Shown: positions 1 through 64,000 of the stretch, one piece after another | Numbering within the stretch: the first letter of the stretch is position 1 | Layout of the letters: every line of letters begins with the position of its first letter | Assembly: GCA_964621395.1 (NCBI GenBank) | Contig: CAZULS010000002.1 | Coordinates: forward strand, 23,306 to 87,305 | Length of the DNA stretch: 64,000 nt | DNA from: an uncultured Candidatus Saccharibacteria bacterium | GTDB taxonomy: Bacteria > Patescibacteriota > Minisyncoccia > Phycocordibacterales > JACNGX01 | Reading direction: 5' to 3' | Program-made: the position numbers and the translations under genes | The notes under the pieces: generated by a model | The model's input: only the letters and a program-made list of their open reading frames with translations | The model's database searches: none | Told to the model about the DNA's origin: nothing

Positions 1-342
1 GTGTTGTATACCGGACCAAACAGCCAGCTTGTGGTGATGAGCATACCTGCGGGGAGCGATATCGGTGAGGAGGTGCATGAGCTTGATCAGTTTATTCGTC
101 TTGAAGAAGGGAAGGGTCAGGCGATTCTGAACGACGAAGTTCATGACATTGAAGATGATTGGGCGGTAGTGATTCCTGCCGGCATGAAGCACAATATTGT
201 GAATACCGGTGAGGAAGCGATGAAGCTCTACAGCGTGTATTCTCCGGCTGAGCATCGCGATGGTGTGGTGCATGCCACGAAAGAAGAAGCGGAAGCCGAT
301 GACGAACATTTCGACGGAACGATTACAGAGCAAGAAACCTAA
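1..342 (+). CDS. Cupin-domain protein, 5'-truncated by the window edge
   Basis: ORF runs from the window start (gtg) to TAA at 340-342. It is a small beta-barrel-like protein with an acidic C-terminus. The cupin assignment is from general sequence character only. Confidence 0.4.
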   Translation: MLYTGPNSQLVVMSIPAGSDIGEEVHELDQFIRLEEGKGQAILNDEVHDIEDDWAVVIPAGMKHNIVNTGEEAMKLYSVYSPAEHRDGVVHATKEEAEADDEHFDGTITEQET

Positions 343-410
343 AAAGGAATACGAAAAACGCCTGAAGCATGACAGGTCATGCTCGGCCAAGGGGAAAATG
401 AAATATGTAT

Positions 411-440
411 AAAGCGGCGCGGTCATGAATGACCGCGCCG
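411..440 (+). terminator. Rho-independent terminator hairpin (gcggcgcggtcatgaatgaccgcgccgc followed by ttt)
   Basis: A perfect GC-rich inverted repeat lies directly downstream of the cupin ORF. A near-identical hairpin recurs at ~39945. Confidence 0.6.
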
Positions 441-541
441 CTTTGCGCTTGCTTTTTTGTCTTTAGGAATGTATGGTGAGAGGAGGAATACACATAATGT
501 ACCTTATTATCTTTTGAACAAATCCAGATATGGAGGTGTCT

Positions 542-721
542 ATGGTAATGAATGGTCCGTTTTGGGGACAAGGGGATATCTTTCTGATAGTGATGTTGTT
601 CGGAGCGTTTCTCTTGTGGGGCGGTGTTCTTTTTGTACGCGAACTTCTGAGAGGATGGAATTGGGACAGAGCGACGCATCTTCTTGCAGAACTGTTCGCT
701 ATTGGTCCAAGGAGGAGGTAA
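542..721 (+). CDS. Small hydrophobic (membrane) protein, hypothetical
   Basis: An ATG is preceded by a ggagg RBS. The 59-aa product has two hydrophobic helices. The annotated upstream start at 530 lacks an RBS. Confidence 0.25.
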   Translation: MVMNGPFWGQGDIFLIVMLFGAFLLWGGVLFVRELLRGWNWDRATHLLAELFAIGPRRR

Positions 722-723
722 GT

Positions 724-1122
724 ATGGTGAACAAAAAGAAATCAACGGCATGGGGAGATTTATGGGATGTATTTTTCTCTTATAAACAGCTCCCTGATTC
801 GGTGAAAGAGGCAAAAAAACGGATTGGCGTCTTGCCACGATGGTCACGGTCAGAGAGACAATCCTTGATTATTTCAGTCCTCTTTTTACTGTTACTTCTC
901 GGAATGCCAAGAGATGGCAGGTCGAGGAATGGAAAAAAAGAGGAGATTTGTGAAGAGCCCGAGCAGGGCTCTTTTTTTGTGATCCTTAATTCTTCATTCT
1001 TATTTCATAATTCTGAAGCACGCGGCGGAGCTTTGCTCCGCCGCGTGCTTCCTGCTATACTTACACCATGGATATTGAGAAGCTTAATAAAAATCAGATC
1101 GTACTCCTTGTTCTTCTTGTGA
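724..1122 (+). CDS. Hypothetical small protein (doubtful)
   Basis: ATG at 724 sits 6 nt after a strong aggagg RBS. The product has a Leu-rich hydrophobic segment. It overlaps the next gene by ~55 nt and contains an internal GC hairpin (1018-1050), so it may not be real. Confidence 0.15.
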   Translation: MVNKKKSTAWGDLWDVFFSYKQLPDSVKEAKKRIGVLPRWSRSERQSLIISVLFLLLLLGMPRDGRSRNGKKEEICEEPEQGSFFVILNSSFLFHNSEARGGALLRRVLPAILTPWILRSLIKIRSYSLFFL

Positions 1123-1943
1123 GTTTCGTAACCTCGATTGCAACAGGTATCGTGACGGTAACGCTTATGGACCAGGCCCCGCCGGGGATTACACAGACGA
1201 TCAACCGCGTAGTTGAGCGCACGGTGGAGACGGTGGAAAAGGTGGTTGTTGATGACACAGGAAAGACGGTTATTGAAGAAGTAGTCATTTCAGAAGAGAA
1301 TGCCATTGCCGATGCCGTGGCTCTCGCCTCGCCATCGCTTGCACGATTGTATGTGGATGGCGCTGAGGGTGTGGAGATATTTTCCGCACTTGCATTTCCC
1401 GTCCCTGAATATGGTGTACTCGTGACGGATGCAGGGTCTGTATTGGTTGATGGTGTGTATAGTGCCCGCGATGAAGCGGGAAATACATTTGAAGCACGGG
1501 TCATTGCTGAAGATATAACAAGTGGCGTTGCTGTACTTGAAATCATAAGCGAAGGAGCAACGCTTCCGATTATTCCCTTTGGGAATGAAGGAAACTTCCG
1601 TCTCGGGCAACGTATTATCGCTCTTGGTGGCAGTGAGAGCAATGAGATTGCATCGGGTATGATTGTGAGTGATCCAACGGTATCCCCCTTTGCCACGGAT
1701 ATCTCTCGAGGGAGCAGATTTGCCGGGGGCATGGCTCTCACAATCGGAGGAAATATTGCCGGCATGATTCGATCACAAGAGGGAAATGTCGTTATTATTG
1801 CGCCTTCATCCATTCTCTTGGCCGTGCGCACCATTCTTGGCGTGGAAACGAATGACACGGGAGCAGGAGAAGACTCCATAGTGTCGCCTGAGACACAAAC
1901 AGCCGCAGTTTCAGAAGCATTCTCCGAAGAAGAGGAGAATTGA
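1068..1943 (+). CDS. Membrane-anchored trypsin-like (S1/HtrA-fold) domain protein, catalytic triad apparently degenerate
   Basis: N-terminal TM helix (IVLLVLLVSFVTSIATGIV) followed by a region with HtrA-like layout. GVLVTDAGSV, DITSGVAVLEI and ALGGSESN sit where the His, Asp and GNSGGPL motifs would be, and the catalytic His and Ser are not evident. Confidence 0.4.
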   Translation: MDIEKLNKNQIVLLVLLVSFVTSIATGIVTVTLMDQAPPGITQTINRVVERTVETVEKVVVDDTGKTVIEEVVISEENAIADAVALASPSLARLYVDGAEGVEIFSALAFPVPEYGVLVTDAGSVLVDGVYSARDEAGNTFEARVIAEDITSGVAVLEIISEGATLPIIPFGNEGNFRLGQRIIALGGSESNEIASGMIVSDPTVSPFATDISRGSRFAGGMALTIGGNIAGMIRSQEGNVVIIAPSSILLAVRTILGVETNDTGAGEDSIVSPETQTAAVSEAFSEEEEN

Positions 1944-1968
1944 CTTCCACAACAGAATATTGTACAAT
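1940..1968 (+). promoter_or_regulatory. Sigma70-type promoter for clpB: TTGACT-17 nt-TACAAT
   Basis: TTGACT at 1940-1945, a 17-nt spacer, and TACAAT at 1963-1968, about 55 nt upstream of the clpB start. Confidence 0.55.
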
Positions 1969-2024
1969 ACTCATACGAATGATTCGTAACATGTATATTC
2001 GTATCTATTTGTAATTCGATTTAT

Positions 2025-4733
2025 ATGATGCCTCCAATGAACAATTTTACGACGAAGGCGAAAGAAGCGATTCGTCGTGCCCATGAGCTTGCCATTGAGC
2101 GCGGACAAAATCATGTCTCGCCGCTCCATCTCATGACCGCGCTCCTCCTTGAAGAAGAGGGCGTGATTATTGCCGCTCTTGAGCGTATGGAAGTGGATAT
2201 TATTCTGCTTTCCGATACCTTGCTTGATGTGATTGAATCGGAGGGTAATGCAAGTGTGTTGTCGCCGTCGTATCAGATATATCTCACTCCCGAGCTTGCG
2301 CAGGTACTTGAAGCGTCGGTGCGGTTTGCGCAGCACATGAAAGATGAATTTGTTTCCACCGAACACCTTTTCTTGGCAATGCTTGATGTGGCAAATCCTG
2401 CTCGTGAGGTGATTGCCCGATTTCGTATTGATAAAGATGAAATGTTGCGCGTGATTGAAGAATTGCGCGATCAGCATATCACCGATGCAACACCGCCGAA
2501 AAAAGCGCGTGCGCTTATGAAGTATGCGCGCAATCTCACGGCACTTGCCGCCGAAGACAAACTCGATCCGGTGATTGGCCGCGATAATGAAATCAGGCGT
2601 ATCATGGAAATTCTCTCGCGCCGCACAAAAAACAATCCGATTTTGATTGGTGAGCCGGGCGTGGGAAAAACTGCCATTGCTGAAGGGCTCGCCGTGCGTA
2701 TTGCCAAGGGCGACGCGCCGGATTCTCTGAAGGATAAAGAAATCGTTGGGCTTGATCTTGGTCTTCTCATTGCCGGAACAAAATTCCGCGGTGAATTCGA
2801 GGAGCGATTTAAAACAGTGATGAAAGAGGTGGAGCGTTCTGAAGGAAAGATTATTCTCTTTATCGACGAGCTTCATACGATTGTGGGCGCCGGTGCGGCC
2901 GAAGGATCGATTGATGCATCGAATATGCTCAAGCCCGCGCTTGCGCGCGGCGAATTGCGCGTTGTCGGTGCCACCACCTTGAAGGAATACCAAAAATACG
3001 TGGAGAAAGACGCGGCGCTCGCGCGCCGCTTCCAGCCCGTGTATATCGATGAGCCGTCTCTTGCTGATGCTGTCGCTATCATGCGCGGACTGAAAGAAAA
3101 GTATGAGCTGTATCACGGCGTGCGTATTACCGATGACGCGATTGTCTCAGCTGTGGAGCTTTCCTCGCGCTATATCACCGGACGTTTTTTGCCGGATAAG
3201 GCGGTAGACCTCGTGGATGAGGCGGCTTCGTCGCTGCGTATTTCGCTTGAAAGTATGCCGCCAGAGCTTGAAGAGACACATCGCGCGGTGATGCGCCTTG
3301 AGGTGGAGAAGGAGGCGCTTCGAAAAGACACCGGCACGGGGATTGACCCGGCGATTGCCAAGAAAGCAAAGGCGCGTTTGCGTGCAATTGAAAAGGAGAT
3401 TGCCGACTTGAAAGAAAAAACGCGTGAAGTGGAGCTGAAATGGAAGAATGAAAAAGAGCTTTTGAACGATATCCGCACGCTGAAGAAAAATCTTGAGAGT
3501 TTGCGCCTTGACGCTGAGAAAGCAGAGCTGCGTTCTGATTTGGGAACCGCTGCTGAAATCCTCTACGGCAAAATTCCGGTTATTGAGAGTGAACTTACTA
3601 CCAAAACAAAGCGCTTGAAGGGTTTGCAGAAGCGTCGCCGTATTCTCAAAGAAGAAATTACCGAAGAGGAAATTGCCGCCGTGGTTGCGCGCTGGACGGG
3701 CGTACCCGTCTCACGCATGCTTGAGGAGGAAACGAAGAAGCTTGCGCGTATGGAAGAGGAATTACAGAAGCGCGTGATTGGTCAGAATGAAGCGGTAAAG
3801 AAGGTGGCTGATGCCGTGAAGCGCTCACGCGTGGGAGTCGGAGACCCAAATCGCCCCATCGGCTCATTTATGTTTCTTGGTCCGACCGGTGTCGGGAAAA
3901 CCGAGCTTACGAAAGCACTCGCATCGTTTATGTTTGATGATGAAAGAGCGCTGGTACGCGTGGATATGTCGGAATACATGGAACGTCATTCCACGGCGAA
4001 ACTCCTGGGCGCGCCTCCTGGGTACGTTGGCTACGATGAAGCGGGACAATTGACGGAAGCGGTGCGCCACCGTCCGTATTCGGTGGTGCTCTTTGATGAA
4101 ATTGAGAAGGCGCATCCGGAAGTGTTTAACGTGCTTCTTCAGGTATTGGATGAAGGACAGCTCACCGATTCCAAAGGACGCACCATCAACTTCAAGAATA
4201 CGATTGTGATTCTCACTTCCAACATCGGCTCCGAGCACATCGATCGTATGCAAACCATCGGATTTTCCAATGGCGATGAGAAGGAGGATTATGATGACGC
4301 GAAAGATAAGGTGATGAACAGTTTGCGTGATCATTTCCGTCCGGAATTCTTGAATCGCCTTGACGATATTGTGCTCTTCAATATCCTTTCGGAAGAGACT
4401 GTGCGTGATATTGTGGATGTGCAAATCGCTATCGCAGAGAAACGTCTTGCCGAAAAAGACATTGTGCTTTCGGTGACACCTGCGGCGCGTACGCTTATGG
4501 GGAAGAAAGGATACAATCCGCAATACGGTGCGCGTCCGCTCAGGCGCTTGGTGCAGACGGATATTCTGACACCGGTGGCAAGTGCTATGATCGACGAAGG
4601 CATTATGAATGGCGGAAAAGTGACCGTGGACGTGAAAGGCGATGAGCTTGTGGTGAATGCCGAGGCGAAGAGAAAGAAGTCTCGAAAAACGACGAAGAAG
4701 CCGGCAGCGAAAAAAACGGCGAAGGTGGGGTAG
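2025..4733 (+). CDS. clpB: ATP-dependent chaperone ClpB (two AAA+ modules with coiled-coil middle domain)
   Basis: N-terminal Clp repeats, Walker A GEPGVGKT and a second GPTGVGKT, a long coiled-coil M domain, a sensor region, and a Lys-rich tail. Start could be 2025, 2028 or 2037. Confidence 0.93.
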
Positions 4734-4858
4734 GGGAAACGGTAGATGAGCTTAAAAAGGAGAATAGGAGATTACAAATTAAGGATTAAAAAAGGACACC
4801 CGCGCCGCGGGCGTTTGGGTTGCGACATGCAAAAAACATGTTACAATACCTCCCACTT

Positions 4859-4942
4859 GCGTCGGTGGCGGAGTGGTCAATCGCAGCAGACTGTAAATCT
4901 GCCGGCTTTATGCCTACGTTGGTTCAAATCCAACCCGGCGCA
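4859..4942 (+). tRNA. tRNA-Tyr (anticodon GTA), type II with long variable arm; CCA not encoded
   Basis: Acceptor GCGTCGG/CCGGCGC with one G-U pair. Anticodon stem-loop GCAGA-CTGTAAA-TCTGC. Variable arm CGGCTTTATGCC. T arm GTTGG-TTCAAAT-CCAAC. Discriminator A. Confidence 0.75.
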
Positions 4943-4985
4943 CAAATAAAAGAGCCCTTTATGGGCTCTTTTATTTGTGCGCCGG
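4936..4985 (+). terminator. Long perfect palindrome/terminator overlapping the tRNA-Tyr 3' acceptor strand
   Basis: ccggcgcacaaataaaagagccc-ttta-gggctcttttatttgtgcgccgg forms a ~23-bp stem. Confidence 0.6.
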
Positions 4986-5031
4986 GAGCAAGCCAACTGC
5001 TTGGCTTGCGTTCGGATTTAAATATGAATTA

Positions 5032-5457
5032 TCATTCGGGACGTATCAGCTTGAAAGCGGGACTATAATCTTCAGAGAGATAGCGCGGACCTTTCCCGAG
5101 CTCCTTTTTCACAAGTTTTGCCTTTTCGAATTCATATCCTTTTTCTTCCATTTTTTGATAGATTTTAATGACCTCAGGAGATACGCCGTAATCACTCTCG
5201 AAATTAAGATTATTATTGATACAATATTGAAGGACTTTTTCATACAACAGCGTTCCGTATCCTTTCCCGGACTCTTGCACACTTACATTAGAAATTTTGA
5301 GAGTGTCACCGTGTTTTTCAAGTACCATACCACCTATATTTTCTGGCAAGGTAACGAATACAGTGTCCCCTGTATCTTCTATCTGTATATCATCTAATGA
5401 TACGTATTCTGACCGAGATGGTGAATTTTCAGAAATGTTCTTCATACTACATATCAT
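5032..5457 (-). CDS. GNAT-family N-acetyltransferase
   Basis: Q-x-x-G-x-G acetyl-CoA motif (VQESGKGYGTLL) in a 141-aa protein of typical GNAT size. Confidence 0.6.
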   Translation of the reverse strand: MICSMKNISENSPSRSEYVSLDDIQIEDTGDTVFVTLPENIGGMVLEKHGDTLKISNVSVQESGKGYGTLLYEKVLQYCINNNLNFESDYGVSPEVIKIYQKMEEKGYEFEKAKLVKKELGKGPRYLSEDYSPAFKLIRPE

Positions 5458-5536
5458 AACAGGAATAGTCGCCTTTTATAACCCTCTGGGTTTTTTCTTT
5501 TGAAACACCATAAAAATGCGGTATCATTAAAGCATA

Positions 5537-6316
5537 ATGAAAAAAGCACATGCAGTGGCTCTGTTTACCTATCTCCGCAAAACGGCGGCGTTTGTTTTTT
5601 TGATTGCACTGTTGGCTATTACCGCGGACGTGCTAAGGTTTGTGACAATGATTGCTGCGTCACCGACAATTGGCCCGGCGGGTACTTCACTCGATCGTCC
5701 GTATGAGCAGGACATTCCCGGGGCGGACATGCGTATTCTCATTGCAGGTGACAGCACTGCCGTGGGTGTGGGTGCTTACACGCCAAGAGAAACTATTGCC
5801 GGAAGGTTGGCGGAGGATGTTCCGGACGCTGCTGTTGAGAACAGTGCGGTATCGGGAGCAAAGATTATTGATGTGATAGAGCAGTTTGATACTATTGAAG
5901 GGAGATACACCATGATTCTCGTCCAAGTTGGGGCTAATGATATTATTTACTTTTCAGACGAGTCGGAAATACAAGCCCAAGTAGGGGATATGATGAGTGA
6001 GGCGTATAAACACTCAAGTACGATTGTTGTGTTGGCGCCATTTGATGTGAGTATTGTCCCGCTTTTGCCACGTGTGTTGAGCCCTGTCTTTGCGACACGC
6101 TCCTCAGATATTTTGGGAGTCATGAAAGAAGTTGTGGAAGAGAAGGGAGGTATATTTATCGACTTGTATAAAAGCGAGGAAGAAAAGCAATTTGCGGAAC
6201 ATACCGATACATTTTTCTCGGCAGATTCTTTCCATCCGAGCAGTGATGGGTACGCACTCGCATACGAACGTATCAAAAAAGAATTGTGTGAGCGTGAGAT
6301 ATTGTGTGTGGAATAA
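5537..6316 (+). CDS. SGNH/GDSL-family hydrolase with N-terminal TM/signal segment
   Basis: Block I ILIAGDSTAVG (GDS), block III GANDI, block V DSFHPS (DxxH). N-terminal hydrophobic helix. Confidence 0.75.
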   Translation: MKKAHAVALFTYLRKTAAFVFLIALLAITADVLRFVTMIAASPTIGPAGTSLDRPYEQDIPGADMRILIAGDSTAVGVGAYTPRETIAGRLAEDVPDAAVENSAVSGAKIIDVIEQFDTIEGRYTMILVQVGANDIIYFSDESEIQAQVGDMMSEAYKHSSTIVVLAPFDVSIVPLLPRVLSPVFATRSSDILGVMKEVVEEKGGIFIDLYKSEEEKQFAEHTDTFFSADSFHPSSDGYALAYERIKKELCEREILCVE

Positions 6317-6370
6317 TTGTGTTTGATATGGTATCGTATGGTGACCGTATTGTTTTGTGTTAGAACATAC

Positions 6371-6441
6371 GGGAGATTAGTTAAGTGGCATAACAGCGGT
6401 CTCCAAAACCGCGGTCGGGGGTTCGATTCCCTCATCTCCCG
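6371..6441 (+). tRNA. tRNA-Trp (anticodon CCA); CCA tail not encoded
   Basis: Acceptor GGGAGAT/ATCTCCC. Anticodon stem-loop GCGGT-CTCCAAA-ACCGC. T loop TTCGATT. Discriminator G. Confidence 0.8.
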
Positions 6442-6450
6442 CCCTGCACC

Positions 6451-6480
6451 AAACACCACTCCCGAAAGGGAGTGGTGTTT
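6451..6480. terminator. Bidirectional terminator hairpin (aaacaccactccc-gaaa-gggagtggtgttt)
   Basis: Perfect 13-bp stem between tRNA-Trp (+) and the 3' end of the pfkB-like gene (-). Confidence 0.6.
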
Positions 6481-6499
6481 GGATTTCGCTTAGTTTAAT

Positions 6500-7492
6500 C
6501 TATACGATCTTCTTCGGTTCGTAGTCTGTGGGGCGGTTTGCCAGGTATTCTTCTAGCTTTTCGCGGGTGAGAAGACCTTCTTGCGCGCCAATACCTTGGA
6601 CAACCGACATGGAATTGATTGGTCCCCACATAAGCGCTTCGGATACCGGCTTGCCCAACACAAGCGCTGAGGTGAAGGTGCTTGAGAATGAGTCGCCGGC
6701 ACCGGTGCGTTCATACGGCGGAGCAGGATCCGGATACGGTGGCATAAACCATACACCTCCTTCTTCCGCAGCGTAGGCGCCTTTCGGTCCGTCGGTAATC
6801 ACTGCAATATTGGGGCCGAGTGTACGCATCTTTTGAGCAAGCTCTTCGGGTGAGCTATCGTCATCGCCGAGAATGAGCCGTGCCTCTTCCACATTACAGA
6901 AAAATACTTCTGTCTGCGCGTATAAGTCTTTGAGTTTTTCATAACCGAGCTTGATCTGGAACGTCCCGGGCTGGAATGCCAATTTCACATTCGGATGCTC
7001 TTCACAGTATGTGGCGATGGCGTGGTGATAGTCCATGGAGTTTTCACCGACGGAAGAGAAGTAAATCCATTTTGGCTCGCCGAGATCAGGGAGCGTGTAG
7101 TCGTATTCCTCATGCTTGATGAGAATGGTGCGCTCTGCCTTGTGCCAAAGAACATAATGATAATTGCTTACTTTGCCGGGATGAACGGTGATGAAGTCGC
7201 CCTCGACACCGTTTCCCTTGAGTGTCTCTATATCCTCCTTTCCATGTGCATCGTCGCCGAGATCGGTGACGAGTGCCGAGCGAAGACCAAGACGTGCGGC
7301 AGATACCGCGGCATTAGCGCTGTTGCCCACAGCCGGAACGACCGTTGCCGACTCAAACGGAATTTTTGAGCCATTGGTAAGACAGATTTTTTCCTCCTTT
7401 TCTTCTTCGTCGAAAAAAACACTTGCGTGATTGATGCGAATAAAGACGTCGGTAACCGTGTCGCCGATAGCGATGAAATCAAATTGCTCCAT
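6500..7492 (-). CDS. PfkB-family carbohydrate/nucleoside kinase (ribokinase-like)
   Basis: N-terminal IGDTVTDVF and Gly-rich region, plus the C-terminal anion-hole motif ERTGAGDSFSS (the DTxGAGD signature). Confidence 0.8.
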   Translation of the reverse strand: MEQFDFIAIGDTVTDVFIRINHASVFFDEEEKEEKICLTNGSKIPFESATVVPAVGNSANAAVSAARLGLRSALVTDLGDDAHGKEDIETLKGNGVEGDFITVHPGKVSNYHYVLWHKAERTILIKHEEYDYTLPDLGEPKWIYFSSVGENSMDYHHAIATYCEEHPNVKLAFQPGTFQIKLGYEKLKDLYAQTEVFFCNVEEARLILGDDDSSPEELAQKMRTLGPNIAVITDGPKGAYAAEEGGVWFMPPYPDPAPPYERTGAGDSFSSTFTSALVLGKPVSEALMWGPINSMSVVQGIGAQEGLLTREKLEEYLANRPTDYEPKKIV

Positions 7493-7614
7493 AAGTATCG
7501 ATAAATATCAGTATAAACTGATGTGAATAATGCTTCTATGGTAGCATAAAGTTGTTATGTTGCGGATAGAGACAAAAGTTGAGGGATGTGGTTATTGGAA
7601 TATGGTGGGGGAAT

Positions 7615-7720
7615 AGGGAAGTTGTTAGTTGGTAGTTTTTAGTTTTTAGTGGGCGCGGCTACGCCGCGCCTTAAGGATAAGAAAAAGTGGCGGCACCGAA
7701 GGTGCCGCCACTTTTTCTTT
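7615..7720. repeat. Composite intergenic repeat module, copy 1
   Basis: gggaagttgttagttggtagtttttagtttttag, then the palindrome ggcgcggctacgccgcgcc, then the hairpin gtggcggcaccgaaggtgccgccac with a T-run. Related modules at 11032-11133, 23992-24050 and 56195-56250. Confidence 0.7.
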
Positions 7721-7755
7721 TCCTTGCTCTGAAACATTGTCTTAAGAGGTTGTGT

Positions 7756-7806
7756 AAAAACCAAGGTTGAGCTTTGGTATATATACCAAAGCTCAACCTT
7801 GGTTTT
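7756..7806. repeat. Family-B palindrome (aaaaaccaaggttgagctttggtatatataccaaagctcaaccttggtttt)
   Basis: Near-perfect ~50-bp palindrome. Paralogues at 9317-9366 and 24551-24592 carry compensatory arm changes. Confidence 0.7.
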
Positions 7807-7955
7807 CGTGATTCTGAATCACCAGAACATCACCCGGCTCTTTCCCAGAAAGGGCTGGGTGATGTTCGGCAAGAGTTTAGAATGACAGCAAGCAATGCAT
7901 AAATAAAAAAGACCTTGTGTTTTTGCGTGTACACAAGGTCTTCAAGTAATGGTAA

Positions 7956-8348
7956 TCAAAGAGGAGCCACAACACAGTCTCTGGCTATGTTTTCGGGGTA
8001 AAGGAAACTCACCCCATCTTCGCCGTCGAGGATAATCCAGATGACTTTCTCTCCTGAGTTGTCATATGGATTTTTTGGACCGATACCAATGACTGTGTAA
8101 TAACATTCATCATCGGCATCATATACCCTCATGTTGTGTTCCAGGGCGACTTCGTCGTAAGTCAGATATTCCCCGAGTCCTTCATTAGAAATTTCAAGTT
8201 CAATTCTTGTTCCGTCTGCGGCGCAGACGTAAATCCTTTTTGTTGATCCAGACAATGCAAGCACGCAATTGTCCCAAGCGACAGAAGTTTGGTCGAAGAT
8301 TTTTCCAATACTTGACCCTGTCTTACCTAAGAGATATTCCCAATTCAT
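7956..8348 (-). CDS. Hypothetical protein (130 aa)
   Basis: Clean ORF with mixed composition and no recognisable motif. Confidence 0.4.
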   Translation of the reverse strand: MNWEYLLGKTGSSIGKIFDQTSVAWDNCVLALSGSTKRIYVCAADGTRIELEISNEGLGEYLTYDEVALEHNMRVYDADDECYYTVIGIGPKNPYDNSGEKVIWIILDGEDGVSFLYPENIARDCVVAPL

Positions 8349-8533
8349 GTTGTCTCCTCGTTGTTTTTGTTGAGAGTAATGCCTGGCGATACTACGACTA
8401 AGCTATCACATATCGTAGTATCTGTCAACAATTGACCCCGACCCTAAAATGTGTACAATACGGAGCACTGATACATTGATTATCACCGATTTTTTGATTT
8501 TTCTTTTTTGTTTTTAATTTTTTATTTCTATTT

Positions 8534-9178
8534 ATGACACTCACCATTGAAGCAATTCATCGTCCTATGACACGCAAGGCAGAAGCACTTCGAGCAGAAG
8601 GGCGTGTACCGGCTGTTGTGTACGGTCCGACAACCGACAATATTCCGCTTTCCATCAATGCACGTGCGTTTAAGAAGGTATGGCATGAGGCGGGTGAGAC
8701 GACCGTGATTGGCGTATCTGTCGACGACAAGACAATCGACGTGCTTATTCAGGAGGTGGCGGTGCATCCGGTGTCCGGTGAGCCGATTCACGCTGATTTC
8801 TATGCTGTGGACAAGACAAAGAAGGTGGAAGTAAACATTCCGCTTTCATTCGACGGCGTGGCGCCTGCGGTGAAAGATTTGGGCGGTACGCTTGTGAAGG
8901 TACTTCATGAAATTACCGTGAGCGGTCTTCCCGACAATCTTCCGAGTGAGATTGTGGTGGATATCGCTTCTCTGAAAGAACTCGACAGCGTGATTGCCGT
9001 AAAAGACGTGTCACTTCCCGAAGGTGTGGAGGCGGCGATGCCTGAGGACGATGTGGTCGCATCCATATCTGTGCAGGAAGAAGAACCGGAAGAGACGACC
9101 GAAGCACCGGACCTTGAATCCATTGAAGTTGAGCAGAAGGGTAAGAAGGAGGAGGAAGGGGAAGAGAAGGAAGAATAA
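8534..9178 (+). CDS. rplY: 50S ribosomal protein L25 / general stress protein Ctc
   Basis: Typical L25 N-domain (AVVYGP, TVIGVSVDDKTIDVLIQEV, HADFY) plus the Ctc-type C-domain and an acidic tail. Confidence 0.85.
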   Translation: MTLTIEAIHRPMTRKAEALRAEGRVPAVVYGPTTDNIPLSINARAFKKVWHEAGETTVIGVSVDDKTIDVLIQEVAVHPVSGEPIHADFYAVDKTKKVEVNIPLSFDGVAPAVKDLGGTLVKVLHEITVSGLPDNLPSEIVVDIASLKELDSVIAVKDVSLPEGVEAAMPEDDVVASISVQEEEPEETTEAPDLESIEVEQKGKKEEEGEEKEE

Positions 9179-9257
9179 AGAATTACGAATTATGAATAGA
9201 AAAAGTGGCGGCACCTTCGGTGCCGCCACTTTTTTCCATACCCTATCCCATATTCCC

Positions 9258-9395
9258 GTCATCCCGCACTTGATGCGGGATCTCGAGAGAGTGGTTTCGA
9301 AAAGTGGAATTCGGACAAAACCAAAGTTCACCTTTGGTATTCATACCAAAGGTGAACTTTGGTTTTGTAAGATCCCGCATCAAGTGCGGGATGAC
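9258..9395. repeat. ~140-bp compound imperfect palindrome
   Basis: GTCATCCCGCA-CTTGA-TGCGGGAT at 9258-9283, a family-B palindrome at 9317-9366, and the inverted hairpin AGATCCCGCATCAAGTGCGGGATGAC at 9370-9395. Together they form a nested palindrome. Confidence 0.7.
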
Positions 9396-9508
9396 ACTAT
9401 ATATTTCGTTGTTACGCGAGCGCAGCTCGCGCCTGCTTGCCGTTAGGCATACATATTTCGTATTTCATACTCCTAACTAACTTCTAGCTGTAAGCTAAAA
9501 ATGATACA

Positions 9509-10954
9509 ATGATATGCATGAATACGAATGATATATTCGGTATATCTCTTGCGAGGGTCGTCTCCGGGCTTGTTGCTTTTGTGTGTATTTTGGGCGTATG
9601 TGCCACGGGGCTTTCGCTTGTGCATGCCGATGACACGGACGAGCGTCGTGCCGAGCTTGAAGCGGAGCTTGCGGAAGTGCAGGCGGAGTATGAAGAATTG
9701 GAACGACAGAAAAATGCCCTGCAGCGCGAAAGCGTGTCGTATGAGCGCGATTTGGAAATTCTCAATTATCAAATCAATCAGGCCGCGGCGGTTATCAGAT
9801 CGCTTAATCTCGGCATTGAAGACCTCAATATCGATATTGATAAAAAAGAAGAAATCATCGGTTTCCTTTCCGATAAACTTTCTCGACAGAAGCGCTCACT
9901 CGGTCAGCTCATCAAAAAAACAGACGAACTCGATTCCTTCTCACTTGTGGAGGTCATGTTGTCGAATAAAAACCTCTCCGAATTTTTTATCGATTTGGAT
10001 TCTTTTGACGCCATTGAAAAGTCATTGAATGAATCATTCCGAGAAATCGAGACGACAAAAGAGTTTACCCATGAGCAAAAGAGTGCGCTCGAGTCCACAC
10101 TGGAAGAGCAGATTGAGCTTCGCAATATGGAGCTTTTTGAGAAAGCGCAGATTGACGAAAAGCAAAAAGAGAAATCGGATCTTCTGAATCTCAAAGAAGA
10201 GGAGATTAAAACATATGAATCATCGCTTGAAGAAAAGGAGAAAACGATTGCCGAGATTAAGGCAGCACTCTTCTCCCTTCGTGACTCCACCGACATTTCA
10301 TTCGGTGAGGCGGTGGAATATGCAAGAATTGCATCCTCAAAAACAGGTGTCCGCCCGGCACTTGTATTGGCAATTCTGAAGCGCGAATCGGATATGGGGA
10401 AAAATGTGGGCACGTGTAATCGTCCCGGTGACTCGCGCGATTGGGACGACATCATGCCCGGTCCGGTGCATTATCGCAATTATGTCGCCAATGGAAAATC
10501 GTGTATCGGCGCTGCTTCACCGTGTTCGTGGCGCGACGACCAAACCACCTTCCTTGATATTGCCGATCGTCTCGGTATTGATTACAATTCCGTGCCGCTT
10601 TCGTGTCCGGCGGGGGCGAGCTTGTGGGGTGGTGCGATGGGACCGGCGCAGTTTATCCCAACGACATGGAGCTTGCTCGAAGACCGTATCGGACAGCTCA
10701 CCGGACATAATCCGCCATCGCCGTGGGATCCGTATGATGCTTTTGTTGCTTCAGCCATGCTTCTGAAAGACAACGGCGCTACGAAATCATATTCAGGATG
10801 CAATCAAACGACCAGCGCGGAGAAATGTGCGGCGTTGCGCTACTTTGCCGGTTGGGGACAGCCATATTCGCTCGGTGAACTCTCATACGGAAATTACGTT
10901 ATGGAATGGGCGGCAGAATATCAAAGCCAGATTGATATTTTGGATGGGGAGTAG
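9509..10954 (+). CDS. Secreted/membrane-anchored coiled-coil protein with a C-terminal lysozyme-like (SLT-type transglycosylase-like) domain
   Basis: Signal/TM helix, ~250 aa of heptad-rich coiled coil, then a Cys-rich globular domain with ALVLAILKRESDMG (the E-S catalytic motif of lytic transglycosylases). Confidence 0.45.
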   Translation: MICMNTNDIFGISLARVVSGLVAFVCILGVCATGLSLVHADDTDERRAELEAELAEVQAEYEELERQKNALQRESVSYERDLEILNYQINQAAAVIRSLNLGIEDLNIDIDKKEEIIGFLSDKLSRQKRSLGQLIKKTDELDSFSLVEVMLSNKNLSEFFIDLDSFDAIEKSLNESFREIETTKEFTHEQKSALESTLEEQIELRNMELFEKAQIDEKQKEKSDLLNLKEEEIKTYESSLEEKEKTIAEIKAALFSLRDSTDISFGEAVEYARIASSKTGVRPALVLAILKRESDMGKNVGTCNRPGDSRDWDDIMPGPVHYRNYVANGKSCIGAASPCSWRDDQTTFLDIADRLGIDYNSVPLSCPAGASLWGGAMGPAQFIPTTWSLLEDRIGQLTGHNPPSPWDPYDAFVASAMLLKDNGATKSYSGCNQTTSAEKCAALRYFAGWGQPYSLGELSYGNYVMEWAAEYQSQIDILDGE

Positions 10955-11031
10955 AGAAATGATAGGTTGGGAGTCAAGAGTGAAGAGTTGAGAGATGAGA
11001 GATGTGGTTGTTGGAGTTTAGCCAAAAGATA

Positions 11032-11133
11032 GGGAAGTTTTTAGTGGGTAGTTTTTAGTTTTTAGGAACGGCGCGCTACGCGCGCCTTAAAGATGAAGAA
11101 AGCGGCGGCACCTTCGGTGCCGCCGCTTTTTCT
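11032..11133. repeat. Composite intergenic repeat module, copy 2 (ends in a terminator hairpin)
   Basis: gggaagtttttagtgggtagtttttagtttttag, then ggcgcgctacgcgcgcc, then gcggcggcaccttcggtgccgccgc with a T-run. Confidence 0.7.
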
Positions 11134-11376
11134 ATTCCTTGCTTTGCCCGAGCATGGCTTACCATGCTTTAAGGTCATCCCGCACTCTTGCCCCGCTCAG
11201 TTTTCCTTTTTCTTGAAAACTGGGGCGTGGGTGATGCGAGATCTTCGAGTTTTTACCATAAAATTGGTAATTTTCGATGAAAATCGAGCTGCCCTTGACA
11301 ATATATATCAATATGGTAGATATATTATAGGAAGTCAAATGAGTAAAATATTGTTAATCTCAAAAAAAGAACAACA

Positions 11377-11763
11377 ATGGTACAAGAAACAACGAAAGAA
11401 GCTTTTAATCTTCGCCCGCAAAGTGTCGTCGTTGCCCTTGACAGGATGGGTTTCTCTATTGAGGAAACATATCATCCTGCAACATATGCAAAAAGCGGTT
11501 TGTATGCGGGGCAGTCTCTTCGTATCAGTGCGCACCACAAAAGGTGCGATATACGCGTCACTATCTACGGCAACGAGTTGTCAGTAGAGGAACGCGCGAA
11601 GATAAACGAGAATCTTCCTCCTGTGGTACCCAAGACTTTTACCGAATTTAGAGTCTTCAGTTCCGTTGGAGATAGCGAAAAAATAGAAGAAAATATCGTA
11701 GAAGCTAAGGGATTTTACAACAACTTCCTCACAGTGGTTAATAGCCACATAATAGAGAGCTAA
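11377..11763 (+). CDS. Hypothetical protein (128 aa)
   Basis: ORF with balanced composition, followed by the terminator hairpin tgtggagcatcgctgctccactttttt (11789-11815). The overlapping annotated ORF 11093..11587 runs through the repeat module and is probably spurious. Confidence 0.4.
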   Translation: MVQETTKEAFNLRPQSVVVALDRMGFSIEETYHPATYAKSGLYAGQSLRISAHHKRCDIRVTIYGNELSVEERAKINENLPPVVPKTFTEFRVFSSVGDSEKIEENIVEAKGFYNNFLTVVNSHIIES

Positions 11764-11933
11764 CCTCTTGTAAAATCCATAGTACATTGTGCGGAGTGTG
11801 GAGCATCGCTGCTCCACTTTTTTGTGCTAGGCGGGGCGAAAGCCCCGCCGTATTCTCGTAACTCGATACTCGCAACTCGAAACTTACCGAACGTTGTATT
11901 CGAGCCCTTTTTTCTCTTAACTCACACCTCCTC

Positions 11934-11962
11934 TTGACTCTCAACTCGTAATCTTTTATACT
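11934..11962 (+). promoter_or_regulatory. Sigma70-type promoter for rpmE: TTGACT-17 nt-TATACT
   Basis: TTGACT at 11934-11939, a 17-nt spacer, TATACT at 11957-11962, and ATG at 11974. Confidence 0.6.
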
Positions 11963-11973
11963 CCTCCATACAT

Positions 11974-12228
11974 ATGAAAAAAGACATCCATCCCGACTTT
12001 CATACCGATACGAAGGCAACGTGCTCATGTGGCGCGGAATTTTCCGTTGGTTCTACGAAAGACGCGATTTCCATGGAAATCTGCAGCCGGTGTCATCCGT
12101 TTTATACCGGAAAAGAAAAGGTGCTTGATACTGCCGGTCGCGTGGACAAATTCAAGCAACGCATGGCGAAAGCTGCCGCGTCTAAGTCGTCGAAGACGAC
12201 CGACCAAGGAAAGGAAGACAAAAAATAG
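11974..12228 (+). CDS. rpmE: 50S ribosomal protein L31
   Basis: [10 protein letters not shown] start, the Zn-ribbon CSCG...[10 protein letters not shown], and DTAGRVDKF. Confidence 0.9.
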
Positions 12229-12242
12229 CTCAATATATAAAG

Positions 12243-12276
12243 AAACCGCGCTTTTCCTGTGGGAAAAGCGCGGTTT
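12243..12276 (+). terminator. Rho-independent terminator after rpmE
   Basis: aaaccgcgcttttcc-tgtg-ggaaaagcgcggttt followed by tcgtct. Confidence 0.6.
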
Positions 12277-12371
12277 CGTCTGTATAATGAAGCCGCTAAG
12301 AGTTACCCGCGGTCTTCCTGCTAGGTTTAACCTAGAAAAGTTATCCACAGTTTGTTCCAAAGGTTTAACCT

Positions 12372-13364
12372 TTGGAAAATCCAAGAATAAATATGAGCGA
12401 TACATTGCCACCAATTGAAGAATTGAAAGAAAATCCAAAAACCGCATTCCTTGTCGGCGAGCTTGAGCGTGTGGAGAGTGAGATGGGGAAGACACGTGCG
12501 CTCGCTGAGAGTGATCCGGGCATGGCGGAGCTTGCCGAAAGTGAGCTTGCGGACTTGGAAGCACAGAAAAAGGGTATCGAAGAGCAGGTGAAGAAAATTG
12601 TGAAAGCTGAGGAAGAAGAGCAACGTTTCCCGAATGAACTTATCTTGGAAGTGCGCGCCGGCGCCGGCGGGGAAGAAGCTGCGCTTTTTGCCCAAGAACT
12701 TGCTGAGATGTATGAACGATATGCCGAGCGCAGAGCGTGGCAATTTCGTAAGCTCGATGTGTCGGAGAGCGAGCTTGGCGGCTATAAAGAGGGAACATTC
12801 GAAATCAAAGGACTTGGTTGCTATAAAGATCTGCGCTATGAAATGGGTGTACATCGCGTGCAGCGTATTCCCGCCACGGAGAAGCAGGGGCGTATCCATA
12901 CCTCCACAGCATCGGTTGCAATTATGCCGGTGCGTAAAAAGACGACGATTACGATTGATCCATCGGAGCTTGATATTGAATTCTCCCGATCGGGCGGTGC
13001 CGGCGGACAAAATGTGAATAAAGTGGAAACGGCTGTGCGTCTCATTCACAAGCCGACAGGCATAGCGGTGCGCTGCCAATCCGAGCGAACACAGCAGAAG
13101 AATAGAGAGAAGGCCCTTGGGTTGCTCGAGGCGCGTCTTCAGGCTGAAAAGGATGAAGAGGAGGCGAAAAAGCACGCCGATACGCGCCGAGATCAGATTG
13201 GTACCGGTGACCGATCTGAAAAAATCCGCACATATAATGTGCCGCAAAATCGCGTGACTGATCACCGCATCAAAGAATCATGGCATAATATCGAAGGGAT
13301 TTTGGGAGGTGATTTGGATGATATTGTAGAGGCGTTTATAGAACCAGTCTCATTGAAAACGTGA
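12372..13364 (+). CDS. prfA: Peptide chain release factor 1
   Basis: GGQ motif ([10 protein letters not shown]) and the RF1-type PAT tripeptide (RIPATE). Likely true start at 12393 (MSDTLPP). Confidence 0.88.
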
Positions 13365-13546
13365 AAAAAGAATCGTACTCAAGAGCTGCGCTTGGCAGTT
13401 CTCGCACTCACACTGCGGCTGCACCTTGTCGCTCAACCACACCGTACGATAGTACGCTGTAGTCTCCGCGACGTCGGCTCGCTCGCAGTGTGAGCGCGAG
13501 AACAGCCATTTTCAGTGAGACTGGTTCTAGAACCAGAGGGAGAATA
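13339..13546. ncRNA. Structured ~170-200-nt element, E-family copy 1 (candidate ncRNA / structured repeat)
   Basis: Outer stem pairs the last codons of prfA (13339-13362) with 13506-13530. A 20-bp inner stem gttctcgcactcacactgcg/cgcagtgtgagcgcgagaac encloses conserved loops and a cgtac-n-gtacg hairpin. Paralogues lie at 31405-31612 and 59809-59940. Confidence 0.5.
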
Positions 13547-13702
13547 AAAGTTTATTTTGAGTTTTCCACATATTGCCAAGATCCCCTTTCTTCTTGCGGT
13601 TGAAATACGGTATACTAAAGATAGCTCATAGTGGCTGTCTTTTTCCGTGTATTTCCTTGTGATGTGTGAAATGGCGCGGTCTCATTTAATTATTTTAATC
13701 AA

Positions 13703-16129
13703 TTGTATTTTTGTATGTCTTATATTACGAAAGTCTTCTCCGCGCTCACTCTCGTATGTGCTCTGTGTGGTATTGCCTCACTTGCATATGCGCAAGAAGT
13801 GGAGACTGTTGAATTTACCATTGTGGCGGAGGTGTCTGTCTTTGATGCTTCTGTTGTTCAAGAACAGAATACGCTCACAGCGTCATTTATCATTGCCAAC
13901 GGTGCCGATACCGTTCAATCCGACATTCGCTACGGTATGGAGTTATGGAGTGTTTCAGCGCAGCAAGGTGAGGCATCCATTCGCGTCCACACAGCTGTTG
14001 CCGATGAAACGATTGCGCTCGCTCCGGGAGAAGTTCGTGCAAAGGCAATAACTGCCACTATACCAACATCTCTTTCTGGACTCTACAGAGTATCTATTGT
14101 TGCCGAAACATTGAGTGGCATGCCACTGGGACGTACCTCAGCCGGCTTTGTCCAACTGGAGGAGACAGCAGGTGGCAGCACAGTGATTAATCAAAGCACG
14201 TGTTATACGGAAGTTTCCGGTGGCGACACAGCATACTCCACTCGACAGGGTGTGGATGTGACAGCCACAGAAACACTTACCATGACCTGTGACGTAGTCC
14301 ACAGTGGTGGAGACACCACACTCACTCCACTTTTTGTGACCACCGAACGATCACTCTATGGTGAAGAAGTGGGAAGCGATACCGGCACATCAGTATCCCT
14401 TACCGAAGGTGTACAAGAGGTTATCTTCACTATCCCAACTCCTCTAGCTCCTCAGGCATACGATACAACAGTAACTCTTTATGATGCATCGTCTGCTGTG
14501 TCCAACACAGCGAGCATCCACTATGTTGTCCAAGGTGCGAGCGCTACCATCCAAAACATCACGCTTGATAATACAACCTATCAAGAGGGGGACACAGCCA
14601 CTGCATCTCTCTTTGTGACCGGTATTGCCGGTGCATTCCCTGACGCTCGCAATGAAGCAGGGTCACTTTCAAATCCCACTCTTGTCGCCACGCTTGAAAG
14701 CGTATCAGGTATTGCCTGTGCTGAGCCGGTGAGCACCTCCCTTACAGAACTTGAAGTAGAGAACACCGCGTTTGTCGATGTATCATTTGCCGTGACTCGT
14801 ACGTGTCCTGATGCAACCGTTTCTCTCGAAGTGAAGGATGATTCGGGTGTTTTGGCTTCACATACAGCTGTAACCATGGCGACGCCCGAGGCGGCAGGAC
14901 CCGCATCTGCAATTGCCATTATTGTCTTAGTGGTTATTGCCGGTGTGGTCATCTTTATTGTCACCCGTGCTGACAAGAAGTTGCCGACGGCAGCGATTAT
15001 GATTGTGGTTGTTTCTGCAATGTTTGTGTGGGGAGGAGGTGTCGAAGCATATAAGTACAAGTCAACAAAAGAGAGTATGAAGGTAGGAGGAACGAGTTTT
15101 ACCGCGGTCTTCAAGAGAATTGTCTTAAGCACTACAGATGTTGCGATATTTACACTGCAGGGGAGTATCAACAGAAAAGAATATAATCCTGGAGAGAATG
15201 TGTTGGTTGATGCAAGCATCCGGTCTTCAGTGTGTAACAACACATCTTCCGAAGTGGGCATGGGCTGGGCCGTCAATGAAGGTGAAATCAGAGGATTGTT
15301 TACTCAGACGATTGATAATAGTGATACAAAAGGATATGGATGTCAAAACTCGGCAGGGTGGTGTAATATTCATGAGACGGCAGCTTTTGACCAATATTTA
15401 GTCCCGAGCCCTGGTGAGCACAATGCACGATTTGCTATCACAGGATTTGCGCTCCATGAAGATACAGGACACAAAGAGACAATTATAGGCAATATTCTTA
15501 TTCCTTTCACCGTTATTGCACCGCCAGATCCTGTTGCCTCTCTCAACGCTCAACCCAACATTGTCTTTGAAGGAGATAGCACCCTTCTCACATGGACATC
15601 TGCAAATGTGGCTTCCTGTGTGGCAGAATCCAATCCTCCGGTATCCGGTTGGGAGGGAAGCGTTACCGCTGATATGCAAGACAGCATGATTGTTGGTCCG
15701 TTGGCGCTTGTCGATCCGCCGGTGTATCTCTTCTCGATTTCATGTATTAACGATGAGAATGAAATTGTCGAAGACTCTGTTCAAGTGTTCGTAGAAGAGA
15801 AAACACTTCCGGAATGTTCTGACGGCGCCGAGAACGACGGCGACGGGTGGATTGATGAGGAAGACCCTGGTTGTATCAATGATGGCATCTATGATCCAAA
15901 TGACGACAATGAAAGCAATGATTCACCGGCATGTTCTGATGGTTCCGACAATGATGATGACAATCAAATAGATGCTGCCGATCCAGGATGTAGTAATGGC
16001 AATGATCCCGATGAATCGGATGAGCCAACGGAACCCGAGGACGATGGTGACGATACTGCAGATCCGGGAGATGGAGGTGATACAGGAGATACTGTCGATC
16101 CTGATGAGATTGACTTCTCGGAGTTCTAA
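13703..16129 (+). CDS. Large cell-surface protein with central TM anchor and Asp-rich tandem C-terminal repeats
   Basis: Signal peptide (likely ATG at 13715), Thr/Ser/Val-rich beta-type extracellular region, two TM helices at ~aa 395-440, and a C-terminal duplicated CSDG-x-NDGDGWIDEEDPGC acidic motif resembling calcium-binding repeats. Confidence 0.55.
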   Translation: MYFCMSYITKVFSALTLVCALCGIASLAYAQEVETVEFTIVAEVSVFDASVVQEQNTLTASFIIANGADTVQSDIRYGMELWSVSAQQGEASIRVHTAVADETIALAPGEVRAKAITATIPTSLSGLYRVSIVAETLSGMPLGRTSAGFVQLEETAGGSTVINQSTCYTEVSGGDTAYSTRQGVDVTATETLTMTCDVVHSGGDTTLTPLFVTTERSLYGEEVGSDTGTSVSLTEGVQEVIFTIPTPLAPQAYDTTVTLYDASSAVSNTASIHYVVQGASATIQNITLDNTTYQEGDTATASLFVTGIAGAFPDARNEAGSLSNPTLVATLESVSGIACAEPVSTSLTELEVENTAFVDVSFAVTRTCPDATVSLEVKDDSGVLASHTAVTMATPEAAGPASAIAIIVLVVIAGVVIFIVTRADKKLPTAAIMIVVVSAMFVWGGGVEAYKYKSTKESMKVGGTSFTAVFKRIVLSTTDVAIFTLQGSINRKEYNPGENVLVDASIRSSVCNNTSSEVGMGWAVNEGEIRGLFTQTIDNSDTKGYGCQNSAGWCNIHETAAFDQYLVPSPGEHNARFAITGFALHEDTGHKETIIGNILIPFTVIAPPDPVASLNAQPNIVFEGDSTLLTWTSANVASCVAESNPPVSGWEGSVTADMQDSMIVGPLALVDPPVYLFSISCINDENEIVEDSVQVFVEEKTLPECSDGAENDGDGWIDEEDPGCINDGIYDPNDDNESNDSPACSDGSDNDDDNQIDAADPGCSNGNDPDESDEPTEPEDDGDDTADPGDGGDTGDTVDPDEIDFSEF

Positions 16130-16150
16130 TGTCCATTTCCAGCACTCGTG

Positions 16151-16183
16151 CAAATACGCCCTTCAAGGGCGTATTTGTTTTTA
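16151..16183 (+). terminator. Rho-independent terminator
   Basis: caaatacgccc-ttcaa-gggcgtatttg followed by a T-run. Confidence 0.65.
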
Positions 16184-16253
16184 TGGACTCATAAGACGAG
16201 AACATATCTGGTGCTTGCGCTTTTTTCTTTTCTCTGCTAGTATTTTACCCTAT

Positions 16254-16979
16254 ATGAACAAGACCGTAAGTGTTTCCGATATGTTTAACGCAGGGGCCCA
16301 TTTTGGGTACTCCAAAGCACGCCGTCATCCTTCCATGAAGAAATTCATCTTTGGCGTGAAGAATAAGACCGAAGTCTTTGATCTTGAAAAGACTGCCGGT
16401 TGCCTTTCTGATGTTGAAGCGTATGTTGCCGAGCTTGCCGAAGGTGGTAAAAAGATTCTCTTTGTCGGCAGCAAACCTGAAGCGCGAAAGGTGGTTGAAG
16501 GTGCTGGTAACGCACTCTCTATGCCATATGTGGCATCACGATGGATTGGCGGTACACTTACCAACTTTTCTGAAGTGAAAAAGCGCGTGGCGCGATTGGA
16601 GGAGCTTACCGAGAAGCGTGAAAAAGGTGAACTCTCTGTGTATACCAAAAAGGAACGTTTGCTCTTTGATCGCGAGATTGAAGATCTGGAAGCGCGTTTT
16701 GGCGGTTTGCGTGGTATGAAAGAAATGCCAGCAGCACTCTTTGTTGTTGATCCGAAGGCTGAAGAGATTGCTGTTCTTGAAGCACAGAAAAAGGGGATTC
16801 CTGTCTTGGCGCTTGCATCATCGGATTGTGATGCGAAAGCGGTGAAGTTGGTGATTCCGGCAAACGATTCTTCACGCGGCAGTATCGAACTCTTTGTGAC
16901 CAAGGTTGTAGAGGCGTACAAGAGCGGACAGGGCAAGAAAAAAGAAGAAAAGAAAGAGGAACATACGAATAACGAATAA
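16254..16979 (+). CDS. rpsB: 30S ribosomal protein S2
   Basis: MFNAGAHFGYSKARRHPSMKKFIFG, VASRWIGGTLTNF, and a Lys/Glu tail. The annotated ORF begins at 15972, but the Met at 16254 fits the S2 N-terminus. Confidence 0.9.
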   Translation: MNKTVSVSDMFNAGAHFGYSKARRHPSMKKFIFGVKNKTEVFDLEKTAGCLSDVEAYVAELAEGGKKILFVGSKPEARKVVEGAGNALSMPYVASRWIGGTLTNFSEVKKRVARLEELTEKREKGELSVYTKKERLLFDREIEDLEARFGGLRGMKEMPAALFVVDPKAEEIAVLEAQKKGIPVLALASSDCDAKAVKLVIPANDSSRGSIELFVTKVVEAYKSGQGKKKEEKKEEHTNNE

Positions 16980-17304
16980 TACATTGGGTACGAAGTACGA
17001 ACACATACGAACATACGAAGACTGCTCGCAGTGAGTCACTTGTTGTCATCAAGCACCATACTTTTGACTTCGTGAAGAATATATTCTCTTCAGAAACATA
17101 TTTACTGACAAGCATATTCATTTTCAAACACATAAGTATGGTGCTCGATCCAGGAAACGTACGAAGATTCTGAATCAAGTTCAGGATGACATCGAAAGTG
17201 GTTTATATGTCAAAAATCAGATTCGTATGTTCGTACCAATTCGTAGTTCGTAACTTCTTAATTTCCTAACTTACTAATCTCCTAATTTACTAACGTACTA
17301 TCGT

Positions 17305-17892
17305 ATGGTAACCACAGACAATATCAAAGCATTACGTGAAAAGACCGGTGTATCGGTCATGCAGTGTAAAAAGGCCCTTGAAGAAGCCGGTGGCGACATG
17401 GAGAAAGCAACCATCCTTCTCCATAAATTGAGCAGTGCGGCGGCTGAGAAGAAGGCAGATCGTGAGCTTGGCGCAGGAACAGTTGCCGGCTATACTCACA
17501 CAAGTGGCACAGTTGGCGCCATGGTGGAGCTTTTGTGCGAGACGGATTTTGTCGCAAAGAATGAAGAATTCAAAGCGCTCGCATACGATATAGCTATGCA
17601 TGTTGCGGCGGCACAGCCGGTGTATCTTTCTATGGACGATGTGGATGAAGAGGAGCGTGCAAAAGCTAAGGAGGCATTCAAGAAAGAGGTGGAGGAATCT
17701 GATAAGCCTGAAGATATCAAAGAAAAGATGCTTGAAGGAAAGATCACGAATTACCTCAAGGAAAAAGTGTTGCTCGAGCAGGCATTTATTAAAGATCCGA
17801 ATATGACGATTGGTGCTTTGGTGGACGGCGCGGTACAGAAGTTTGGAGAAAAGACACAGCTCGGTCGTTTTGCGCGTTTTTCAATTGATTAA
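17305..17892 (+). CDS. tsf: Elongation factor Ts (short form)
   Basis: N-terminal UBA-like IKALREKTGVSVMQCKKALEEAGGDMEKA and the conserved core LCETDFVAKN. Confidence 0.88.
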   Translation: MVTTDNIKALREKTGVSVMQCKKALEEAGGDMEKATILLHKLSSAAAEKKADRELGAGTVAGYTHTSGTVGAMVELLCETDFVAKNEEFKALAYDIAMHVAAAQPVYLSMDDVDEEERAKAKEAFKKEVEESDKPEDIKEKMLEGKITNYLKEKVLLEQAFIKDPNMTIGALVDGAVQKFGEKTQLGRFARFSID

Positions 17893-17928
17893 GCGTGCAT
17901 TCACTGGAGTTTTAAGTAGACAGGTTCT

Positions 17929-18402
17929 ATGGACATTGTTCTTCCCATTGCTCTCATAACGGCACTTGCGTGTGTGGAGGTCTGTGCGGCACTTCTCTAT
18001 CGCGGATGGGAATTGTCGCGTGAGGATGTGCCCGAACATATTCACACCCATCGTGCAATGCGCACATATGCCGAAGACAGTGTTGATCGTATGGTTACTG
18101 TCCTTAAGGCTGGTATTGCACGAACATGGCACTCTCATATCATTCCCGCAGGAGTACGTGTGAAAAAAAATATTGTCCGGGCGGCGGCAGACTTTGCCCC
18201 CACGGCATATGTCATGCGAGTGTATAATGCAATTCGTGGACTGCATACAGGACATGAACATGAGGAGGGAGAAAACGCATCGTCATTTCTTCAGGAAGTA
18301 CATGCGCATAAAAATGGAAATACGCATACGTATGAGAAACAGGTTTCAGAAGAACGTGCAGAAGAAAGTAGCAAAAAAGCGGAGGAGCATGACAAGAAGT
18401 AG
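17929..18402 (+). CDS. Hypothetical His-rich protein
   Basis: N-terminal TM helix and multiple His clusters (HTGHEHEEGE, HAHKNGNTHTYE). A metal-binding role is speculative. Confidence 0.4.
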   Translation: MDIVLPIALITALACVEVCAALLYRGWELSREDVPEHIHTHRAMRTYAEDSVDRMVTVLKAGIARTWHSHIIPAGVRVKKNIVRAAADFAPTAYVMRVYNAIRGLHTGHEHEEGENASSFLQEVHAHKNGNTHTYEKQVSEERAEESSKKAEEHDKK

Positions 18403-18448
18403 TTTTCATTGTATTATCAACGAAGTCCGTCTTCGCTTGAGTCTATAG

Positions 18449-18524
18449 TGCCGATGTAGCTCAGTTGGTAGAGCAACGGTTTTGTAAACCGTCGGTCGTC
18501 GGTTCGAGTCCGACCATCGGCTCC
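18449..18524 (+). tRNA. tRNA-Thr (anticodon TGT), CCA encoded
   Basis: GCCGATG acceptor, D arm GCTCAGTTGGTAGAGC, anticodon stem-loop ACGGT-TTTGTAA-ACCGT, T arm GTCGG-TTCGAGT-CCGAC, then CATCGGC-T-CCA. Confidence 0.85.
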
Positions 18525-18691
18525 ACAATACAAATGAGAAATACGAAAAATGAAATATGTATAGGTCGCGCTGCCACGCAACCTTGGCGTATATTCTCCT
18601 ATCGATATCATGCCGCATGATATGGGATGGGTACGAAAAGAGCTCACAAAGAAAAGCCCCCTCAGGGGCTTTTCTTTATGGGCCTGGGGTC

Positions 18692-19402
18692 TTATTCCTC
18701 GCTGTCGTCTTCAGCAGTCGTTGTGGCGGTTTCTTCTTCCTCGTCGGGGATTTTGAGTGATTCGGGGAGGAGACTTTCAATGGTTTCTCTGCTTTGGAAG
18801 CCGGCGAAGACGGTGTCGTCGAGAATAATCGCAGGCAGTGTTTCGGCTGAGATACCATAGAGCGCAACGAGCGTCTCCACAGCCGAGAGAGCAATGTGAT
18901 AGTCAAAAGCGTAGACGCGCACGCCCGGATAGTGTTCACGAATATATGTCAGCACATATCCCTCCCTTTCACAATCGGCACAATCACCTTCATTGGAATA
19001 GAAATAGAGAATGGAAACGGGTTCGTCGCCGCAGGCGCGACCGATTTTTTTCATGAGAAGATAATCTTTGATTTGGAGAAGCGAGTAGTATTCCTTGAGT
19101 CGAATCACTTCCTCGTCGTCTGAGCCGCGGCGTGCTTCCATGTATCCAAGGCGGCTGGCGAGGGAATTGATTTCGCGGGAGAGGACGGAATTATCAATAT
19201 CGTCGCAGGAGACCTCTGCCAAAAGATCGAATTGAGTTTCAATGGAGAGAATGTCGATGGAGATATTATCTTCAATGGATTTGATTTCACTCAAACGGCG
19301 TTCCTGAAGAAAGCCGGAAATCCACATGGCGGCAATGAAGATAAGGACGGTAATAAGAAGCGCGAGTGCGTATTTTTTCCAGTCGATAGGGCGAGAATCC
19401 AT
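18692..19402 (-). CDS. Membrane-anchored thioredoxin-fold (CxxC) protein with acidic C-terminal tail
   Basis: N-terminal TM helix, a CADC motif in YFYSNEGDCADCEREGY consistent with a thioredoxin/DsbA-like fold, and a C-terminal EEEETATTTAEDDSEE tail. Confidence 0.4.
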   Translation of the reverse strand: MDSRPIDWKKYALALLITVLIFIAAMWISGFLQERRLSEIKSIEDNISIDILSIETQFDLLAEVSCDDIDNSVLSREINSLASRLGYMEARRGSDDEEVIRLKEYYSLLQIKDYLLMKKIGRACGDEPVSILYFYSNEGDCADCEREGYVLTYIREHYPGVRVYAFDYHIALSAVETLVALYGISAETLPAIILDDTVFAGFQSRETIESLLPESLKIPDEEEETATTTAEDDSEE

Positions 19403-19431
19403 AGTGGGGCTATACTAGCACGAACAAGTGT

Positions 19432-20688
19432 TTACCGCCAGGAGACTTTTCGGGCGGTGAGTGTTTTGTACAAAGCGACGATATTCCACGAAAGAGCGAC
19501 CAGACCGTAGATGAGGAGAAAGAGAATAATGTCCGGGGAGAAGCGCATCTTTTCTCCGGCGAGTTTTTTGCCGATCAAAATCAACACAACCGTGAGAAGC
19601 ATGATGAAGATGGAGAGGAATAACAGCGCATCGGTATTGAAGAAAAACCAGTCCGGAGAGGTAAGAGATGCGGGGACGTCAACACCGACAGTGCGGATGC
19701 GCGAAATGCCTTTCACCACCGATGTGCTTGTTGAGGAAATGAGAGTGCCGAAAAGAATGAGGGAGCCGATGAGAAAGAGAATTGCCGATGGCAACATGAG
19801 CAAGGAAAGATCGCCGTAGCGAGGCGTGAAAAAGAGGTGGCGATAATCACGGGCATTATTGAGGAAACCGTATGTCCAGCGCAGACGCTGTTTGAAGAGT
19901 CCTTTTGTACTGTGAGGACCGACTGTGTACACATACGCATCATGGCGATTGGCTATCCGGTAATGATTACTTTGCATGCGCATGGCGTATTCCATGTCCT
20001 CGGTAAGGTAGGCGTGTTTGTAGCGTCCTAATGTGTCAAACACTTCGGTGCGCACGAAGGAAAATGGTCCTGGGATAACATACAGCGCACCGATAGCGGC
20101 GCTGGTTTTTCGCATGAATACGGCAAAGAAATATTCGGTGCGCTGCAGAATACGCGCGAGCGTATTGGCATTGTGGATGGTCATGGCGGGTGTGACGGCT
20201 TTTGTGTCCGGCTCTTTCAGGAAAGTGTCGACGATACGCATGAGTGCCTCTTTGTGTACGAACGAATCAGCATCGAGGAGGCCAACGAGGTCGCTTGTGA
20301 CATGCTCGAGTCCGAGATTCACGGCTGTGTGCTTGCCGCCGTTTTCTTTCTGGAAGAGTGTGATTTGAGGATGATTGTTGTATTCTTGAATAATGTTCCA
20401 CGTATTGTCAGTACTGCCGTCGTCGATGATGAAGATACTGAGCTTGTTTTGCGGATAATTGAGTTTGAGAAGAGACTCAACAGTGCCTTTCACAGTAGTT
20501 TCTTCATTCCAGCACGGCACAATGATAGTGACAGAAGGGAGGTTTTCAGGGCGGGTATAATCGACCCCTTTTTTCTCCTTCGGTTCTTTTCTCGTCCAGT
20601 CTTCGAAAAATGAGATAAGAAAATATACCTCCAAGAAGAGGGAAATGAAGAGTAGTATATATGTGATAATAAGAGTAAAATCGGACAT
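19432..20688 (-). CDS. Family-2 processive glycosyltransferase (membrane-integrated, cellulose/chitin/PNAG-synthase-like)
   Basis: GT-A core with IIVPCWNEE and the DDGSTD DxD motif, the QRLRW (QxxRW) processivity motif, and multiple TM helices at both ends. Confidence 0.8.
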   Translation of the reverse strand: MSDFTLIITYILLFISLFLEVYFLISFFEDWTRKEPKEKKGVDYTRPENLPSVTIIVPCWNEETTVKGTVESLLKLNYPQNKLSIFIIDDGSTDNTWNIIQEYNNHPQITLFQKENGGKHTAVNLGLEHVTSDLVGLLDADSFVHKEALMRIVDTFLKEPDTKAVTPAMTIHNANTLARILQRTEYFFAVFMRKTSAAIGALYVIPGPFSFVRTEVFDTLGRYKHAYLTEDMEYAMRMQSNHYRIANRHDAYVYTVGPHSTKGLFKQRLRWTYGFLNNARDYRHLFFTPRYGDLSLLMLPSAILFLIGSLILFGTLISSTSTSVVKGISRIRTVGVDVPASLTSPDWFFFNTDALLFLSIFIMLLTVVLILIGKKLAGEKMRFSPDIILFLLIYGLVALSWNIVALYKTLTARKVSWR

Positions 20689-20819
20689 GGATGGTATATG
20701 TTCTTAACAATACGCCAAAATGAAGAAAAAGACAATTTTATCACATGGAGGTATTGAACATTGGAAATTATTTCAGTACACTGAAGGAAGAAAATAATGT
20801 TTCTTCAAGGAGGTGTTTC

Positions 20820-21032
20820 ATGACATTTCAAGATATTGCGAGGATAGTGTATGTTCTTACGGGTATCTTTTTCACAGAACGGGCAGTACATGTTGTGCAA
20901 ATAGCATGGGATACGAAAGATATTCCCACAGTTACTTCTGTTGTTTTTGTGTACATGGCCGTTTTGTACATTTTCGTAAGGGCACAGTACATTAATCAGA
21001 CAACAAAGAGGGACAATATTTACCCTCTATAA
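20820..21032 (+). CDS. Small two-helix membrane protein, hypothetical
   Basis: ATG at 20820 is preceded by an aggagg RBS (20808-20813). The 70-aa product is hydrophobic. Confidence 0.3.
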
Positions 21033-21057
21033 GCCTCGGGTTTCCGGGGTTTTTATA

Positions 21058-21837
21058 TTGGTATATATGATGCAGAGGTGTCCAAATTATGCTATCCTCT
21101 TCCATATGGAAATGCAAAAGCCGTTCTCAATGCACCCTCTCTCACGCGTGATCAATGACATCACACGGGCATTTGTGGAGCTTGGATTTGAAGTGGCAAC
21201 GGGTCCTGAAATGGAGGATGGCTATCACAACTTTGATGCACTCAATGTCCCCAAAGATCATCCGGCACGCGATATGCAGGACACGTTTTGGATTAAGGGC
21301 ATGGAGGATATGCTTTTGCGCACCCATACCTCACCGATGCAATCAAGGTATATGGAGAAACACGAACCGCCGTTTGCTATTGTGGTTCCGGGCAAGGTCT
21401 TTCGCAATGAGGCAACTGATATGACACATGAGGTGCAATTTCAACAAATTGAATGTTTGGTTGTAGGTGAAGATATAACTTTTGCAAATCTTAAATGGAC
21501 ACTTGAACACTTTCTGAAGAAGCTCTTTGGTGACGATATTACCATTCAGCTTCGTCCGGGATATTTTCCGTTTGTGGAGCCGGGCGTGGAGATTGATATG
21601 CGCTGTTTCCGCTGCGGCGGAGAGGGGTGTCCGTCGTGTAAGGGTTCGGGGTGGATTGAAATTCTTGGCGGTGGCATGGTGCATCCGAACGTGCTTGCCG
21701 AAGGAGGTATTGATTCTGAGAAATGGCAGGGATTTGCCTTTGGCGTTGGTCCGGACCGCATTGCCATGCTCCGCTACGGCATTCCCGATGTGCGCCTGCT
21801 CTACAGCGGCGATGTGCGCGTGAGTGGACAATTCTAA
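21058..21837 (+). CDS. pheS: Phenylalanine--tRNA ligase alpha subunit (catalytic core only)
   Basis: Class II motifs: motif 2 region [18 protein letters not shown], motif 3 [20 protein letters not shown], and a Zn-ribbon-like [12 protein letters not shown]. The start is uncertain and may be an internal Met near 21130. Confidence 0.85.
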
Positions 21838-21840
21838 AAA

Positions 21841-21997
21841 ATTACGAATTACGAATAACGCGAATATACGAATATGCAGCAACATCTTTGATTTGTATTT
21901 TATCTACTGTGAAATATAACACGATACATGAAAATCGTAAGCCCGAAGCAAATAGAGAACCCTTTCGTATATTCGTATTGTATTCGTAATTCGTAAT
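21841..21997. repeat. ~30-bp inverted repeats flanking the pheS-pheT spacer
   Basis: attacgaattacgaataacgcgaatatacgaatatg (21841-21876) and cgtatattcgtattgtattcgtaattcgtaat (21966-21997) are reverse complements, built from cgtaattcgtaa-type words. Confidence 0.6.
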
Positions 21998-22006
21998 GTG
22001 TAGCTT

Positions 22007-23929
22007 ATGCTCGTATCATACAATAAACTCCAAACATATTTCTCCGAGCCGTTGCCAAAGCCCGAGGAGCTGAAAGACGTGATTACACGCCGTGCATTTG
22101 AGGTGGAAGAAATGCATGAAAAAAATGGCGATACACTCATTGATATTGATATTTTACCCAATCGTGCTCACGACTGTCTTTCACATCGCGGTATTGCGAA
22201 AGAAATCGCCGTCCTCACCGGTCTTGCCTATGCGGAGCCGAATATTGAGCCGGTAGCTGAAGAATCTCAAGCAAGCATTGCCGTTGATGTGCAGAGCTCA
22301 AAGCTGTGCCGCAGATATATAGGCCGTGTGGTAGAGGGAGTGAAGGTTGGTCCTGCACCTGAAAAAGGGAGAGTGTTTCTTGAGAATCGTGGAGATCGTT
22401 CGATTAGCAATGTGGTGGATGCCACGAATGTCACCCTTTTTGATACTGGTCAGCCGCTTCATGCGTTTGATGCTGATAAGGTGGAGGGCGGCTTGACGGT
22501 GCGTCTCGCACAAGAAGGGGAGAGTATGACAACACTCGATGGCGCGGAGCTTGCTCTCACGGAAGAGGATTTGGTGATTGCTGATCAAGGAGGTGTGCTT
22601 GCGCTTGCAGGTGTAAAGGGCGGCACGAAAGCGGAGGTGGATGAGGGAACGACGCGCATCATTCTTGAATCAGCAAATTTTGATCCGGCTTCAGTACGAA
22701 AAAGTGCGAATCGTCACGGTATCAAGACGGACGCCTCAAAGCGTTTTGAAAATGAGCTCTCTGCCGAGACGGCACGTGTTGGCATGGATGAAGTATCAGC
22801 TCTTATTAAGAAATGGATGCCAGAAAGTGTATGTGGTCCCATTACAGACGTGTATTCGAATCCGGAGGAAGATGTAACAGTGGAAGTGTCGCTCGAGAAG
22901 ATGAGTGGCGTGCTTGGCACGGCGATAGCATCTGAGACGGTGGAGGAGATTTTCGATAAGCTTCATTTCGCGTATGAAAAAGCAGGAAGTGTATACACAA
23001 TAACGCCACCGAAAGAGCGTTTGGATATTCGTATTGCCGAAGATGTGGCAGAGGAGGTGGGGCGGATCTATGGCTATGAACATATCGCAGCCTTACCGCT
23101 TCCGAATATGCCGGAGCCTGTCGTGGAGAAAGAATTTTTCTTCGCCAATCGCGTGCGTAAAGAACTTTCTTCCGCAGGGTTCAAGGAAATATGTACCTCA
23201 TCATTCCGCGCACAAGGAAGTATTGAAGTGCTGTATCCGGCAGCGAGTGATAAGGCGTTTCTCCGCACCACTCTTGCCGACATGATGGAGGATCGCCTCA
23301 TTTTTAATGCACGCAATGCCGCGCTCTTTGGCGAGAGCGACGTGAAGCTTTTTGAAATCGGCCATGTGTTTGATGCTGAGGACGGTGAGCGTTTGATGTG
23401 TGCGCTTGGTGTGATGCACAAGGAGATGAAGCCACGGAAAGCCACGGAAAAAGCGCGAGGCGAGGTGAAGGATATGGTGGCAAAAATTACCTATAGCTGC
23501 GGGGGTGATGAAGGAGATATCGACGAAGCGCTGACAGAATTTCCCGGGGGCTGCACCCTAGAATTTGATTTTGGTGCATTTATCGACAAGCTCGATATTC
23601 CTGCCGGGTACGGCGATGTTCTTGAGACGCCCAATAACCAACCTATATACAAAGATTTTTCCGCATATCCTTTTATGACACGCGACGTGGCATTTTGGAC
23701 ACCGGGCGATATTTCAGAAGAAGAGGCAAAGAGTGAGATGATTGGGGAGGGGAGCGAGCTTCTTATGCGCACGGATCTCTTTGATGTCTTTGAAAAAGAC
23801 GGGCGAACGTCGTATGCTTTTCGCCTGGTCTTCCAAGCCAAAGAGCGCACGCTCACCGATGAAGAAGTGAACGAAATTATGAATGATGTCTATGCGCGCA
23901 TTGAAGCGAGGGGGTGGGAGGCACGGTGA
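22007..23929 (+). CDS. pheT: Phenylalanine--tRNA ligase beta subunit (shortened, lacks the N-terminal tRNA-binding domain)
   Basis: B3/B4 and B5 domains plus a C-terminal class-II-like domain (DVYSNPEED, GYEHIAALP, FEIGHVF). A tandem 10-nt duplication gccacggaaa x2 lies at 23428-23447. Confidence 0.85.
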   Translation: MLVSYNKLQTYFSEPLPKPEELKDVITRRAFEVEEMHEKNGDTLIDIDILPNRAHDCLSHRGIAKEIAVLTGLAYAEPNIEPVAEESQASIAVDVQSSKLCRRYIGRVVEGVKVGPAPEKGRVFLENRGDRSISNVVDATNVTLFDTGQPLHAFDADKVEGGLTVRLAQEGESMTTLDGAELALTEEDLVIADQGGVLALAGVKGGTKAEVDEGTTRIILESANFDPASVRKSANRHGIKTDASKRFENELSAETARVGMDEVSALIKKWMPESVCGPITDVYSNPEEDVTVEVSLEKMSGVLGTAIASETVEEIFDKLHFAYEKAGSVYTITPPKERLDIRIAEDVAEEVGRIYGYEHIAALPLPNMPEPVVEKEFFFANRVRKELSSAGFKEICTSSFRAQGSIEVLYPAASDKAFLRTTLADMMEDRLIFNARNAALFGESDVKLFEIGHVFDAEDGERLMCALGVMHKEMKPRKATEKARGEVKDMVAKITYSCGGDEGDIDEALTEFPGGCTLEFDFGAFIDKLDIPAGYGDVLETPNNQPIYKDFSAYPFMTRDVAFWTPGDISEEEAKSEMIGEGSELLMRTDLFDVFEKDGRTSYAFRLVFQAKERTLTDEEVNEIMNDVYARIEARGWEAR

Positions 23930-23991
23930 TCGCTTACTCCTTTACTTGTCATTCCCAACTTGATTGGGAATCTTCGCGGATGTGGTAAGAA

Positions 23992-24050
23992 GGGCAAGTT
24001 TTTAGTTGCTAGTTTTTAGTTTTTAGCCAGGCGCGGCTTACGCCGCGCCT
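23992..24050. repeat. Composite intergenic repeat module, copy 3
   Basis: agggcaagtttttagttgctagtttttagtttttag followed by ggcgcggcttacgccgcgcc. It is preceded by an ATTCCCAA-CTTGA-TTGGGAAT hairpin at ~23944-23971. Confidence 0.7.
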
Positions 24051-24098
24051 GCAAAGAAATAAAAAGATGCCGGATACTGTGACCCGGCCAAGTGTGCG

Positions 24099-24380
24099 TT
24101 AGTCCGCAAGGAATTTGATAGGACATCTTTCTTGAAATTTTCGCATTTCGTTCTTGAATCTCTGCACAATGACATAACCCAGGAGAGCAAAGATTGCAAG
24201 AACTCCAGTTATGAGCAAGCTTGGTATCCTTTGTTCCTGAAGAAGCATCGCTGATGTTGCTCCAGCGATTATCAAAAACAAAAAGATTACCGGATAAAGA
24301 AAGCGTATTGTCGTCTTCCTTTTATTATTGTCCCTACGATCAATCTTATAGTCAACCGCTTTTTGTGAAAGTGGTAACAT
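24099..24380 (-). CDS. Small membrane protein, hypothetical (93 aa, 2 TM)
   Basis: Hydrophobic helices with basic flanks. Confidence 0.35.
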   Translation of the reverse strand: MLPLSQKAVDYKIDRRDNNKRKTTIRFLYPVIFLFLIIAGATSAMLLQEQRIPSLLITGVLAIFALLGYVIVQRFKNEMRKFQERCPIKFLAD

Positions 24381-24550
24381 CTTTATAAGAATTCAGTGTT
24401 TTCTTGCAAAATTGCAAACTTCTTTCTGAGTACAGACTAGCATATATGAATAAAAAAGTCAATAGCGCGGAAAAGGGTGATTTTTGGTATAATGGGGAGG
24501 TCATTGAATGGGTCCATTCGGGCCTTTTTATAGGTAATATTGGTGAATTC

Positions 24551-24640
24551 CCAAGGTTAAACCTTGGTATTTATACCAAGGTTTAACCTTGGGAGCTCAG
24601 AGCACGAAGATCCCGCATCAAGTGCGGGATGACAGCAGAA
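24551..24640. repeat. Family-B palindrome plus REP-like hairpin
   Basis: ccaaggttaaaccttggtatttataccaaggtttaaccttgg followed by agatcccgcatcaagtgcgggatgac. It is part of a 560-bp repeat-filled intergenic region upstream of gyrB. Confidence 0.7.
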
Positions 24641-24939
24641 AGAAGTATCTTGTCATCCAGCCCCACTTTCACTAATTACCTTTAAATAACACTAGTCGTC
24701 AAAGAGTTCAGCTAACGAAATGTGGTAATCGTACTTAATCAGTGAAAGTGGGGCTGGATCCAGAGCAGAATCAGGTTGGTCGCATATCCTTGTAGATTCC
24801 TGGTCACCAGAGCCCCACCCAGCCCTTTTCCGAGAAAGAGCTGGGTCGAGCTCGGCAGGAGCCGGGAATGACAGCTTATAGATTTTTGTTTTTCCATTTA
24901 TTTTTTATCGTTTATAGTTAACCGTTCATCGTTTTATCC

Positions 24940-27147
24940 ATGCCAGCCAAGAAAGAGACAACCAAAAAAACTGCCGAGAAAACTAAAAAATCAAATGGCT
25001 CGCCTAAACCGTCGAAAACGACGGTCGGCCAAGCCGGACATCATTACGATGCGTCGGATATTTCGGTGCTCGAGGGACTGGAGCCGGTGCGCAAGCGTCC
25101 GGGTATGTATATCGGATCCACGGGCGTGGACGGACTCCATCATTTGGTATGGGAGATTTTCGACAATGGTCGCGATGAGGCAATGGGCGGGTATGCGAAC
25201 CATGTGGAGGTGGTGATTCTGTCGGGTAATCGTATTCGCATCGCTGACAACGGTCGTGGTATTCCGGTGGATATGCACAAAAAGACAAAAGTCTCCGCAC
25301 TTGAAACGATCATGACAACACTCCATGCCGGAGGTAAGTTTGGTGGCGATGGTTATGCGAAGGCTACAGGAGGTCTTCACGGTGTCGGTGCCTCGGTGGT
25401 GAATGCACTTTCTTCGTACACGAAGGTCATGGTGCATCGCGATGGCGGTTTACACATGCAGGAATACAATACCGGAAAGGCGAAAGCAAAGGTAAAGAAG
25501 CTTGGCGCATCAAAAGCACATGGGACGATTGTTGTCTTCCAGCCCGATAAGGATGTCTTCTCCGAAACTGAATTTTCATGGAATAAAATTGTGCAACATA
25601 TTCTGCAACAGGCGTATTTGGTGAAGGGTTTGCGGGTGTCGGCATATGATGCTCGAGAGTACGCGGGGGATGTCGACTTGGAAGGCAAGGACATTCATTT
25701 TGTCTCCGAGCTGGAGCTTGCACTTCCTTCGCAATCATATTTCTTTGAAGGAGGATTGGTGTCGCTTGTGCGTCACAATAATGAATTCCAGAAACCGATT
25801 CACAAGAATATTTTCTTTGTGGAAAAAGAAACGGATGACGGTGTTTCGGTGGAAGTGGCATTTCAGTATGTGGATGATATTTCCGCGCGTCTCTCGGCAT
25901 TTGCCAATTCCACGCCGACGATTGAAGGTGGTATGCATGTGACCGGCTTTAAGACAGCGCTCACACGCGGGCTCAATTCCTATGCGCGAAAGAATAAGAT
26001 TCTCAAGGAGAGTGATGAGAATTTCACCGGTGATGATGTGCTCGAAGGAATCACGGCAGTGGTATCGGTGAAGCTCAAGGAGATTCAATTTGAAGGACAA
26101 ACCAAAGCAAAGCTCGGAAGCGTGGAGGCGCGCGGTGCTGTGGAGACGGTCTTTGGTGAAGCGTTGGGAGAGTTTCTTGAAGAACATCCCGATGACGGCA
26201 AGGCGATTGTGCAGAAGGTGATTTTGGCGCTCAAGGCGCGTAAGGCGGCTAAGGCAGCGAAAGATTCGGTGTTGCGCAAAGGTGCACTGGAAGGCATGAC
26301 ACTGCCAGGGAAATTGGCAGACTGCCAAACAAAAAGTGCCGCAGATTCCGAGCTCTTTATCGTGGAGGGAGACTCAGCGGGTGGTACGGCAAAATCGGGG
26401 CGTGATCGAAAGACACAGGCGATTTTGCCTTTGCGTGGTAAGATTTTGAATGTGGAGCGCGCGCGTTTGGACAAGATGCTTGCCTCCGAGCAAATCAAAA
26501 ATATTGTGGTGGCACTTGGGGCGGCAATTGGTGATGCGCTTGATATGGAAAAACTCCGTTATCACAAGATTATTATTGCAACCGACGCCGATGTCGATGG
26601 TTCCCACATCGACACACTTCTTCTCACACTCTTTTTCCGTTATTTCCGTCCGGTTATCGATGGGGGCTTTCTCTACATTGCCATGCCGCCTCTCTATAAG
26701 ATTAAAAAAGGAAAGGAGGTGTTTTATGCATTCACTGATGCTGATAAGGCGGAGATTTTGAAATCACTGGGCGTGGAAGATATGGAGGAGGCACCGGATT
26801 ATGGCCTAGACTCCTCTCTAGAAGAGTCGGCCAAAGAAGGCGAGGAGAGTGAGGAAGCTGAAGATGAAGGCCTAAACGCCGACAAGTCGGCATCGGCCAA
26901 GGAAGAGCCTGAAGCAAAGAAAAAAGCTGGCAAAGTACACATCCAGAGGTATAAGGGTCTCGGTGAAATGAATCAAGACGAGCTTTGGGAGACGACCATG
27001 GATCCGGAGAATCGACTTCTCAAACAAGTGACCATTGAAGACGCTGAAGAAGCAAATCGTGTCTTCGACACCCTCATGGGCACCGACGTATCCTCTCGCA
27101 AAACCTTCATCCAAAACAATGCAAAGTACGCAAATATCGATGCGTAA
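24940..27147 (+). CDS. gyrB: DNA gyrase subunit B
   Basis: GHKL ATPase region (LEGLEPVRKRPGMYIGSTG), Toprim region (EGDSAGG), and the C-terminal QRYKGLGEMN motif. An acidic ~45-aa insertion before QRYKGLGEM contains the in-frame palindromic element at 26870-26907. Confidence 0.93.
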   Translation: MPAKKETTKKTAEKTKKSNGSPKPSKTTVGQAGHHYDASDISVLEGLEPVRKRPGMYIGSTGVDGLHHLVWEIFDNGRDEAMGGYANHVEVVILSGNRIRIADNGRGIPVDMHKKTKVSALETIMTTLHAGGKFGGDGYAKATGGLHGVGASVVNALSSYTKVMVHRDGGLHMQEYNTGKAKAKVKKLGASKAHGTIVVFQPDKDVFSETEFSWNKIVQHILQQAYLVKGLRVSAYDAREYAGDVDLEGKDIHFVSELELALPSQSYFFEGGLVSLVRHNNEFQKPIHKNIFFVEKETDDGVSVEVAFQYVDDISARLSAFANSTPTIEGGMHVTGFKTALTRGLNSYARKNKILKESDENFTGDDVLEGITAVVSVKLKEIQFEGQTKAKLGSVEARGAVETVFGEALGEFLEEHPDDGKAIVQKVILALKARKAAKAAKDSVLRKGALEGMTLPGKLADCQTKSAADSELFIVEGDSAGGTAKSGRDRKTQAILPLRGKILNVERARLDKMLASEQIKNIVVALGAAIGDALDMEKLRYHKIIIATDADVDGSHIDTLLLTLFFRYFRPVIDGGFLYIAMPPLYKIKKGKEVFYAFTDADKAEILKSLGVEDMEEAPDYGLDSSLEESAKEGEESEEAEDEGLNADKSASAKEEPEAKKKAGKVHIQRYKGLGEMNQDELWETTMDPENRLLKQVTIEDAEEANRVFDTLMGTDVSSRKTFIQNNAKYANIDA

Positions 27148-27267
27148 GTCTTGAAAAATGAAAAACGAAATATGAAATACGTATACAGCCGCGGACCCTT
27201 TGGGCCCGCGACTGCTCATGAATTGATTTTTACGAACGAGAAGATTCGTGCGTATATTTTTGTCTTA

Positions 27268-27293
27268 CACAAAAAAAGCCGGATAATCATCCG
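27268..27293 (-). terminator. Terminator for the lipoprotein gene (on the minus strand: gccggatgattatccggc + T-run)
   Basis: Plus-strand text aaaaaaagccggataatcatccggc. Confidence 0.55.
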
Positions 27294-27298
27294 GCAGG

Positions 27299-27613
27299 TC
27301 AGAATTCTTTATACCAAACAATTCTTGTTGGTTGGGTCATGCTGAGGAAGACAATCTTATTTCTTCCGTCTTTTGTCTCATAAATAGCTATAAAAGAAAA
27401 CAATATCCTCTCTTTCCTCGTACCATGAGGAGAGAGAAGAGACACGGGGACAAAAGAACCGCCGCTGTCTCCTATTTTCTCAATTAGGACTTCTTCTTTG
27501 AAATCTTTTTGCCTGTGAAGCAGTTGACGCGCATCTTGAATGGATGCCTTCTCTTTTGTACACCCCAACAAAAATATACACAGTATAAAGACCATGGAAA
27601 TTAGTTGTTTCAT
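27299..27613 (-). CDS. Lipoprotein, hypothetical
   Basis: Signal peptide with a lipobox (FLLGC). Confidence 0.45.
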   Translation of the reverse strand: MKQLISMVFILCIFLLGCTKEKASIQDARQLLHRQKDFKEEVLIEKIGDSGGSFVPVSLLSPHGTRKERILFSFIAIYETKDGRNKIVFLSMTQPTRIVWYKEF

Positions 27614-27795
27614 CGCTCTCTCCAGATGTGTATTCTAAAATACTGTTTACAAGATTAAGTCTGCGCAAATAGTAATATACGTAGATACATAAATCAAGCA
27701 TGTGACAAAAGCGTGGCGACCTTCGGTCGCCGCGCTTTTGTCTTTTGGTGTTTGTTATTTTTTGTTTGTCTTTTCTAATTTCCAACTTCTAATCT

Positions 27796-27987
27796 CTAAA
27801 TAATCTTCTTCAATTCCTCGGTCAATTTTTTGATATTGTCTTCTTTTTCACTCGCCACTTCTTTCCAGAGTGCTTCGAGTTCGGGGATGCTTCTGGCATC
27901 GGCAAGATAATCATCTTTGATGCGCCAGAGACTGGTATATTCCTGCACGAGCTGACGCATGATGTTGTATGCATTGTTATCAATCAT
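27796..27987 (-). CDS. Small hypothetical protein (63 aa, helical, charged)
   Basis: Clean short ORF with no motif. Confidence 0.25.
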   Translation of the reverse strand: MIDNNAYNIMRQLVQEYTSLWRIKDDYLADARSIPELEALWKEVASEKEDNIKKLTEELKKII

Positions 27988-28174
27988 GAGAAAAACGATT
28001 AACTATTAACGATAAACTATACACGAATGAGTGTCGTTTCTGACGTAACGAGAAACTCAGGGTTTTGTACATGATGTTTGCATTAGTCCTTGACCCCGCA
28101 TCACCAAGCTCCATTTTCACTAAAGTGAAAAAAGTGCTCGGCACAGAGTGCGGGATGACAGCAGTATAAGTATA

Positions 28175-28918
28175 TCACGCCTCATCTCTCTTTCGTATAA
28201 TCTCAGTGGCCTCAGAAAGCTGCTCCTGCGTGTTTACGCCGAGGATATCGGTGTGATCGGGAGCTGTGTAGGCAGTCACGAGAAGTCCTTTGTCGTGGAA
28301 GATGCCAATGATATCGGTGATGTAGTATTCATTTTGAGCGTTATGACTACTGAGCTCTTCAAGAGCAGGAAGAAGGTATTCTTTACGAAAGAGATACGTG
28401 CCGGAATTGACCTCTCCAACAGCGCGTTCTTCATCGTTTGCGTCTTTTTCCTCCACGATACGTATCACAGCACCGCTACTATCACGAATAATGCGACCAT
28501 ATGCATATGGATTGGGAATATGTGCCGAGAGAATAGTTGCCGCTCCGCCATTGGCACGATGATGTTCAAGCGTGCCGGACAATGTTTCCGGAGTAATGAG
28601 AGGGTTATCTGCGGAGAGAACAAGCACGTCTTCTTCGGGTGCTTTAGAAAGGATTGTTTGCACCGCCCGCACCGCACCGCCCGTACCGTTTAAGCACTCT
28701 TGGACGCCATATAGGGGGCTGTATGTGTCGCATGTGGCGCGAACTTCGTCTGATGAAGGACTCACGACGATAACAAGACGAGTCTTACCGACACCGCGCG
28801 CAGCCTCGATTACATAGTGAATGAGCGGTTTCTTTTCGATCGTATGAAGTGGCTTAGGCAAAGAAGAATGCATCCGCGAACCTTTGCCCGCAGCCATGAT
28901 GACGGTAATGAATGACAT
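28175..28918 (-). CDS. Sugar-phosphate nucleotidyltransferase (GlmU N-terminal-like; no left-handed-beta-helix acetyltransferase domain)
   Basis: N-terminal MAAGKGSRM pyrophosphorylase signature, LNGTGGA, and a 247-aa length corresponding to the uridyltransferase domain only. Confidence 0.75.
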   Translation of the reverse strand: MSFITVIMAAGKGSRMHSSLPKPLHTIEKKPLIHYVIEAARGVGKTRLVIVVSPSSDEVRATCDTYSPLYGVQECLNGTGGAVRAVQTILSKAPEEDVLVLSADNPLITPETLSGTLEHHRANGGAATILSAHIPNPYAYGRIIRDSSGAVIRIVEEKDANDEERAVGEVNSGTYLFRKEYLLPALEELSSHNAQNEYYITDIIGIFHDKGLLVTAYTAPDHTDILGVNTQEQLSEATEIIRKRDEA

Positions 28919-29023
28919 GAAAGAATGTTGGAATTAAAACAGTCGTCATTCCTGGCTTGAACCCCAAGCCAGAGGCGGGGCAAGCAGGAATCCAGGCAGG
29001 AGCAGGTTGGTTGTATGGCTTTG

Positions 29024-29102
29024 TAGATTCCCGCTCGGAGGCGGGAATGACAGCAAACAGACTGAAAAAGTAACCACTGTCATCCCGCACTTGATGCGGG
29101 AT
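29024..29102. repeat. Pair of REP-like hairpins
   Basis: gattcccgctcggaggcgggaatgac at ~29024-29051 and gtcatcccgcacttgatgcgggatct at ~29078-29102, preceded by the hairpin ctggcttgaaccccaagccag. Confidence 0.7.
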
Positions 29103-29112
29103 CTCGCCATAT

Positions 29113-30969
29113 TTACTTCGCTTCTTTAGGTTTCTGTGCGCGGTTTTCAATTTCTTCTTTCAGACGCGCAATGAGATCGCTTTCGGAGAGTTCGCCGATT
29201 TTATCAGCATCACGAGATTCGAGGGTTACGCCACCGCTCGCCACTTCCGCGTCACCGATGACGGCAAAGTACGGCACCTTTTCGGTCTTCACGGCACGAA
29301 TCTTTTTACCAAGCGTTTCATTGCTCTCGTCGAGGATTGCACGAACGCCCGCTTCTTTTAGCACATCGAGGATATGTGCTGCATGTTCTTTGTGTGCATC
29401 GGCAATCGGCAGAATACGAATCTGCTCAGGAGCGAGCCAGAGCGGGAATTTCCCGGCGGTGTGTTCAATGAGAACTCCCATAAAGCGTTCCATAGAGCCA
29501 AACGGCGCACGGTGAATCACGACCGGACGATGCTTTTCACCGTTCTCACCAACATACGTAAGGTCAAAGCGCTCAGGCATCACATAATCTACCTGCACGG
29601 TGCCGAGTTGCCATTCGCGACCAATAGCGTCGCGTACGATGAAGTCGATTTTGGGTCCGTAGAAGCTCGCTTCACCAACGCCAATGAAGTATTTGATGCC
29701 CATTCTGTCTGCCGCTTCTTTCACATCTTTTTCCGCCTGCTTCCACACATCAGCGGTCCCCCCGTATTTATCCTGATTTTCTGGATCGTGGAGCGAGAGG
29801 CGTGTCTGTACATTATCAAAACCGAGTGTCTTGAATACAAAGTGCGTCAAGTCAACGGCATTACAGATCTCATCTACAAGCTGATCAGGGCGACAATAAA
29901 TGTGTGAGTCGTCTTGTGTGAAGCCGCGCGCGCGAGTAAGTCCGTTTAATTCACCCGATTGTTCATGACGATAGACGGTACCAAACTCTGCAAAACGGAT
30001 CGGCAAGTCGCGATAACTCTTGGGTGATGAATTGTACATTACATGATGGTGAGGGCAGTTCATCGGTTTCAAGAGATATTCTTCTTCTTTGCCGGTGTCG
30101 TCCACATAGGTGAGCGGAGGAAATTGTGAATCGCTGTAGTACGGATAGTGGCCAGAACAACGATACAAATCAAGATTACCGATATGTGGTGTATATACAG
30201 GCACATAACCACGTCGCTTTTGCTCCGCGCGGAGGAATTCCTCGAGTTCAGTTCGTATGATGGCTCCATTCGGAAGCCACAGCGGAAGTCCTGAGCCGAC
30301 TTCGGGTGAGAGAAGGAAAAGACGCATCTCTTTACCAATGACACGATGGTCGCGTTTCTTCGCCTCTTCCATGAATACAAGATACTCGTCAAGCACCTCT
30401 TTATTCTCAAATGCCACGCCATAGATGCGGGTGAGCATGTCGTTCTCCTCACTTCCTTTCCAGTATGCTCCGGCAATTGCAGAAAGGGAAAAGCTCTCCG
30501 GATCGATATCGGAGCTTGTCTCCACATGCGGACCGGCACACAAATCAACAAAGTCGCCACTTTCGTAGACAGTTACATCGCGACCCTCTTCTTCATATTC
30601 ATCGATGAGTTCGAGCTTGTAGGGATTGTCAGCAAAAAGCGCGCGGGCTTCTTCAGCGGAAACAGCTCTTTGTGTGAACGGAAGATTTCCTGAAATGAGC
30701 TTTTTCATCTCTTTCTCAAGAGAGGGGAGTGATTCGGGAGTAATGCTCACACCTTCCGGAAAAGCGAAGTCGTAATAAAAGCCATTATCAATCGCCGGAC
30801 CCATGCCGATTTTCGTGCCCGGATACTTTTTCACTACTGCCGCCGCCAAAAGATGGGCGAGTGAATGACGTGATGTTTCAAGGGGTATTGGGGTATTCAT
30901 ATAATAGAAACGATAAACGATAAACGATAAAAAGTAAAGCAGGACAATAATAAAAAAAACCGGCATCAT
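29113..30969 (-). CDS. thrS: Threonine--tRNA ligase (no N-terminal TGS/editing extension)
   Basis: Class II core with MNCPHHHVMY and FGTVYRHEQSGELNGLTRARGFTQDDSHIY, plus an anticodon-binding domain. The true start is probably the internal Met at ~30900 (MNTPIPL). Confidence 0.92.
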   Translation of the reverse strand: MMPVFFIIVLLYFLSFIVYRFYYMNTPIPLETSRHSLAHLLAAAVVKKYPGTKIGMGPAIDNGFYYDFAFPEGVSITPESLPSLEKEMKKLISGNLPFTQRAVSAEEARALFADNPYKLELIDEYEEEGRDVTVYESGDFVDLCAGPHVETSSDIDPESFSLSAIAGAYWKGSEENDMLTRIYGVAFENKEVLDEYLVFMEEAKKRDHRVIGKEMRLFLLSPEVGSGLPLWLPNGAIIRTELEEFLRAEQKRRGYVPVYTPHIGNLDLYRCSGHYPYYSDSQFPPLTYVDDTGKEEEYLLKPMNCPHHHVMYNSSPKSYRDLPIRFAEFGTVYRHEQSGELNGLTRARGFTQDDSHIYCRPDQLVDEICNAVDLTHFVFKTLGFDNVQTRLSLHDPENQDKYGGTADVWKQAEKDVKEAADRMGIKYFIGVGEASFYGPKIDFIVRDAIGREWQLGTVQVDYVMPERFDLTYVGENGEKHRPVVIHRAPFGSMERFMGVLIEHTAGKFPLWLAPEQIRILPIADAHKEHAAHILDVLKEAGVRAILDESNETLGKKIRAVKTEKVPYFAVIGDAEVASGGVTLESRDADKIGELSESDLIARLKEEIENRAQKPKEAK

Positions 30970-31026
30970 GTAATCATGTGCCGGTCGGCAGAGTTTATGT
31001 TTCTCGTTTTAAGTAACACTGCCTTT

Positions 31027-31269
31027 TTATGATTTGTCTTTGAGAAAGCATATTCCGCAACCAGTAAGTGCCTCCACTATAAGTATCACAATACAAGAGG
31101 TAATGTAGGTCCCGATGATAGGGAGTATGCCCTGGGGATTGATAATCAGCACAGGAATTACCCCCGTAAGTGTAACGTGTATAAAAAACACCACTTCTTC
31201 ATCTGTATGAATAGCGAGAATAAGACTTGTCACTGCCAAGGCAATGAAGATAATCAATGTAGTGGTCAT
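31027..31269 (-). CDS. Small membrane protein, hypothetical (80 aa)
   Basis: Two hydrophobic helices. Confidence 0.35.
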   Translation of the reverse strand: MTTTLIIFIALAVTSLILAIHTDEEVVFFIHVTLTGVIPVLIINPQGILPIIGTYITSCIVILIVEALTGCGICFLKDKS

Positions 31270-31404
31270 TTGCGTCTCCCGTATAGAGTTAAATTATTCA
31301 CAGAGCTTACTAAGGCGGATTATATACCACCTCTATGGCCTGTCAATAAGCGGCGCGTGAGCGCCGCTTGTGTGTGTTTGTTCCATATTCCATTTTTTCC
31401 AACT

Positions 31405-31612
31405 TCGAGTTTCTAGAACCGGTCTCACTGAAAACGGCTTGTTCTCGTGCCCAAACAGCGAGCGAACCAACGTCGCGGAGACCACAACGTACCGTTCGTA
31501 CGTTGTGGTTGAGCGACAAGGTGTAGCCGCTGTTTGGGCGCGAGAACTGCCAAGCACAGCTCTTGAATATGTTTCCATTATTTTTTAACGTTTTCAGTGA
31601 GGATGGTTCTCA
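31405..31612. ncRNA. Structured element, E-family copy 2 (inverted relative to copy 1, immediately 3' of dnaE)
   Basis: Inner stem gttctcgtgcccaaacagcg/cgctgtttgggcgcgagaac carries compensatory changes relative to copy 1 (ctcacact/agtgtgag versus cccaaaca/tgtttggg). It has a perfect 11-bp hairpin accacaacgtac-cgttc-gtacgttgtggt and the conserved ttgagcgacaaggtg and cgtcgcggagac segments. Confidence 0.5.
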
Positions 31613-31615
31613 TTT

Positions 31616-34600
31616 CTAACCTTCCTCTTTTTTCAACTCTTTTACCGCATCGGCGATGACGGAGATGTCGCCATTGCGGGTGGAGAATTTCCCTTGCACG
31701 GCGATGCACGTATCCACTTCGAGAAGGTCTTTGAACTCTACAAATACTTTCGGGAAGATGACCACTTCAATGGTGTCGTGGAAATCGGCAATGCGGATAA
31801 ATGCCATGCGCTCACCTTTTTTGGTGAGAAGAGCACGCACATCTTCGATAATGCCGGCGACGATTGCGCGTGAACCGTCGCGAGCGTTTTCTTTCAGTGT
31901 TACCAGATTCATACCGCGTTCTTCAAAACGTGCACGAAATACCTCAAGAGGGTGTCCGGAAATATACAAACCAAGAAGCTCTTTTTCCCACATGAGCATC
32001 TGTTCTTCTGAAATCGCCTCTTTTTCTTTCAGTCGGAATGAGGGAATAGAGGATTCATCCATGAGTCCGAAAATCGTTCCTTGATCTTTGCACGCGCCAT
32101 GGTGCTCATGGTGATAATTGGCAGCCTCTTCAATATTGCCTATGAGTGTACTGCGGTCGCCAAAAGAATCTGTTGAGCCACTTTTCATGAGCGCTTCGAG
32201 AGACTTGCGGTTGAGATTTTTGTGTTCAATGCGCTCGAGGAATTCTCCCAGGGATGAAAATGGACCGTGTTCTTTTCGCTCGGCAATAATGGCATCGGAA
32301 ATATCGGTACCGAGATTTTTTACGGTGTACAGACCGAATCTAATACTATCTCTCTCCTCTTCTTTGCGCACCACGGTAAAGTCACCAAAACTCTCATTCA
32401 CATCCGGCGGGAGAACGGGAATATCCATGCGTTTACACTCGGCAATAATTTCCGCCACTTTCTCGGTGTCGCCGGCTTCCGCGGAAAGCACGGCAGTCAT
32501 GTATTCCACCGGATAGTGTGCCTTCATGTATGCCGTCTTATACGCCAAGTTTCCGTAGCTTGCGGCATGTGCTTTGTTGAAACCGTAGGCGGCGAATGTT
32601 TCAATCTGATTCCAGAGCTCTTGCGCAGCTCTCGGTGTCATCTCGTGCTCGACACATCCTTCGATAAAGCGCTTCTTCTGCTTTGCCATTTCCTCGGGAA
32701 TTTTCTTACCCACCGCCTTGCGGAATTTGTCGGCCTCGCCCCAGGAGTATCCCGCGAGGTGTACGGCAATGAGGAGAATATCGTCTTGATAAATCAAAAT
32801 ACCATATGTGGGTTCAAGGAACTCTTTCAGGCGCGGATCGAGATAGGTTACCTTGGAGGGATCTTTTTTGCGTTCGATATAATCGGGAATAAATGCCATT
32901 GGGCCCGGACGATAGAGTGCAACCATAGCGTTGATGTCGTCGATGTTGGTGGGGCGAAGCTCCATGAGCCACTTGGTCATGCCGGCACTAGCCATTTGAA
33001 AGACGCCCATCGTCCTTCCTTGAGCGAGCATCGTATATGTTTTCACGTCATCAAGCGGCAGGGTATCAAGATTGATTTCTATACCATGAAGCTGCTCTAC
33101 AAGACGAACAGAGTGCTCAAGCATGGCAAGGTTGGTGATGCCGAGGAAGTCAAATTTCAAAAGTCCCGCGTCTTCCACGGCATGCATGTCGTATTGTGTG
33201 ATGATTTTTCCTCCCTTTGGATCGTACTGCACAGGCGTGAACGTGGTCATCTCAGCCGGAGCAATCACCACGCCCGCGGCATGAACGGAAATGTGCCGGG
33301 CACACCCTTCGATTTGTCGGGCGGTGTTGATAATCTCTTGTGCTTCGGCGGATTCGTCATAGAGTTTTTTCAGATCTGGCTCTTCTTCAAGTGCACGCTC
33401 GATGGTCATGGGAAATCCTTGTGAGCCGGGAGGGATGAGCTTCGCAATCATGTCGCCGGTATTATAGGAATGGCCGAGAGCACGGGCGACATCGCGCACT
33501 GAACCGCGCGCAAGCATGGTACCGAATGTACCAATCTGAGCAACGCGATTTTCACCGTATTTTTCCCGAGCATACGCAATGACTTCATCGCGACGATTGT
33601 CGGCAAAGTCCATATCGATATCCGGTGCCGACGGGCGCTCCGGGTTGAGAAAACGCTCGAAGGGGAGACGATAATCCAGCGGGTTGATGCTGGTAATAAA
33701 GGTGAGATATGCCACGAGAGAGCCCGCGGCCGATCCTCGGGTGTTGGTGAGGATGCCGTTATTTTTTGCAAAGGTGAGGAGATCGGAAACCACAAGAAAG
33801 TATGGAGAATAACCCTTGGTCTTGATGATATCGAGCTCGTATTCAATACGCTCCTCAACTTCCGGTGTGCGGGTAAGCCCGCGCTTTTCAATGCCTTCAA
33901 GGGTAATGCGACGCAATTCATCGTCGTAATTGGTGTGTTCCGGAATGACAAAGTCGGGGAAAACCCAATTGCCGAGCTCAAGAGAAAGTGTGCACTTCTC
34001 AGCGATGGCAAGCGTATTTGCGAGTGCCTCGGGTGCATCGGCGAAGAATTCCTGCGCCTGCTCCTGAGATATGAAAGAAAAATCGGGTGTATCCTCCATG
34101 AAACCCACATCCTCGGCAACGGTATTACCCGAACCGATGGCAATCATGATTTCGCGAATGCGGTGGTCTTCCGCTTTGAGATAATACACATCGTGCGCGG
34201 CAACGAGCGGCACATTTTCCGTATGAGCAAAATCGACGATTTTTTTCCGACGCTCCATCTGGCCCTCCATTTCCGGATGGTGTGTGATTTCAAGATAGAA
34301 ATCTTCATACATCGCCTGATATTCCGCAACGCGCGCTTTCGCGCGCTCCGTATCACCCTGAGCAAGCATGTCGGCAATGTCGCCTGAGAATTGCGGATTG
34401 ATACACACGAGCCCTTCGGAGTGCTGCCTCATGAGCTCCATGTCGATACGGGGTTTGTAGTAGAAACCTTCAAGGTACGACTTACTCACCAAACGCATGA
34501 GGTTGTAATATCCTTCAGTGTTTTTTGCAAGAAGGACAATGCGGTGCCGACGATTATCAATACCCGGGCGTTTGTCGTGACGGTTTTCAAGCGCGACATA

Positions 34601-34810
34601 AAAATCCACGCCGATGATTGGCTTCACACCTTCTTTTTCACATCGTGTGTAGAATTCAATTGCGCCGTAAAGGTTTCCCGCATCAGTGAGGGCAAGCGCC
34701 GGCATACCGGCGTCCTTTGCTGCGGCAACCAATTCCGGAATCTTCGGCAATGCCGAAAGGAGAGAATAGTGACTATGGGTGTGAAGATGGACGAAGGAGG
34801 GAGTGCTCAT
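31616..34810 (-). CDS. dnaE: DNA polymerase III alpha subunit
   Basis: N-terminal PHP domain (VHLHTHSHYSLL), polymerase core, and OB fold, over 1064 aa. Confidence 0.95.
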   Translation of the reverse strand: MSTPSFVHLHTHSHYSLLSALPKIPELVAAAKDAGMPALALTDAGNLYGAIEFYTRCEKEGVKPIIGVDFYVALENRHDKRPGIDNRRHRIVLLAKNTEGYYNLMRLVSKSYLEGFYYKPRIDMELMRQHSEGLVCINPQFSGDIADMLAQGDTERAKARVAEYQAMYEDFYLEITHHPEMEGQMERRKKIVDFAHTENVPLVAAHDVYYLKAEDHRIREIMIAIGSGNTVAEDVGFMEDTPDFSFISQEQAQEFFADAPEALANTLAIAEKCTLSLELGNWVFPDFVIPEHTNYDDELRRITLEGIEKRGLTRTPEVEERIEYELDIIKTKGYSPYFLVVSDLLTFAKNNGILTNTRGSAAGSLVAYLTFITSINPLDYRLPFERFLNPERPSAPDIDMDFADNRRDEVIAYAREKYGENRVAQIGTFGTMLARGSVRDVARALGHSYNTGDMIAKLIPPGSQGFPMTIERALEEEPDLKKLYDESAEAQEIINTARQIEGCARHISVHAAGVVIAPAEMTTFTPVQYDPKGGKIITQYDMHAVEDAGLLKFDFLGITNLAMLEHSVRLVEQLHGIEINLDTLPLDDVKTYTMLAQGRTMGVFQMASAGMTKWLMELRPTNIDDINAMVALYRPGPMAFIPDYIERKKDPSKVTYLDPRLKEFLEPTYGILIYQDDILLIAVHLAGYSWGEADKFRKAVGKKIPEEMAKQKKRFIEGCVEHEMTPRAAQELWNQIETFAAYGFNKAHAASYGNLAYKTAYMKAHYPVEYMTAVLSAEAGDTEKVAEIIAECKRMDIPVLPPDVNESFGDFTVVRKEEERDSIRFGLYTVKNLGTDISDAIIAERKEHGPFSSLGEFLERIEHKNLNRKSLEALMKSGSTDSFGDRSTLIGNIEEAANYHHEHHGACKDQGTIFGLMDESSIPSFRLKEKEAISEEQMLMWEKELLGLYISGHPLEVFRARFEERGMNLVTLKENARDGSRAIVAGIIEDVRALLTKKGERMAFIRIADFHDTIEVVIFPKVFVEFKDLLEVDTCIAVQGKFSTRNGDISVIADAVKELKKEEG

Positions 34811-35023
34811 GGTGGGGTAAGTATAGCATATGAGCTTATAGCTTTTAGCTTGTAGCTTAGAGGATGTGGTTGTGTATTTTCTCCACTGTCATCCTACACT
34901 TGATGCGGGAATCTTCGCTAATTTCCGAAAGGACGGACCTGTCTGCAAAGTCTGAAAAAGTGTGGTGTAATATTTCCAAAATCTCGTTTGTCCCTGCTTA
35001 TGTATCCGTAGTACAATACAGAT

Positions 35024-35533
35024 ATGAAAGCCCAGAAAGGAACCACCGCATACGTTGATGGAGCGAATTTGCACAGAGGAATTATGTCCTCGGGGTGGCA
35101 TCTTGATTATGCACGTTTTCGTGTATGGCTGACAGATAAATATGGAGTAGAAAAGGCATATATGTTTATCGGTATGATACCGAAGTATGCCGATATGTAC
35201 GCACGACTACAGAGGGCGGGATTCATTCTCGTATTCAAGGAGGTTGTGTATGACGGAGACGGAAGACCAAAGGGGAATTGTGATGCTGATTTGGTGACGC
35301 AGGCAATGAAAGATGTGTATGAGGAGGACACAAAACAAGCGATTCTCGTCTCAAGTGATGGTGACTATACACCTTTGGTAAAATTTTGGCAGGAAAAAGG
35401 TGTTGCACGCGCAATCCTTTCTCCGGCCCCTGAGGGGAAATGCTCCGTTCTCTTAAGACGAACGGAGGTAGGCATTGTGTATTTAAACGACAAGAAAAAG
35501 ATATTGGAAGTACGGAAGTCTGGTTCTAAATGA
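35024..35533 (+). CDS. NYN/LabA-like (PIN-fold) domain protein
   Basis: AYVDGANL, DADL and SSDGDY acidic-residue motifs with the spacing of NYN/DUF88 ribonuclease-like domains. Confidence 0.65.
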   Translation: MKAQKGTTAYVDGANLHRGIMSSGWHLDYARFRVWLTDKYGVEKAYMFIGMIPKYADMYARLQRAGFILVFKEVVYDGDGRPKGNCDADLVTQAMKDVYEEDTKQAILVSSDGDYTPLVKFWQEKGVARAILSPAPEGKCSVLLRRTEVGIVYLNDKKKILEVRKSGSK

Positions 35534-35684
35534 AAAAGCCCCCGATGAGGACGAGCCTCACCAGGGTCTTTTCCATAGTGATACGTATAGTGTAGCCGCT
35601 CCAACAGAAAAGTCAAGGGGCTTATCTGCGGAAACAAAAAGCAGAGCTCACGCTCTGCTTTTTCTATTTCCGAATTTCTAGTTT

Positions 35685-36269
35685 CTAACTTCTATCTCTA
35701 AAATTCTTCCACATCTGGCTCGGGATCGGTTTTCCTTCGGAGCCGACGTATTTGCTGTTTAAGGAGTCGGCGTGGTCGGCATTGTATGGGCGTTCGGATG
35801 ATGAGGAGACGCGCTCGAAGACCATCTGCGCAATCGGCATTTTGTAGTACAGCAAGATGGGAAGGGAAGCGGTATTGAAAAGATCGAGTGTCATGTTTAC
35901 GGTATTGCCCGGATCAAGGAAGCCGGCGGTTACGTGAATCATGAGTCCGAGACGACCAACGGAACTTTTCCCTTCAAGACGGCCGACCATATTTTCTGAG
36001 ACACCCGTCTTTTCATAAATCATGCCGAGGGCGAATTCGCCTGGATGGAGAATGAATGGCTCATCTTCATCAATCTCCACGTCTATCATGAGGTCTTCCA
36101 CCGGCTTCTTTGCGTCGATCAGTGCGCTTTTATTGCGGTCGTACACGAGAAAATGCTTGCCGAGGCGGAGGTCCACGGAAGCAGGTTGGAGCATGGCATC
36201 ATTATATGGGTCGATGAAGATGTCATCTTTCGCAATAGCATCTTTAATGTCGCGGTCGGAGAGAATCAT
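35685..36269 (-). CDS. dcd: dCTP deaminase
   Basis: MILSDRDI, PASVDLRLG, and a typical dUTPase-fold length. Confidence 0.9.
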   Translation of the reverse strand: MILSDRDIKDAIAKDDIFIDPYNDAMLQPASVDLRLGKHFLVYDRNKSALIDAKKPVEDLMIDVEIDEDEPFILHPGEFALGMIYEKTGVSENMVGRLEGKSSVGRLGLMIHVTAGFLDPGNTVNMTLDLFNTASLPILLYYKMPIAQMVFERVSSSSERPYNADHADSLNSKYVGSEGKPIPSQMWKNFRDRS

Positions 36270-36403
36270 ACTTTAGGAGATTAGGAGAATAAGAATTAGG
36301 AGATTAATACGTCGCTACGCGACTTTCTTAGGTTTATTTTAGCACAGTTTCTCTTTTTTAATACTAACTTCCTAATTTCCTCCCATACTGCTATACTTAT
36401 AGC

Positions 36404-37006
36404 ATGAGAATTACCCATATCGTGGGTATAGATGAAGCGGGGCGTGGCTCTCTTGCCGGCCCTGTGTGCGTCGGCGTCGTTGCCGTGCCGGTGGAAAGGG
36501 AAGAGGATGTTTGCATGATGTTTCGGCGGCTTGAGGGGCGTGATTCAAAGCGTTGGTCGGAAACAAAGCGCGAGAAATGGTTTGAGAAGATTCGAGATAC
36601 TCAGTGCAGAAACATGCTTGTCTATGGTTCGGCGTTGGTTGGTTCGCGCAGTGTGGATGAGAGTGGCATCGTGCCGTCGATTAATACCGCGCTCGGAAGG
36701 GCATTGCGAAAGATGGGACTTGATCCGGCGACGTGTGATGTGCGTTTGGATGGCGGCTTGTTTGCTCCGCGCACATATCTAAACCAAGAGACAATTGTGA
36801 AAGGGGATGAAAGAGATGTTGTGATTTCTATGGCGTCGATTGTGGCAAAGGTGACCCGTGATCGAAAAATGCGCCGCTTGGCACGTGTGTATCCGGCGTA
36901 TGCCTTTGATATTCATAAAGGATACGGTACCGAAAGGCATTATTTGGCGATAGGGAAGAACGGCCTATGCCCGGAGCATCGGCGTACGTTTTTGATAAAA
37001 CACTAA
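36404..37006 (+). CDS. rnhB: Ribonuclease HII
   Basis: GIDEAGRGSLAGPV catalytic motif at the N-terminus. Confidence 0.9.
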   Translation: MRITHIVGIDEAGRGSLAGPVCVGVVAVPVEREEDVCMMFRRLEGRDSKRWSETKREKWFEKIRDTQCRNMLVYGSALVGSRSVDESGIVPSINTALGRALRKMGLDPATCDVRLDGGLFAPRTYLNQETIVKGDERDVVISMASIVAKVTRDRKMRRLARVYPAYAFDIHKGYGTERHYLAIGKNGLCPEHRRTFLIKH

Positions 37007-37097
37007 CGAAAGAATTATCTAAGGAACAGAAAAAGTAGAATAGTGTTTATGGACTTTTGTTCATACTTCGTAATTCTTGATTCTCCATGCTGAAAAA

Positions 37098-37147
37098 AGC
37101 AAGGGCGTGGGTCGGCCTAAAGCCGACCCACGCCCTTGCTTTTTTTC
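37098..37147 (+). terminator. Strong rho-independent terminator (18-bp stem + T7)
   Basis: gcaagggcgtgggtcggc-ctaaa-gccgacccacgcccttgc followed by ttttttt. Confidence 0.75.
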
Positions 37148-37173
37148 GGGTATCTGCTATAGTATCCACCACT

Positions 37174-37440
37174 ATGTCAGTACGCATGCGCCATACGCGC
37201 TCTCATACAAAGAATCGTCGTTCACATCACGCGCTCTCAGCACCGCGTCTTTCGACGTGTGCCAATTGTGGCGCTGAGCATATTCGCCATCGTATGTGTG
37301 GTGAATGTGGTACGTATCGCGGTCGTGAAGTGATTGATATTGTTGCGCAGAAAGAACGCAAGATCGAACGCGCAAAGAACAAAGCAAAATCCATGGGCAA
37401 AGACCCTGCTGAAGTCTCAACGCAAAAAAAGAAGAAATAA
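37174..37440 (+). CDS. rpmF: 50S ribosomal protein L32
   Basis: MSVRMRHTRSHTKNRRSH, the Zn-ribbon CANCG...CGECGTYRG, and a Lys tail. The annotated ORF starts at 37087 and runs through the terminator. Confidence 0.85.
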   Translation: MSVRMRHTRSHTKNRRSHHALSAPRLSTCANCGAEHIRHRMCGECGTYRGREVIDIVAQKERKIERAKNKAKSMGKDPAEVSTQKKKK

Positions 37441-37455
37441 ATGCTTGCCGGCTGA

Positions 37456-37552
37456 CGCACTCATATTCCGGCTGCAAATCGCTCAAAGCACCTCGAAGTA
37501 CGAGAGTACTCCATCGGTGCTTTTCACGATTTTCGCTCGGAATATGAGCGCG
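37456..37552 (+). other. ~95-nt nested stem-loop element 3' of rpmF (structured RNA or terminator complex)
   Basis: A 15-bp outer stem cgcactcatattccg/cggaatatgagcgcg (one G-U) encloses an 8-bp stem aaagcacc/ggtgcttt and an inner agtac/gtact hairpin. Confidence 0.4.
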
Positions 37553-37840
37553 TCACGCTCGACATGAGACTTTGCGCAGGGTCTGGACATAAAAGATGCC
37601 GAAACAAAAGCACGAAAGGAAGAAAAGGTGGAGAAAAAAGAGAAGGTGTCTGCAACGAAAGAAAAGAAGGCAAAAAAGCCTGTAGCAAAGAAATCCACAA
37701 GCACGAAAGCGAAATCCACGAAAAAGTCTGAAAAATAGTGTATAATATAAACGGAACCGAAACGGTGCCGTTTGTTGTTTAGACGACTCTAAACATCCGT
37801 CGCCGTTTCTGTTTCTAGATTTATTCAATAGCTCTTTAGA

Positions 37841-38731
37841 ATGGCAAATAGACACTTGTGCAGAAGTATCGTGATGCAATCACTCTTTGAGTGGGATTTT
37901 GGCGGGTATACTGCCGATATAACAGAAATTGTGCATCGCAATGCAGAAGAATTCGCACCCGGGGAGACGCATACACCTTTTATGCTTACGCTCGCCGAAG
38001 GTGTGGTGAAAAAACACGCGAAACTTGATGAGATCATTTCGGTCGCCGCACCGGAATGGCCAATCGAAAAAATAGCAACGCTCAATAGAACCGTGCTCCG
38101 CATCGGTCTCTACGAGCTTCTTTTTGGCAATCACTCTGATGTGCCGCCGAAGGTTGCTATCAATGAAGCAATTGAGCTTGCCAAGACATTTGGTGGGGAC
38201 ACCAGCAGTCGTTTTGTAAACGGTGTTCTCGGTGCCGTGTATCGAGAAATGGGTGAGCCGGGCAAAGAACAAAAATCTCAGAAGAAGCAGCCGATTGATC
38301 GAAGCACACTTCCCATAGACCGTCTCATTGGCGCTGTGGTCTATGCCCGGACCGATGAGGGTCTTCGTTTGGGTCTCATTAAAGATGTCTTCGGTAAATG
38401 GACAATGGTGAAGGGCCACCTGAAAGAAGGAGAAGACGATGAGGCGGCCGTGCGAAGAAAAGTGCCGGATGAAATGGGTGCTGAGGTGAGTGAGGTGCGC
38501 GATCTTCTTGGTGAAAATGAGTATTTGGCAAATACCGATGACGGCGGGAAAATTCGCAAGCAGGTAAAATATTATCTCGTGGAAGCACACTACGGTGAGC
38601 TTCGCGCAGGTGAATCAGGCGGTATCGAGGATGCGGCATGGTTCCCGCTTGAAGAGGTTGCCGATCTCACTATGTACGACGATATCGTGCCTATCATTAC
38701 CAAGGGCGTGGAGCTTTTGATGGAGCGATGA
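37841..38731 (+). CDS. NusB-like antitermination domain fused to a NUDIX hydrolase domain
   Basis: N-terminal NusB signature (LNRTVLRIGLYELLF, AINEAIELAKTFGGDTSSRFVNGVLG). The C-terminal half has a Nudix-box-like GHLKEGEDDEAAVRRKVPDEMGAEV. Confidence 0.7.
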   Translation: MANRHLCRSIVMQSLFEWDFGGYTADITEIVHRNAEEFAPGETHTPFMLTLAEGVVKKHAKLDEIISVAAPEWPIEKIATLNRTVLRIGLYELLFGNHSDVPPKVAINEAIELAKTFGGDTSSRFVNGVLGAVYREMGEPGKEQKSQKKQPIDRSTLPIDRLIGAVVYARTDEGLRLGLIKDVFGKWTMVKGHLKEGEDDEAAVRRKVPDEMGAEVSEVRDLLGENEYLANTDDGGKIRKQVKYYLVEAHYGELRAGESGGIEDAAWFPLEEVADLTMYDDIVPIITKGVELLMER

Positions 38732-38744
38732 CATCTATGATGTC

Positions 38745-38822
38745 ATCCCGCACTTGATGCGGGATCTCGTAATTTTTTGCACATACTCTCTTTATCTGGA
38801 TTCCTGGTCAAGCCAGGAATGA
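38745..38822. repeat. Pair of REP-like hairpins
   Basis: gtcatcccgcacttgatgcgggatct and ggattcctggtcaagccaggaatgac. Confidence 0.7.
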
Positions 38823-38853
38823 CGATACTTACTGTTATTAGGTACATTCTCTT

Positions 38854-39555
38854 ATGGAAGAATCAAATCTTACAGCTTTTCTCAAACGTGCCGGCGTGGA
38901 AATGTCCGATATGCAGATTCTCATGCAGGCATTTACCCACCGCTCGTACTTAAACGAACATCCTAATCTTGGTTACGGTCATAATGAGCGCCTGGAATTT
39001 TTGGGTGACGCAGTGCTCGAGCTTTCTGTGACCGATTATCTTTATCGAGAGTATCCGGAGGAATCGGAAGGAGAGCTCACCGCATATCGCGCCGCACTGG
39101 TAAATACAGTGAGTATTTCAAGTGCAGCGAAGAGACTCGGCATGGAAGAGTGCCTGCAGCTTTCGCGCGGAGAAGCCAGGGGGACGGAAAAAGCACGCCA
39201 GTATATTCTTGCCAATACCTTTGAGGCAGTGATTGGCGCCATCTATCTTGACCAAGGGTATGAAGCGGCGGACCGTTTTATTAGTACTCATCTGACGCCG
39301 ACGATTACCGATATTATTAAAAAGCGTCTCTGGCAGGACGCCAAGAGCTATTTCCAAGAGCGTGCGCAAGACAAAGTGAATATCACGCCATCGTATAAGG
39401 TGGTGAAGGAAAGCGGTCCAGATCACGACAAGCAATTCACAGTGGGAGTGTATCTCGGGGAAGAGCTCGTAGCGAAAGGAAACGGTCGTTCCAAACAAGA
39501 CGCCGAACAAGAAGCGGCAGGCAATGCACTTGATGCTAAGGAGTGGCGAACCTAA
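38854..39555 (+). CDS. rnc: Ribonuclease III
   Basis: ERLEFLGDAVLEL signature, NTFEAVIGAIYLDQG, and a C-terminal dsRBD. Confidence 0.92.
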   Translation: MEESNLTAFLKRAGVEMSDMQILMQAFTHRSYLNEHPNLGYGHNERLEFLGDAVLELSVTDYLYREYPEESEGELTAYRAALVNTVSISSAAKRLGMEECLQLSRGEARGTEKARQYILANTFEAVIGAIYLDQGYEAADRFISTHLTPTITDIIKKRLWQDAKSYFQERAQDKVNITPSYKVVKESGPDHDKQFTVGVYLGEELVAKGNGRSKQDAEQEAAGNALDAKEWRT

Positions 39556-39718
39556 ATCAATGCCACTTCTCTTTCAGAAAAAAGAGAAGTGGCATTGATC
39601 GGTCAGAGGAAGAGTAAACTTGCCGTCATTCATTTCATACTTGATGCGGGATCTAAAAATAAAAAAACCAAAGAAAACACAAAACACTGCGAGCATGTAT
39701 GCTCGCAGTGTTTTGTGT

Positions 39719-39924
39719 TCCCAACGCCCTCTCTTGTCATTCCGGCCTCCGAGCCGGAATCCAGGGTCTTGTGCATATTATTTATGTCTGACTGGATTCT
39801 GAATCAAGTTCAGAATGACAAGTTATTACTTTCCACTGTCATTCCCGCCTCCGAGCGGGAATCTTCACAGAATCATCCTCAGAGGTTAGCTTGGGGAGAT
39901 CCCGCATCAAGTGCGGGATGACAC
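39719..39924. repeat. BIME-like cluster of four REP-like hairpins in alternating orientation
   Basis: GTCATTCCGGC-CTCCGA-GCCGGAAT (+), ATTCTGAA-TCAAG-TTCAGAATGAC (-), GTCATTCCCGC-CTCCGA-GCGGGAAT (+), AGATCCCGCATCAAGTGCGGGATGAC (-). A gcaacgcgatcatgaatgaccgcgctgc terminator-like hairpin follows at ~39945-39972. Confidence 0.75.
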
Positions 39925-40064
39925 AAAATAGAGTATAGAAAAAGCAACGCGATCATGAATGACCGCGCTGCTTTCTGTGCCGTTGACATACAGAGTGTAT
40001 AATGCTTAACTAACTATGGTCCTAAAAAGTTGTTTCAGGTTTAATCCAAAAGGAGAAGAGAACG

Positions 40065-40553
40065 ATGGGTAATACTACACAGAAGCTACCTTCAGAAGAA
40101 GTGTTTATGCAAGCACTTCAAATACTTAACCAGTCAGGACATCTCTTTGAAGACTATCTTGCGAAATCAGTTATTTCACGACAGGTTAAGTTATTGCAAC
40201 AGCAAAAACCGGAATCTCTTGAAATTTTGTCGTCTTCTGAGTTATTAGACCTCTTTTTCGACGTTCCTCTTCCTTCTTCTCGAGAACAAGTTGTTGTCAT
40301 GAACGAAATTGTTTCTCGATTTGAGAAGGTTGATGATTTCACGGGCGTGTATGAACTTTATAAAAGTTCTGAAATGTTTTCCGCACTATGGGGACGTGCA
40401 CATGAGAGAATATTTCTTTGCGGTTGGTTATCGAAATGCGAGACAGAGAATCACGTGCGTGAAGTATGGGAAAAGGCGGTGGGAAGTAGGTGCCACCTCT
40501 ACTCCATGTTCCTTATTCTGAAACGCCTTGCTGAAATTATTACCAAAGAGTGA
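40065..40553 (+). CDS. Hypothetical protein (162 aa)
   Basis: Clean ORF with no motif, followed by the terminator taacgactgtgtgagcagtcgtttttt (~40620-40647). Confidence 0.4.
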   Translation: MGNTTQKLPSEEVFMQALQILNQSGHLFEDYLAKSVISRQVKLLQQQKPESLEILSSSELLDLFFDVPLPSSREQVVVMNEIVSRFEKVDDFTGVYELYKSSEMFSALWGRAHERIFLCGWLSKCETENHVREVWEKAVGSRCHLYSMFLILKRLAEIITKE

Positions 40554-40661
40554 ACAAGGCCGTTTCAAAAGACTGTACAAGAAGTACAGTCTTTTTTCTA
40601 TTTTAGTCGTAACTTCTCTTAACGACTGTGTGAGCAGTCGTTTTTTGCTATAATACAGAGC

Positions 40662-42914
40662 ATGCTGAAATCGATTGAGGTGCAGGGGTTTAAGTCGTTT
40701 GCGAAGAAGAGCGAGCTTGAATTCTCCGCACCTATTTCTTGTATTGTGGGGCCCAACGGTTCCGGAAAATCAAATGTCACCGAGGCGCTGCGCTTTGTCT
40801 TGGGTGAGCAGTCTATGAAATCGCTTCGCAGCAAACGCGGAGAGGATTTGATTTGGAGCGGGTCGCAGGGGGCGCCGCGTTCGGGACGAGCGAGTGTGGA
40901 GATTGTCTTTGATAATACAAAGCGCATGTTTGATATGGATTTCGATGAAGTGTCGCTCAAACGCGTGGTCTCACGCGACGGAACAAACGAATATTTTGTG
41001 AATGGCTCGGCGGTGCGCCTGAAAGATGTGATGGAGCTTCTCTCCTCAGTGCATGTGGGCGCGTCCGGGCATCATATTATTTCCCAAGGAGAGGCGGACC
41101 GTATTTTGAATACATCGGCGAAAGAGCGTCGCAATATTGTGGAAGATGCGCTCGGTTTGAAAATTTATCACTTCAAGATTGCCGAGAGCGAAAAGAAGCT
41201 CAAGAAAACAGAGGAGAACATGAAGGAGGTGGAGGCTTTGCGAAGAGAGATTGCGCCTCATATGCGTTTCCTCAAAAAGCAGGTGGAGAAGGTGGAGAAG
41301 GCTCAAGAGCTTCGAGAAAAGCTCCGCGGACTCTATGTGGAGTATCTCAAGCGTGAGTCGCTCTATCTTGCGCATGCCGGAGATGAATACGAAACAAAAA
41401 AGAAAGAGCTTTCTCACAAACTTGAAGCGGTGGAGAAACGCATTGCCGAGGCACAAGCACGCATTGCCGGCCAAGAGAAGGGAGAGGACGTGGAGGATAC
41501 GTCAAAGCGATTACAGCTTGAAGAGGCGGTGAAAAAAGCACGTGAGAGAAAGGAGGTGGCGGGCAAAGAGCTCGGGCGCATTGAAGGTATGCTTTCAATT
41601 ACCGAAGGGCGTATTGCGCGTGCTGAAAAAGAGACCTATCATCCCGTGAGTCACGAATCAGTAACGCGTTTTCTTGATGGATTAGAGGAAGCGCTGAAAG
41701 ACACGAGCGACACCAGTATGCTCGGACGTATCCTCATGGATGTGAAAAAGCGCATTGAAGATTTTCGCTCGTCGGTCGTGAGCGAGAGTAAGGAAGCGGA
41801 AATTGCTGCTGCCGCCGAAGAGAAGGTGCGATTGGAGACAGAGCGAAAGGAAGCACATGATTTCTTTGAACACGCGGGAAACGATGAAGACGCGGCGCGG
41901 CGCGCACTGGCCGCTTACGAACACGAAGTAGCGGAAGAGAAAAGCGCATCACACACTGCCGAAACGGAACTCTATGCGTATCGCGCGGAAAGAAACGAGA
42001 TTTCTGCACAGATGGCACGTGTGGAGGACACTCTGGCGCGTATTGAAAAAGACTCGCACGTCTTTGAAGAAGAGATTCGTGAAGGCATGGTGCTCATTGG
42101 CGGTGCTATTCGAGATTTTGATACGTATGTATGTGATGAGACAGAAGCACTGAATGAAGCGCGCGAGGCCCAGGAGGATCGCCGTCGCAGTATTGAGCGT
42201 ATTAAGATTCGCTTAGAGGAGACAGGGGTTGGCGGGGGAGAAGACGTGCTGAAGGAATACGAAGAGACAGCAGAGCGCGATGGATTCCTTGCTTCACAGC
42301 TCGGTGATTTGGAAGAGACAGCCACATCACTTCGCACACTTGCAGCTGAGTTGGAGGCAGAGCTTGATACGGCGTTTAAGAGTGGTTTGGAGAAAATCAA
42401 TGAACAATTCAATACCTTTTTCACGCTTATGTTTGGTGGGGGAAATGCCGCACTCAAACTGGTAAAAATGGAAAAGCGCAAGAAGAAAGATGAGGAGATT
42501 GATATTGATATGGATAATATGGACGGAAGCCTAAACGCCGACGAGTCGGCGTCGGCCGAGGAGGGAATCGATATTGCGGTGTCGTTGCCACGAAAGAAAA
42601 TCCACGGACTGCAGATGCTCTCAGGTGGGGAGCGTGCACTGACATCTATTGCACTCATCTTTGCCATGTCGCAGATCAACCCGCCGCCGTTTCTCGTCCT
42701 TGATGAAACGGACGCGGCACTCGATGAAGCCAATTCGCGCCGCTATGGCGACATGCTCGAGAATCTTGCAAAGCATTCCCAGCTTATTGTGGTGACCCAC
42801 AATCGCGAGACGATGTCACGGGCAGGTGTGCTCTACGGTGTGACTATGGGATCCGACGCTGTTTCTCGCCTCATCTCAGTGAAGCTCGAAGAAGCTGCGG
42901 CGTATGCGAAATGA
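40662..42914 (+). CDS. smc: SMC-family chromosome-segregation-type ABC ATPase (short coiled coil, 750 aa)
   Basis: N-terminal IEVQGFKSFA...GPNGSGKSN, long coiled-coil middle, ABC signature LSGGERALTSIAL, Walker B/D-loop FLVLDETDAALD. It contains the in-frame palindromic element at 42529-42566. An extended -10 TGcTATAAT lies at 40638-40646. Confidence 0.8.
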   Translation: MLKSIEVQGFKSFAKKSELEFSAPISCIVGPNGSGKSNVTEALRFVLGEQSMKSLRSKRGEDLIWSGSQGAPRSGRASVEIVFDNTKRMFDMDFDEVSLKRVVSRDGTNEYFVNGSAVRLKDVMELLSSVHVGASGHHIISQGEADRILNTSAKERRNIVEDALGLKIYHFKIAESEKKLKKTEENMKEVEALRREIAPHMRFLKKQVEKVEKAQELREKLRGLYVEYLKRESLYLAHAGDEYETKKKELSHKLEAVEKRIAEAQARIAGQEKGEDVEDTSKRLQLEEAVKKARERKEVAGKELGRIEGMLSITEGRIARAEKETYHPVSHESVTRFLDGLEEALKDTSDTSMLGRILMDVKKRIEDFRSSVVSESKEAEIAAAAEEKVRLETERKEAHDFFEHAGNDEDAARRALAAYEHEVAEEKSASHTAETELYAYRAERNEISAQMARVEDTLARIEKDSHVFEEEIREGMVLIGGAIRDFDTYVCDETEALNEAREAQEDRRRSIERIKIRLEETGVGGGEDVLKEYEETAERDGFLASQLGDLEETATSLRTLAAELEAELDTAFKSGLEKINEQFNTFFTLMFGGGNAALKLVKMEKRKKKDEEIDIDMDNMDGSLNADESASAEEGIDIAVSLPRKKIHGLQMLSGGERALTSIALIFAMSQINPPPFLVLDETDAALDEANSRRYGDMLENLAKHSQLIVVTHNRETMSRAGVLYGVTMGSDAVSRLISVKLEEAAAYAK

Positions 42915-42966
42915 TTTTGAAATATGAAGAACGAAATATGAAATATGTATAAAACAGAGCAATCTT

Positions 42967-43047
42967 CTCCTCCGTCATCCCGCACTTGATGCGGGATCTC
43001 GAGCAAGTGCTTTCATAAAATAAGATTCCCGATCAAGTCGGGAATGA
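42967..43047. repeat. Pair of REP-like hairpins
   Basis: gtcatcccgcacttgatgcgggatct and gattcccgatcaagtcgggaatgac. Confidence 0.7.
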
Positions 43048-43127
43048 CAAAAAATAGAAAAAGAAAAAGGCGCGATGTTCCTTCAGGAACATCGCGCCGT
43101 CTCGATTTTCGCGGTACCATATTATAT

Positions 43128-43514
43128 ATGAAACATATTTCACCAGTATTTTCGATAATCATTATTGGTCTTGTTGTCGGATATGTACTAACCGACTTTG
43201 TCTTCATTGGAGATTGGACATATCTTTTCATTGTTCCCTCGTTATTCGGTATCGCAGTTGTTTTGGCGCAGAAAGGAAATCGCAGTATTGATTTTCTAAA
43301 ATACTTGGCGATAGGGTCTATGTTGTTCGGTGTGTTCATGCCAGCTCTTCATTATGGGAAGATGTGGTATTTGTATAGCGAAAAGATGAGCATGACGTTT
43401 GATATGATGATAACACAAAGCGTCATGCCAACAGTTTTTTATTTTACAACCGTAAGTTTTATTGCGGGACTTCTCGCTATTGTTGCGCGAGGATTTTGGG
43501 GTATGAGGAAATAA
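43128..43514 (+). CDS. Integral membrane protein, hypothetical (4 TM)
   Basis: ATG at 43128 (MKHISPVF). The annotated upstream extension to 43044 lies in repeats. Followed by REP-like hairpins at 43514-43540 and 43567-43591. Confidence 0.45.
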   Translation: MKHISPVFSIIIIGLVVGYVLTDFVFIGDWTYLFIVPSLFGIAVVLAQKGNRSIDFLKYLAIGSMLFGVFMPALHYGKMWYLYSEKMSMTFDMMITQSVMPTVFYFTTVSFIAGLLAIVARGFWGMRK

Positions 43515-43678
43515 TATGGTGTCATTCTGAACTCGATTCAGAATCTATCCCGATGTTGTCTTTAATGACGAAGATTCCGCATCAAGTGCGGAATGACAGA
43601 GAATAGAAAAAAGAAAAAGGCGCGATGTTCCCGAAGGAACACCGCGCCTTTTGGCTTGAGAAAGTAAAAACCCGGCAA

Positions 43679-44401
43679 TTATGCGCCGGGCTTTGCTCGT
43701 TTCTTAAACGTTTTCACATCTGCATGACCAGACACCAGTGCGACCGGCAATGATGCGAAGAATGCCACAAACGGTGTTGCAATGAACGTTTGGGTTGTGT
43801 TCCATTTGTGCCATACGTCCCCGAGACAGAAGAGTGTAAAAATACTCACTCCAATGGTGCCAACAAGGTGAACGGTCTCCTTTGTAAACACCTCTGTATC
43901 ATCACCAACAGCAAGAAAGAATCCGAAGAGACACAGACCAATGAGCTGAACATAGTGTACTGCCGTTGTTATTATCTCGCTGCACAGAAAGATAATACTC
44001 GCAATGACAAGGATAACAAGGGTCCCTATTGTCATACATTTGTCATTGAGGAACGTTGGATACATCTTTGTGTCTTGGAATAATCTTTTCGATGCCGCAA
44101 CAAGAAAGAGTGGTTGCACAAATATGTATTGCGCTTCTCCATGTGCGAAATACGTGTAGAGAAAGATTGAGAAGAACATGAGTGCAGCCAAAACAACAGA
44201 TACGCGCATCTGTGTTCTGTCTTTTGTAATCAAATAGTTGACTGCCAGTACATCCGCGAGGATATAGAAGACAGAAATGAGAACGAATTCCGTTTTGTTC
44301 CCTGTGACATCAAGTGACAGCGCGATAGTGAGTGAAATGATGAAGAAAGGAGCTGTCAGAATTTGGAGACGATACGGCTCCAGTGCTTTTGGTAATGACA
44401 T
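43679..44401 (-). CDS. Integral membrane protein, hypothetical (~7 TM)
   Basis: Hydrophobic multi-helix ORF. Confidence 0.45.
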   Translation of the reverse strand: MSLPKALEPYRLQILTAPFFIISLTIALSLDVTGNKTEFVLISVFYILADVLAVNYLITKDRTQMRVSVVLAALMFFSIFLYTYFAHGEAQYIFVQPLFLVAASKRLFQDTKMYPTFLNDKCMTIGTLVILVIASIIFLCSEIITTAVHYVQLIGLCLFGFFLAVGDDTEVFTKETVHLVGTIGVSIFTLFCLGDVWHKWNTTQTFIATPFVAFFASLPVALVSGHADVKTFKKRAKPGA

Positions 44402-44551
44402 CGTCTTCTGGTTTTAGTGTGATTGAAGGTACAGGTATTGGCGTATAGTAATCATTATTTGATTGATATGCAAGCAAAAAGCGCGGGCGTATGCCCGCGC
44501 TTTTTACTGTCTCTTGCAAAGCCACATTACCTATTTTCTAATTCCTAACTT

Positions 44552-46690
44552 CTAACTCCTATCCTCTATCACCTCCATATCAAGCGAACGGGTGGCGATG
44601 TCGGCGCGGACGAGACGCACGCGAACATGATCGCCCACGCGGTAGCGCTTTTTGGTGCGTTGTCCCACGAGTGCATACTGTGCTTGATCGTACTCATACA
44701 TGTCATCACTTAGTGTGCGCACGTGTACCAATCCATCGCCGAGTGTTTCTGCCTCTTGCACGAAGAAGCCGAAGTTGGTCACACCGGAGATGGTACCTTC
44801 AAATTCTTCTCCCACGCGGCCTTTGAGATATTCCACTTGCTTATATTTCACAGACGAACGCTCCGCTTCAGCGGCTTTTGCTTCGCGTTCGGAGGCGTAC
44901 CGCGTCATCACTTCGTAGCGCTCGAGCTCTTCTTCACTCGCACGATTTTCCGCAAGTTCGTGTGCAAGCAAACGGTGCACCATGAGATCGGGATATCGGC
45001 GAATAGGAGAGGTGAAGTGTGTGTAATGCTCAAAAGCAAGTCCGTAGTGTCCGATATTGTTTGTGGAATAGATTGCCTTTGCCATGGAGCGAATAGCCGC
45101 GGTGGTGATCACACGTTCTTCCTCAGAGCCTTCAATTGCTTTGAGAAGCGTGTTGATATCGCGAGAATCCGGACCTTCACCTTCTTTGCCAAGCGGCAGG
45201 TCATAGCCGAGTGTTTTCACAAATGTAGCAAGCTCGGCAATGCGGTCTTCGTTGGGGACATCATGCACGCGATACACAAAAGAATCAGCCACTGCCGGAT
45301 TGGCACGGTCGATATACTCAGCTACGCGCTTATTCGCCAGAAGCATCAAATCTTCCACCAATTTGTGAGCGGCGAAGCGTTCTTTTATTTTCACCCCTGT
45401 GGGCACACCACTTGCATCCAGCGTGAATTTTACTTCTTGTGTTTCAAAGGCGATGGCGCCTTTTTCAAACCGCTCTTTGCGGAGCGCTTCAGACACCGCG
45501 TTGAGCGAAGTGAGCGCTTCAGTGTGCGGACTCTCGGCACCTTCAAGCACTGCTTGTGCATCTTCATAGGTGAAGCGCTTGTCGGAATAGATCACACTGC
45601 GACCAAACCATTCCTTGGTAATATCCACAGCACCTCTCCGAAGTGCCGTGCGGTCAATTTCAAAGACGGCAGAGAAGGCGAGTTTGTCTTCTTCCGGATT
45701 CAAACTGCATACATCATTGGAAAGCACTTCCGGAAGCATCGGGATGGTGCGGTCTACCAGATACACTGATGTGGCACGTGTGGCAGCCTCGGCATCAATA
45801 GCGCCACCGGGTGTCACATAGTGTGAGACATCGGCAATGTGCACGCCCACTTCGATTGTCTTCTCATTTATCACACGGAAGGAAAGTGCGTCATCAAAAT
45901 CCTTCGCATCTTCCGGGTCGATGGTGCAGGTGAAGATATCGCGCATATCACGACGCTTTGCAATTTCTTCTTCCGAAATACTCCGATCAATGAGCGAAGC
46001 CTCGCGTTCTACCTCTTCGGGAAAATCAGGAGCAATACCGCGTTCGAAACACACAGCGCGCATTTCTGTTTCGTGATCGCCCGCCATACCGATACGCTCA
46101 AGCACCTGGCCTTTTGGGGTGGTGTTGGCGTCATTCCATGGATGCATGTTCACATACACTTTCTCGCCTTCGCGCACGGGCGTGGTGTCGTCTGTGATAC
46201 AAATCTTCACATACATGCGATTGTCATCAGGGACGACAGACGTGCCACATTCTTCTTTCACCACGGTGCCCACAAAGCGCATGCGTGTGCGGGTGATAAT
46301 CTCTTCCACACGGCCCTGTATTTCACCGCGCATGTTTTTGCCTGTGGTGTGCACGCGGACGATATCACCATGAAAAGCGGTGCCCAAATGTTCCGGCTCA
46401 ATGCGCACACGCTCGGTACTCTCAGACGAAAGGGGAATATATCCCACGCCTTTACCGGTGATGGAGATGATTCCTTCCAGCTCTTTTGTCTTTATCTTTC
46501 CGCGCTTCGGCTTGCCCGTCATTCCTTTGCCTGCGCCCGCTTTCGGGTGGGCAGGCTTGCCCTTAGCGCCTGAAAAACCCCGACGTGAATCGGATTTCGT
46601 GCCCGGGCGTTTCTTTGAAGCGCCTTTTCGAGGAGCCTTGCTCCCTTTAGATTTGAATTGTTTCATTGTGCGCAGTATAGCAGAAACCAC
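44552..46690 (-). CDS. rnr: Ribonuclease R / RNase II-family 3'-5' exoribonuclease
   Basis: Cold-shock/OB N-region, RNB domain (HIADVSHYV), a C-terminal S1 domain, and a Lys-rich N-terminal extension. Start is possibly at the internal Met ~46666. Confidence 0.9.
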   Translation of the reverse strand: MVSAILRTMKQFKSKGSKAPRKGASKKRPGTKSDSRRGFSGAKGKPAHPKAGAGKGMTGKPKRGKIKTKELEGIISITGKGVGYIPLSSESTERVRIEPEHLGTAFHGDIVRVHTTGKNMRGEIQGRVEEIITRTRMRFVGTVVKEECGTSVVPDDNRMYVKICITDDTTPVREGEKVYVNMHPWNDANTTPKGQVLERIGMAGDHETEMRAVCFERGIAPDFPEEVEREASLIDRSISEEEIAKRRDMRDIFTCTIDPEDAKDFDDALSFRVINEKTIEVGVHIADVSHYVTPGGAIDAEAATRATSVYLVDRTIPMLPEVLSNDVCSLNPEEDKLAFSAVFEIDRTALRRGAVDITKEWFGRSVIYSDKRFTYEDAQAVLEGAESPHTEALTSLNAVSEALRKERFEKGAIAFETQEVKFTLDASGVPTGVKIKERFAAHKLVEDLMLLANKRVAEYIDRANPAVADSFVYRVHDVPNEDRIAELATFVKTLGYDLPLGKEGEGPDSRDINTLLKAIEGSEEERVITTAAIRSMAKAIYSTNNIGHYGLAFEHYTHFTSPIRRYPDLMVHRLLAHELAENRASEEELERYEVMTRYASEREAKAAEAERSSVKYKQVEYLKGRVGEEFEGTISGVTNFGFFVQEAETLGDGLVHVRTLSDDMYEYDQAQYALVGQRTKKRYRVGDHVRVRLVRADIATRSLDMEVIEDRS

Positions 46691-46732
46691 TTTTGCTTGC
46701 CAGATGTGCGAGGGTGTGCTAGGATATGCCCC

Positions 46733-47269
46733 ATGTTAAAAATACGTTTACAACGCGTTGGCCGTAAACATGACCCGTCTTTCCGCGTGGTGGTGACGGA
46801 TTCTCGTTTCGCTGCTCAGAGTGGTAAGGCGCTTGAAGTACTCGGTTCATATAACCCGCGTTTCGATAACCCAACACTCAAAGAAGATCGTATCAAGGAA
46901 TGGATTGCCAAAGGTGCGCAGACATCCGGTACGGTACACAACATCCTCGTTGGCGCAGGTATTATTGAAGGGAAGAAGGTGAATGTGCTCCCGAAGAAGG
47001 CACCGATTAAGAAGGAGAATGAAGACCAAAACGCCGACGAGTCGGCATCGGTCAAGGAGGCAGAAGCGGAAGCTCCGGTGGCGGAAGAAGCATCGTCTGA
47101 GACACCAGCTGACCAAAATTCCTCTGAAGAGGAATTGGTCAAGGAAGAAGCTGCACCTGAAGCTCTAGCTGAAGAGAAGGCAGAAGAGACATCTCAAGAA
47201 GAAGCACCAACTGAAGCTGAAGCATCTGAAGATGCACCGGCTGAAGAGGAAGAGAAGAAAGAAGAGTAA
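46733..47269 (+). CDS. rpsP: 30S ribosomal protein S16 with long acidic C-terminal extension
   Basis: MLKIRLQRVGRKHDPSFRVVVTDSR S16 core. The ~90-aa Glu/Ala-rich tail contains the in-frame palindromic element at 47025-47062. Confidence 0.88.
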   Translation: MLKIRLQRVGRKHDPSFRVVVTDSRFAAQSGKALEVLGSYNPRFDNPTLKEDRIKEWIAKGAQTSGTVHNILVGAGIIEGKKVNVLPKKAPIKKENEDQNADESASVKEAEAEAPVAEEASSETPADQNSSEEELVKEEAAPEALAEEKAEETSQEEAPTEAEASEDAPAEEEEKKEE

Positions 47270-47282
47270 TATAATAATCCAA

Positions 47283-47390
47283 AAACAGCCTGACACCACT
47301 TTTACATTTCTTTTCAAGAAACACCGTCTCGTGACGGTGTTTCTTGAATCATGATATAAACGTCTTCGTAATCGAAAGTGGTGTCAGGCT
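47283..47390 (+). terminator. Nested terminator: 21-bp outer inverted repeat enclosing a 13-bp hairpin
   Basis: aaaacagcctgacaccacttt ... aagaaacaccgtc-tcgt-gacggtgtttctt ... aaagtggtgtcaggctgtttt. Confidence 0.6.
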
Positions 47391-47472
47391 GTTTTGTGTT
47401 TGACCCAACAATTCCCAACGTGTATTCTAGAGGAAGGAATTTGTTTTTTCTAACACTTAATCATACAACGCT

Positions 47473-47748
47473 ATGCAGGTACAAATGATTACTGTGGTCT
47501 TTTTGATGTTTACCACAATTTTTGCTTGGGGTTTGAGCGCAAGCATGGAGGATGAGGGATTTAAATGGAAAGGTCTCTCGGGTATGTTTCTCATCATTGT
47601 TCTGTTTTGCGGAACAGTTGGGGTACTTCCTTTTGCGCTTCCCCTTGATCAAGTGGAGGCACTTGCGTCCCCGTTAGCTATTGTTGCCTTCTTGGCATAC
47701 GTAGTTCCTTTGTTTGCTCACCGAAGACAAAAACACATCGCATCCTGA
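47473..47748 (+). CDS. Small membrane protein, hypothetical (91 aa)
   Basis: Three hydrophobic helices. Confidence 0.35.
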   Translation: MQVQMITVVFLMFTTIFAWGLSASMEDEGFKWKGLSGMFLIIVLFCGTVGVLPFALPLDQVEALASPLAIVAFLAYVVPLFAHRRQKHIAS

Positions 47749-47843
47749 GAGGTGCGATTTTTATTTGACTCCCCAACACAAAAAAGGTATGTTTTAGAGC
47801 ATTATAGTTCCTTAATTTTGAATGTAACTTAAACAGGAAGACG

Positions 47844-48131
47844 ATGGTAGACATACATCCTTTTCTCCTAGCCACAATTGTATTACTTCTTGTGGCAGGA
47901 ATGTTGTATTCGTTTGAAAGGACCAGACTCCTTTCTTTTGTTCCGAATATAATTGGCGTTTTCTTTTCTGGCCTTACGGGAGTACATATGTTTAGTGAGG
48001 GTCTCCATGATACGATGGCCCCTCTATTTTTCTTCTCCCCTGTGTTGGTGATAGCCGGGACAGAGTTTCTTCTTGCCTTTCTGTTCAAAAAAGCAAAGAA
48101 GGCATTGACACAAAAACCATGCACTGAGTAA
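47844..48131 (+). CDS. Small membrane protein, hypothetical (95 aa)
   Basis: Hydrophobic helices, similar in style to the preceding ORF. Confidence 0.35.
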   Translation: MVDIHPFLLATIVLLLVAGMLYSFERTRLLSFVPNIIGVFFSGLTGVHMFSEGLHDTMAPLFFFSPVLVIAGTEFLLAFLFKKAKKALTQKPCTE

Positions 48132-48219
48132 AGCATGGTTTTTTTATTTGCATTGATTGTGATTTTCAAGTACAATAGGGCACATATCGTACTGTGAGGT
48201 ACGAATACATTATTGATAA

Positions 48220-48594
48220 TTGTTGCATATATACCATATGGAAGCAGATCAAGCTTTTTTGGAGTTTGTTGTAAAGGCGATTGTTGACAATCCGGACGCT
48301 GTGAAGGTCGATCGTAAGACCGACGACATGGGCGTTCTTCTCACTCTCGATGTCGATCGTGAAGACATGGGTAAGGTAATTGGAAAGAGCGGAAACACCG
48401 CAAAGTCGATTCGTACGCTCCTCCGCGTTGTGGGCATGAAGAATGACGCACGCGTAAACCTTAAGATTGAAGAACCTGTTGGCGGTCTCCGCGACACCGG
48501 TAGCTACGGTGGGGGAGAAGCTCCGGCAGGAGACAGTGCTCCGTCTTCAGCAGCGGCAGATCTCGACGCTGCAATGGACGCACTCAAGGACTAA
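48220..48594 (+). CDS. KH-domain RNA-binding protein (YlqC/UPF0109-like), part of the rpsP-trmD operon
   Basis: KH GXXG loop in VIGKSGNTAKSIRTLL, and the conserved position after rpsP. Confidence 0.75.
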   Translation: MLHIYHMEADQAFLEFVVKAIVDNPDAVKVDRKTDDMGVLLTLDVDREDMGKVIGKSGNTAKSIRTLLRVVGMKNDARVNLKIEEPVGGLRDTGSYGGGEAPAGDSAPSSAAADLDAAMDALKD

Positions 48595-48650
48595 AGCGAC
48601 TAAAAAAGAAAAAAATCCTATAACATTGCCAAGGTAATGTTCGGATATAC

Positions 48651-48726
48651 AAAAAAGTGCCCAAAAGGGCACTTTTTTGCAGCACATAAGAACACACGCG
48701 CAAGCTAAAGCCTGCGCGTGTGTTCT
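48651..48726. terminator. Two consecutive terminator hairpins at the left boundary of the AT-rich island
   Basis: aaaaaagtgcccaaaagggcacttttttgc and gaacacacgcgcaag-ctaaag-cctgcgcgtgtgttc. Confidence 0.6.
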
Positions 48727-48881
48727 TTCAAGTACAAAGAATTATAATTATATAATTCCTGTAAATCACCGGCTTCTAAAGAGTACGGAAAGATGTTATA
48801 ATGTGAAAAATATTGTATTGAGCGTAATATGGAAGCAGACAAAGAGAATACTTTACATCAATACATTCTTAAACTAAGAAT

Positions 48882-49862
48882 ATGGCAAACAAAAATTCAG
48901 CACAAATGATAACGGGGAAATCTTTCGAGTATGCTCTTCTTGTTTCGTTTGAGGATAAGTTAAAGAGTAAAACCAACCTTGAAGTAATTAAGAACTCAGC
49001 TTTTTATGTTGCAAAAAGTTGTTTCGACAGTGTCTCTCCGAGCAAAAGAAGCGAGTATCTTTTATCAGCAAGTTTTGCTGTGAATTTTCTAATGGATATA
49101 GAACCTAGACTCTCAAACGATATGGGCAAAGATGATGTTCTTCAGCTTGAAATTTTATCTGATGATTATGGTAAGACAGGCGATGTTCGTGATGTGCTTG
49201 CTATCAGATTACTTCAGAAATGGGAAATTGGAGTTTCTGCAAAGAATAACCATAAAGCAGTTAAACATCCGCGACTATCTTCAGATATAGATTTTGGTGA
49301 TAAGTGGCTAGGCATTAAGGCGTCAGAAAAATATTTTGATGCAGTGGTGCCCATATTTGACCTTCTTAAGAAGATTAAAAAAGAGAGTGAGGGAAAGAAA
49401 AAATGGAATGAACTAAAAAATTATCACGCAGAGATATACGTACCAATCCTTCAGGCATTTGTAGAGGAGTTGAGAAGTCTTTATAAAAAGAATCCTAAAA
49501 AGGTAGCCTCAAATTTAGTTGCATATCTTGTTGGTAATAGGGATTTCTATAAGGTAATCAAGGGCAAGAACTCTGTAGAAATTCACGCTTATAATTTGAA
49601 CGGGACATTAAATTTACCTTTCAAGGAAATTCAGCCAAAATACAAGACCCCTAAAGTTCCTCTTCCTACGGAGATTACCGATATAGTCTTCAAAACCGAC
49701 AGTGATACAACAGTAATAGTTACTATGAACAATGACTGGACACTATCTTTTAGGATTCATAGTGCAAGTTCTAGAGTCGAACCATCTTTAAAGTTTGATA
49801 TAAATCTATTGAAGTCACCAAAGAAATTATTCAAGAATACACTGAATATCAGTCACGATTAA
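48882..49862 (+). CDS. Putative Type II restriction endonuclease (partner of the adjacent GGCC-type m5C methyltransferase)
   Basis: A 326-aa Lys-rich protein with no recognisable catalytic motif. Its stop is 3 nt before the MTase start, so the two are translationally coupled. Size and context match HaeIII-family REases. The assignment rests on association. Confidence 0.5.
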   Translation: MANKNSAQMITGKSFEYALLVSFEDKLKSKTNLEVIKNSAFYVAKSCFDSVSPSKRSEYLLSASFAVNFLMDIEPRLSNDMGKDDVLQLEILSDDYGKTGDVRDVLAIRLLQKWEIGVSAKNNHKAVKHPRLSSDIDFGDKWLGIKASEKYFDAVVPIFDLLKKIKKESEGKKKWNELKNYHAEIYVPILQAFVEELRSLYKKNPKKVASNLVAYLVGNRDFYKVIKGKNSVEIHAYNLNGTLNLPFKEIQPKYKTPKVPLPTEITDIVFKTDSDTTVIVTMNNDWTLSFRIHSASSRVEPSLKFDINLLKSPKKLFKNTLNISHD

Positions 49863-49864
49863 CT

Positions 49865-50842
49865 ATGAAATTAGTATCTTTGTTTACAGGCGCAGGAGGG
49901 CTTGATCTCGGATTTGAAAAGGTCGGTTTTCAGGTTATTTGGGCAAATGAATTCGATAAATCAATATGGAAGACTTTTGAACATAATTTTCCACATACAA
50001 AATTAGATAAGAAGAGCATCACAGAAGTTCAATCATGTGAAGTACCGGACGCAGACGGGTTTATTGGCGGACCTCCTTGTCAGAGCTGGAGTGAAGCAGG
50101 TGCCGGACGAGGGATAGACGATAAGCGTGGACAACTCTTTCATGATTATATTCGTCTTCTAAAGGATAAACAGCCGAAGTTTTTCCTTGCTGAAAATGTA
50201 TCCGGCATTCTTCATCCCAAACATTCGGAAGCTTTTTCAAATATTATCAAGGAATTTGAGAACGCAGGATATGTTGTGTCTCAAAAATTATTAAATGCGA
50301 ACGATTATGATGTTCCACAGGATAGATTACGTGTCATCATCATTGGATATCACAAGGATCTAGGAAAGAAGTTTGAATTTCCTGAGCCACAAATATATAA
50401 ACCTGTTCTCAGGGACGCTATTTATGACTTGCGCAGAGCGAAGCCGGCCAAAGATAGGAACAAGACAAATGGTGAGAGTTTGGAAATACCGAATCATGAA
50501 TATATGAACGGCGGTTTTTCGACGATTTACATGTCTAGAAATCGTGTGCGAGCTTGGGATGAGCCATCATTTACAATACAGGCAGGTGGTCGTCATGCGC
50601 CAATTCATCCACAGGCCCCGAAAATGAAATTCATCGAACAAAATAAAAGAATCTTTGTCCCTGGGTACGAAGATAAGTATCGTCGGCTGTCTGTTCGAGA
50701 GTGCGCGAGAATCCAGACGTTTCCGGATGATTTTATATTTAAATATAACGATGTTGCGAATGGATATAAAATGATCGGTAACGCTGTGCCAGTTAATTTT
50801 GCGAAGCATATTGCACGGAAGATAATGGATGATTTAGTATAG
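49865..50842 (+). CDS. DNA (cytosine-5)-methyltransferase, M.HaeIII-like
   Basis: Motif I LFTGAGGLDLGF, motif IV GGPPCQSWSEAG, motif VI FLAENV, motif VIII QDRLRVIIIG, motif X GNAVPVNF, in a 325-aa protein with a short target-recognition domain. The overall sequence strongly recalls the HaeIII/NgoPII GGCC group. Confidence 0.9.
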   Translation: MKLVSLFTGAGGLDLGFEKVGFQVIWANEFDKSIWKTFEHNFPHTKLDKKSITEVQSCEVPDADGFIGGPPCQSWSEAGAGRGIDDKRGQLFHDYIRLLKDKQPKFFLAENVSGILHPKHSEAFSNIIKEFENAGYVVSQKLLNANDYDVPQDRLRVIIIGYHKDLGKKFEFPEPQIYKPVLRDAIYDLRRAKPAKDRNKTNGESLEIPNHEYMNGGFSTIYMSRNRVRAWDEPSFTIQAGGRHAPIHPQAPKMKFIEQNKRIFVPGYEDKYRRLSVRECARIQTFPDDFIFKYNDVANGYKMIGNAVPVNFAKHIARKIMDDLV

Positions 50843-50846
50843 AGAT

Positions 50847-52784
50847 ATGAGAATTATAGAACGTATAGAAATCGCCTATTTTCGCTCTTTTCCTGAAAGT
50901 ACGATTATAAAAGATTGCAGGGACTTGAATGTCTTTTCTGGTGCGAATGATTCGGGAAAATCAAATATTCTTAGAGCATTAAATCTCTTTTTTTCGGAAA
51001 CGAAAACAGATTTTTATCAGATGATTGATTTTGAAAAAGATTTTTCTAAAGAGAGAGAGAATGTCGTTACGAAAGACACGGTGAAGGGTAAGAAATTTTT
51101 TCGTATCAGTATCTTGTTTAACAAAAAAGGTCTCGGCATATCCTCAACTGTTCTACCGGATTCGTTTTGGGTTGAGAAGGTTTGGGATAAAGAAGGTTCA
51201 ATGACTTCTAGAAAAACGAAGAATGGTAAACGACAACTTATATATGATGATGGTGCTAGCAAAAGGCAGACAAAGGTAGAGACTGCCACGACGATGTTTT
51301 TGAAAAAAATAGATTTTGCCTATGTCCCAGCGATAAGGGATAAATCTTTTTTTGACTATTTGAAGAAGGAATACCAAGATTCTCTTGGGCGCAAAATTTC
51401 TCGTCTGACTAACATTGCTACAGACGATAAGAGGACCATTGAAGAGTGGCTGAATATTTTAACAGTTGGTGACTTAACTGAGCAACTCGATAAAAAGATA
51501 GATCAGGAGTCAAAGGCTCTTATGAAAAAATTTAAAGAGTATACTCATGAGATAAAAGAGTCCGCCTTTTCTATCCCTAATTTAAAACTTGATTTTTCAC
51601 AAGTCCTTGAGATTGCAACTGAGCAGAATATCTACCTTCCTTTTCGTGGTGATGGGGTTCAGGCGAAATTTATTCCACAGATAATGACGGAGATTACGAA
51701 GAATAAAAAGACCCCAATTGTCATATGGGGCTTTGAAGAACCAGAAAATTCACTGGAATATAGAAATGCCCAACAGTTTGCCGAATTACTTCTCAGTGAG
51801 AGCTTAAAGGAAAAACAAGTGTTCGTTACTAGTCATGCATTTAATTTTATTGCCCTACAAGGTGAAAACGTATCTCAGTATAGAGTCTATAAAGGTGAGA
51901 AAAATGAAACGAATATTACCTCTTTGAACGTAGAACAAAGTTCTATTTTTGAAAAAAGCGATAGAGACCTTTTGTCAGAGGAGTTGGGTGTTTTTGAGTT
52001 AAACAATGAACTGAGGTCAGTCTATAGCCTGAAAATTAATGAGATAAATCTCTTTAAGGAAAAAAAGTCAGAATACGAAAGACTGTTATCTTCCAGACCA
52101 GACAAGATATTTATTTGTGAAGACTCAAAGCCAAACATTGTTTCTTTGTGGGAGAGGTTTTTGGTGGACCTTGATATTCAGGACGTCAAAGTTATGTCAT
52201 CCGAAGGTTCAACACAAAATATTGTCGAATTAGGAATTCTTCATCAGAAAAAGCTTGATCCAGAATATAATCCATCTGTATTTAGGCAAATTGATAGAGA
52301 CGGACTAACTGATGGTCAGATGAAGGCTCTTGAAGAAAAACTCTTTAGGCAATTTAAGAGAGATATAAAGAAATATGAGTATTCTTTTCTTCCTGTTAAC
52401 GAGATTGAGAATTTTGCGGTTATTCAGAAAGAAGATATTTTCAATGGAGATTTTTGGAAAGTAAATCAAAAAAAGATAGAGGATAAATTTATGAGTACAG
52501 TAGAGGGAAGTTCGAAAAAGTTCTCAAAACTATTTGACACAGAAACTGAGAAAAGAGAATGGTTATTATTTCGGGATAAGGGTGGCGGCTTCTCTTCTGT
52601 TTATAAAGGGATGAGAGACTTCGCACAAAAAGACGGGAATAGATTTTTTCCTGGTAAAGATATTTGCAAGGAGATAGATAATTTCTCAGGAATTACTTTT
52701 TTAACTCACCTTGCTCCAGAGACATATTCGGAGGATTTGAAAGAGTATCTTAGTAGTATTAAAAATTTTTTTGAAGAATCATAG
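50847..52784 (+). CDS. ABC-type ATPase (AAA_15/AAA_21-like) fused to a C-terminal Toprim/DUF4435-like nuclease domain; OLD-family / fused PARIS (AriAB)-like / Gabija GajA-like defence protein
   Basis: N-terminal IERIEIAYFRSF and Walker A GANDSGKSN (nt ~50941-50967), Walker B/D-loop IVIWGFEEPENSLE, H-loop VFVTSHA. The C-terminal domain has a conserved Glu in IFICEDSKPN (nt ~52110), DxD in RQIDRDGLTD (nt ~52290), and FLPVNEIENFAV. The start is 4 nt after the MTase stop. Confidence 0.7.
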   Translation: MRIIERIEIAYFRSFPESTIIKDCRDLNVFSGANDSGKSNILRALNLFFSETKTDFYQMIDFEKDFSKERENVVTKDTVKGKKFFRISILFNKKGLGISSTVLPDSFWVEKVWDKEGSMTSRKTKNGKRQLIYDDGASKRQTKVETATTMFLKKIDFAYVPAIRDKSFFDYLKKEYQDSLGRKISRLTNIATDDKRTIEEWLNILTVGDLTEQLDKKIDQESKALMKKFKEYTHEIKESAFSIPNLKLDFSQVLEIATEQNIYLPFRGDGVQAKFIPQIMTEITKNKKTPIVIWGFEEPENSLEYRNAQQFAELLLSESLKEKQVFVTSHAFNFIALQGENVSQYRVYKGEKNETNITSLNVEQSSIFEKSDRDLLSEELGVFELNNELRSVYSLKINEINLFKEKKSEYERLLSSRPDKIFICEDSKPNIVSLWERFLVDLDIQDVKVMSSEGSTQNIVELGILHQKKLDPEYNPSVFRQIDRDGLTDGQMKALEEKLFRQFKRDIKKYEYSFLPVNEIENFAVIQKEDIFNGDFWKVNQKKIEDKFMSTVEGSSKKFSKLFDTETEKREWLLFRDKGGGFSSVYKGMRDFAQKDGNRFFPGKDICKEIDNFSGITFLTHLAPETYSEDLKEYLSSIKNFFEES

Positions 52785-52879
52785 CCAATAATTTATCTCC
52801 TTTCCGATATTTGCATTCTCAGGAAGACCAGATCTTAGAGAGTGCGAATATGAGGAGAGTAGATTCGTAATTCGTAACT

Positions 52880-53548
52880 ATGCATTTTCATGTGATTACA
52901 ATTTTTCCTGAGATGGTGCGGGGGTATGTTGACTCTGCGCTTCTTTTGCGTGCGCAGAAGGAGAAAAAGATTTCCGTGTCGTGTTATGATCCGCGAGATT
53001 TTACGAAAGATAAATGGCGGAAGATTGATGACCGTCCGTATGGGGGCGGGCCTGGTATGGTGATGGAAGCGGAGCCTATTTTGAAGGCGGTGAAGAAGGC
53101 GCGAGGGAAAAAGCTTGTATCATCGAAGACCGGCCAAGGGGAAAAGGTGAAGACGATTATTGTGTCGCCGCGCGGTGAGCAATTTTCAAATGACATGGCG
53201 GAGAAATGGGCGAAGCGCTACGACCATCTCGTGATTATTTCGGGGCGGTATGAGGGGATTGACGCGCGTGTGAAAAAGGCGCTTCGGGCTGAGGAGATTT
53301 CTATGGGGCCGTATGTTCTTACCGGCGGGGAAGTGCCGGCAATGGCGATTATTGATGCGACGGCGCGACGGATTCCGGGAGTTCTTGGAAATGAAGAATC
53401 GCCGGAGGAATACCGAGTAGCTTCGGGGGAGACATACACCCGTCCGGAGGTATTTACCTATGAAGGAAAACAATATCGCGTGCCGAAGGTGCTTCTTTCG
53501 GGGGATCATGGTGCGATAGAGGAGTGGAGACGGAAAAGCTCCAAATAA
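52880..53548 (+). CDS. trmD: tRNA (guanine37-N1)-methyltransferase
   Basis: MHFHVITIFPEM, DDRPYGGGPGMVM, and the SPOUT-knot region ISGRYEGIDARV. Confidence 0.92.
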   Translation: MHFHVITIFPEMVRGYVDSALLLRAQKEKKISVSCYDPRDFTKDKWRKIDDRPYGGGPGMVMEAEPILKAVKKARGKKLVSSKTGQGEKVKTIIVSPRGEQFSNDMAEKWAKRYDHLVIISGRYEGIDARVKKALRAEEISMGPYVLTGGEVPAMAIIDATARRIPGVLGNEESPEEYRVASGETYTRPEVFTYEGKQYRVPKVLLSGDHGAIEEWRRKSSK

Positions 53549-53597
53549 CAATATTCAAATACAAAATAAATCACAATTTCGAAAAAGTAGATGAAAA

Positions 53598-53702
53598 ACT
53601 GGATTCCCGCTCGTGGGCGGGAATGACAAGAACTGCGTTGGGAATGATAAAAAGGTAGGGAAGTACACAGAAGCACGCAGCGGCACCGAAGGTGCCGCCG
53701 CG
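53598..53702. repeat. REP-like hairpin plus recurring terminator hairpin
   Basis: ggattcccgctcgtgggcgggaatgac, and gcggcaccgaaggtgccgcc, the same stem as at 7687, 9205 and 11102. Confidence 0.65.
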
Positions 53703-53830
53703 CGCTTGTTTCTTTGGGTATTGGGATTTCGGTATTATTTGTTATTTGGTGCTTGGAGTTTGTGTTTTGTCCTTCTGTATCCACAGAGGGCTGATTGGTA
53801 CTTCTTTCTTCGGTCGGGTATAATATATCT

Positions 53831-54892
53831 ATGAATTACAAAACAGAACTCGAAGATCTGATCGTGACCGTCATCCGAGAGAATGCATCAGATATTCACT
53901 TTTCCGTGGGGCGCAGGCCGACGATTCGTGTGTCCGGTTCCTTGGTGCCGCTCGCAAAGAAAAATATTCTCACCACCGAAGACACACTCGGCTTTCTTAC
54001 GGAGCTTACCCCCGAAGAGAAGAAAGAAGAATTTCTCCAGACCCAAGAACTCGATTTTTCCTATGAATACGGGCAAGAGGCGCGTTTTAGGTGTAATGCA
54101 TCATTCCAGCGCGGCAGTATTTCCATTGCCATGCGTCTTATCCCGCGCAAGATTCGCACGCTTGAGGAACTCTCTTTGCCGCTTGTCTTGGGCGACTTTG
54201 CCATGAAGCAACAGGGCTTCTTCCTTGTGGTGGGGCCGGTGGGGCAAGGAAAGTCGACCACGCTTGCTGCGATGATTGATCTTGTGAATCACAAACGCAC
54301 AGAACATATTGTGACGATTGAGGATCCGATTGAGTATGTCTACGATCAAGACAAGAGTATTATCGATCAGCGCGAAGTGCGGGTTGATACGAAAGATTTC
54401 TCCACGGCGCTCAGAAGTGCGTTCCGCCAGGATATTGATGTGCTTCTCGTCGGTGAGATGCGCGGAACAGAAACGATGTCCACAGCGGTAACCGCCGCAG
54501 AAACCGGACACCTGGTCTTCTCCACGCTCCACACCAACAATGCCGCACAAACTATCGATCGTATTATCGACTCATTCCCGCCCGAGCAGCAAGATCAGAT
54601 TCGTATTCAGCTTGCCGGTAGCTTGAACGGTATTTTCTCTCAGCGTCTTATTCCGCGCATTTCCGGCGGTATGATTCCGGCGTATGAGCTTCTCATCAAT
54701 AATAAAGCGGTGGCAAATCTTATCCGCGAAGGGCGCACACATGAAATCAATGTGCTTATTGAAACAGGTATGGAACAAGGTATGATTGACATGAATAAGT
54801 CACTCGCTGAGCTTGTCCGTGCAGGGGAGATTCGCCCCGATGATGCCTACACGCATTCGTTTAATCCGCGCGGTCTTGAACGACTCATTTAG
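53831..54892 (+). CDS. pilT: Type IV pilus retraction ATPase PilT
   Basis: Walker A GPVGQGKSTT, Asp box, Walker B DVLLVGEMRG, His box FSTLHTN. The Met at 53831 (MNYKTELEDLI) sits just after a TATAAT at ~53815-53820, so the mRNA is nearly leaderless. Confidence 0.88.
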   Translation: MNYKTELEDLIVTVIRENASDIHFSVGRRPTIRVSGSLVPLAKKNILTTEDTLGFLTELTPEEKKEEFLQTQELDFSYEYGQEARFRCNASFQRGSISIAMRLIPRKIRTLEELSLPLVLGDFAMKQQGFFLVVGPVGQGKSTTLAAMIDLVNHKRTEHIVTIEDPIEYVYDQDKSIIDQREVRVDTKDFSTALRSAFRQDIDVLLVGEMRGTETMSTAVTAAETGHLVFSTLHTNNAAQTIDRIIDSFPPEQQDQIRIQLAGSLNGIFSQRLIPRISGGMIPAYELLINNKAVANLIREGRTHEINVLIETGMEQGMIDMNKSLAELVRAGEIRPDDAYTHSFNPRGLERLI

Positions 54893-54918
54893 GAGCACGT
54901 GAATCCGATATCTCGACT

Positions 54919-56130
54919 ATGTTATTTGCCTATAAAATCATTACCCAAGACGGGGAAGAAAAAGAAGGAACTATTGAAGCAATCAATCGCGAGGTTGCCA
55001 TTTCGTCGTTGCAGCGACGTGGCTTCATTATCGTTGCTTTGAATGAGGCAAGCGGAGGCGGCGGTTCACTTTTGTCGATGGAAATCGACATGTTTCAGCG
55101 TGTGACCAATAAAGAGATTGTGATGGTCTCACGTCAGATTGCGACGCTCTTTGATGCACATGTCTCAGCTCTCCGGGCATTTCGTTTGCTTTCCGCCGAG
55201 GTGGAGAATCCGCTCCTTTCAAGAATTATGGTGGCGGTTGCTGATGATATTCAAGGAGGTGTATCACTTTCCAAGGCACTTTCCAAGCACCCGAAGGCCT
55301 TCTCGGATTTCTATGTGAACATGGTGAAGGCCGGGGAAGAATCGGGTAATTTGAACGAAACCTTCATGTACTTGGCGGATTATTTGGATCGTTCGTATGA
55401 GCTTACCTCAAAGACAAAAAACGCCCTTGTGTATCCGGCATTTGTAATTGCGACATTCTTTGTGGTGATGACGCTCATGCTCACCATGGTGATTCCGCGT
55501 TTGTCGGTGATTTTGACGGAAACCGGTCAGGAGATTCCGGTATACACGAAAATAGTGTTGGCGATCAGTTCATTTTTGACCACATACGGTATTTTCTTCT
55601 TGATTGCACTGATTATCGGCGGATTTTTCCTCTTTCGTTATGCGCAAACGGATGAAGGGTCTCGTGCGCTCTCGCGTTTGAAACTCGAAACGCCATACTT
55701 GGGAAATCTCTACACAAAACTCTACCTCTCTCGTATTGCCGACAATATGAATACGATGCTTTCCTCGGGAATCTCTATGGTGCGTGCGATTGAGATTACG
55801 TCGAGTGTTGTGGGCGATGAAGACTATCGCAAAACACTGCTTGATGTGGCACAAGATGTGAAAGCCGGTTCGGCATTTTCCGCGGCACTCGAGCAGTATC
55901 CGACTATGCCGGGTATTTTGGTGCAGATGGTGCGCGTGGGTGAAGAAACCGGTGAGCTTGGCAATATTTTGAAAACACTTGCTGCCTTTTATAAGCGCGA
56001 AGTAAACAATGCCGTCGACACCTTGGTGGGATTGATTGAGCCGTTTATGATTGTGGTCCTCGGTTTGGGCGTATCCACACTTCTCGCTTCCGTGCTCGTA
56101 CCGATTTACAATATCACTGCGGGGATTTAG
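54919..56130 (+). CDS. pilC: Type IV pilus / type II secretion platform protein (PilC/GspF family)
   Basis: Two GspF-type repeats with three TM helices in a 403-aa protein, typical of PilC. Confidence 0.85.
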   Translation: MLFAYKIITQDGEEKEGTIEAINREVAISSLQRRGFIIVALNEASGGGGSLLSMEIDMFQRVTNKEIVMVSRQIATLFDAHVSALRAFRLLSAEVENPLLSRIMVAVADDIQGGVSLSKALSKHPKAFSDFYVNMVKAGEESGNLNETFMYLADYLDRSYELTSKTKNALVYPAFVIATFFVVMTLMLTMVIPRLSVILTETGQEIPVYTKIVLAISSFLTTYGIFFLIALIIGGFFLFRYAQTDEGSRALSRLKLETPYLGNLYTKLYLSRIADNMNTMLSSGISMVRAIEITSSVVGDEDYRKTLLDVAQDVKAGSAFSAALEQYPTMPGILVQMVRVGEETGELGNILKTLAAFYKREVNNAVDTLVGLIEPFMIVVLGLGVSTLLASVLVPIYNITAGI

Positions 56131-56194
56131 GTTAGCTTATAGCTTTTGGCTTGTAGCTTATAGAAAGCGGTTGTTTGGATGTAGTGAGGAAATA

Positions 56195-56250
56195 GGGAAG
56201 TTGTTAGTTTTTAGTTGGTAGTTATTAGACAGGCGCGCTGACGCGCGCCT
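56195..56250. repeat. Composite intergenic repeat module, copy 4
   Basis: gggaagttgttagtttttagttggtagttattag followed by ggcgcgctgacgcgcgcc. It is flanked by agcttatagcttttggcttgtagctta word repeats, also seen at ~34840. Confidence 0.7.
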
Positions 56251-56293
56251 TCTCTATAAGCTATCAGCTAAAAGCTCTAAGCTAATGTTGGTA

Positions 56294-56322
56294 TTGACAA
56301 AAATAGGCATATAGATTATACT
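56294..56322 (+). promoter_or_regulatory. Sigma70-type promoter for rpoB: TTGACA-17 nt-TATACT, followed by a ~250-nt structured leader
   Basis: TTGACA at 56294-56299 and TATACT at 56317-56322. The leader holds the nested hairpins cattccga...tcggaatg and gcaagatatcttgc. Confidence 0.6.
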
Positions 56323-56569
56323 CTCCATACTACTAAGATTGAGTCATGAAAGCGTAGTGCATTATTTATTCTCCCTCCATTTAATGCATACGACTGCCGA
56401 ATAATTGTATCCATTCCGAAGAAGCAAGATATCTTGCTCTCTTTTTGTGTTGTATATCGGAATGAGGCATTATGAGCACTGTGCTGGAGGAGTTTGTTAT
56501 AAGCTTATTTAATAGTCTTTTCGAGGGTGGAGCGCGGGAGGAGGCGTTCTATCATCGTGATAGTTTGTT

Positions 56570-59500
56570 ATGGCGACAAAACAGAAATATTTCTCACGAT
56601 TCAGAAAGCCGCTCGCAAAAATGCCAAACTTGATGGAGAATCAGTTGGCGTCGTTTGAGTGGTTCGTGAAAGATGGTATCAAAGAAATCTTTGATGAGTT
56701 TTCTCCAATCAGCGACTATTCGGGCAAGAAATTTGAGCTCACGTTTGAATCCATCGAGCTCGATAAGCCGAAAGTAAGCGAGCATGAAGCGAAAGTGGGC
56801 GAGGCGACGTATGAGGCGCCGCTCAAGGTTCGCGTGAAGCTCAAAAACAAAACGCTCGGCACGGAGAAGGAGCAGGAGATGTTCATGGCGGATGTACCGC
56901 TCATGACAGAGCACGGCACTTTCGTGATCAACGGCGTGGAGCGTGTGGTTGTGCCGCAGCTTGCGCGAAGCTTCGGTGTGATGTTTATTGCAAACGACGT
57001 GAAGGGCGTGCAGTATTTCGGATCAAAGATTATTCCGGCACGCGGTGCGTGGGTGGAATTTGAAAGCGACCCTGACGGCTGTATCTACGTGCGCGTGGAC
57101 AAGAAGCGTAAGTTTCATGTCTCGTCGCTCTTGCGTGTCTTTGCGGCCGGAGCATCCGATAAGGAAATCATTGCCGCGTTTAAAAAGGACGAAGAAACAA
57201 AGAAGGCAATTGAGCTTACCTTTGAGAAAGATCCGGCAAAAACGCTTGAAGACTCATATATTGAAATCTATCGTCGCCTCCGCGACGGCGAGCTTGCTGC
57301 AGCGAATAATGCACGCGATTTTGTGATAAGCCTCTTTAGCAAGGAAAAATACGATCTCTCTCCGGTAGGGCGTTTTCGTATGAATAAGCGTTTTGGCGCT
57401 TCGATTGAAGACAAGACGATCCACGAACAGCGCACTATTCAGTTTGATGACGTGGTGTCGATTGTGTCGCACATTGTGGAGCTCAATCACACTCCGGATG
57501 CCACGGAAGACAATATCGATCACCTCGGCTCTCGCCGCGTGCGCTTCTTTGGTGAAATGATGCAGCAGAAAGTGCGTATCGGTATGACGCAGATGAAGCG
57601 TAATATCCAAGACCGCATGTCCACCGTGGATTCTGATACCACACTGCCGGTGAACCTCATTTCTCCGCGACCGCTTCAGGCGCGCATGAAAGAGTTTTTC
57701 ACCACGAACCAGCTCTCGCAGTTCATGTCGCAGATCAATATTTTGAATGAGGTGGAACATCTCCGCACGCTTTCGGCACTTGGTCCGGGAGGACTCACAC
57801 GCGAGCGCGCCGGTCTTGAAGTGCGCGACGTGCACCCATCGCACTATGGACGTGTGTGTCCGATTCATACGCCGGAAGGCCCGAACATTGGTTTGATTGT
57901 GCACCTTTCCGTGTACGCTCGTGTGAACCGTTTCGGTATGATTGAAACACCGTATGCGAAAGTGAAGAAGGGTGTGATTACCGATGAGATTGTATTTTTG
58001 GATGCCTTTGAAGAAGAGCAGTGTTATATTGCGCATGCTGCTTCGGGCGTGGACGAGAAGGGCAAGTTTACCGAGGCAACAGTGGCTGTGCGTCATAAAG
58101 GGCGTCCGACACTTGTTGCGCGTGAAGATGTGGAATATATCGACGTGGCAACCAATCAGGCGTTTTCTGTGGCAACATCGATGATTCCGTTCTTGGAACA
58201 CAATGACGCCAACCGTGCGCTCATGGGCTCCAACATGCAAAAACAGGCTGTGCCATGTGTGCGACCTGAGGCACCGCTCGTGATTACCGGTATGGAAGAC
58301 CGCGCTGCGCGCGACACCGGCCGACTCGTGCTCGCAGAAGAAGCGGGAGAGATCACCAAATCAGATGCGAAGAAGATTGTGGTGAAGGAGACAAAGAACG
58401 GTAAAGAGCGCACCTACGAACTTCTCAATTACATGCGCACCAATGAATCGACGGTGCTTCATCAGCGCCCTTCCGTGTCGGTGGGCGACAAGGTGAAGCG
58501 TGGTGATGTGCTTGCAGACGTGTCGTCTTCTGTCGATGGTCGCATGGCAATCGGACAAAACGCGCTTGTTGCCTTCATGCTTTGGGATGGTGCCAATTAT
58601 GAAGACGCTATCATTATTTCCGAACGGCTCGTGCGCGAAAACAAATTCTCCAGCATTAAGATTGAAACATTCTCCGCGAAGGTGCGTGAGACAAAGCTTG
58701 GTCCGGAAGTGACGACACACGATATTCCGAATGTTGGTGAAGCGAAGCTCAAAGACCTCGATGAAGAAGGAGTGGTTCGCATCGGTGCGGAAGTGGAATC
58801 CGGCGATATTTTGGTCGGACGTATTACTCCAAAAGGGGAGACGGAACTCACCGCTGAAGAGCGCTTGCTTCGCAGCATCTTTGGTGATAAAGCACGTGAT
58901 GTGAAAGACACCTCACTGCGCATGGAACACGGAAAGCGTGGACGCGTGGTGGGCGTGAAGGTTTTCTCACGTGACCGCGGCGATAATCTCGATTCCGGTG
59001 TGATGAAGGAAATTCATGTGGAAGTTGCCACGATGCGCAATATCTCGGTGGGTGATAAGCTTGCCGGTCGTCATGGAAACAAGGGTGTTGTTTCCCGCAT
59101 TTTGCCGGTGGAAGACATGCCGTTTATGGAGGATGGAACACCGGTGGATATCATTCTCACACCGCTTGGTGTGCCGTCGCGTATGAACCTCGGTCAGGTA
59201 CTTGAGCTCCACCTTGGGCTCGCAGCACATGAGCTTGGCTATCAGGCTGTGGTGCCAACATTTCTTGGAGCAACCGAAGAAGAGATCAAAGCAGAGCTCA
59301 AGGAAGCCGGCTTTAATGAAAACGGAAAGATGAAGCTCCACGACGGACGCACCGGACGCGCATTTGAGCAGGACATTGCCGTGGGGTATATGCACATGCT
59401 CAAGCTCAATCACATGGTGCAAGATAAGATTCACATGCGTTCGATTGGTCCATACTCGCTCATTACTCAGCAGCCGCTCGGAGGAAAGGCGCAGGAAGGT

Positions 59501-59767
59501 GGGCAGCGTTTTGGAGAGATGGAAGTCTGGGCGCTCGAAGGATACGGTGCCGCCCATGTTTTGCGCGAAATGCTCACAGTCAAATCAGACGATATTCTCG
59601 GTCGAACAGCCACATTTGATGCCATCGTGAAGGGCGACGAGCTGAAAGCTCCGAATACTCCGGCATCATTCAATGTGCTCTTATCAAACCTTCGCGGTCT
59701 CGGACTCGATGTCGCACTCGAACATATCAATGTGACGAAAGAGGAATCCGAAGACGAGGATGCGTAA
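56570..59767 (+). CDS. rpoB: DNA-directed RNA polymerase subunit beta
   Basis: Full-length beta subunit (1065 aa) with the conserved GRHGNKGV, SRMNLGQ and LGGKAQEGGQRFGEME regions. Confidence 0.97.
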   Translation: MATKQKYFSRFRKPLAKMPNLMENQLASFEWFVKDGIKEIFDEFSPISDYSGKKFELTFESIELDKPKVSEHEAKVGEATYEAPLKVRVKLKNKTLGTEKEQEMFMADVPLMTEHGTFVINGVERVVVPQLARSFGVMFIANDVKGVQYFGSKIIPARGAWVEFESDPDGCIYVRVDKKRKFHVSSLLRVFAAGASDKEIIAAFKKDEETKKAIELTFEKDPAKTLEDSYIEIYRRLRDGELAAANNARDFVISLFSKEKYDLSPVGRFRMNKRFGASIEDKTIHEQRTIQFDDVVSIVSHIVELNHTPDATEDNIDHLGSRRVRFFGEMMQQKVRIGMTQMKRNIQDRMSTVDSDTTLPVNLISPRPLQARMKEFFTTNQLSQFMSQINILNEVEHLRTLSALGPGGLTRERAGLEVRDVHPSHYGRVCPIHTPEGPNIGLIVHLSVYARVNRFGMIETPYAKVKKGVITDEIVFLDAFEEEQCYIAHAASGVDEKGKFTEATVAVRHKGRPTLVAREDVEYIDVATNQAFSVATSMIPFLEHNDANRALMGSNMQKQAVPCVRPEAPLVITGMEDRAARDTGRLVLAEEAGEITKSDAKKIVVKETKNGKERTYELLNYMRTNESTVLHQRPSVSVGDKVKRGDVLADVSSSVDGRMAIGQNALVAFMLWDGANYEDAIIISERLVRENKFSSIKIETFSAKVRETKLGPEVTTHDIPNVGEAKLKDLDEEGVVRIGAEVESGDILVGRITPKGETELTAEERLLRSIFGDKARDVKDTSLRMEHGKRGRVVGVKVFSRDRGDNLDSGVMKEIHVEVATMRNISVGDKLAGRHGNKGVVSRILPVEDMPFMEDGTPVDIILTPLGVPSRMNLGQVLELHLGLAAHELGYQAVVPTFLGATEEEIKAELKEAGFNENGKMKLHDGRTGRAFEQDIAVGYMHMLKLNHMVQDKIHMRSIGPYSLITQQPLGGKAQEGGQRFGEMEVWALEGYGAAHVLREMLTVKSDDILGRTATFDAIVKGDELKAPNTPASFNVLLSNLRGLGLDVALEHINVTKEESEDEDA

Positions 59768-59808
59768 TTATATTAACCAAGAACCTTTCTCATATTAAAT
59801 GGCTTATA

Positions 59809-59940
59809 CTCGTGCCAAGGATTCGAGCGAGTCGCAGTCTCGGAGGGTGAAACGTACTATTCGTACGTTGAGACCGAGAGACAAGACGCAGCCGAATACT
59901 TGGTGCGAGGATTGCCAAGCTCTCACACGAAGTGTGGCAA
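59809..59940. ncRNA. Structured element, E-family copy 3 (in the rpoB-rpoC spacer, inverted relative to copy 1)
   Basis: Outer stem ctcgtgccaag/cttggtgcgag, with two G-U pairs in the plus sense only. Inner segments aacgtactattcgtacgtt, gtctcgg/ccgagac and gagcgag match copies 1 and 2 when reverse-complemented. Confidence 0.45.
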
Positions 59941-59962
59941 ACAATATCAGGAGCGGTTTAAT

Positions 59963-62900
59963 ATGAGACAGGTTCTAATAACTATGAACACACACAACAC
60001 ACATGATGACGGTGCGATTGCGAATGATTTCGATGCGATTTCGATTCGTCTTGCCAGCCCTGATGCAATTAAGAACTGGTCCTACGGTGAGGTGACAAAA
60101 CCTGAAACGATCAACTACCGTACCGGTCGCAGTGAACGCGGAGGACTCTTCGATGAGCGTATCTTTGGTCCGGAAAAGGACTATGAATGTTACTGTGGAA
60201 AATACCGTCGTATTCGATATAAAGGTATTGTTTGCGAAAAGTGCGGCGTTGAGGTAACACGTGCGAGCGTGCGTCGTGAACGCATGGGTCACATCGAGCT
60301 TGCGAGCCCGGTGGCGCATATTTGGTTCCTGCGCGGTATTCCGTCGCGCCTCGGGCTGCTTCTTGACACTTCACAGCAAGACCTCGAGAAGGTAGTCTAC
60401 TTTGCCGGCTACATCATTACGAAAGTGAATAATGATGAGCGCAATCGTCTTCTCTCTGAAATGGACAGCGAATACAAGATGAAGTCGAAAGCCGCGGCAA
60501 ATGACACAGAGAAAGACAAGCTCAAAGAAGCGCTTTCGGAAGCAAAACGCGAGCTCTCGTCCATTCAGGTGGGGCTGGTGATTGATGAGACACAATACCA
60601 TCGGTATTCCGTAAAATACGGAACGATGTTTGAAGCGCGTATCGGTGCCGAGGCATTGTATGATTTGTGTTCGGCAATCGAACTCCCCGCAATGGAAAAA
60701 CAGCTCGCTGAGAGACTGGAGAAAGCGGGAAGCGCTGAGAAAACAAAGCTCAATAAACGTCTCTCGCTCGTGCGCTCCATGATCGCTTCGAACATTCGTC
60801 CGGAGTGGATGTTTATTTCGGTGATCCCGGTGATTCCGCCGGGCATTCGTCCGATGGTGCCGCTTGAAGGCGGACGCTATGCCGCCTCTGATGTCAACGA
60901 TCTCTATCGTCGTGTGATCAATCGAAACAATCGTCTTGCCAAGCTCAAAGAAATTGGTGCGCCGGATGTGATTTTGCGTAATGAAAAGCGTATCCTTCAG
61001 GAAGCGGTAGATGCCCTTATCGACAATTCCATGCGCCATCAGACGCAGACGGGTATGGTGGGTGGTCAGCGTCGCGCACTAAAGTCAATTGCCGACGCAC
61101 TTAAAGGAAAGCAGGGTATCTTTCGTCAGAACCTTCTGGGAAAGCGAGTAGATTATTCCGGTCGAAGCGTGATCGTCGTTGGTTCCAATTTGAAGCTCTC
61201 ACAGTGTGGATTGCCGAAGAAGATGGCGCTTGAGCTTTTCCGTCCGTTTGTGATTTCCAAACTCCTTGAACGTGAGCTCGCGTATAATATTCGCGGAGCA
61301 AATCGTCTGATTGAAGAAGGTATTCCGGAAGTGTGGGCAATTCTCGAAGAGGTGATTGAAGGAAAGTATGTGCTTCTCAACCGTGCGCCAACACTGCACC
61401 GCCTCGGTATTCAGGCATTCCGCCCTATCCTCATCGAAGGAAACGCTATTCAGGTGCATCCGCTTGTGTGTACCGCCTTCAATGCCGACTTCGATGGCGA
61501 CCAAATGGCCGTGCACGTGCCGCTCTCGGAAGAAGCACAAGAAGAGGCAGCTGAGCTTATGGCGTCGAATAAGAACCTTCTCGGTCCCGGAAGCGGTGAT
61601 CCGATTGTGAAGCCGTCACAGGATATTGTGCTTGGGTGTTATTGGATGACAAAAGAAATCGAAGGACAAAAAGGAGAAGGGAAGATGTTTCCGACTCCCA
61701 ACAGTGCCATTACCGCATACGACTTTGAGCAGGTAGACTTCCGCGCGAAGATTTTGGTTGCAGGATCGGATCATCCGAAGTATGCGCACTTTGAGGGCAA
61801 GCCGTTTGAGACGACTGTGGGGCGTTTGCTCTTCAACAGTGTGTTGCCGAATGATTTCCCGTATGTGAATGAGGTGGTTGGGAAAAAAGACCTTGCCCGC
61901 ATTATTGATGCACTCATCGTGAAGTATGGTGTGGACGCAACGCCGGATATGCTCGATAAGATTAAAGCTTTCGGATTCAAGTATGCGACAGTCTCAGGTG
62001 CGACATTCAGCATGGATGACGTGCAAGTGCCGGAAGGCAAAAAAGCACTTGTGGAGGAAGCGCGAAAAGAAATCGAAGATGTGGAGGAGCAATTTGCCGA
62101 CGGACTCCTTTCGGGAGAAGAGCGCTATCGTCGCGTGATTGAAATCTGGCAGGGTGTTGTGGGTGAGGTGGAGAAACTCATTCCCGGGACGCTCGATGAG
62201 CACGGACCGATCAACGACATGGTGCGCTCAGGTGCCCGCGGTACCATTACTCAGGTGCGCCAGATGGCGGGTATGAAGGGTATTATTACCAACACTGCCG
62301 GCGCGGCCATCGACTTCCCGATTATTCCTTCCAATAAAGAAGGTCTGTCACCGCTTGAATACTTCATTACCACGCACGGTTCACGTAAGGGTTTGGCCGA
62401 CACCGCGCTTCAAACAGCGAAGGCCGGATACCTCACGCGCCGACTTGTGTATGTTGCCGATAGTGTGATTGTGACGGAAGAGGATTGTGGTACGAAAGAA
62501 GGACGCACCGTGAAGCGCATGAATGAATCGGGCTTTGCGGTGTCGCTTGCGAAGAATATTCGCGGTCGTGTACTTCTTGAGGATGTAAAAGATGCCGACG
62601 GTAAGGTGCTCTATAAGAAGGGTGACCTTCTTGGCAAAGACGAAGCACAAAAGATTGAAGATGCCGGTGTGGAAGAAGTGAAAGTGCGTTCGGTTCTCGG
62701 ATGTAACGCCAAGCATGGTGTGTGTCAGAAGTGTTATGGAACTGATCTTGGCCGCGGACGCGAAGTGGCTCTCGGAGAGCCGGTGGGCGTTGTGGCTGCT
62801 CAAGCTATTGGTGAGCCGGGTACACAGCTGACGATGCGTACCTTCCACTCCGGAGGTGTTGCCACCGAAGGTGGAGATATCACCATGGGCCTTCCCCGTG

Positions 62901-63610
62901 TGGAAGAAGTGTTTGAACGTCGCACCCCGAAATCAAAGGCAGTGATTGCCACCGCCGCAGGTGAGGTAAGCGCTGTGAAGAAAGAAGGTGCAGAGCATAT
63001 TGTTTCGGTGATTCTCGACAAGGCGAAAGGCAAGAAGGGAGAAACTGAATATGTGATTCCGTATCGCCGCAGTCCGATTGTGAAAGCGGGGCAGAGGATT
63101 GAGAAGGGAGATTTCCTTTCCGACGGATCTGCTCATATTCCCGAGCTCTTCAAGTATGCCGGCGCAGAACGCACGCAAGAATACATCATTAGTGAAATTA
63201 GCAAGATTTACGACCTCCAAGGTGCGAGTGTGTCACGTAAACACATTGAAGTGATTGTGAGCCAGATGTTCTCACGCTACCGCATTAAAGATGCGGGCGA
63301 TAGTACATTCGTGCAAGGACAAGTCATCGAACGCAGTGAGCTCATGGCGGCGAATCGCGCACTTTCCGAAGAAGGAAAAGAAGAAGCAAAGGGTGAACAG
63401 CTTGTCTTGGGTATTACGGAAGTATCACTTACCACCAAGAGCTTTCTTGCAGCCGCTTCCTTCCAGCACACCCCGCGTATCTTGATTGAAAACGCAGTGA
63501 AGGGAAGTGTTGATCGTCTGACCGGTATCAAAGAAAATGTCATCCTCGGACGCATTATTCCGGCAGGAACCGGATATTCTGAAGAGGAGTGGGAGAAGAA
63601 GAGTGCGTAG
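59963..63610 (+). CDS. rpoC: DNA-directed RNA polymerase subunit beta'
   Basis: Zn-binding CGKYRRIRYKGIVCEKCG, the catalytic NADFDGDQM, and the trigger loop. The ATG at ~59963 follows an aggag RBS. The annotated start at 59900 would read through repeat copy 3. Confidence 0.96.
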   Translation: MRQVLITMNTHNTHDDGAIANDFDAISIRLASPDAIKNWSYGEVTKPETINYRTGRSERGGLFDERIFGPEKDYECYCGKYRRIRYKGIVCEKCGVEVTRASVRRERMGHIELASPVAHIWFLRGIPSRLGLLLDTSQQDLEKVVYFAGYIITKVNNDERNRLLSEMDSEYKMKSKAAANDTEKDKLKEALSEAKRELSSIQVGLVIDETQYHRYSVKYGTMFEARIGAEALYDLCSAIELPAMEKQLAERLEKAGSAEKTKLNKRLSLVRSMIASNIRPEWMFISVIPVIPPGIRPMVPLEGGRYAASDVNDLYRRVINRNNRLAKLKEIGAPDVILRNEKRILQEAVDALIDNSMRHQTQTGMVGGQRRALKSIADALKGKQGIFRQNLLGKRVDYSGRSVIVVGSNLKLSQCGLPKKMALELFRPFVISKLLERELAYNIRGANRLIEEGIPEVWAILEEVIEGKYVLLNRAPTLHRLGIQAFRPILIEGNAIQVHPLVCTAFNADFDGDQMAVHVPLSEEAQEEAAELMASNKNLLGPGSGDPIVKPSQDIVLGCYWMTKEIEGQKGEGKMFPTPNSAITAYDFEQVDFRAKILVAGSDHPKYAHFEGKPFETTVGRLLFNSVLPNDFPYVNEVVGKKDLARIIDALIVKYGVDATPDMLDKIKAFGFKYATVSGATFSMDDVQVPEGKKALVEEARKEIEDVEEQFADGLLSGEERYRRVIEIWQGVVGEVEKLIPGTLDEHGPINDMVRSGARGTITQVRQMAGMKGIITNTAGAAIDFPIIPSNKEGLSPLEYFITTHGSRKGLADTALQTAKAGYLTRRLVYVADSVIVTEEDCGTKEGRTVKRMNESGFAVSLAKNIRGRVLLEDVKDADGKVLYKKGDLLGKDEAQKIEDAGVEEVKVRSVLGCNAKHGVCQKCYGTDLGRGREVALGEPVGVVAAQAIGEPGTQLTMRTFHSGGVATEGGDITMGLPRVEEVFERRTPKSKAVIATAAGEVSAVKKEGAEHIVSVILDKAKGKKGETEYVIPYRRSPIVKAGQRIEKGDFLSDGSAHIPELFKYAGAERTQEYIISEISKIYDLQGASVSRKHIEVIVSQMFSRYRIKDAGDSTFVQGQVIERSELMAANRALSEEGKEEAKGEQLVLGITEVSLTTKSFLAAASFQHTPRILIENAVKGSVDRLTGIKENVILGRIIPAGTGYSEEEWEKKSA

Positions 63611-63649
63611 GACCTCTTTTGCGGTGCTGTGCACAGAAGTTGTTTATCT

Positions 63650-64000
63650 ATGTCTGACACCGTCCGCACAATTAAAGAGCGCTTGAATATCGTGGATGTT
63701 ATCGGCGGCTATGTCGATTTGAAGCAAGCAGGCGCGAGCTATAAGGGGTGCTGTCCTTTTCATAATGAAAAGACACCGAGCTTCTTCGTCTCACCTGAGC
63801 GAGGAACCTTTCACTGCTTTGGCTGCGGACGCGGTGGCGATATCTTCACATTCATTGAAGAGCAAGAAGGACTTGATTTTAAAGGCGCGCTCACATTCCT
63901 GGCACATCGTGCCGGTGTGGAGCTTGTGCCGGAAGCCCCGGAGAAACGAGAATTGCGTGATCGCATGTATGAGGCAATGGAGCAGGCGACAATCTTTTTC
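63650..64000 (+). CDS. dnaG: DNA primase, 5' fragment (continues beyond the window)
   Basis: CHC2 zinc finger CCPFHNEKTPSF...FHCFGCGRGGD. The ORF is open to the window end. Confidence 0.85.
   Translation, partial: MSDTVRTIKERLNIVDVIGGYVDLKQAGASYKGCCPFHNEKTPSFFVSPERGTFHCFGCGRGGDIFTFIEEQEGLDFKGALTFLAHRAGVELVPEAPEKRELRDRMYEAMEQATIFF

Follow-up and report, generated by a model that had tools for sequence, protein, structure and literature searches.

A dispersed family of long hairpin elements at gene ends in a Patescibacteria genome, with probable features of mobile DNA

A family of long hairpin elements is dispersed over the 64-kb stretch of DNA analyzed here (referred to as the window). Four copies were found, each about 190 nt in length (187–199 bp) and set between unrelated flanks. 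We consider it probable, though well short of certain, that they represent a non-coding, non-autonomous and REPIN/MITE-like family of mobile DNA in a metagenome-assembled Parcubacteria genome near Ca. Yonathbacteria. The family was previously undescribed and had no match in the databases searched. The element inserts at new sites and is tolerated only at dispensable positions; in non-essential C-terminal tails it brings a new stop codon. A first-pass annotation had described a repeat of three copies and ~170 nt and proposed a novel ncRNA family. The repeat is real and far beyond chance, but one copy had been missed and the size and ends of the others differ from those given. The ncRNA reading is partly supported: the element is structured, shows genuine covariation and is absent from Rfam, but no sigma-70-type promoter was found for it and it is missing from sister genomes.

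Copy 1 (13339–13529, 191 nt; the best-folding or "sense" strand is minus) is located at the 3' end of prfA. Its terminal inverted repeat consists of a prfA-side arm at 13339–13359 (TAGAACCAGTCTCATTGAAAA) and a distal arm at 13509–13529. The inner 20-bp stem has its 5' arm at 13484–13503 (sense GUUCUCGCGCUCACACUGCG) and its 3' arm at 13398–13417 (sense CGCAGUGUGAGUGCGAGAAC), both on the minus strand, as is the apical CGTAC-loop-GTACG hairpin at 13443–13456; stem and apex are both present as initially described. Copy 2 (31414–31611, sense strand plus, 198 nt) lies between dnaE and the thrS promoter region. Copy 3 (about 59780–59978, sense strand plus, about 199 nt) is found in the rpoB–rpoC spacer; it had been cut short at 59809–59940, and its right terminal repeat is located at 59963–59978. 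The missed copy 4 (37399–37585, sense strand minus, about 187 nt) lies inside a C-terminal extension of rpmF. It is the most diverged, with 65–74% identity to the other copies and the termini AGACCCTGC...GCAGGGTCT.

The 21-nt terminal sequence TAGAACCAGTCTCACTGAAAA had four matches in the window with none expected. The terminal inverted repeats comprise 21 nt in copies 1–3 and are interrupted (9+8 nt) in copy 4. Covariance model scores for copies 1–3 ranged from 202 to 228 bits. No coding capacity was recognized, as the reading frames differ from copy to copy. The ends of the element read AGAACC...GGTTCT. A short-read assembly contig terminates within copy 1, as at dispersed repeats.

Each copy is a single rod-like hairpin and a near-complete imperfect palindrome with a fold energy of –93 to –111 kcal/mol. 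In shuffle tests the full-length fold had z values of –10 to –12 (copies 1, 2 and 4); for copy 3 a z of –6.3 was obtained, which applies only to the shorter stretch given by the first-pass annotation. Changes on both sides of a pair were found in 16 of 66 pairs in a structure-blind MAFFT alignment and in 27 of 66 pairs in a model-fitted alignment. None of 500 shuffles reached as high a count in either case, and controls with slid partners gave 0–4 for the former and 0–6 over both alignments. The covariation spans the whole rod and extends beyond the terminal repeats. The compensation claimed at the outset is thus real, but the supposed block of eight paired substitutions in the inner stem consists of three compensated pairs within an 8-nt block and a shifted wobble. 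Likewise, the segments taken to be single-stranded partly pair with each other (GTCGC/GCGAC) and covary in copy 3 (GTCTC/GAGAC). Local pairing of CTCGC...GCGAG or CGCTC...GAGCG within one arm is possible by eye, but is not kept in all copies.

All four copies carry the apex motif GTAC...TCGTAC without change. It is accompanied by a set of purine-rich internal loops that are asymmetric and conserved, including a bulged A that never varies, a GC/GC pair step, a GA/GNA loop and the GTAC...GTAC apex. Comparison of the GA/GNA loop with a K-turn was rejected by eye, its strands being unlike the consensus. A one-sided insert of ~40 nt and asymmetric internal loops are common to all copies, which indicates that the imperfect palindrome is older than the divergence of the copies. 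In copies 3 and 4 both terminal repeats were altered in concert. The same type of concerted arm change was seen in a second, unrelated hairpin/terminal-repeat family; the window thus carries at least two hairpin-repeat families, and REP-like hairpins are plentiful.

Covariation of this kind had been taken as the signature of a functional RNA. Compensatory changes are common in REPINs, which are mobile hairpin elements (PMC3116915), and covariation is therefore no proof of an RNA function. The structure of the element is probably kept by the need of mobilization.

It is possible, but in our opinion unlikely, that a mobile element doubles here as a functional structured RNA (cis-antisense, protein-binding RNA or mRNA 3' hairpin) whose fold is kept by RNA selection. 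The sense strand is more stable than the antisense strand by 7–19 kcal/mol in four of four copies, and instead of the single imperfect stem position reported before, the main hairpins of the four copies contain 18 G.U cells as compared with 8 A.C appositions. The preferred orientation itself could be confirmed, but the asymmetry is equally present under DNA energy parameters, and when independent events are counted (roughly 13 versus 6 by our count) the difference is not significant. The asymmetry is also partly inherited from the common ancestor of the copies. We regard the preference for one orientation as suggestive and not as decisive. The invariant bulged A and GA/GNA loop, together with further purine-rich loops in every copy, would fit an RNA as well. 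In copies 1, 2 and 4 the inner hairpin is followed by a U-run, but this lies inside the outer stem, and copy 3 has none. Copies 1, 2 and 4 also run in a common orientation, antisense to the 3' end of the gene upstream; three of four copies in one orientation is not significant, and copy 3 has the opposite relative orientation. Upstream of the sense strand, none of the copies showed a sigma-70-type promoter, nor was one consistently placed nearby; a sigma-54-like TGGCA motif matched poorly by eye. The element has no relative in Rfam, and its absence from sister genomes argues against a conserved role in the host. Other RNA-based systems were considered and rejected: a DGR template/variable repeat (the differences show no adenine specificity and the neighboring genes are not DGR targets) as well as a retron, a tracrRNA and a bridge RNA, each of which was without an adjacent partner gene.

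Evidence for mobility came from sister genomes, whose RpoB is 95–97% identical to that of the window; four-fold degenerate sites are only 50–56% identical. At all four orthologous sites the element is absent from the sisters. In these, prfA directly adjoins rpsB. In the window the last eight prfA codons (IEPVSLKT) and the TGA stop are supplied by copy 1, as had been noticed for the codons. The RF1 C-termini of relatives differ (e.g. ...AFQSVGEQAK), and the tail of RF1 in the window is encoded by the terminal repeat of copy 1. The displaced original end of prfA, read from the sequence, is located at 13530–13547 on the plus strand (GAA CCA GAG GGA GAA TAA) and is in frame with prfA after removal of 189 inserted bases.

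Copy 4 likewise entered a coding 3' end, these two copies (prfA and rpmF) being the ones that did so. It adds 13 element-encoded codons to rpmF (L32) with a stop at 37438–37440, and the rpmF–nusB site was found without copy 4 in a sister. Deletion of 37399–37582 (184 bp) restores a frame that is colinear with the sister L32 to the same stop. In the cut-off rpmF coding tail (37583–37738, plus strand), 51 codons are still intact and end in the stop that the gene used originally. Its first 22 codons differ from those of the sister by 0, 2 and 14 changes at codon positions 1, 2 and 3, a pattern like that of the intact upstream rpmF (3, 0 and 17 over 40 codons). An intact remnant with differences of the coding type indicates a recent insertion of copy 4. 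Taken with its identity of only 65–74% to the other copies, this points to activity of diverged element lineages, an argument that is drawn solely from the rpmF remnant.

Copy 2 and the dnaE stop codon (31616–31618, dnaE on the minus strand) are separated by 4 nt, which bears out its placement just beyond dnaE; it is absent at the dnaE–thrS site of the sister locus L020. Copy 3 is situated between the rpoB stop (59765–59767) and the conserved rpoC ATG (59984) and has the same direction as both genes. In sisters, rpoB and rpoC overlap according to gene calls or are 25–29 nt apart when measured to the conserved rpoC ATG. Insertion occurred immediately beyond stop codons, in C-terminal tails and in the short spacer of an operon, and none of the four copies lies in a gene body.

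The intact rpmF remnant could also be explained if the element were taken out of the RNA in the manner of an intron, or skipped during translation by ribosome hopping, so that the host genes stay intact. The hairpin would place the two junctions side by side, and matching codons flank the element, with GAA CCA in frame 189 nt apart at copy 1 and GGC/GGT at copy 4. We consider this highly improbable. Recent insertion explains the remnant more simply, and location of all four copies at gene ends or spacers is expected if insertions are not neutralized. Neither a known self-splicing core nor a bulge-helix-bulge motif was found, and Rfam gave no ribozyme or intron match. The orientation relative to the mRNA varies among copies. 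The gap of the T4 gene 60 bypass measures ~50 nt, which the element far exceeds.

Insertion of a classical MITE, i.e. a fold-back or internally deleted derivative of a DDE transposon (e.g. IS630/Tc1-mariner), would require a transposase that binds the 21-nt repeats and duplicates TA; the covariation would then stem from a fold-back origin or from arm correction by template switching. The small, non-coding element with its 21-nt terminal inverted repeats fits this description, and the concerted repeat changes in copies 3 and 4 would fit subfamilies tracking different transposases. The flanking dinucleotides are TA/TA at copy 1 and TA/TC, AA/TA and none over the other copies, with one TA each at copies 2 and 3. 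A fixed-length target-site duplication was not found across the flanks of the four copies, and their 5' flanks share no common motif. Junction repeats over the four copies measured 9, 6 (chance level), 4 and 5 nt. Only the 9-nt repeat of copy 1 is significant, its second copy being formed by TA at 13528–13529 together with GAACCAG (TAGAACCAG), and it arises because the flank of copy 1 continues the palindrome. In copy 4 exactly 184 bp are gained between two codons conserved in the sister, and the reading frame excludes a duplication of 2 or 3 bp. Irregular flanks and the frame at copy 4 leave a classical DDE-MITE mechanism unsupported. In addition, the imperfect palindrome predates the divergence of the copies, and later compensation runs over the whole length and not just over the ends that a transposase would bind. 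No transposase or recombinase was found when 20 ORFs of the window were compared with Pfam. We therefore regard a classical MITE as distinctly unlikely. Of the MITE hallmarks named by the first-pass annotation, the element shows terminal inverted repeats but no target-site duplication; its preference for a functional RNA over a MITE-like element does not agree with these repeats, the empty sister sites and the insertions into coding ends.

Searches for relatives of the element were negative throughout. At Rfam gathering thresholds only three tRNAs passed in the window; in the permissive E-value mode the best hits were generic hairpin models with 14–21 bits against thresholds of 41–100. Two covariance models detected no copy in about 75 kb (our estimate) of non-overlapping DNA from sisters and relatives, and no copy was present in the 4 kb to the left of the window. 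Metagenome scans gave no match with a 23-position pattern based on three copies or with a 21-position pattern invariant in four copies. No element match was obtained in two scans of viral contigs or by BLASTN against plasmids and phages. A scan of a genome collection with a 21-position core pattern yielded three matches in unrelated GC-rich organisms, which neither covariance model recognized and which we attribute to chance. An ORF of 81 aa over copy 2 is present in a protein collection; a word-indexed search found no homologue, and an exhaustive HMMER search matched only a tandem-repeat protein, which was judged a chance match. An integrase or a RAYT was not found among the 20 ORFs scanned, and no autonomous IS element sharing its ends was found in the window. 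To our knowledge, no autonomous element with these ends is known. Excision or empty-site polymorphism within the population was not seen.

Returning to the mobile hairpin element that we favor, it would be mobilized in trans by an enzyme whose gene lies in another part of the genome. By analogy with REPINs and RAYT, the ends of IS200/IS605 and attC, this enzyme may recognize the folded hairpin of one strand and a few fixed bases. Recognition of the structure would explain why compensatory changes preserve the fold in diverged lineages and why one strand folds better. The single-strand mechanism is proposed by analogy only. Within neighboring mRNAs the element would necessarily form a long RNA hairpin, presumably a by-product and not the reason for the element, which might serve as an RNase III target or as a 3' stabilizer. 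Some observations do not sit easily with this explanation. With respect to the GC-skew strand the copies are split 2:2 in orientation, which does not resemble a simple replication-coupled single-strand transposon, and the conserved purine-rich loops with their consistent strand asymmetry are also compatible with a functional RNA.

A more far-reaching proposal is a structure-guided mobile element of a new kind in streamlined CPR genomes. The ~190-nt rod with its fixed asymmetric purine-rich loops would be recognized and moved as a folded ssDNA or RNA intermediate, with no terminal duplication, and the mobilizing enzyme would be related neither to RAYTs nor to integron integrases. The sense strand of the element could possibly act as a mobile antisense RNA against the 3' ends of essential genes. 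We mention it as a speculation with rather little probability. Genomes of Patescibacteria (CPR) are small and usually considered poor in mobile DNA. Here, a family of elements recently landed in or beside prfA, dnaE, rpmF and the rpoB–rpoC junction and gave RF1 and L32 new C-termini. A functional RNA and a mobile hairpin element cannot be told apart by covarying stems and conserved loops alone, which bears on ncRNA discovery pipelines. Short-read assemblies of the lineage break at the repeat. If the element were indeed moved as a folded single strand and no RAYT took part, the known range of structure-recognizing transposition would widen.

Among known systems, bacterial MITEs such as Correia/NEMIS, ERIC, RUP and the Rickettsia palindromic elements measure 100–200 bp, have terminal inverted repeats and can form hairpins over their whole length. 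They are intergenic or located at gene ends and are co-transcribed into mRNA hairpins; Rickettsia palindromic elements are inserted in frame into protein-coding genes. The element shares size class, terminal inverted repeats, gene-end or intergenic sites and mRNA hairpins with this group, and like MITEs it is small, non-coding and dispersed. In contrast, it has no fixed target-site duplication, be it TA or another, it covaries along the entire rod, and it is without similarity in plasmid and phage collections, Rfam and the contig scans.

The attC sites are also imperfect palindromes at the 3' ends of genes, in which structure is conserved over sequence and extrahelical bases and asymmetric loops set the active strand; they recombine as a folded single strand and leave no duplication, which would be a further likeness. 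However, attC sites are 57–141 nt long compared with about 190 nt, and their RYYYAAC/GTTRRRY core sites are not matched by the ends AGAACC/GGTTCT. The neighbors are housekeeping genes and not cassettes, and neither an integrase nor a cassette array was found in the window. The PATE derived from IS200/IS605 have no terminal inverted repeats, carry subterminal hairpins and insert 3' of a conserved tetra- or pentanucleotide, whereas our element has terminal inverted repeats and no motif shared by its 5' flanks.

REPINs are doublets of REP sequences that form hairpins and are mobilized by RAYT tyrosine transposases (Bertels and Rainey 2011, PMC3116915). In comparison, the element has no recognizable short REP unit per arm, no conserved tetranucleotide was identified by eye, and it carries conserved asymmetric purine-rich loops and the ~40-nt one-sided insert. 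REPINs are extragenic, whereas two copies of the element invade coding 3' ends; furthermore, no RAYT gene was seen in the 64 kb inspected and the host belongs to the Patescibacteria/CPR. In other features both are alike. They are non-coding dispersed repeats that form one long hairpin in ssDNA or RNA, with symmetric conserved ends, a less conserved middle and frequent compensatory changes, and they share several diverged families per genome, a lineage-specific abundance and insertion without a classical target-site duplication.

In total, four copies of a structured element of about 190 nt are present in the window. A terminal 21-nt sequence (TAGAACCAGTCTCACTGAAAA), with four matches in the window where none was expected, fixed the ends of copy 1 (13339-13529, minus strand) and copy 2 (31414-31611, plus strand). 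Copy 3 spans approximately 59780-59978 on the plus strand, its right terminal repeat (ATATGAGACAGGTTCTA) being located at 59963-59978. These three had been recognized in the first-pass annotation as mutually related and highly structured, which our analysis confirmed, but copy 3 extends beyond the end assigned there. Nor was the copy number limited to three: a covariance model built from copies 1, 2 and 3, which themselves scored 202-228 bits, revealed one more of full length (copy 4; minus strand, 37400-37585; 64 bits, E ~5e-12). A fifth copy was not found with a core covariance model of all four copies, even with filters off.

Every copy folds into a single long rod. The outer stem is formed by the terminal repeats and is followed by a one-sided insert of ~20-40 nt, a GGC/GCC step and an inner stem of 20 bp. 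Beyond these lie an invariant bulged A with a GC/GC step and an internal GA/GNA loop, then two to three further short stems with purine-rich loops between them, and a GTAC-loop-GTAC apex. Minimum free energies ranged from -93 to -111 kcal/mol. The full-length folds of copies 1, 2 and 4 had z-scores of -10 to -12; copy 3 reached -6.3 in a shuffle test that covered only the shorter stretch first assigned to it.

The element is bounded by terminal inverted repeats and covaries along its full length. In a MAFFT alignment made blind to structure, 96.5% of the cells were paired and 16 of 66 pairs carried double changes that kept the pairing. None of 500 shuffles matched the observed values, and a control with slid partner columns yielded 0-4 double-changed pairs, so that the stem covariation noted earlier is real. 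With copy 4 included, 27/66 pairs covaried in a model-fitted alignment. While the core of the earlier observation was right, its boundaries, copy number and several details needed correcting. The block of eight paired substitutions described between copies 1 and 2 comprises three compensated pairs and a shifted wobble; by our own reading, six pairs of the 20-bp inner stem show compensated differences between copies 4 and 1. The conserved segments thought to be single-stranded are in part base-paired to one another (GUCGC to GCGAC), and copy 3 covaries here (GUCUC to GAGAC).

The first-pass annotation had proposed a novel ncRNA family selected at the RNA level in one orientation. The sense strand, i.e. 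the orientation used for the alignment, indeed folded better than its complement in all four copies (-110.6/-98.9, -110.8/-103.5, -93.0/-74.5 and -106.3/-87.6 kcal/mol). The main hairpins contained 18 G.U cells and 8 A.C appositions; counted as distinct events these are roughly 13 versus 6, which is not significant, and the four copies share ancestry. Since DNA energy parameters left the asymmetry unchanged, it does not distinguish a constraint on RNA from one on single-stranded DNA, and as a sign of constraint on one strand it is suggestive only. Relative to the upstream gene, the sense strand runs antisense at copies 1, 2 and 4 and in the same direction at copy 3. No sigma-70-type promoter was found 5' of it in any of the four copies.

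RF1 and RpoB homologues placed the host in the Parcubacteria group, adjoining Ca. Yonathbacteria. An identical RF1 is on record in a 294,908-bp NCBI contig and in the Logan assembly of SRR8146440. In the latter, which was assembled independently from short reads of the same organism, contig L001 stops at position 2191, 61 nt into copy 1, showing that assemblies of this lineage are broken up by the repeat.

All four insertion sites are empty in sister genomes. Copy 1 overlaps the 3' end of prfA, namely its stop codon and the 8 codons before it. In genomes with an RF1 89-93% identical, rpsB comes immediately after prfA and RF1 ends in ...AFQSVGEQAK, ...AFKVVGEHTE and similar, whereas the tail of the window's RF1 is element-encoded. 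Deletion of the 189 inserted bases joins ...GCG TTT ATA in frame to GAA CCA GAG GGA GAA TAA, judged from its sequence a plausible original prfA tail. Between copy 1 and rpsB lies an ORF of 808 aa (13703-16129), D-rich and acidic at its C-terminus, for which Pfam gave no hit; together with copy 1 it forms a ~2.8-kb segment missing in relatives, where rpsB abuts prfA.

Copy 2 ends 4 nt beyond the dnaE stop codon and copy 4 covers the stop codon of rpmF and the 13 codons before it; the element is missing at both dnaE-thrS and rpmF-nusB of a 14.7-kb sister contig. Between dnaE and thrS the sister locus L020 (9275-9925, compared with 30970-31413) has a 216-aa HTH_3-domain gene, which is wholly missing from the window, with no remnant found by tblastn. 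The TTGACA-16-TATAAT promoter upstream (31319-31346, minus strand) is present in both.

Copy 3 occupies the rpoB-rpoC spacer. In genomes with an RpoB 97% and 95% identical, the two genes overlap by gene calls or, measured to the conserved rpoC ATG (window position 59984), are 25-29 nt apart. Copy 3 carries AGGAG 9 nt 5' of an in-frame ATG at 59963 (region 59950-59965), 21 nt upstream of the conserved start. In one assembly rpoC is called from this ATG within the element (1215 instead of 1208 aa), so that an alternative start may have arisen through the insertion. Neither covariance model found a copy in the relatives' DNA fetched, an estimated ~75 kb of non-overlapping sequence, compared with four copies in the 64-kb window.

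In the sister, L32 carries a long C-terminal extension rich in lysine, whose coding sequence is split in the window. Removal of 37399-37582 (184 bp) restored a frame colinear with the sister as far as the stop codon, which is the same in both, and the conserved hairpin downstream of it. The cut-off rpmF remnant has 51 intact codons. Differences from the sister at codon positions 1/2/3 were 0/2/14 in its first 22 codons and 3/0/17 in the 40 codons of the intact upstream part, and four-fold degenerate sites were only 50-56% identical between window and sisters. It follows that coding constraint acted on the remnant almost throughout the period after the split and that the insertion is recent. 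Yet copy 4 shares only 65-74% identity with copies 1-3, so that diverged lineages of the element must have been active, all of them retaining a common fold. Insertion was recent and limited to this lineage, coding tails included.

The element lacks a regular target duplication. Junction direct repeats were 9 nt at copy 1, where the flank prolongs the palindrome, and 6 nt, i.e. chance level, at copy 2; copies 3 and 4 had none. For copy 4 a duplication of 2 or 3 bp is excluded because the sister sequence fixes the flanking codons. Database relatives were found neither in scans of genome, metagenome and viral-contig collections nor by BLASTN against plasmids and phages, nor in protein-space searches with a spurious ORF over copy 2.

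A second, unrelated hairpin family with terminal repeats (17038-17159, 24652-24759 and 47273-47401; 105-130 bp) has the termini ATC(C/A)AGC(C/A)CCAC(T)TT...AAGTGG(G/T)GCT(G/C)GAT. Here, the termini of both arms change in concert between copies, which supports covariation as a property of the mobile hairpins of this genome rather than a signature of RNA function.

Additionally, the intergenic spacers contain at least 12 occurrences of a REP-like hairpin of 26 nt (GTCATCCCGCACTTGATGCGGGATCT), in both orientations and often adjoining other repeats (e.g. 9258-9284, 9371-9396, 17166-17191, 24609-24634, 29078-29104, 34882-34910, 38741-38768, 39795-39820, 39898-39923, 42970-42999, 43024-43049 and 43573-43598). 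Two short GC-rich hairpin families are represented by AAAAAGTGGCGGCACCGAAGGTGCCGCCACTTTTT, of terminator-like look (7680-7716, 9198-9234, 11095-11131 and 53670-53706), and GCCTAAACGCCGACNAGTCGGC...GGCC (354-393, 26864-26903, 42523-42562 and 47019-47058). Directly upstream of trmD, a low-GC island (48882-52784; 38% versus about 47%) codes for a HaeIII-type restriction endonuclease, a C5 cytosine methyltransferase and an AAA_15/AbiEii-like ATPase. Since the corresponding position of a sister genome is occupied by DpnI and a PemK toxin, we regard the island as a variable defence islet.

The element would be mobilised in trans by an enzyme reading the folded single strand, and hairpins formed in the RNA of host transcripts would be a by-product. 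No transposase or recombinase was found among the 20 ORFs scanned in the window. A novel ncRNA family is consistent with the structure, the covariation and the search of Rfam, which gave no match with either gathering thresholds or permissive settings, but the lineage-specific insertions, empty sister sites and missing promoter argue against it; we retain it as a minority alternative, or as an extra role of a mobile element.

As a mobile hairpin, the element lacks the target duplication of a classical MITE and the core sites of attC. REPINs are the closest described entities, but the present element differs from them in several ways: its size is different, its asymmetric loops are conserved, no REP unit is recognisable, and it invades the 3' ends of coding sequences. 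We consider it a MITE/REPIN-like hairpin element of a CPR genome, in a variant not previously described.

Follow-up and report, generated by a model that had tools for sequence, protein, structure and literature searches.

A probable family of short stem-loop repeats in essential genes and 3' untranslated regions of a small CPR genome

The 64-kb stretch of DNA analysed here (the window) probably harbours a family of short stem-loop repeats of the REP/RPE kind, carried by a small CPR genome. This behaviour is already known from REPs and from Rickettsia palindromic elements (RPEs), and had not been described before in this CPR group. The original prediction had listed three copies, more than 85% identical and lying in frame in gyrB, in an SMC-like gene, and in rpsP; all three are confirmed, as are their host genes, which Pfam recognises as GyrB, an SMC_N protein, and S16. 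The copies number more than three, however: the window contains 8 solid and 3 marginal ones, some of them outside genes (Table 1), and extra ones occur in relatives. CPR genomes are among the smallest and most streamlined, and dispersed repeats that enter their essential genes are unexpected. The repeats account for part of the lineage-specific insertions in GyrB, SMC, S16, and probably L31. Should a mobilising enzyme or an RNA function be found, REP/RAYT-type biology would reach a new part of the bacterial tree.

Anatomy of the repeat

A 29-nt core, AACGCCGACRAGTCGGCRTCGGYCRAGGA, matches the window three times without mismatch, always on the plus strand (26875-26903, 42534-42562, and 47030-47058), and has 0 matches in 100 dinucleotide-preserving shuffles of the window. 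The complete repeat unit measures ca. 36-42 nt, with a hairpin unit of 30 nt, and at least eight of the window copies share one common 42-column frame. In order, this frame consists of a 4-bp clamp (GGCC/GGCC or a derivative) around TAA, an inner stem of 6-8 bp, a purine loop of 2-4 nt, and an unpaired C, with AAGGAR situated 3' of the clamp. The ends of the unit are discrete and reproducible, and its length is constant across unrelated loci. At least four stem types (I to IV) are found in one register, their inner stems varying between copies yet remaining complementary. Across 18 copies, 88.9% of the stem cells are paired and both sides have changed in 10 of 12 pairs, a level reached by 0 of 500 shuffles and to be compared with 15-39% paired in slid controls; four non-type-I copies were put in the alignment by flank similarity, so that the statistic is not fully blind. 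While the stems covary, the unpaired TAA, C, and AAGGAR positions are conserved. The change of the clamp to GACC/GGTC was downgraded as structural evidence because deamination of m5C in GGCC is expected to give just these variants where a genome has a HaeIII-type system. A covariance model also recovers copies on which it was not trained: the minus-strand intergenic copy of the window and two copies in relative L100 (18174-18215, and 14924-14965 on the minus strand).

Wherever the host transcript of a copy is known, the copy has the sense orientation; this holds also for two copies downstream of minus-strand genes. Each of the three sense reading frames is used (an acidic one, a basic one rich in Ser/Thr, and one that supplies a stop codon), and 3' untranslated regions (UTRs) are occupied as well. 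Intragenic copies outnumber intergenic ones in the window; the clade DNA examined amounts to ca. 250 kb.

Copies and host genes

Copies A and B in the gyrB linker have the flanks GGCCTAGAC ... TCGGCCAAAGAA and a 36-nt register in common, and differ in their inner stems. For the former, the original prediction had described a partial copy (26823-26847) and a ctaga-n6-tctag hairpin; both are real, and together they make up one full-length copy. The third gyrB copy, in the N-terminal tail, uses another frame and gives the basic, Ser/Thr-rich peptide SPKPSKTTVGQ. Within the SMC-like gene, the copy includes a perfect palindrome of 8 bp, ACGCCGAC-GA-GTCGGCGT, and is located ca. 22 residues upstream of the LSGGE signature motif. 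In rpsP, two copies stand in the acidic tail, followed by a possible weak third one that has an orthologue in L100 (17607-17646; E 1.6e-4 with model R2, for whose training the window copy had been used). The tandem copies carry gene-specific flanks: GGCCTA..GGCC in gyrB and GACCAA..GGTC in rpsP. The probable copy in the tail of rpmE is marginal when taken alone (E 0.15 and E 0.07 in two model searches), and shares the exact 17-mer AAGTCGTCGAAGACGAC with the gyrB N-terminal tail of relative L093.

Outside genes, the copies at 356 in the window and at 18174 and 14924 in L100 are placed right after stop codons. The first of these stands 14 nt downstream of the stop codon of an ORF with a cupin domain (1-342) and directly precedes a terminator hairpin (409-444). 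The minus-strand copy of the window, which was not among the model-building copies, is likewise followed by a terminator (11131-11095) on that strand. Downstream of the KhpA-type KH-domain gene (48220-48594) the window has only a marginal match, and L100 shows, at the corresponding place directly behind the KhpA stop, a clear copy whose stem is different (18174-18215, E 8e-5). The copy at 14924-14965 in L100 (E 0.009) lies at the 3' end of a minus-strand RNase R gene, of which the TAA of the element is the stop codon.

Table 1. Repeat copies and host genes in the 64-kb window
Feature	Stem type	Position	Strand	Remarks
Intergenic copy	III	356-397	+	Inner stem AGCATGAC/GTCATGCT, 8/8 paired
Intergenic copy	III	11137-11179	-	Inner stem AGCATGG/CCATGCT; 23.4 bits, E 3.5e-4
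Probable copy, rpmE (L31) C-terminal tail	IV	12176-12214	+	Stem GTCGTC-GAA-GACGAC, 3' flank CGACCAAGGAA
Host gene gyrB		24940-27147	+	735 aa, three copies; Pfam GyrB
gyrB N-terminal tail copy	IV	24998-25039	+	Inner stem ACCGTCGA/ACGACGGT; 0.05 matches expected by chance; z -3.6
gyrB linker copy A	II	26800-26841	+	Reads GLDSSLEESAKE; inner stem ACTCCTCT/AGAAGAGT; z -2.4
gyrB linker copy B	I	26866-26907	+	Reads GLNADKSASAKE; inner stem CGCCGAC/GTCGGCA, clamp GGCC/GGCC; 58.7 bits, model-training member
Host gene, SMC-like ATPase		40662-42914	+	750 aa; Pfam SMC_N
SMC copy	I	42525-42566	+	Reads SLNADESASAEE
Host gene rpsP (S16)		46733-47269	+	Start ~46733; acidic C-terminal extension of ~100 aa; Pfam S16
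rpsP tail copy 1	I	47021-47062	+	Reads DQNADESASVKE; clamp GACC/GGTC
rpsP tail copy 2	II	47108-47149	+	GACCAAAAT-TCCTCTGAAGAGGAA-TTGGTCAAGGAA; reads DQNSSEEELVKE; inner stem 8/8 paired; z -3.6
Possible weak third copy, rpsP tail		47212-47251	+	Stem GCATC-TGAA-GATGC; marginal, 14.1 bits, E 0.11
Possible copy, 3' UTR of KhpA-type gene		48612-48655	+	Stem AACATTGCC-AA-GGTAATGTT, clamp TCC/GGA; marginal, E 0.12

Presence and absence in relatives

The nearest named homologues of both GyrB and SMC belong to Candidatus Yonathbacteria (CPR). In the trees of the two proteins, presence and absence of the element alternate between sister tips, and the element is missing from all outgroups. Copy B of gyrB is missing from a 94%-identical orthologue (P0001/L089). 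This closest relative also carries copy A, and it has kept the N-terminal palindrome (L089, 10059-10100) with flanks that fit the frame less well (E 0.09). Similarly, the SMC copy is missing from a 92%-identical orthologue (P0122/L100). The first rpsP copy has an identical counterpart in L100 (17428-17469) and is missing from the S16 genes of two Yonathbacteria; the second has an orthologous copy in L100 (17515-17556). Among the comparisons of filled with empty sites, the gyrB pair L091 and L094 differs by an indel of exactly the 30-nt hairpin unit; most of the others are not clean. Target-site duplications or flanking direct repeats are not visible at the copies compared.

The gyrB and SMC insertions are old and are no recent jumps: they are common to clades whose SMC proteins are 62% identical, and were then lost repeatedly. 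The gyrB and SMC copies are orthologous across clades, and no demonstrably recent transposition was seen. Since independent assemblies from NCBI, ENA/TARA, JGI, and Logan carry copies, the repeat is not an assembly artefact. Presence/absence polymorphism in marker genes such as gyrB and those of ribosomal proteins can disturb alignments and strain typing; conversely, the repeat polymorphisms are usable as strain markers.

An exact-pattern scan of 185,579 species genomes returned 88 hits, none of them in CPR and all attributable to chance in GC-rich genomes, and a degenerate 26-mer scan of JGI metagenomes gave one related gyrB lineage and two chance hits only. With the exact-pattern scans finding the element in just one related gyrB lineage, the family must be a narrow one. 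A scan of viral contigs had 0 hits. When Rfam was run on the window, only tRNAs reached the threshold and the element belonged to no Rfam family; relaxed scans of two copies produced only sub-threshold, terminator-driven matches.

A nucleic-acid element with a passenger peptide

The conserved unit could instead be the peptide (G/S)LNAD(E/K)SAS(A/V)(K/E)E, a short linear motif (e.g. a docking or modification site) gained by nucleic-acid-handling proteins. Three proteins do indeed share this peptide, as do orthologues belonging to two clades, and even so we hold this reading to be extremely improbable. Elsewhere the same frame reads PKPSKTTVGQ (GyrB N-terminal tail) or a stop codon (RNase R), or it is not translated at all (UTRs), and the motif is missing from sister lineages. 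Codon choice is far more conserved than the peptide would require: between SMC orthologues that are 62% identical in protein, 10 of the 11 element codons are identical, as compared with 41% elsewhere in the gene (Fisher p 0.001). Peptide-bearing orthologues have conserved, and not divergent, DNA, and copies beyond the first three do occur, so the original prediction came through both of the checks that it had set itself. In the L093 gyrB copy the peptide is altered to PNTDKSVLD, yet the palindrome is perfected into an 11-bp stem (z -3.4). Finally, a peptide profile search of 1.8 billion representative proteins had 0 hits, and an X-padded profile of the motif gave no candidates though a local test had predicted significance; no other host proteins were therefore found by way of the peptide.

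From the mosaic presence, the palindrome perfected without the peptide, and the conserved synonymous sites, the repeat is to be seen as a nucleic-acid element and the peptide as its passenger. The earlier idea of a palindromic DNA element settling at tolerant sites of unrelated ORFs is supported: some copies are read in other frames or stand in untranslated DNA, it is at exactly these sites that close relatives have or lack the element, stems covary from copy to copy, one orthologue loses its peptide as its palindrome improves, and all sites, among them those in gyrB, SMC, and rpsP, are length-variable, low-complexity linkers or tails. We infer that the repeat is selfish and mobile; its copies are presumably translated and near-neutral.

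Comparison with known repeats

According to the part of PMC3733652 drawn on here, REPs are units of 20-40 bp located downstream of ORFs, with stems of 6-9 bp and very short loops. They form subfamilies with alternative complementary stems, and an intragenic minority lies in frame, often in replication or repair genes, at flexible linkers or termini. Going by that part of the source, our repeat resembles REPs in being a short, dispersed, multicopy palindrome with stem subfamilies in a constant frame, in having extragenic copies near the 3' ends of ORFs, where they are probably transcribed, and in being found in frame (among REPs in a minority of cases), sometimes twice per gene. Against the same portion of PMC3733652 there are several differences. 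The type I-III copies have a GTAG/CTAC or CGTC/GACG tag at neither end (CGTC is found only inside type IV stems and, on the opposite strand, in the loop region of some type I copies); the hairpin is two-tiered, with a GGCC-type clamp; the window shows no RAYT; the repeat is strictly sense and no head-to-head dimers of it were seen; intragenic copies prevail in the window; and the host belongs to the CPR, which are not among the phyla named in that portion.

In-frame RPEs are reviewed in PMC10969869. To go by the parts of that review and of PMC3733652 used here, our repeat shares with them the in-frame palindromes in unrelated housekeeping genes of a reduced genome, the conserved peptide thus encoded, the toleration at non-critical protein sites, and the occurrence outside ORFs. 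The descriptions of RPEs in these same parts set it apart: the RPE-1 type measures ca. 100-150 bp as opposed to 36-42 nt here, and the short RPE-4 and RPE-6 are CGTC-tagged, a tag that our repeat does not have. The phylum is another one as well, and here one element is used in three reading frames. The RPE-like behaviour that had been proposed thus stands as an analogy, and unit length and tag place the repeat outside the RPE families.

MITEs, which have IS-derived terminal inverted repeats and target-site duplications, are typically longer (70-500 bp), and our repeat is without flanking direct repeats and without a related IS in the window. The G+C-rich palindromic clusters of yeast and other mitochondria are, like our repeat, GC-rich hairpins of 30-50 nt in more AT-rich compact genomes, polymorphic between strains, and occasionally in frame and translated (var1). 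They mostly reside in AT-rich spacers. Mobility through gene conversion has been proposed for these clusters, which are organellar and have no sequence relationship to our repeat. Template switching at quasi-palindromes (PMC8794818, PMC8604942) explains how several bases of a palindrome can be perfected in one step, as in the L093 gyrB copy, and how stems stay paired without stepwise selection. It acts, however, on an existing inverted repeat, and offers no way of spreading a fixed-ended unit among unrelated loci.

Origin and persistence

In the scenario that we favour, the unit would have spread by nucleic-acid copying into transcribed regions of a Yonathbacteria lineage, in the sense orientation, either after stop codons or inside genes. 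Intragenic copies would survive only where harmless, i.e. with a length that is a multiple of three and in a disordered tail or a length-variable linker, and their peptide would have to match the local composition: the acidic GLNADESASAKE frame would go to acidic linkers, the basic Ser/Thr frame (PSKTT) to basic tails, and the TAA frame would be tolerated only at the very end of a gene. One nucleic-acid element would in this way be filtered by selection into the frame (acidic, basic, or stop) that suits its protein context. Stem pairing is kept as both sides change, which may come from selection on the hairpin or from template-switch "correction" of quasi-palindromes. Repeated loss of copies, for which slippage across the hairpin from one GA-rich microhomology to another is the probable route, produces the presence/absence mosaic among sister lineages. 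By analogy with REPs, the leading candidate for the spreading agent would be a RAYT-like transposase (HUH/Y1) that recognises hairpins and is encoded in another part of the genome; among the 30 window ORFs scanned against Pfam, no transposase (Y1 included) or other mobilising gene was found.

The hairpin may also be a selected cis-acting RNA signal, recruited in 3' UTRs and coding regions, and not selfish DNA. We consider this unlikely, yet would give it appreciable weight. Such a signal might serve as a binding or processing site for an RNA-binding protein or RNase, as a 3'-end stabiliser against exonucleases, or for ribosome pausing at domain boundaries; it overlaps with the scenario above, and addresses the persistence of the copies, not their identity. 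The strict sense orientation, the covarying stems with their conserved unpaired bases, the conserved synonymous sites in the distant SMC orthologues, and the placement of the UTR copies between stop codon and terminator all agree with an RNA role, and many REPs have been argued to be RNA elements (PMC3733652, in the part used here). The copies are nonetheless dispensable, as their absence from gyrB and SMC of sister lineages and from the S16 of two Yonathbacteria shows, and some have decayed to 4-bp stems (L105, L106). Nor is there a specific sign of pairing at the RNA level (G.U pairs in 10 cells, A.C mismatches in 14) or a match to an Rfam family. Translating ribosomes would open up any hairpin within an ORF, and gyrB, SMC, S16, and the cupin gene have no common regulatory logic.

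A small chance remains with an origin that needs no dedicated mobility: rare ectopic events (template switching or gene conversion) between low-complexity tracts that are acidic and GA-rich, together with local tandem duplication in gyrB and rpsP, after which quasi-palindrome template-switch mutation would maintain and reshape the palindromes. The missing transposase and target-site duplication would fit this, as would the gene-specific flanks of the tandem copies; all intragenic sites of types I and II are tracts of GAR codons, rich in purines, where microhomology is available, and template switching is known to make and keep hairpins and to homogenise the arms of inverted repeats in coding DNA (PMC8794818, PMC8604942). 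GA-rich microhomology is absent, however, from the copies in AT-rich 3' UTRs and in the basic N-terminal tail. Discrete ends and a constant length at unrelated loci also speak against it, and replication-based template switching would not lead one to expect copies in the sense orientation only. An outside chance goes to a lineage-specific RNA-level system in place of passive selfish DNA. It would be suggested by the strictly sense orientation, by the unpaired bases (TAA, C, AAGGAR) that are conserved, and by the nucleotide conservation between deep orthologues, and would be either a hairpin signal for a dedicated RNA-binding or processing factor, active even in coding regions, or a repeat with a transcription-coupled or RNA-templated mode of spread. 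On this reading a further link, to GGCC-specific restriction-modification pressure in the clade, would be possible, since the clamp consists of two GGCC sites in a strongly GGCC-depleted genome.

Other candidate origins were rejected. For the tmRNA tag, the tmRNA gene is absent from the window. A parS-like or origin-proximal DNA site disagrees with the GC skew, which stays positive from one end of the window to the other and marks neither an origin nor a terminus; a binding site evolved by point mutation, moreover, would not come as a discrete insertion. A HaeIII fragment pasted between GG^CC cuts would predict an insertion of 26 nt, whereas the observed units are 30 and 36 nt.

Copies of the element and their hosts

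The element is best read as a REP/RPE-like stem-loop repeat copied into transcribed DNA at the nucleic-acid level. The three type I copies originally predicted in gyrB, an SMC-like gene and rpsP lie where they had been placed. Their 29-nt core, AACGCCGACRAGTCGGCRTCGGYCRAGGA, has 3 exact matches in the window, all on the + strand, and 0 in 100 dinucleotide-preserving shuffles. Pfam identifies the hosts as GyrB, an SMC_N protein and S16, and the predicted in-frame reading holds, giving the peptides GLNADKSASAKE, SLNADESASAEE and DQNADESASVKE, respectively. The nearest named homologues come from Candidatus Yonathbacteria (CPR/Paceibacterota lineage). At just 750 aa, the SMC-like protein has a head domain at each end. 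The C-terminal extension of S16 is acidic, ~100 aa long and cannot be aligned with Yonathbacteria S16 tails.

A partial copy and an adjacent ctaga..tctag hairpin had also been claimed in gyrB; both sequences are present, and jointly they form one full 36-nt unit, with the ends GGCCTAGAC...TCGGCCAAAGAA of the type I copies and a different inner stem. An analogous unit lies in the S16 tail, and units with the same ends and spacing and other stems occur in the basic GyrB N-terminal tail (read in another frame, as SPKPSKTTVGQ) and in non-coding DNA. All of these fit a single 42-column register, with no gaps needed. A covariance model trained on 18 copies gave matches outside its training set, in a survey covering ~250 kb of DNA from the clade. 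At one of them, the RNase R gene of a relative (L100), the TAA of the element is the stop codon; the window is without this insertion. Among the marginal candidates, that in the L31 tail has a 17-mer in common with the gyrB N-tail of another relative (L093).

Positions of element copies, host genes and other features (window positions unless a relative's sequence is named)
Feature	Position	Strand	E value
GyrB gene	24940-27147		
SMC_N protein gene	40662-42914		
S16 gene (true start ~46733)	46733-47269		
29-nt core (starts)	26875, 42534, 47030	+	
Unit, gyrB linker	26800-26841		
Second unit, S16 tail	47108-47149		
Unit, GyrB N-terminal tail	24998-25039		
Unit, 14 nt past cupin-domain gene stop	356-397		
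Untrained match, adjoins terminator	11137-11179	-	3.5e-4
Untrained match, immediately 3' of KhpA stop	L100 18174-18215		8e-5
Untrained match, end of minus-strand RNase R gene	L100 14924-14965	-	0.009
Marginal candidate, L31 C-terminal tail	12176-12214		
Marginal candidate, third site in S16 tail			
Marginal candidate, window KhpA 3' UTR			
Second palindromic family	9256-9312, 9370-9417, 17165-17212, 24608-24655, 28147-28164, 29077-29133, 34882-34916, 38740-38796, 39617-39651, 39795-39820, 39832-39866, 39897-39944, 42972-43028, 43023-43070, 43572-43619		
~50-nt motif, 3' of gyrB, SMC, tRNA-Thr	27151-27200, 42917-42966, 18536-18585		
Related to ~50-nt motif	395-414, 39925-39944		
60-nt intergenic repeat	7590-7649, 11006-11065, 23967-24026, 56169-56228		
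TTAGRA repeats, 3' of RNase R stop	~44520-44550		
HaeIII-type restriction endonuclease	48882-49862		3e-97
C5 cytosine methyltransferase	49865-50842		
AAA_15/SMC_N ATPase	50847-52784		
ORFs without Pfam match	13703-16129, 43044-43514		
ORFs without Pfam match	16325-17014, 43679-44401	-	
Phenylalanyl-tRNA synthetase beta subunit with NLPC_P60 match	L091 4173-6584, L094 6877-9237, L095 6556-8913		

Stem conservation and orientation

Under the structure ...((((...((((((((..)))))))).))))......... the 18 copies have 88.9% of cells paired (slid controls, 15-39%), and in 10 of the 12 pairs both sides have changed, which 0/500 shuffles match. Half of the pairs (6/12) are doubly changed in the 12 type I copies alone, again reached in 0/500 shuffles. 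The stems hold 10 G.U against 14 A.C cells, counts that fit pairing in either RNA or DNA. Clamp changes were not counted as structural evidence, since GACC and GGTC variants are the expected products of m5C deamination. Every copy with a known host transcript is in sense orientation, including those 3' of minus-strand genes, and GC skew is positive throughout the window; orientation therefore tracks transcription better than replication.

The three reading frames in use and the copies in UTRs contradict a reading of the element as a peptide motif. SMC orthologues with only 62% protein identity share 10 of 11 element codons, as against 41% at identical residues elsewhere in the gene (Fisher p = 0.001), and other comparisons are similar. 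The GyrB orthologue P0002 (on L093) has a diverged copy in which the peptide has drifted to PNTDKSVLD and six substitutions yield a perfect 11-bp palindrome, CCAATACCGAC-AA-GTCGGTATTGG (z = -3.4); in the SMC copies of L105 and L106 peptide and stem are both decaying.

Presence and absence in relatives

The 94% identical GyrB orthologue P0001 lacks the element segment, leaving a 57-nt gap with AGGA microhomology on both sides. The segment is present in P0003 and P0005 (77-79% identical), and exactly 30 nt, the hairpin unit, are missing from P0004, the sister of P0003. Six SMC orthologues (P0123, P0124, P0126, P0129, P0130, P0131) carry the element and P0122, P0125, P0127, P0128 and P0132 do not; all those at ≤55% identity are without it. 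In neighbour-joining trees of gyrB and SMC computed with the linker left out, plus and minus alleles alternate between sister tips and the outgroups are all minus. This is explained most simply by a single old insertion in each gene and subsequent independent losses (at least four for SMC and two for gyrB) or exchange of alleles through recombination. Genomes are likewise mosaic: the window carries the element in gyrB, SMC and S16, a TARA relative in S16 only, one Yonathbacteria genome in SMC only, and another in gyrB and SMC and not in S16. By the covariance model, two Yonathbacteria genomes (89 kb searched) hold gyrB and SMC copies only. An assembly artefact is ruled out by the recurrence of copies across NCBI, ENA/TARA, JGI and Logan assemblies.

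Comparison with known repeats

According to Di Nocera et al. (PMC3733652), REPs are units of 20-40 bp, mostly immediately 3' of ORFs, with subfamilies of alternative complementary stem residues and with intragenic copies, often in replication and repair genes and at termini or in linkers; among the Rickettsia elements, the short RPE-4 and RPE-6 are assigned there to the CGTC-tagged superfamily. Classical RPEs measure ~150 bp and often lie in frame (PMC10969869). Our element behaves alike, and the RPE-like interpretation is supported as a statement about behaviour; it differs in its GGCC-type clamp, its CPR host and, unlike the REP superfamilies, the lack of a GTAG/CGTC tag. It belongs with the intragenic REP/RPE-type repeats, an already known kind. 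A full-text literature search found no description of such repeats in CPR, the element matches no Rfam family, was not found in viral contigs, and is not a widespread sequence in scans of public genomes and metagenomes. A tmRNA origin was rejected, the window having no tmRNA gene.

Within ORFs, copies are kept only in disordered, length-variable regions and in a frame fitting local composition. Either selection or quasi-palindrome template switching (PMC8794818, PMC8604942) may uphold the pairing, and copies are probably lost by deletion spanning the hairpin. No transposase occurs among the 30 window ORFs scanned.

GGCC depletion and other observations

No 4-mer palindrome in the window is more depleted than GGCC (72 observed vs 161 expected); GATC comes second, and both are depleted across the clade, as seen in L089-L102. 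Seven of the 72 GGCC sites (~10%) lie inside element copies, which make up ~0.5% of the DNA. Genes for a HaeIII-type endonuclease, a methyltransferase and an ATPase occupy a low-GC island (38-40% GC, about 48-54 kb); in the TARA relative, the corresponding position holds PemK and DpnI-like genes.

A second palindromic family, GTCATCCCGCACTTGATGCGGGATCT and its complement, is more abundant than the element, intergenic and present in both orientations; within its constant frame GTCAT..CTTGAT..ATCT the stems vary between copies yet stay complementary, and a half-copy adjoins the element copy at 11137-11179. The ~50-nt motif TTGAAAWATGAARAACGAAATATGAAATAYGTATA immediately follows the stop codons of gyrB and SMC as well as tRNA-Thr; it could be a promoter common to these sites or a further repeat family. 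A 60-nt intergenic repeat with four copies ends in TAGTTTTTAGTTTTTAG, and the TTAGRA repeats are similar to it. Several sizeable window ORFs, among them one encoding 808 aa, are without a Pfam match at E ≤ 0.001. A match to the NLPC_P60 peptidase domain lies in the phenylalanyl-tRNA synthetase beta subunit of the Yonathbacteria relatives.

Follow-up and report, generated by a model that had tools for sequence, protein, structure and literature searches.

The window, the whole stretch of DNA analysed here (64 kb; 64,000 nucleotides), belongs to a metagenome-assembled genome (MAG) of the Parcubacteria group (candidate phyla radiation, CPR), as gene content and cluster names show. Its G+C content is 47%, and a low-GC restriction-modification (R-M) island lies at 48.7–52.9 kb. 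Long ORFs occupy ~86% of the window. A family of short hairpins lies entirely outside them, several copies lying 7–60 nt 3′ of a stop codon, which bears out the intergenic confinement claimed in an earlier note on this DNA. Copies and variants are listed below under the name of the class to which they probably belong, Ssn-related motif (SRM); L213 and L122 are syntenic contigs from relatives.

9258–9282, +: SRM master type (GTC ATCCCGCA CTTGA TGCGGGAT C); left member of the 137-nt homodimer; matches the published SRM regex
9371–9395, -: SRM master type; right member of the 137-nt homodimer, whose spacer contains an inserted 50-nt CCAAAG palindrome
17045–17153, +: long-stem variant, GTC-AT, 16-bp stem with 1 mismatch, 70-nt loop, AT-CCAG tail; partner of 17190-
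17166–17190, -: SRM (ATCCTGAA/TTCAGAAT), one stem mismatch
23948–23972, +: SRM (ATTCCCAA), 19 nt 3′ of the pheT stop; orthologous and identical in L213
24609–24633, -: SRM master type; site empty in L213
24652–24763, +: long-stem variant, 18-bp perfect stem, 69-nt loop, CCAG tail; without counterpart in L213
24795–24872, -: relic SRM with expanded loop; head CGGGAATGAC common to L213
29026–29051, -: SRM, 6-nt loop (ATTCCCGC CTCCGA GCGGGAAT)
29079–29103, +: SRM master type; ends ~9 nt from the thrS stop codon
34888–34913, +: decayed SRM, 5′ arm mutated; L213 retains the opposite half at the orthologous site
38742–38766, +: SRM master type, 11 nt 3′ of the nusB stop; left member of an 82-nt heterodimer
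38799–38823, -: SRM (ATTCCTGG); right member of the 82-nt heterodimer
39625–39653, +: decayed SRM (GTCATTCATTTCATACTTGATGCGGGATC)
39736–39761, +: SRM, 6-nt loop (ATTCCGGC CTCCGA); left member of dimer 1 in the four-copy cluster
39795–39819, -: SRM (ATTCTGAA); right member of dimer 1 in the four-copy cluster
39838–39863, +: SRM, 6-nt loop (ATTCCCGC CTCCGA); left member of dimer 2 in the four-copy cluster
39898–39922, -: SRM master type; right member of dimer 2 in the four-copy cluster
42974–42998, +: SRM master type, 60 nt 3′ of the smc stop; dimer missing at the L122 site
43024–43048, -: SRM (ATTCCCGA); right member of a 75-nt heterodimer (left member, 42974+)
43521–43545, +: SRM (ATTCTGAA, loop CTCGA), 7 nt 3′ of the ORF156 stop; identical in L122
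43573–43597, -: SRM (ATTCCGCA); the L122 orthologous partner has a different, still perfect stem
53602–53627, -: lone SRM (ATTCCCGC CCACGA) between trmD and a T2SSE (PilB-like) gene

A hairpin scan of the 64 kb anchored on GTCAT recovered 17 perfect copies and one with a single mismatch (5′ G and strand: 9258+, 9395-, 17190-, 23948+, 24633-, 29051-, 29079+, 38742+, 38823-, 39736+, 39819-, 39838+, 39922-, 42974+, 43048-, 43521+, 43597- and 53627-). Two decayed copies (34888+ and 39625+; E ≤ 0.0013) were found with a profile built from these 18 clean copies. There are also two long-stem variants in the frame GTC-AT...AT-CCAG (17045–17149 and 24652–24759; stems of 16–18 bp, loops of ~70 nt) and at least one large-loop relic (24795–24872). 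The window thus holds ~20 canonical copies and ~24 of all kinds (~0.3 per kb), slightly fewer than the "more than 25" of the earlier note, all 18 of whose listed positions are real. The row of four at 39719–39924 consists of two dimers (39736+/39819- and 39838+/39922-), coordinate 39719 being the end of an unrelated 21-bp palindrome. Six dimers are present in all, five of 74–85 nt and one of 137 nt, arranged heads-out; five of the six are heterodimers, and + and - orientations are used equally. A 24-nt degenerate pattern has 15 matches where dinucleotide-preserving shuffles predict 0.06, so that within the window the family is far more frequent than composition predicts. Flanks vary from copy to copy, indicating independent insertions and not parts of one larger duplicated block.

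The 18 clean copies share the consensus YGTC-AT(6 variable bp)-loop(CTTGA/CTCGA/CTCCGA/CCACGA)-(complement)AT-C. An unpaired 5′ tag, C or T followed by GTC, is found in 18/18, and the 8-bp stem has invariant AT...AT ends. The loop follows C..GA and measures 5 nt in 14 copies (CTTGA or CTCGA) and 6 nt in four (CTCCGA or CCACGA). In the 3′ tail the first base is always C, the whole reading CCA in four copies and CTN in 14. Pairing is found in 99.3% of 144 stem cells, with changes on both sides at 5/8 stem pairs (31 stem cells with double changes) and neither single-side changes nor G-T pairs among the 144; the covariation score was reached by 0/500 shuffles, in agreement with the compensatory stems described previously. 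Predicted single-stranded DNA (ssDNA) folding energies range from -5.6 to -9 kcal/mol (z-scores -2.9 to -5.7). An Rfam scan of the whole window at gathering thresholds returned three tRNAs only, and the hairpins match no curated RNA family. As had been proposed, the family is REP/BIME-like: its hairpins are intergenic and independently inserted, cluster in alternating orientation, differ by compensatory changes in the stem and keep the unpaired 5′ tag constant.

Many copies lie 7–60 nt 3′ of a stop between same-strand genes and form stable hairpins, a setting that would suit a role mainly at the RNA level, in which 3′-UTR hairpins stabilise upstream mRNAs, terminate transcription or serve as processing sites and their spread is incidental; REPs and MITEs elsewhere are known for such effects (reviewed in PMC3733652). 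We regard this as improbable. No T-tract follows the hairpins, whose tails are CTC, CTT or CCA, a terminator scan flagged one copy only, and adjacent genes have T-tailed terminators of their own. Both orientations are equally frequent relative to transcription, the lack of any G-U pair in 144 stem cells is unusual for an RNA-selected helix, and the unpaired head and tail are identical across phyla. Moreover, NTS, the corresponding Neisseria motif, is not bound as RNA by the nuclease SsnA (PMC11893778).

The hairpins probably represent SRM/NTS, a class earlier catalogued as CGTC-tagged REPs. CGTC-REPs are defined by a CGTC or TGTC tag, a stem of 8–9 bp starting from AT, a 4–5 nt loop and a 3-nt tail (Di Nocera 2013, PMC3733652); they form dimers (heterodimers in CGTC-2), have no transposase, and include dRS3 of Neisseria and RPE-4/RPE-6 of Rickettsia (PMC3733652). 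NTS/SRM are bound and cut by SsnA, a 94-aa GIY-YIG ssDNA nuclease (Chenal 2025, Nat Commun, PMC11893778). On NTS, cleavage by SsnA depends on the three nt 5′ of the palindrome and binding on the C that directly follows it; SsnA does not act on dsDNA (PMC11893778). Both determinants, GTC 5′ and C 3′ of the palindrome, are invariant in 18/18 copies here. The hand-built published SRM regex, HGTCWYN(0-2)YYVSBRHN(0-5)WNVSBRGN(0-2)RNCYNB (PMC11893778), is matched exactly by 6/18 copies against 0.24 expected by chance, the other 12 missing it by a few positions in inner stem, loop or tail (failing positions worked out for two).

The earlier note had likened the conserved 5′ pentamer to the GTAG guide of RAYT transposases. 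A classical GTAG-type REP/BIME moved by a RAYT (Y1 HUH transposase) whose gene lies in another part of the genome would share with the window the general design of REPs and REPINs (short intergenic palindromes, unpaired 5′ tag, alternating clusters), but this origin is extremely unlikely here. The tag is YGTC in 18/18 copies and GTAG in 0/18, and the experimentally shown partner is the GIY-YIG single-strand nuclease Ssn. Among the ORFs of the window that were scanned (nearly all those of ≥100 aa), none showed a Y1_Tnp/RAYT domain or any other transposase domain, consistent with the statement that the window lacks a RAYT gene. No HUH/Y1 family recurs in neighbourhood ORF clustering of 120 loci with the identical master 25-mer described below, and a survey of five phyla saw no tyrosine (Y1) transposase gene flanked by CGTC repeats (PMC3733652). 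The idea that the tag is an enzyme recognition determinant does survive, as its cleavage role fits the NTS data (PMC11893778). A species-specific gammaproteobacterial REP, first assumed at 47% GC, was likewise discarded, the gene content and cluster names being those of Parcubacteria and the 25-mer occurring across phyla.

Exact copies of the master 25-mer, GTCATCCCGCACTTGATGCGGGATC, are present in at least 120 genomic stretches from genomes labelled with ~15 phylum-level groups; from phylum to phylum, the unpaired head and tail keep every base. ORF clustering at 120 of these loci identified one recurrent accessory family near the 25-mer, a GIY-YIG protein of 87–104 aa (7 loci). These genes number 7 in 824 kb of 25-mer loci, and none occurs in the 740 kb of RNase-III-anchored loci taken from related contigs. 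In the published system ssn encodes a single-domain GIY-YIG protein of ~94 aa (cd10448) and typically has the motif on its flanks; a gene of this kind, putatively cd10448, is present at L043, L055, L057, L095, L097 and L117, all from other genomes with the identical 25-mer, and in L043, L055 and L057 it lies inside a heads-out hairpin pair, 17–30 nt from each hairpin. The 94-aa protein of L117 has Y6, Y17 and E64, the residue numbers mutated in SsnA (PMC11893778), and the nearest solved structures of the GIY-YIG proteins at 25-mer loci are UPF0213 proteins. In the CPR, close homologues of the GIY-YIG proteins carry the name Candidatus Roizmanbacteria, and their locus is SRM-flanked. An SDR (short-chain dehydrogenase) family, which at 9 loci formed the largest cluster of ORFs around the 25-mer, was rejected as partner, being a common housekeeping family with no fixed geometry to the hairpins. 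The occurrence of one CPR ssn protein at several sites was considered as a sign of mobility and dismissed; all 10 places have the same right-hand context and thus represent one locus sampled many times.

The 64-kb window, a further ~4 kb of flanking sequence and the 740 kb from related contigs yielded no ssn gene; of the genomes with >200 SRMs in the published survey, 19% have no detectable SsnA homologue (PMC11893778). ORF156, ORF162 and ORF240, which are SRM-flanked, were considered as nuclease genes, but 0/3 have a Pfam match, and the ORF156 and ORF240 products are hydrophobic and membrane-protein-like. In L203, the spacer of a gene-less dimer is made up of an ssn 5′ leader (TCTATAATTACCTTAT, compared with ACTATAATAACCTTAT in L043) followed by an ssn 3′ trailer (GTATATTATGTCTGGATT) identical to the 3′ flank of L203's own ssn. 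This one locus comparison suggests that the common doublets may be ORF-deleted SRM-ssn-SRM units.

L213, 82–90% identical to the window at nucleotide level and syntenic with it, has one clean SRM and two relics where the matching part of the window has ~9 copies of all kinds, indicating that the SRM expansion is recent. L122 has other hairpin copies in the same nusB-rnc gap and lacks the dimer downstream of smc, where the insertion in the window relative to L122 comprises the dimer together with roughly 19 and 20 further nt. Comparison of empty sites with relatives gave no clean target duplication or footprint. ORF162 and ORF240, small lineage-specific genes flanked by hairpin clusters, are absent from syntenic L122. 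Their absence would fit hairpins at which a site-specific recombinase or IS110-type transposase recombines DNA and which bound exchangeable gene cassettes. Integron attC sites and dRS3, the integration site of Nf prophages in Neisseria, are precedents, and dRS3 within NTS is a known phage recombinase target (PMC11893778). However, the ORFs scanned in the window encode neither a recombinase or integrase nor an IS110 transposase, the genes beside most dimers are ordinary housekeeping genes, the R-M island is not bounded by hairpins on both sides, and the cassette boundaries of the insertions are not clean; cassette exchange is therefore a very unlikely explanation.

Under the SRM assignment, each short DNA palindrome would form an 8-bp hairpin once the DNA is single-stranded, with polarity set by the unpaired 5′ YGTC head and the C-led 3′ tail. 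By extension from other bacteria, where this has been shown, a ~94-aa single-domain GIY-YIG nuclease (Ssn) would bind the hairpin and 3′ C and cut the single strand beside the GTC head, leaving dsDNA and RNA untouched. MITEs and REPINs derive from autonomous parents, and by analogy the heads-out doublets by which SRMs are proposed to spread may be ORF-less derivatives of an SRM-ssn-SRM unit, as loci in other genomes suggest. In this Parcubacteria genome, doublets have expanded recently and occupy intergenic gaps, many just 3′ of stops or beside lineage-specific indels; this is presumably the work of an ssn gene that lies in another part of the genome or has lately been lost. Putative effects are the marking of ssDNA for cleavage during uptake, replication or repair, and dispersed hot spots of recombination and indels. 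In Neisseria, Ssn activity lowers recombination of incoming NTS-bearing DNA (PMC11893778).

A bolder and, on balance, improbable proposition is that one Ssn-SRM lineage, marked by the 25-mer, moves between distant phyla, including ultra-small Patescibacteria episymbionts and their potential hosts, and that its recent burst here as ORF-less doublets produced an array that, in an organism dependent on DNA uptake, would tag incoming single strands for self/non-self recognition or recombination control. The window that holds the array also has genes with T2SSE and T2SSF domains (PilB/PilC-like). If such a lineage exists, the identical motif would be a usable tracer of inter-phylum DNA exchange.

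The repeat class is known; the novelty lies in the unusual density and recent expansion of the set in a CPR genome, which adds a reduced Parcubacteria genome, with ~0.3 copies per kb, to the range of the Ssn-type repeat system and documents a lineage-specific expansion against a relative of 82–90% nucleotide identity. With a 25-mer identical in ~15 phylum-level groups, there is a concrete substrate on which a broad Ssn specificity class could be characterised; Ssn enzymes are of interest as site-specific ssDNA nucleases. In annotation, such hairpins should be labelled SRM/CGTC-REP and not REP/RAYT. SRM hairpins also break short-read assemblies; contig L001 ends at copies on both sides.

Among known systems, GTAG REPs, BIMEs and REPINs with RAYT (reportedly treated by Nunvar 2010, Bertels & Rainey 2011 and Ton-Hoang 2012) are similar in that a small nuclease-type protein, encoded by a repeat-flanked gene, recognises a polar hairpin in ssDNA, and in that gene-less inverted doublets make up the bulk of the family. 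They differ in their GTAG tag and in the HUH/Y1 transposase, as opposed to a GIY-YIG fold and chemistry, and are usually species-specific, whereas the window 25-mer is identical across many phyla. The subterminal hairpins of IS200/IS605 are likewise ssDNA hairpins by which a protein recognises the ends of a small unit that carries a gene, but they are imperfect, with tetranucleotide-guided cleavage by the Y1 transposase TnpA, and belong to elements of ~1 kb as compared with 25-nt repeats.

The CGTC-2 type (Di Nocera 2013, BMC Genomics) agrees in tag (CGTC/TGTC), 8-bp AT-started stem, 5-nt loop (in 14 of the 18 clean copies) and 3-nt tail, and in occurring mostly as intergenic (hetero)dimers with spacers of 20–100 nt and without a transposase. 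Unlike this type, four window copies have a 6-nt loop and two have stems of 16–18 bp with ~70-nt loops, and the CTY tail is commoner than CCA, the CGTC-REP consensus; the window's phylum was not among the five surveyed. With NTS/SRM (Chenal 2025) the window shares the HGTC head, AT-started palindrome of ~8 bp, short loop and C directly 3′, the many intergenic copies clustered around genes in both orientations and, in genomes other than this one that have the identical 25-mer, a gene for a single-domain GIY-YIG protein of ~95 aa between two hairpins. It differs in its loop (CTTGA or CTCCGA; GMAV in Neisseria NTS), in its commonest stem (ATCCCGCA, not ATTCCCGC), in lacking an ssn gene and in its density of ~0.3 per kb. 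The main text of Chenal 2025, a survey of RefSeq representative genomes, makes no mention of Parcubacteria (CPR).

Reading of 39500-40150 and a whole-window scan for perfect hairpins preceded by GTCAT recovered 17 copies of the hairpin, here termed SRM (Ssn-related motif, after Ssn, a small GIY-YIG ssDNA nuclease), and a looser scan added one more, with a single mismatch. All 18 share a common frame (Y-GTC, AT plus six variable bases, loop, exact complement to AT, C), with loops CTTGA (13), CTCCGA (three), CTCGA and CCACGA (one each). A 24-nt degenerate pattern gave 15 matches in the window vs 0.06 expected from dinucleotide-preserving shuffles, so the dense GTCAT...ATGAC hairpin family reported in the earlier note is real and strongly non-random. 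Trained on the 18 copies, a profile HMM found all of them again, plus decayed copies at 34888+ and 39625+ (E <= 0.0013). Three further elements are present:

17045-17149, long-stem variant, outer frame GTC-AT...AT-CCAG, ~70-nt loop
24652-24759, long-stem variant, outer frame GTC-AT...AT-CCAG, ~70-nt loop
24795-24872, large-loop SRM relic

Stems of the two long-stem variants are 16-18 bp. The window thus carries ~20 canonical copies and ~24 in all, slightly fewer than the "more than 25" first proposed, although all 18 listed positions are real. The run of four at 39719-39924 does consist of four copies, as two dimers (39736+/39819- and 39838+/39922-), but 39719 itself is part of a 21-bp perfect palindrome unrelated to SRM. 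Flanks of the window copies show no mutual resemblance; the copies are thus independent insertions rather than one duplicated block, and all lie outside long ORFs (~86% of the window), several beginning 7-60 nt past a stop codon (pheT, thrS, nusB, smc, ORF156, trmD), in agreement with the intergenic, gene-downstream placement already described.

In an alignment of the 18 copies, the 8-bp helix is paired in 99.3% of cells; double-sided changes affect five of eight stem pairs (31 cells) and single-sided changes, and hence G-T pairs, are zero, bearing out the compensatory stems noted earlier. No shuffle or slid register approached these values. GTC, the stem-base AT and the C that follows the stem are invariant, as are the C that opens the loop and the GA that closes it. 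Eight copies are in plus and 10 in minus orientation. Strict Watson-Crick pairing without wobble and an even split between orientations are expected of a DNA-level palindrome and are not typical of a helix selected as RNA. The hairpins fold as ssDNA at -5.6 to -9 kcal/mol, each dimer forming two separate hairpins. Most copies are arranged as heads-out pairs (GTCAT-hairpin ... hairpin-ATGAC), the dimers being mostly 74-85 nt and heterodimers in five of six cases. Action at the RNA level, which would fit placement past stop codons, is unlikely: beyond the orientations and missing wobble pairs, there is no T-tract, separate terminators serve the neighbouring genes, conservation across phyla extends to the unpaired bases, and RNA is ignored by SsnA, the Neisseria form of Ssn (Chenal et al. 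2025, PMC11893778).

The hairpins belong to a described class, CGTC-REP (= SRM/NTS), whose partner Ssn was characterised experimentally. CGTC-tagged REPs, as defined by Di Nocera et al. 2013 (PMC3733652), have a CGTC or TGTC tag, an 8-9 bp stem from AT, a 4-5 nt loop and a 3-nt tail; they are intergenic, mostly dimers (heterodimers in CGTC-2), flank no transposase gene, and include Neisseria dRS3 and Rickettsia RPE-4/6. Neisseria NTS is bound and cut, as ssDNA only, by the 94-aa GIY-YIG protein SsnA, cleavage depending on three bases 5′ of the palindrome and binding on the C directly 3′ (PMC11893778); the same functional positions (5′ GTC, 3′ C) are conserved in the window copies. ssnA genes are typically motif-flanked, ssnA is present in 81% of genomes with >200 SRM, and NTS-bearing DNA transforms less with SsnA (PMC11893778). 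The SRM regex published there matches six of 18 window copies, vs 0.24 expected, and the others miss it by a few positions, in inner stem, loop or tail (traced for two).

When one genome per species was searched, the commonest copy, whose 25-mer is GTCATCCCGCACTTGATGCGGGATC, had exact matches in at least 120 genomic stretches, from Patescibacteria of several classes, Alpha- and Gammaproteobacteria, Bacteroidota, Rhodothermales/Balneolaceae, Chloroflexi, Campylobacterota, Elusimicrobia, Planctomycetes, Nitrospinota, Melainabacteria, Thermotogae, Omnitrophota, Dependentiae, Calditrichaceae, Ignavibacteria and SAR324, genomes labelled with ~15 phylum-level groups. Such identity across many phyla rules out a species-specific REP. 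Heads-out pairs also dominate in 120 outside loci (92 plus/minus neighbours, peak 72-84 nt), often with complementary CCAG...CTGG tails. Tandem arrays with the same 25-mer occur in unrelated bacteria (L026 3500-4700; L009 5150-6030; L070 3600-4750), with 136-nt units in Pseudoalteromonas, each a heads-out dimer plus conserved spacer, and ~354-nt units in Mediterranea massiliensis and Pseudovibrio. The earlier note had likened the tag to the GTAG recognised by RAYT, while finding no RAYT gene; the tag is YGTC, and no Y1 gene turned up among the window ORFs scanned (nearly all of those of 100 aa or more) or around the 25-mer in the 120 outside loci, making mobilisation of GTAG-type REPs by RAYT extremely improbable.

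Clustering of all ORFs of the 120 listed loci, done independently of Chenal et al. 2025, identified a GIY-YIG family (87-104 aa) in seven, the sole recurrent family besides short-chain dehydrogenases, which were set aside as ubiquitous and without fixed geometry. In L043, L055 and L057 the gene is enclosed by two heads-out hairpins, each 17-30 nt away, and in L095 and L097 a hairpin follows its stop codon. Y6, Y17 and E64, read off the 94-aa protein of L117, have the residue numbers mutated in SsnA (PMC11893778). The family has >7,900 matches at E <= 1e-10, and its nearest solved structures are UPF0213 GIY-YIG. Members named Candidatus Roizmanbacteria are 81-84% identical to the L043 protein, and their locus is SRM-flanked; in some population variants (L204-L206, 1425-2629) an IS3-type element (HTH_Tnp_1 and rve ORFs) lies just upstream of the putative ssn gene, and other variants (L203) are without this element. 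Neither the window nor the RNase-III-anchored loci of related contigs (740 kb) gave a gene of this family.

The window encodes housekeeping genes in reduced forms, along with ThrRS, PheST, GyrB, DnaE, RNase III, RNase R, RpoB/C and PilB/PilC-like proteins with T2SSE and T2SSF domains. NusB fused to a Nudix-like C-terminal part (37841-38731), an SMC of just 750 aa (40662-42914) and a 247-aa protein whose match to GlmU is confined to the N-terminal (uridylyltransferase) half (28175-28918) are, we assume, typical of CPR genomes. Proteins clustering with those of the window at >= 90% identity are named "Parcubacteria group bacterium", and relatives were sampled from metagenomes that include 0.1-µm groundwater filtrates. 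Together with gene content, this identifies the host as a Patescibacteria/CPR MAG. L213, a TARA scaffold with 82-90% nucleotide identity, is syntenic with window 14.5-37 kb, a span over which the window carries nine copies, all kinds counted. L213 has one canonical copy, orthologous and base-for-base identical to 23948+ but with different flanks, and two relics, one upstream of dnaE (half SRM) and one upstream of gyrB (large-loop). In L122 (~81% identity), the nusB-rnc gap has different copies in opposite arrangement, the dimer downstream of smc is missing, and that downstream of ORF156 is shared, one partner having a different, still perfect stem. In more distant relatives (57-80% identity in RNase III) copies are few or absent. 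The family is therefore old in the lineage, decaying at some sites and recently expanded in the window genome; a clean insertion footprint was not recovered in these site comparisons.

Lineage-specific indels, 39556-40615 (hairpins and ORF162) and ORF240, adjoin hairpin clusters and are missing from L122. Besides five SRM copies, the former (~1.06 kb, between rnc and smc) has a near-consensus TTGACA/TATAAT-like promoter, ORF162, which has no family match, and long perfect palindromes at three places (39556-39599, 39676-39719, 39941-39974). In L122 the smc terminator/promoter comes straight after rnc, and L123 and L125 have other, unrelated content, marking this spot as a variable hot spot. A low-GC island (48700-52880; 38% vs 47%) encoding a HaeIII-type restriction endonuclease, a C5 cytosine methyltransferase and a 645-aa AAA_15/SMC_N ATPase is wholly missing from L122. 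Adjoining indels and the dRS3 precedent would suit recombinase or cassette sites, a reading that is very unlikely as the window has no recombinase and cassette-like boundaries are absent; secondary effects on recombination or mRNA may nonetheless occur.

The window has other repeats as well. Perfect palindromes of ~50 nt (7757-7806, 9317-9367, 24547-24597) form a second palindromic family and comprise two inverted small hairpins, (AAAA)CCAARG-N5-CYTTGGTAT / ATACCAARG-N5-CYTTGG(TTTT), a pattern with 12 matches vs 0.29 expected. One lies within SRM dimer 9258-9395, accounting for its 137 nt, another abuts SRM 24633-, and L213 has a single half at the third site. A 13-17 bp terminator-like hairpin, GGCGCGATGTTCC..GGAACATCGCGCC, is duplicated at 43069-43098 and 43615-43652 with ~20 nt of shared A-rich leader, each copy directly adjoining the head of an SRM in minus orientation; in L122 it is present once. 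L001, a contig assembled from short reads of this organism (Logan; window 39894-42999), begins and ends at copies of the 25-mer, indicating that these fragment short-read assemblies.

Hairpin class and partner enzyme are already known; new here are an array in a CPR host (CPR being absent from the text of Chenal et al. 2025, PMC11893778), its high density (~0.3 copies per kb), evidence of recent expansion, long-stem variants in the SRM frame, and one 25-mer unchanged across so many phylum-level labels. The Roizmanbacteria variant L203 has a gene-less SRM dimer just upstream of ssn. Its spacer combines a left half, TCTATAATTACCTTAT, that matches ACTATAATAACCTTAT, the leader of ssn in L043, with a right half, GTATATTATGTCTGGATT, that recurs identically as the 3′ flank of ssn in L203 itself. 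With leader-like and trailer halves joined, the doublet looks like an SRM-ssn-SRM unit minus its ORF, judging from the sequences of this one locus pair; window dimer spacers have at most faint likeness to the leader/trailer spacer. Such a relationship between doublet and ssn unit would parallel those of MITE to IS and REPIN to RAYT.
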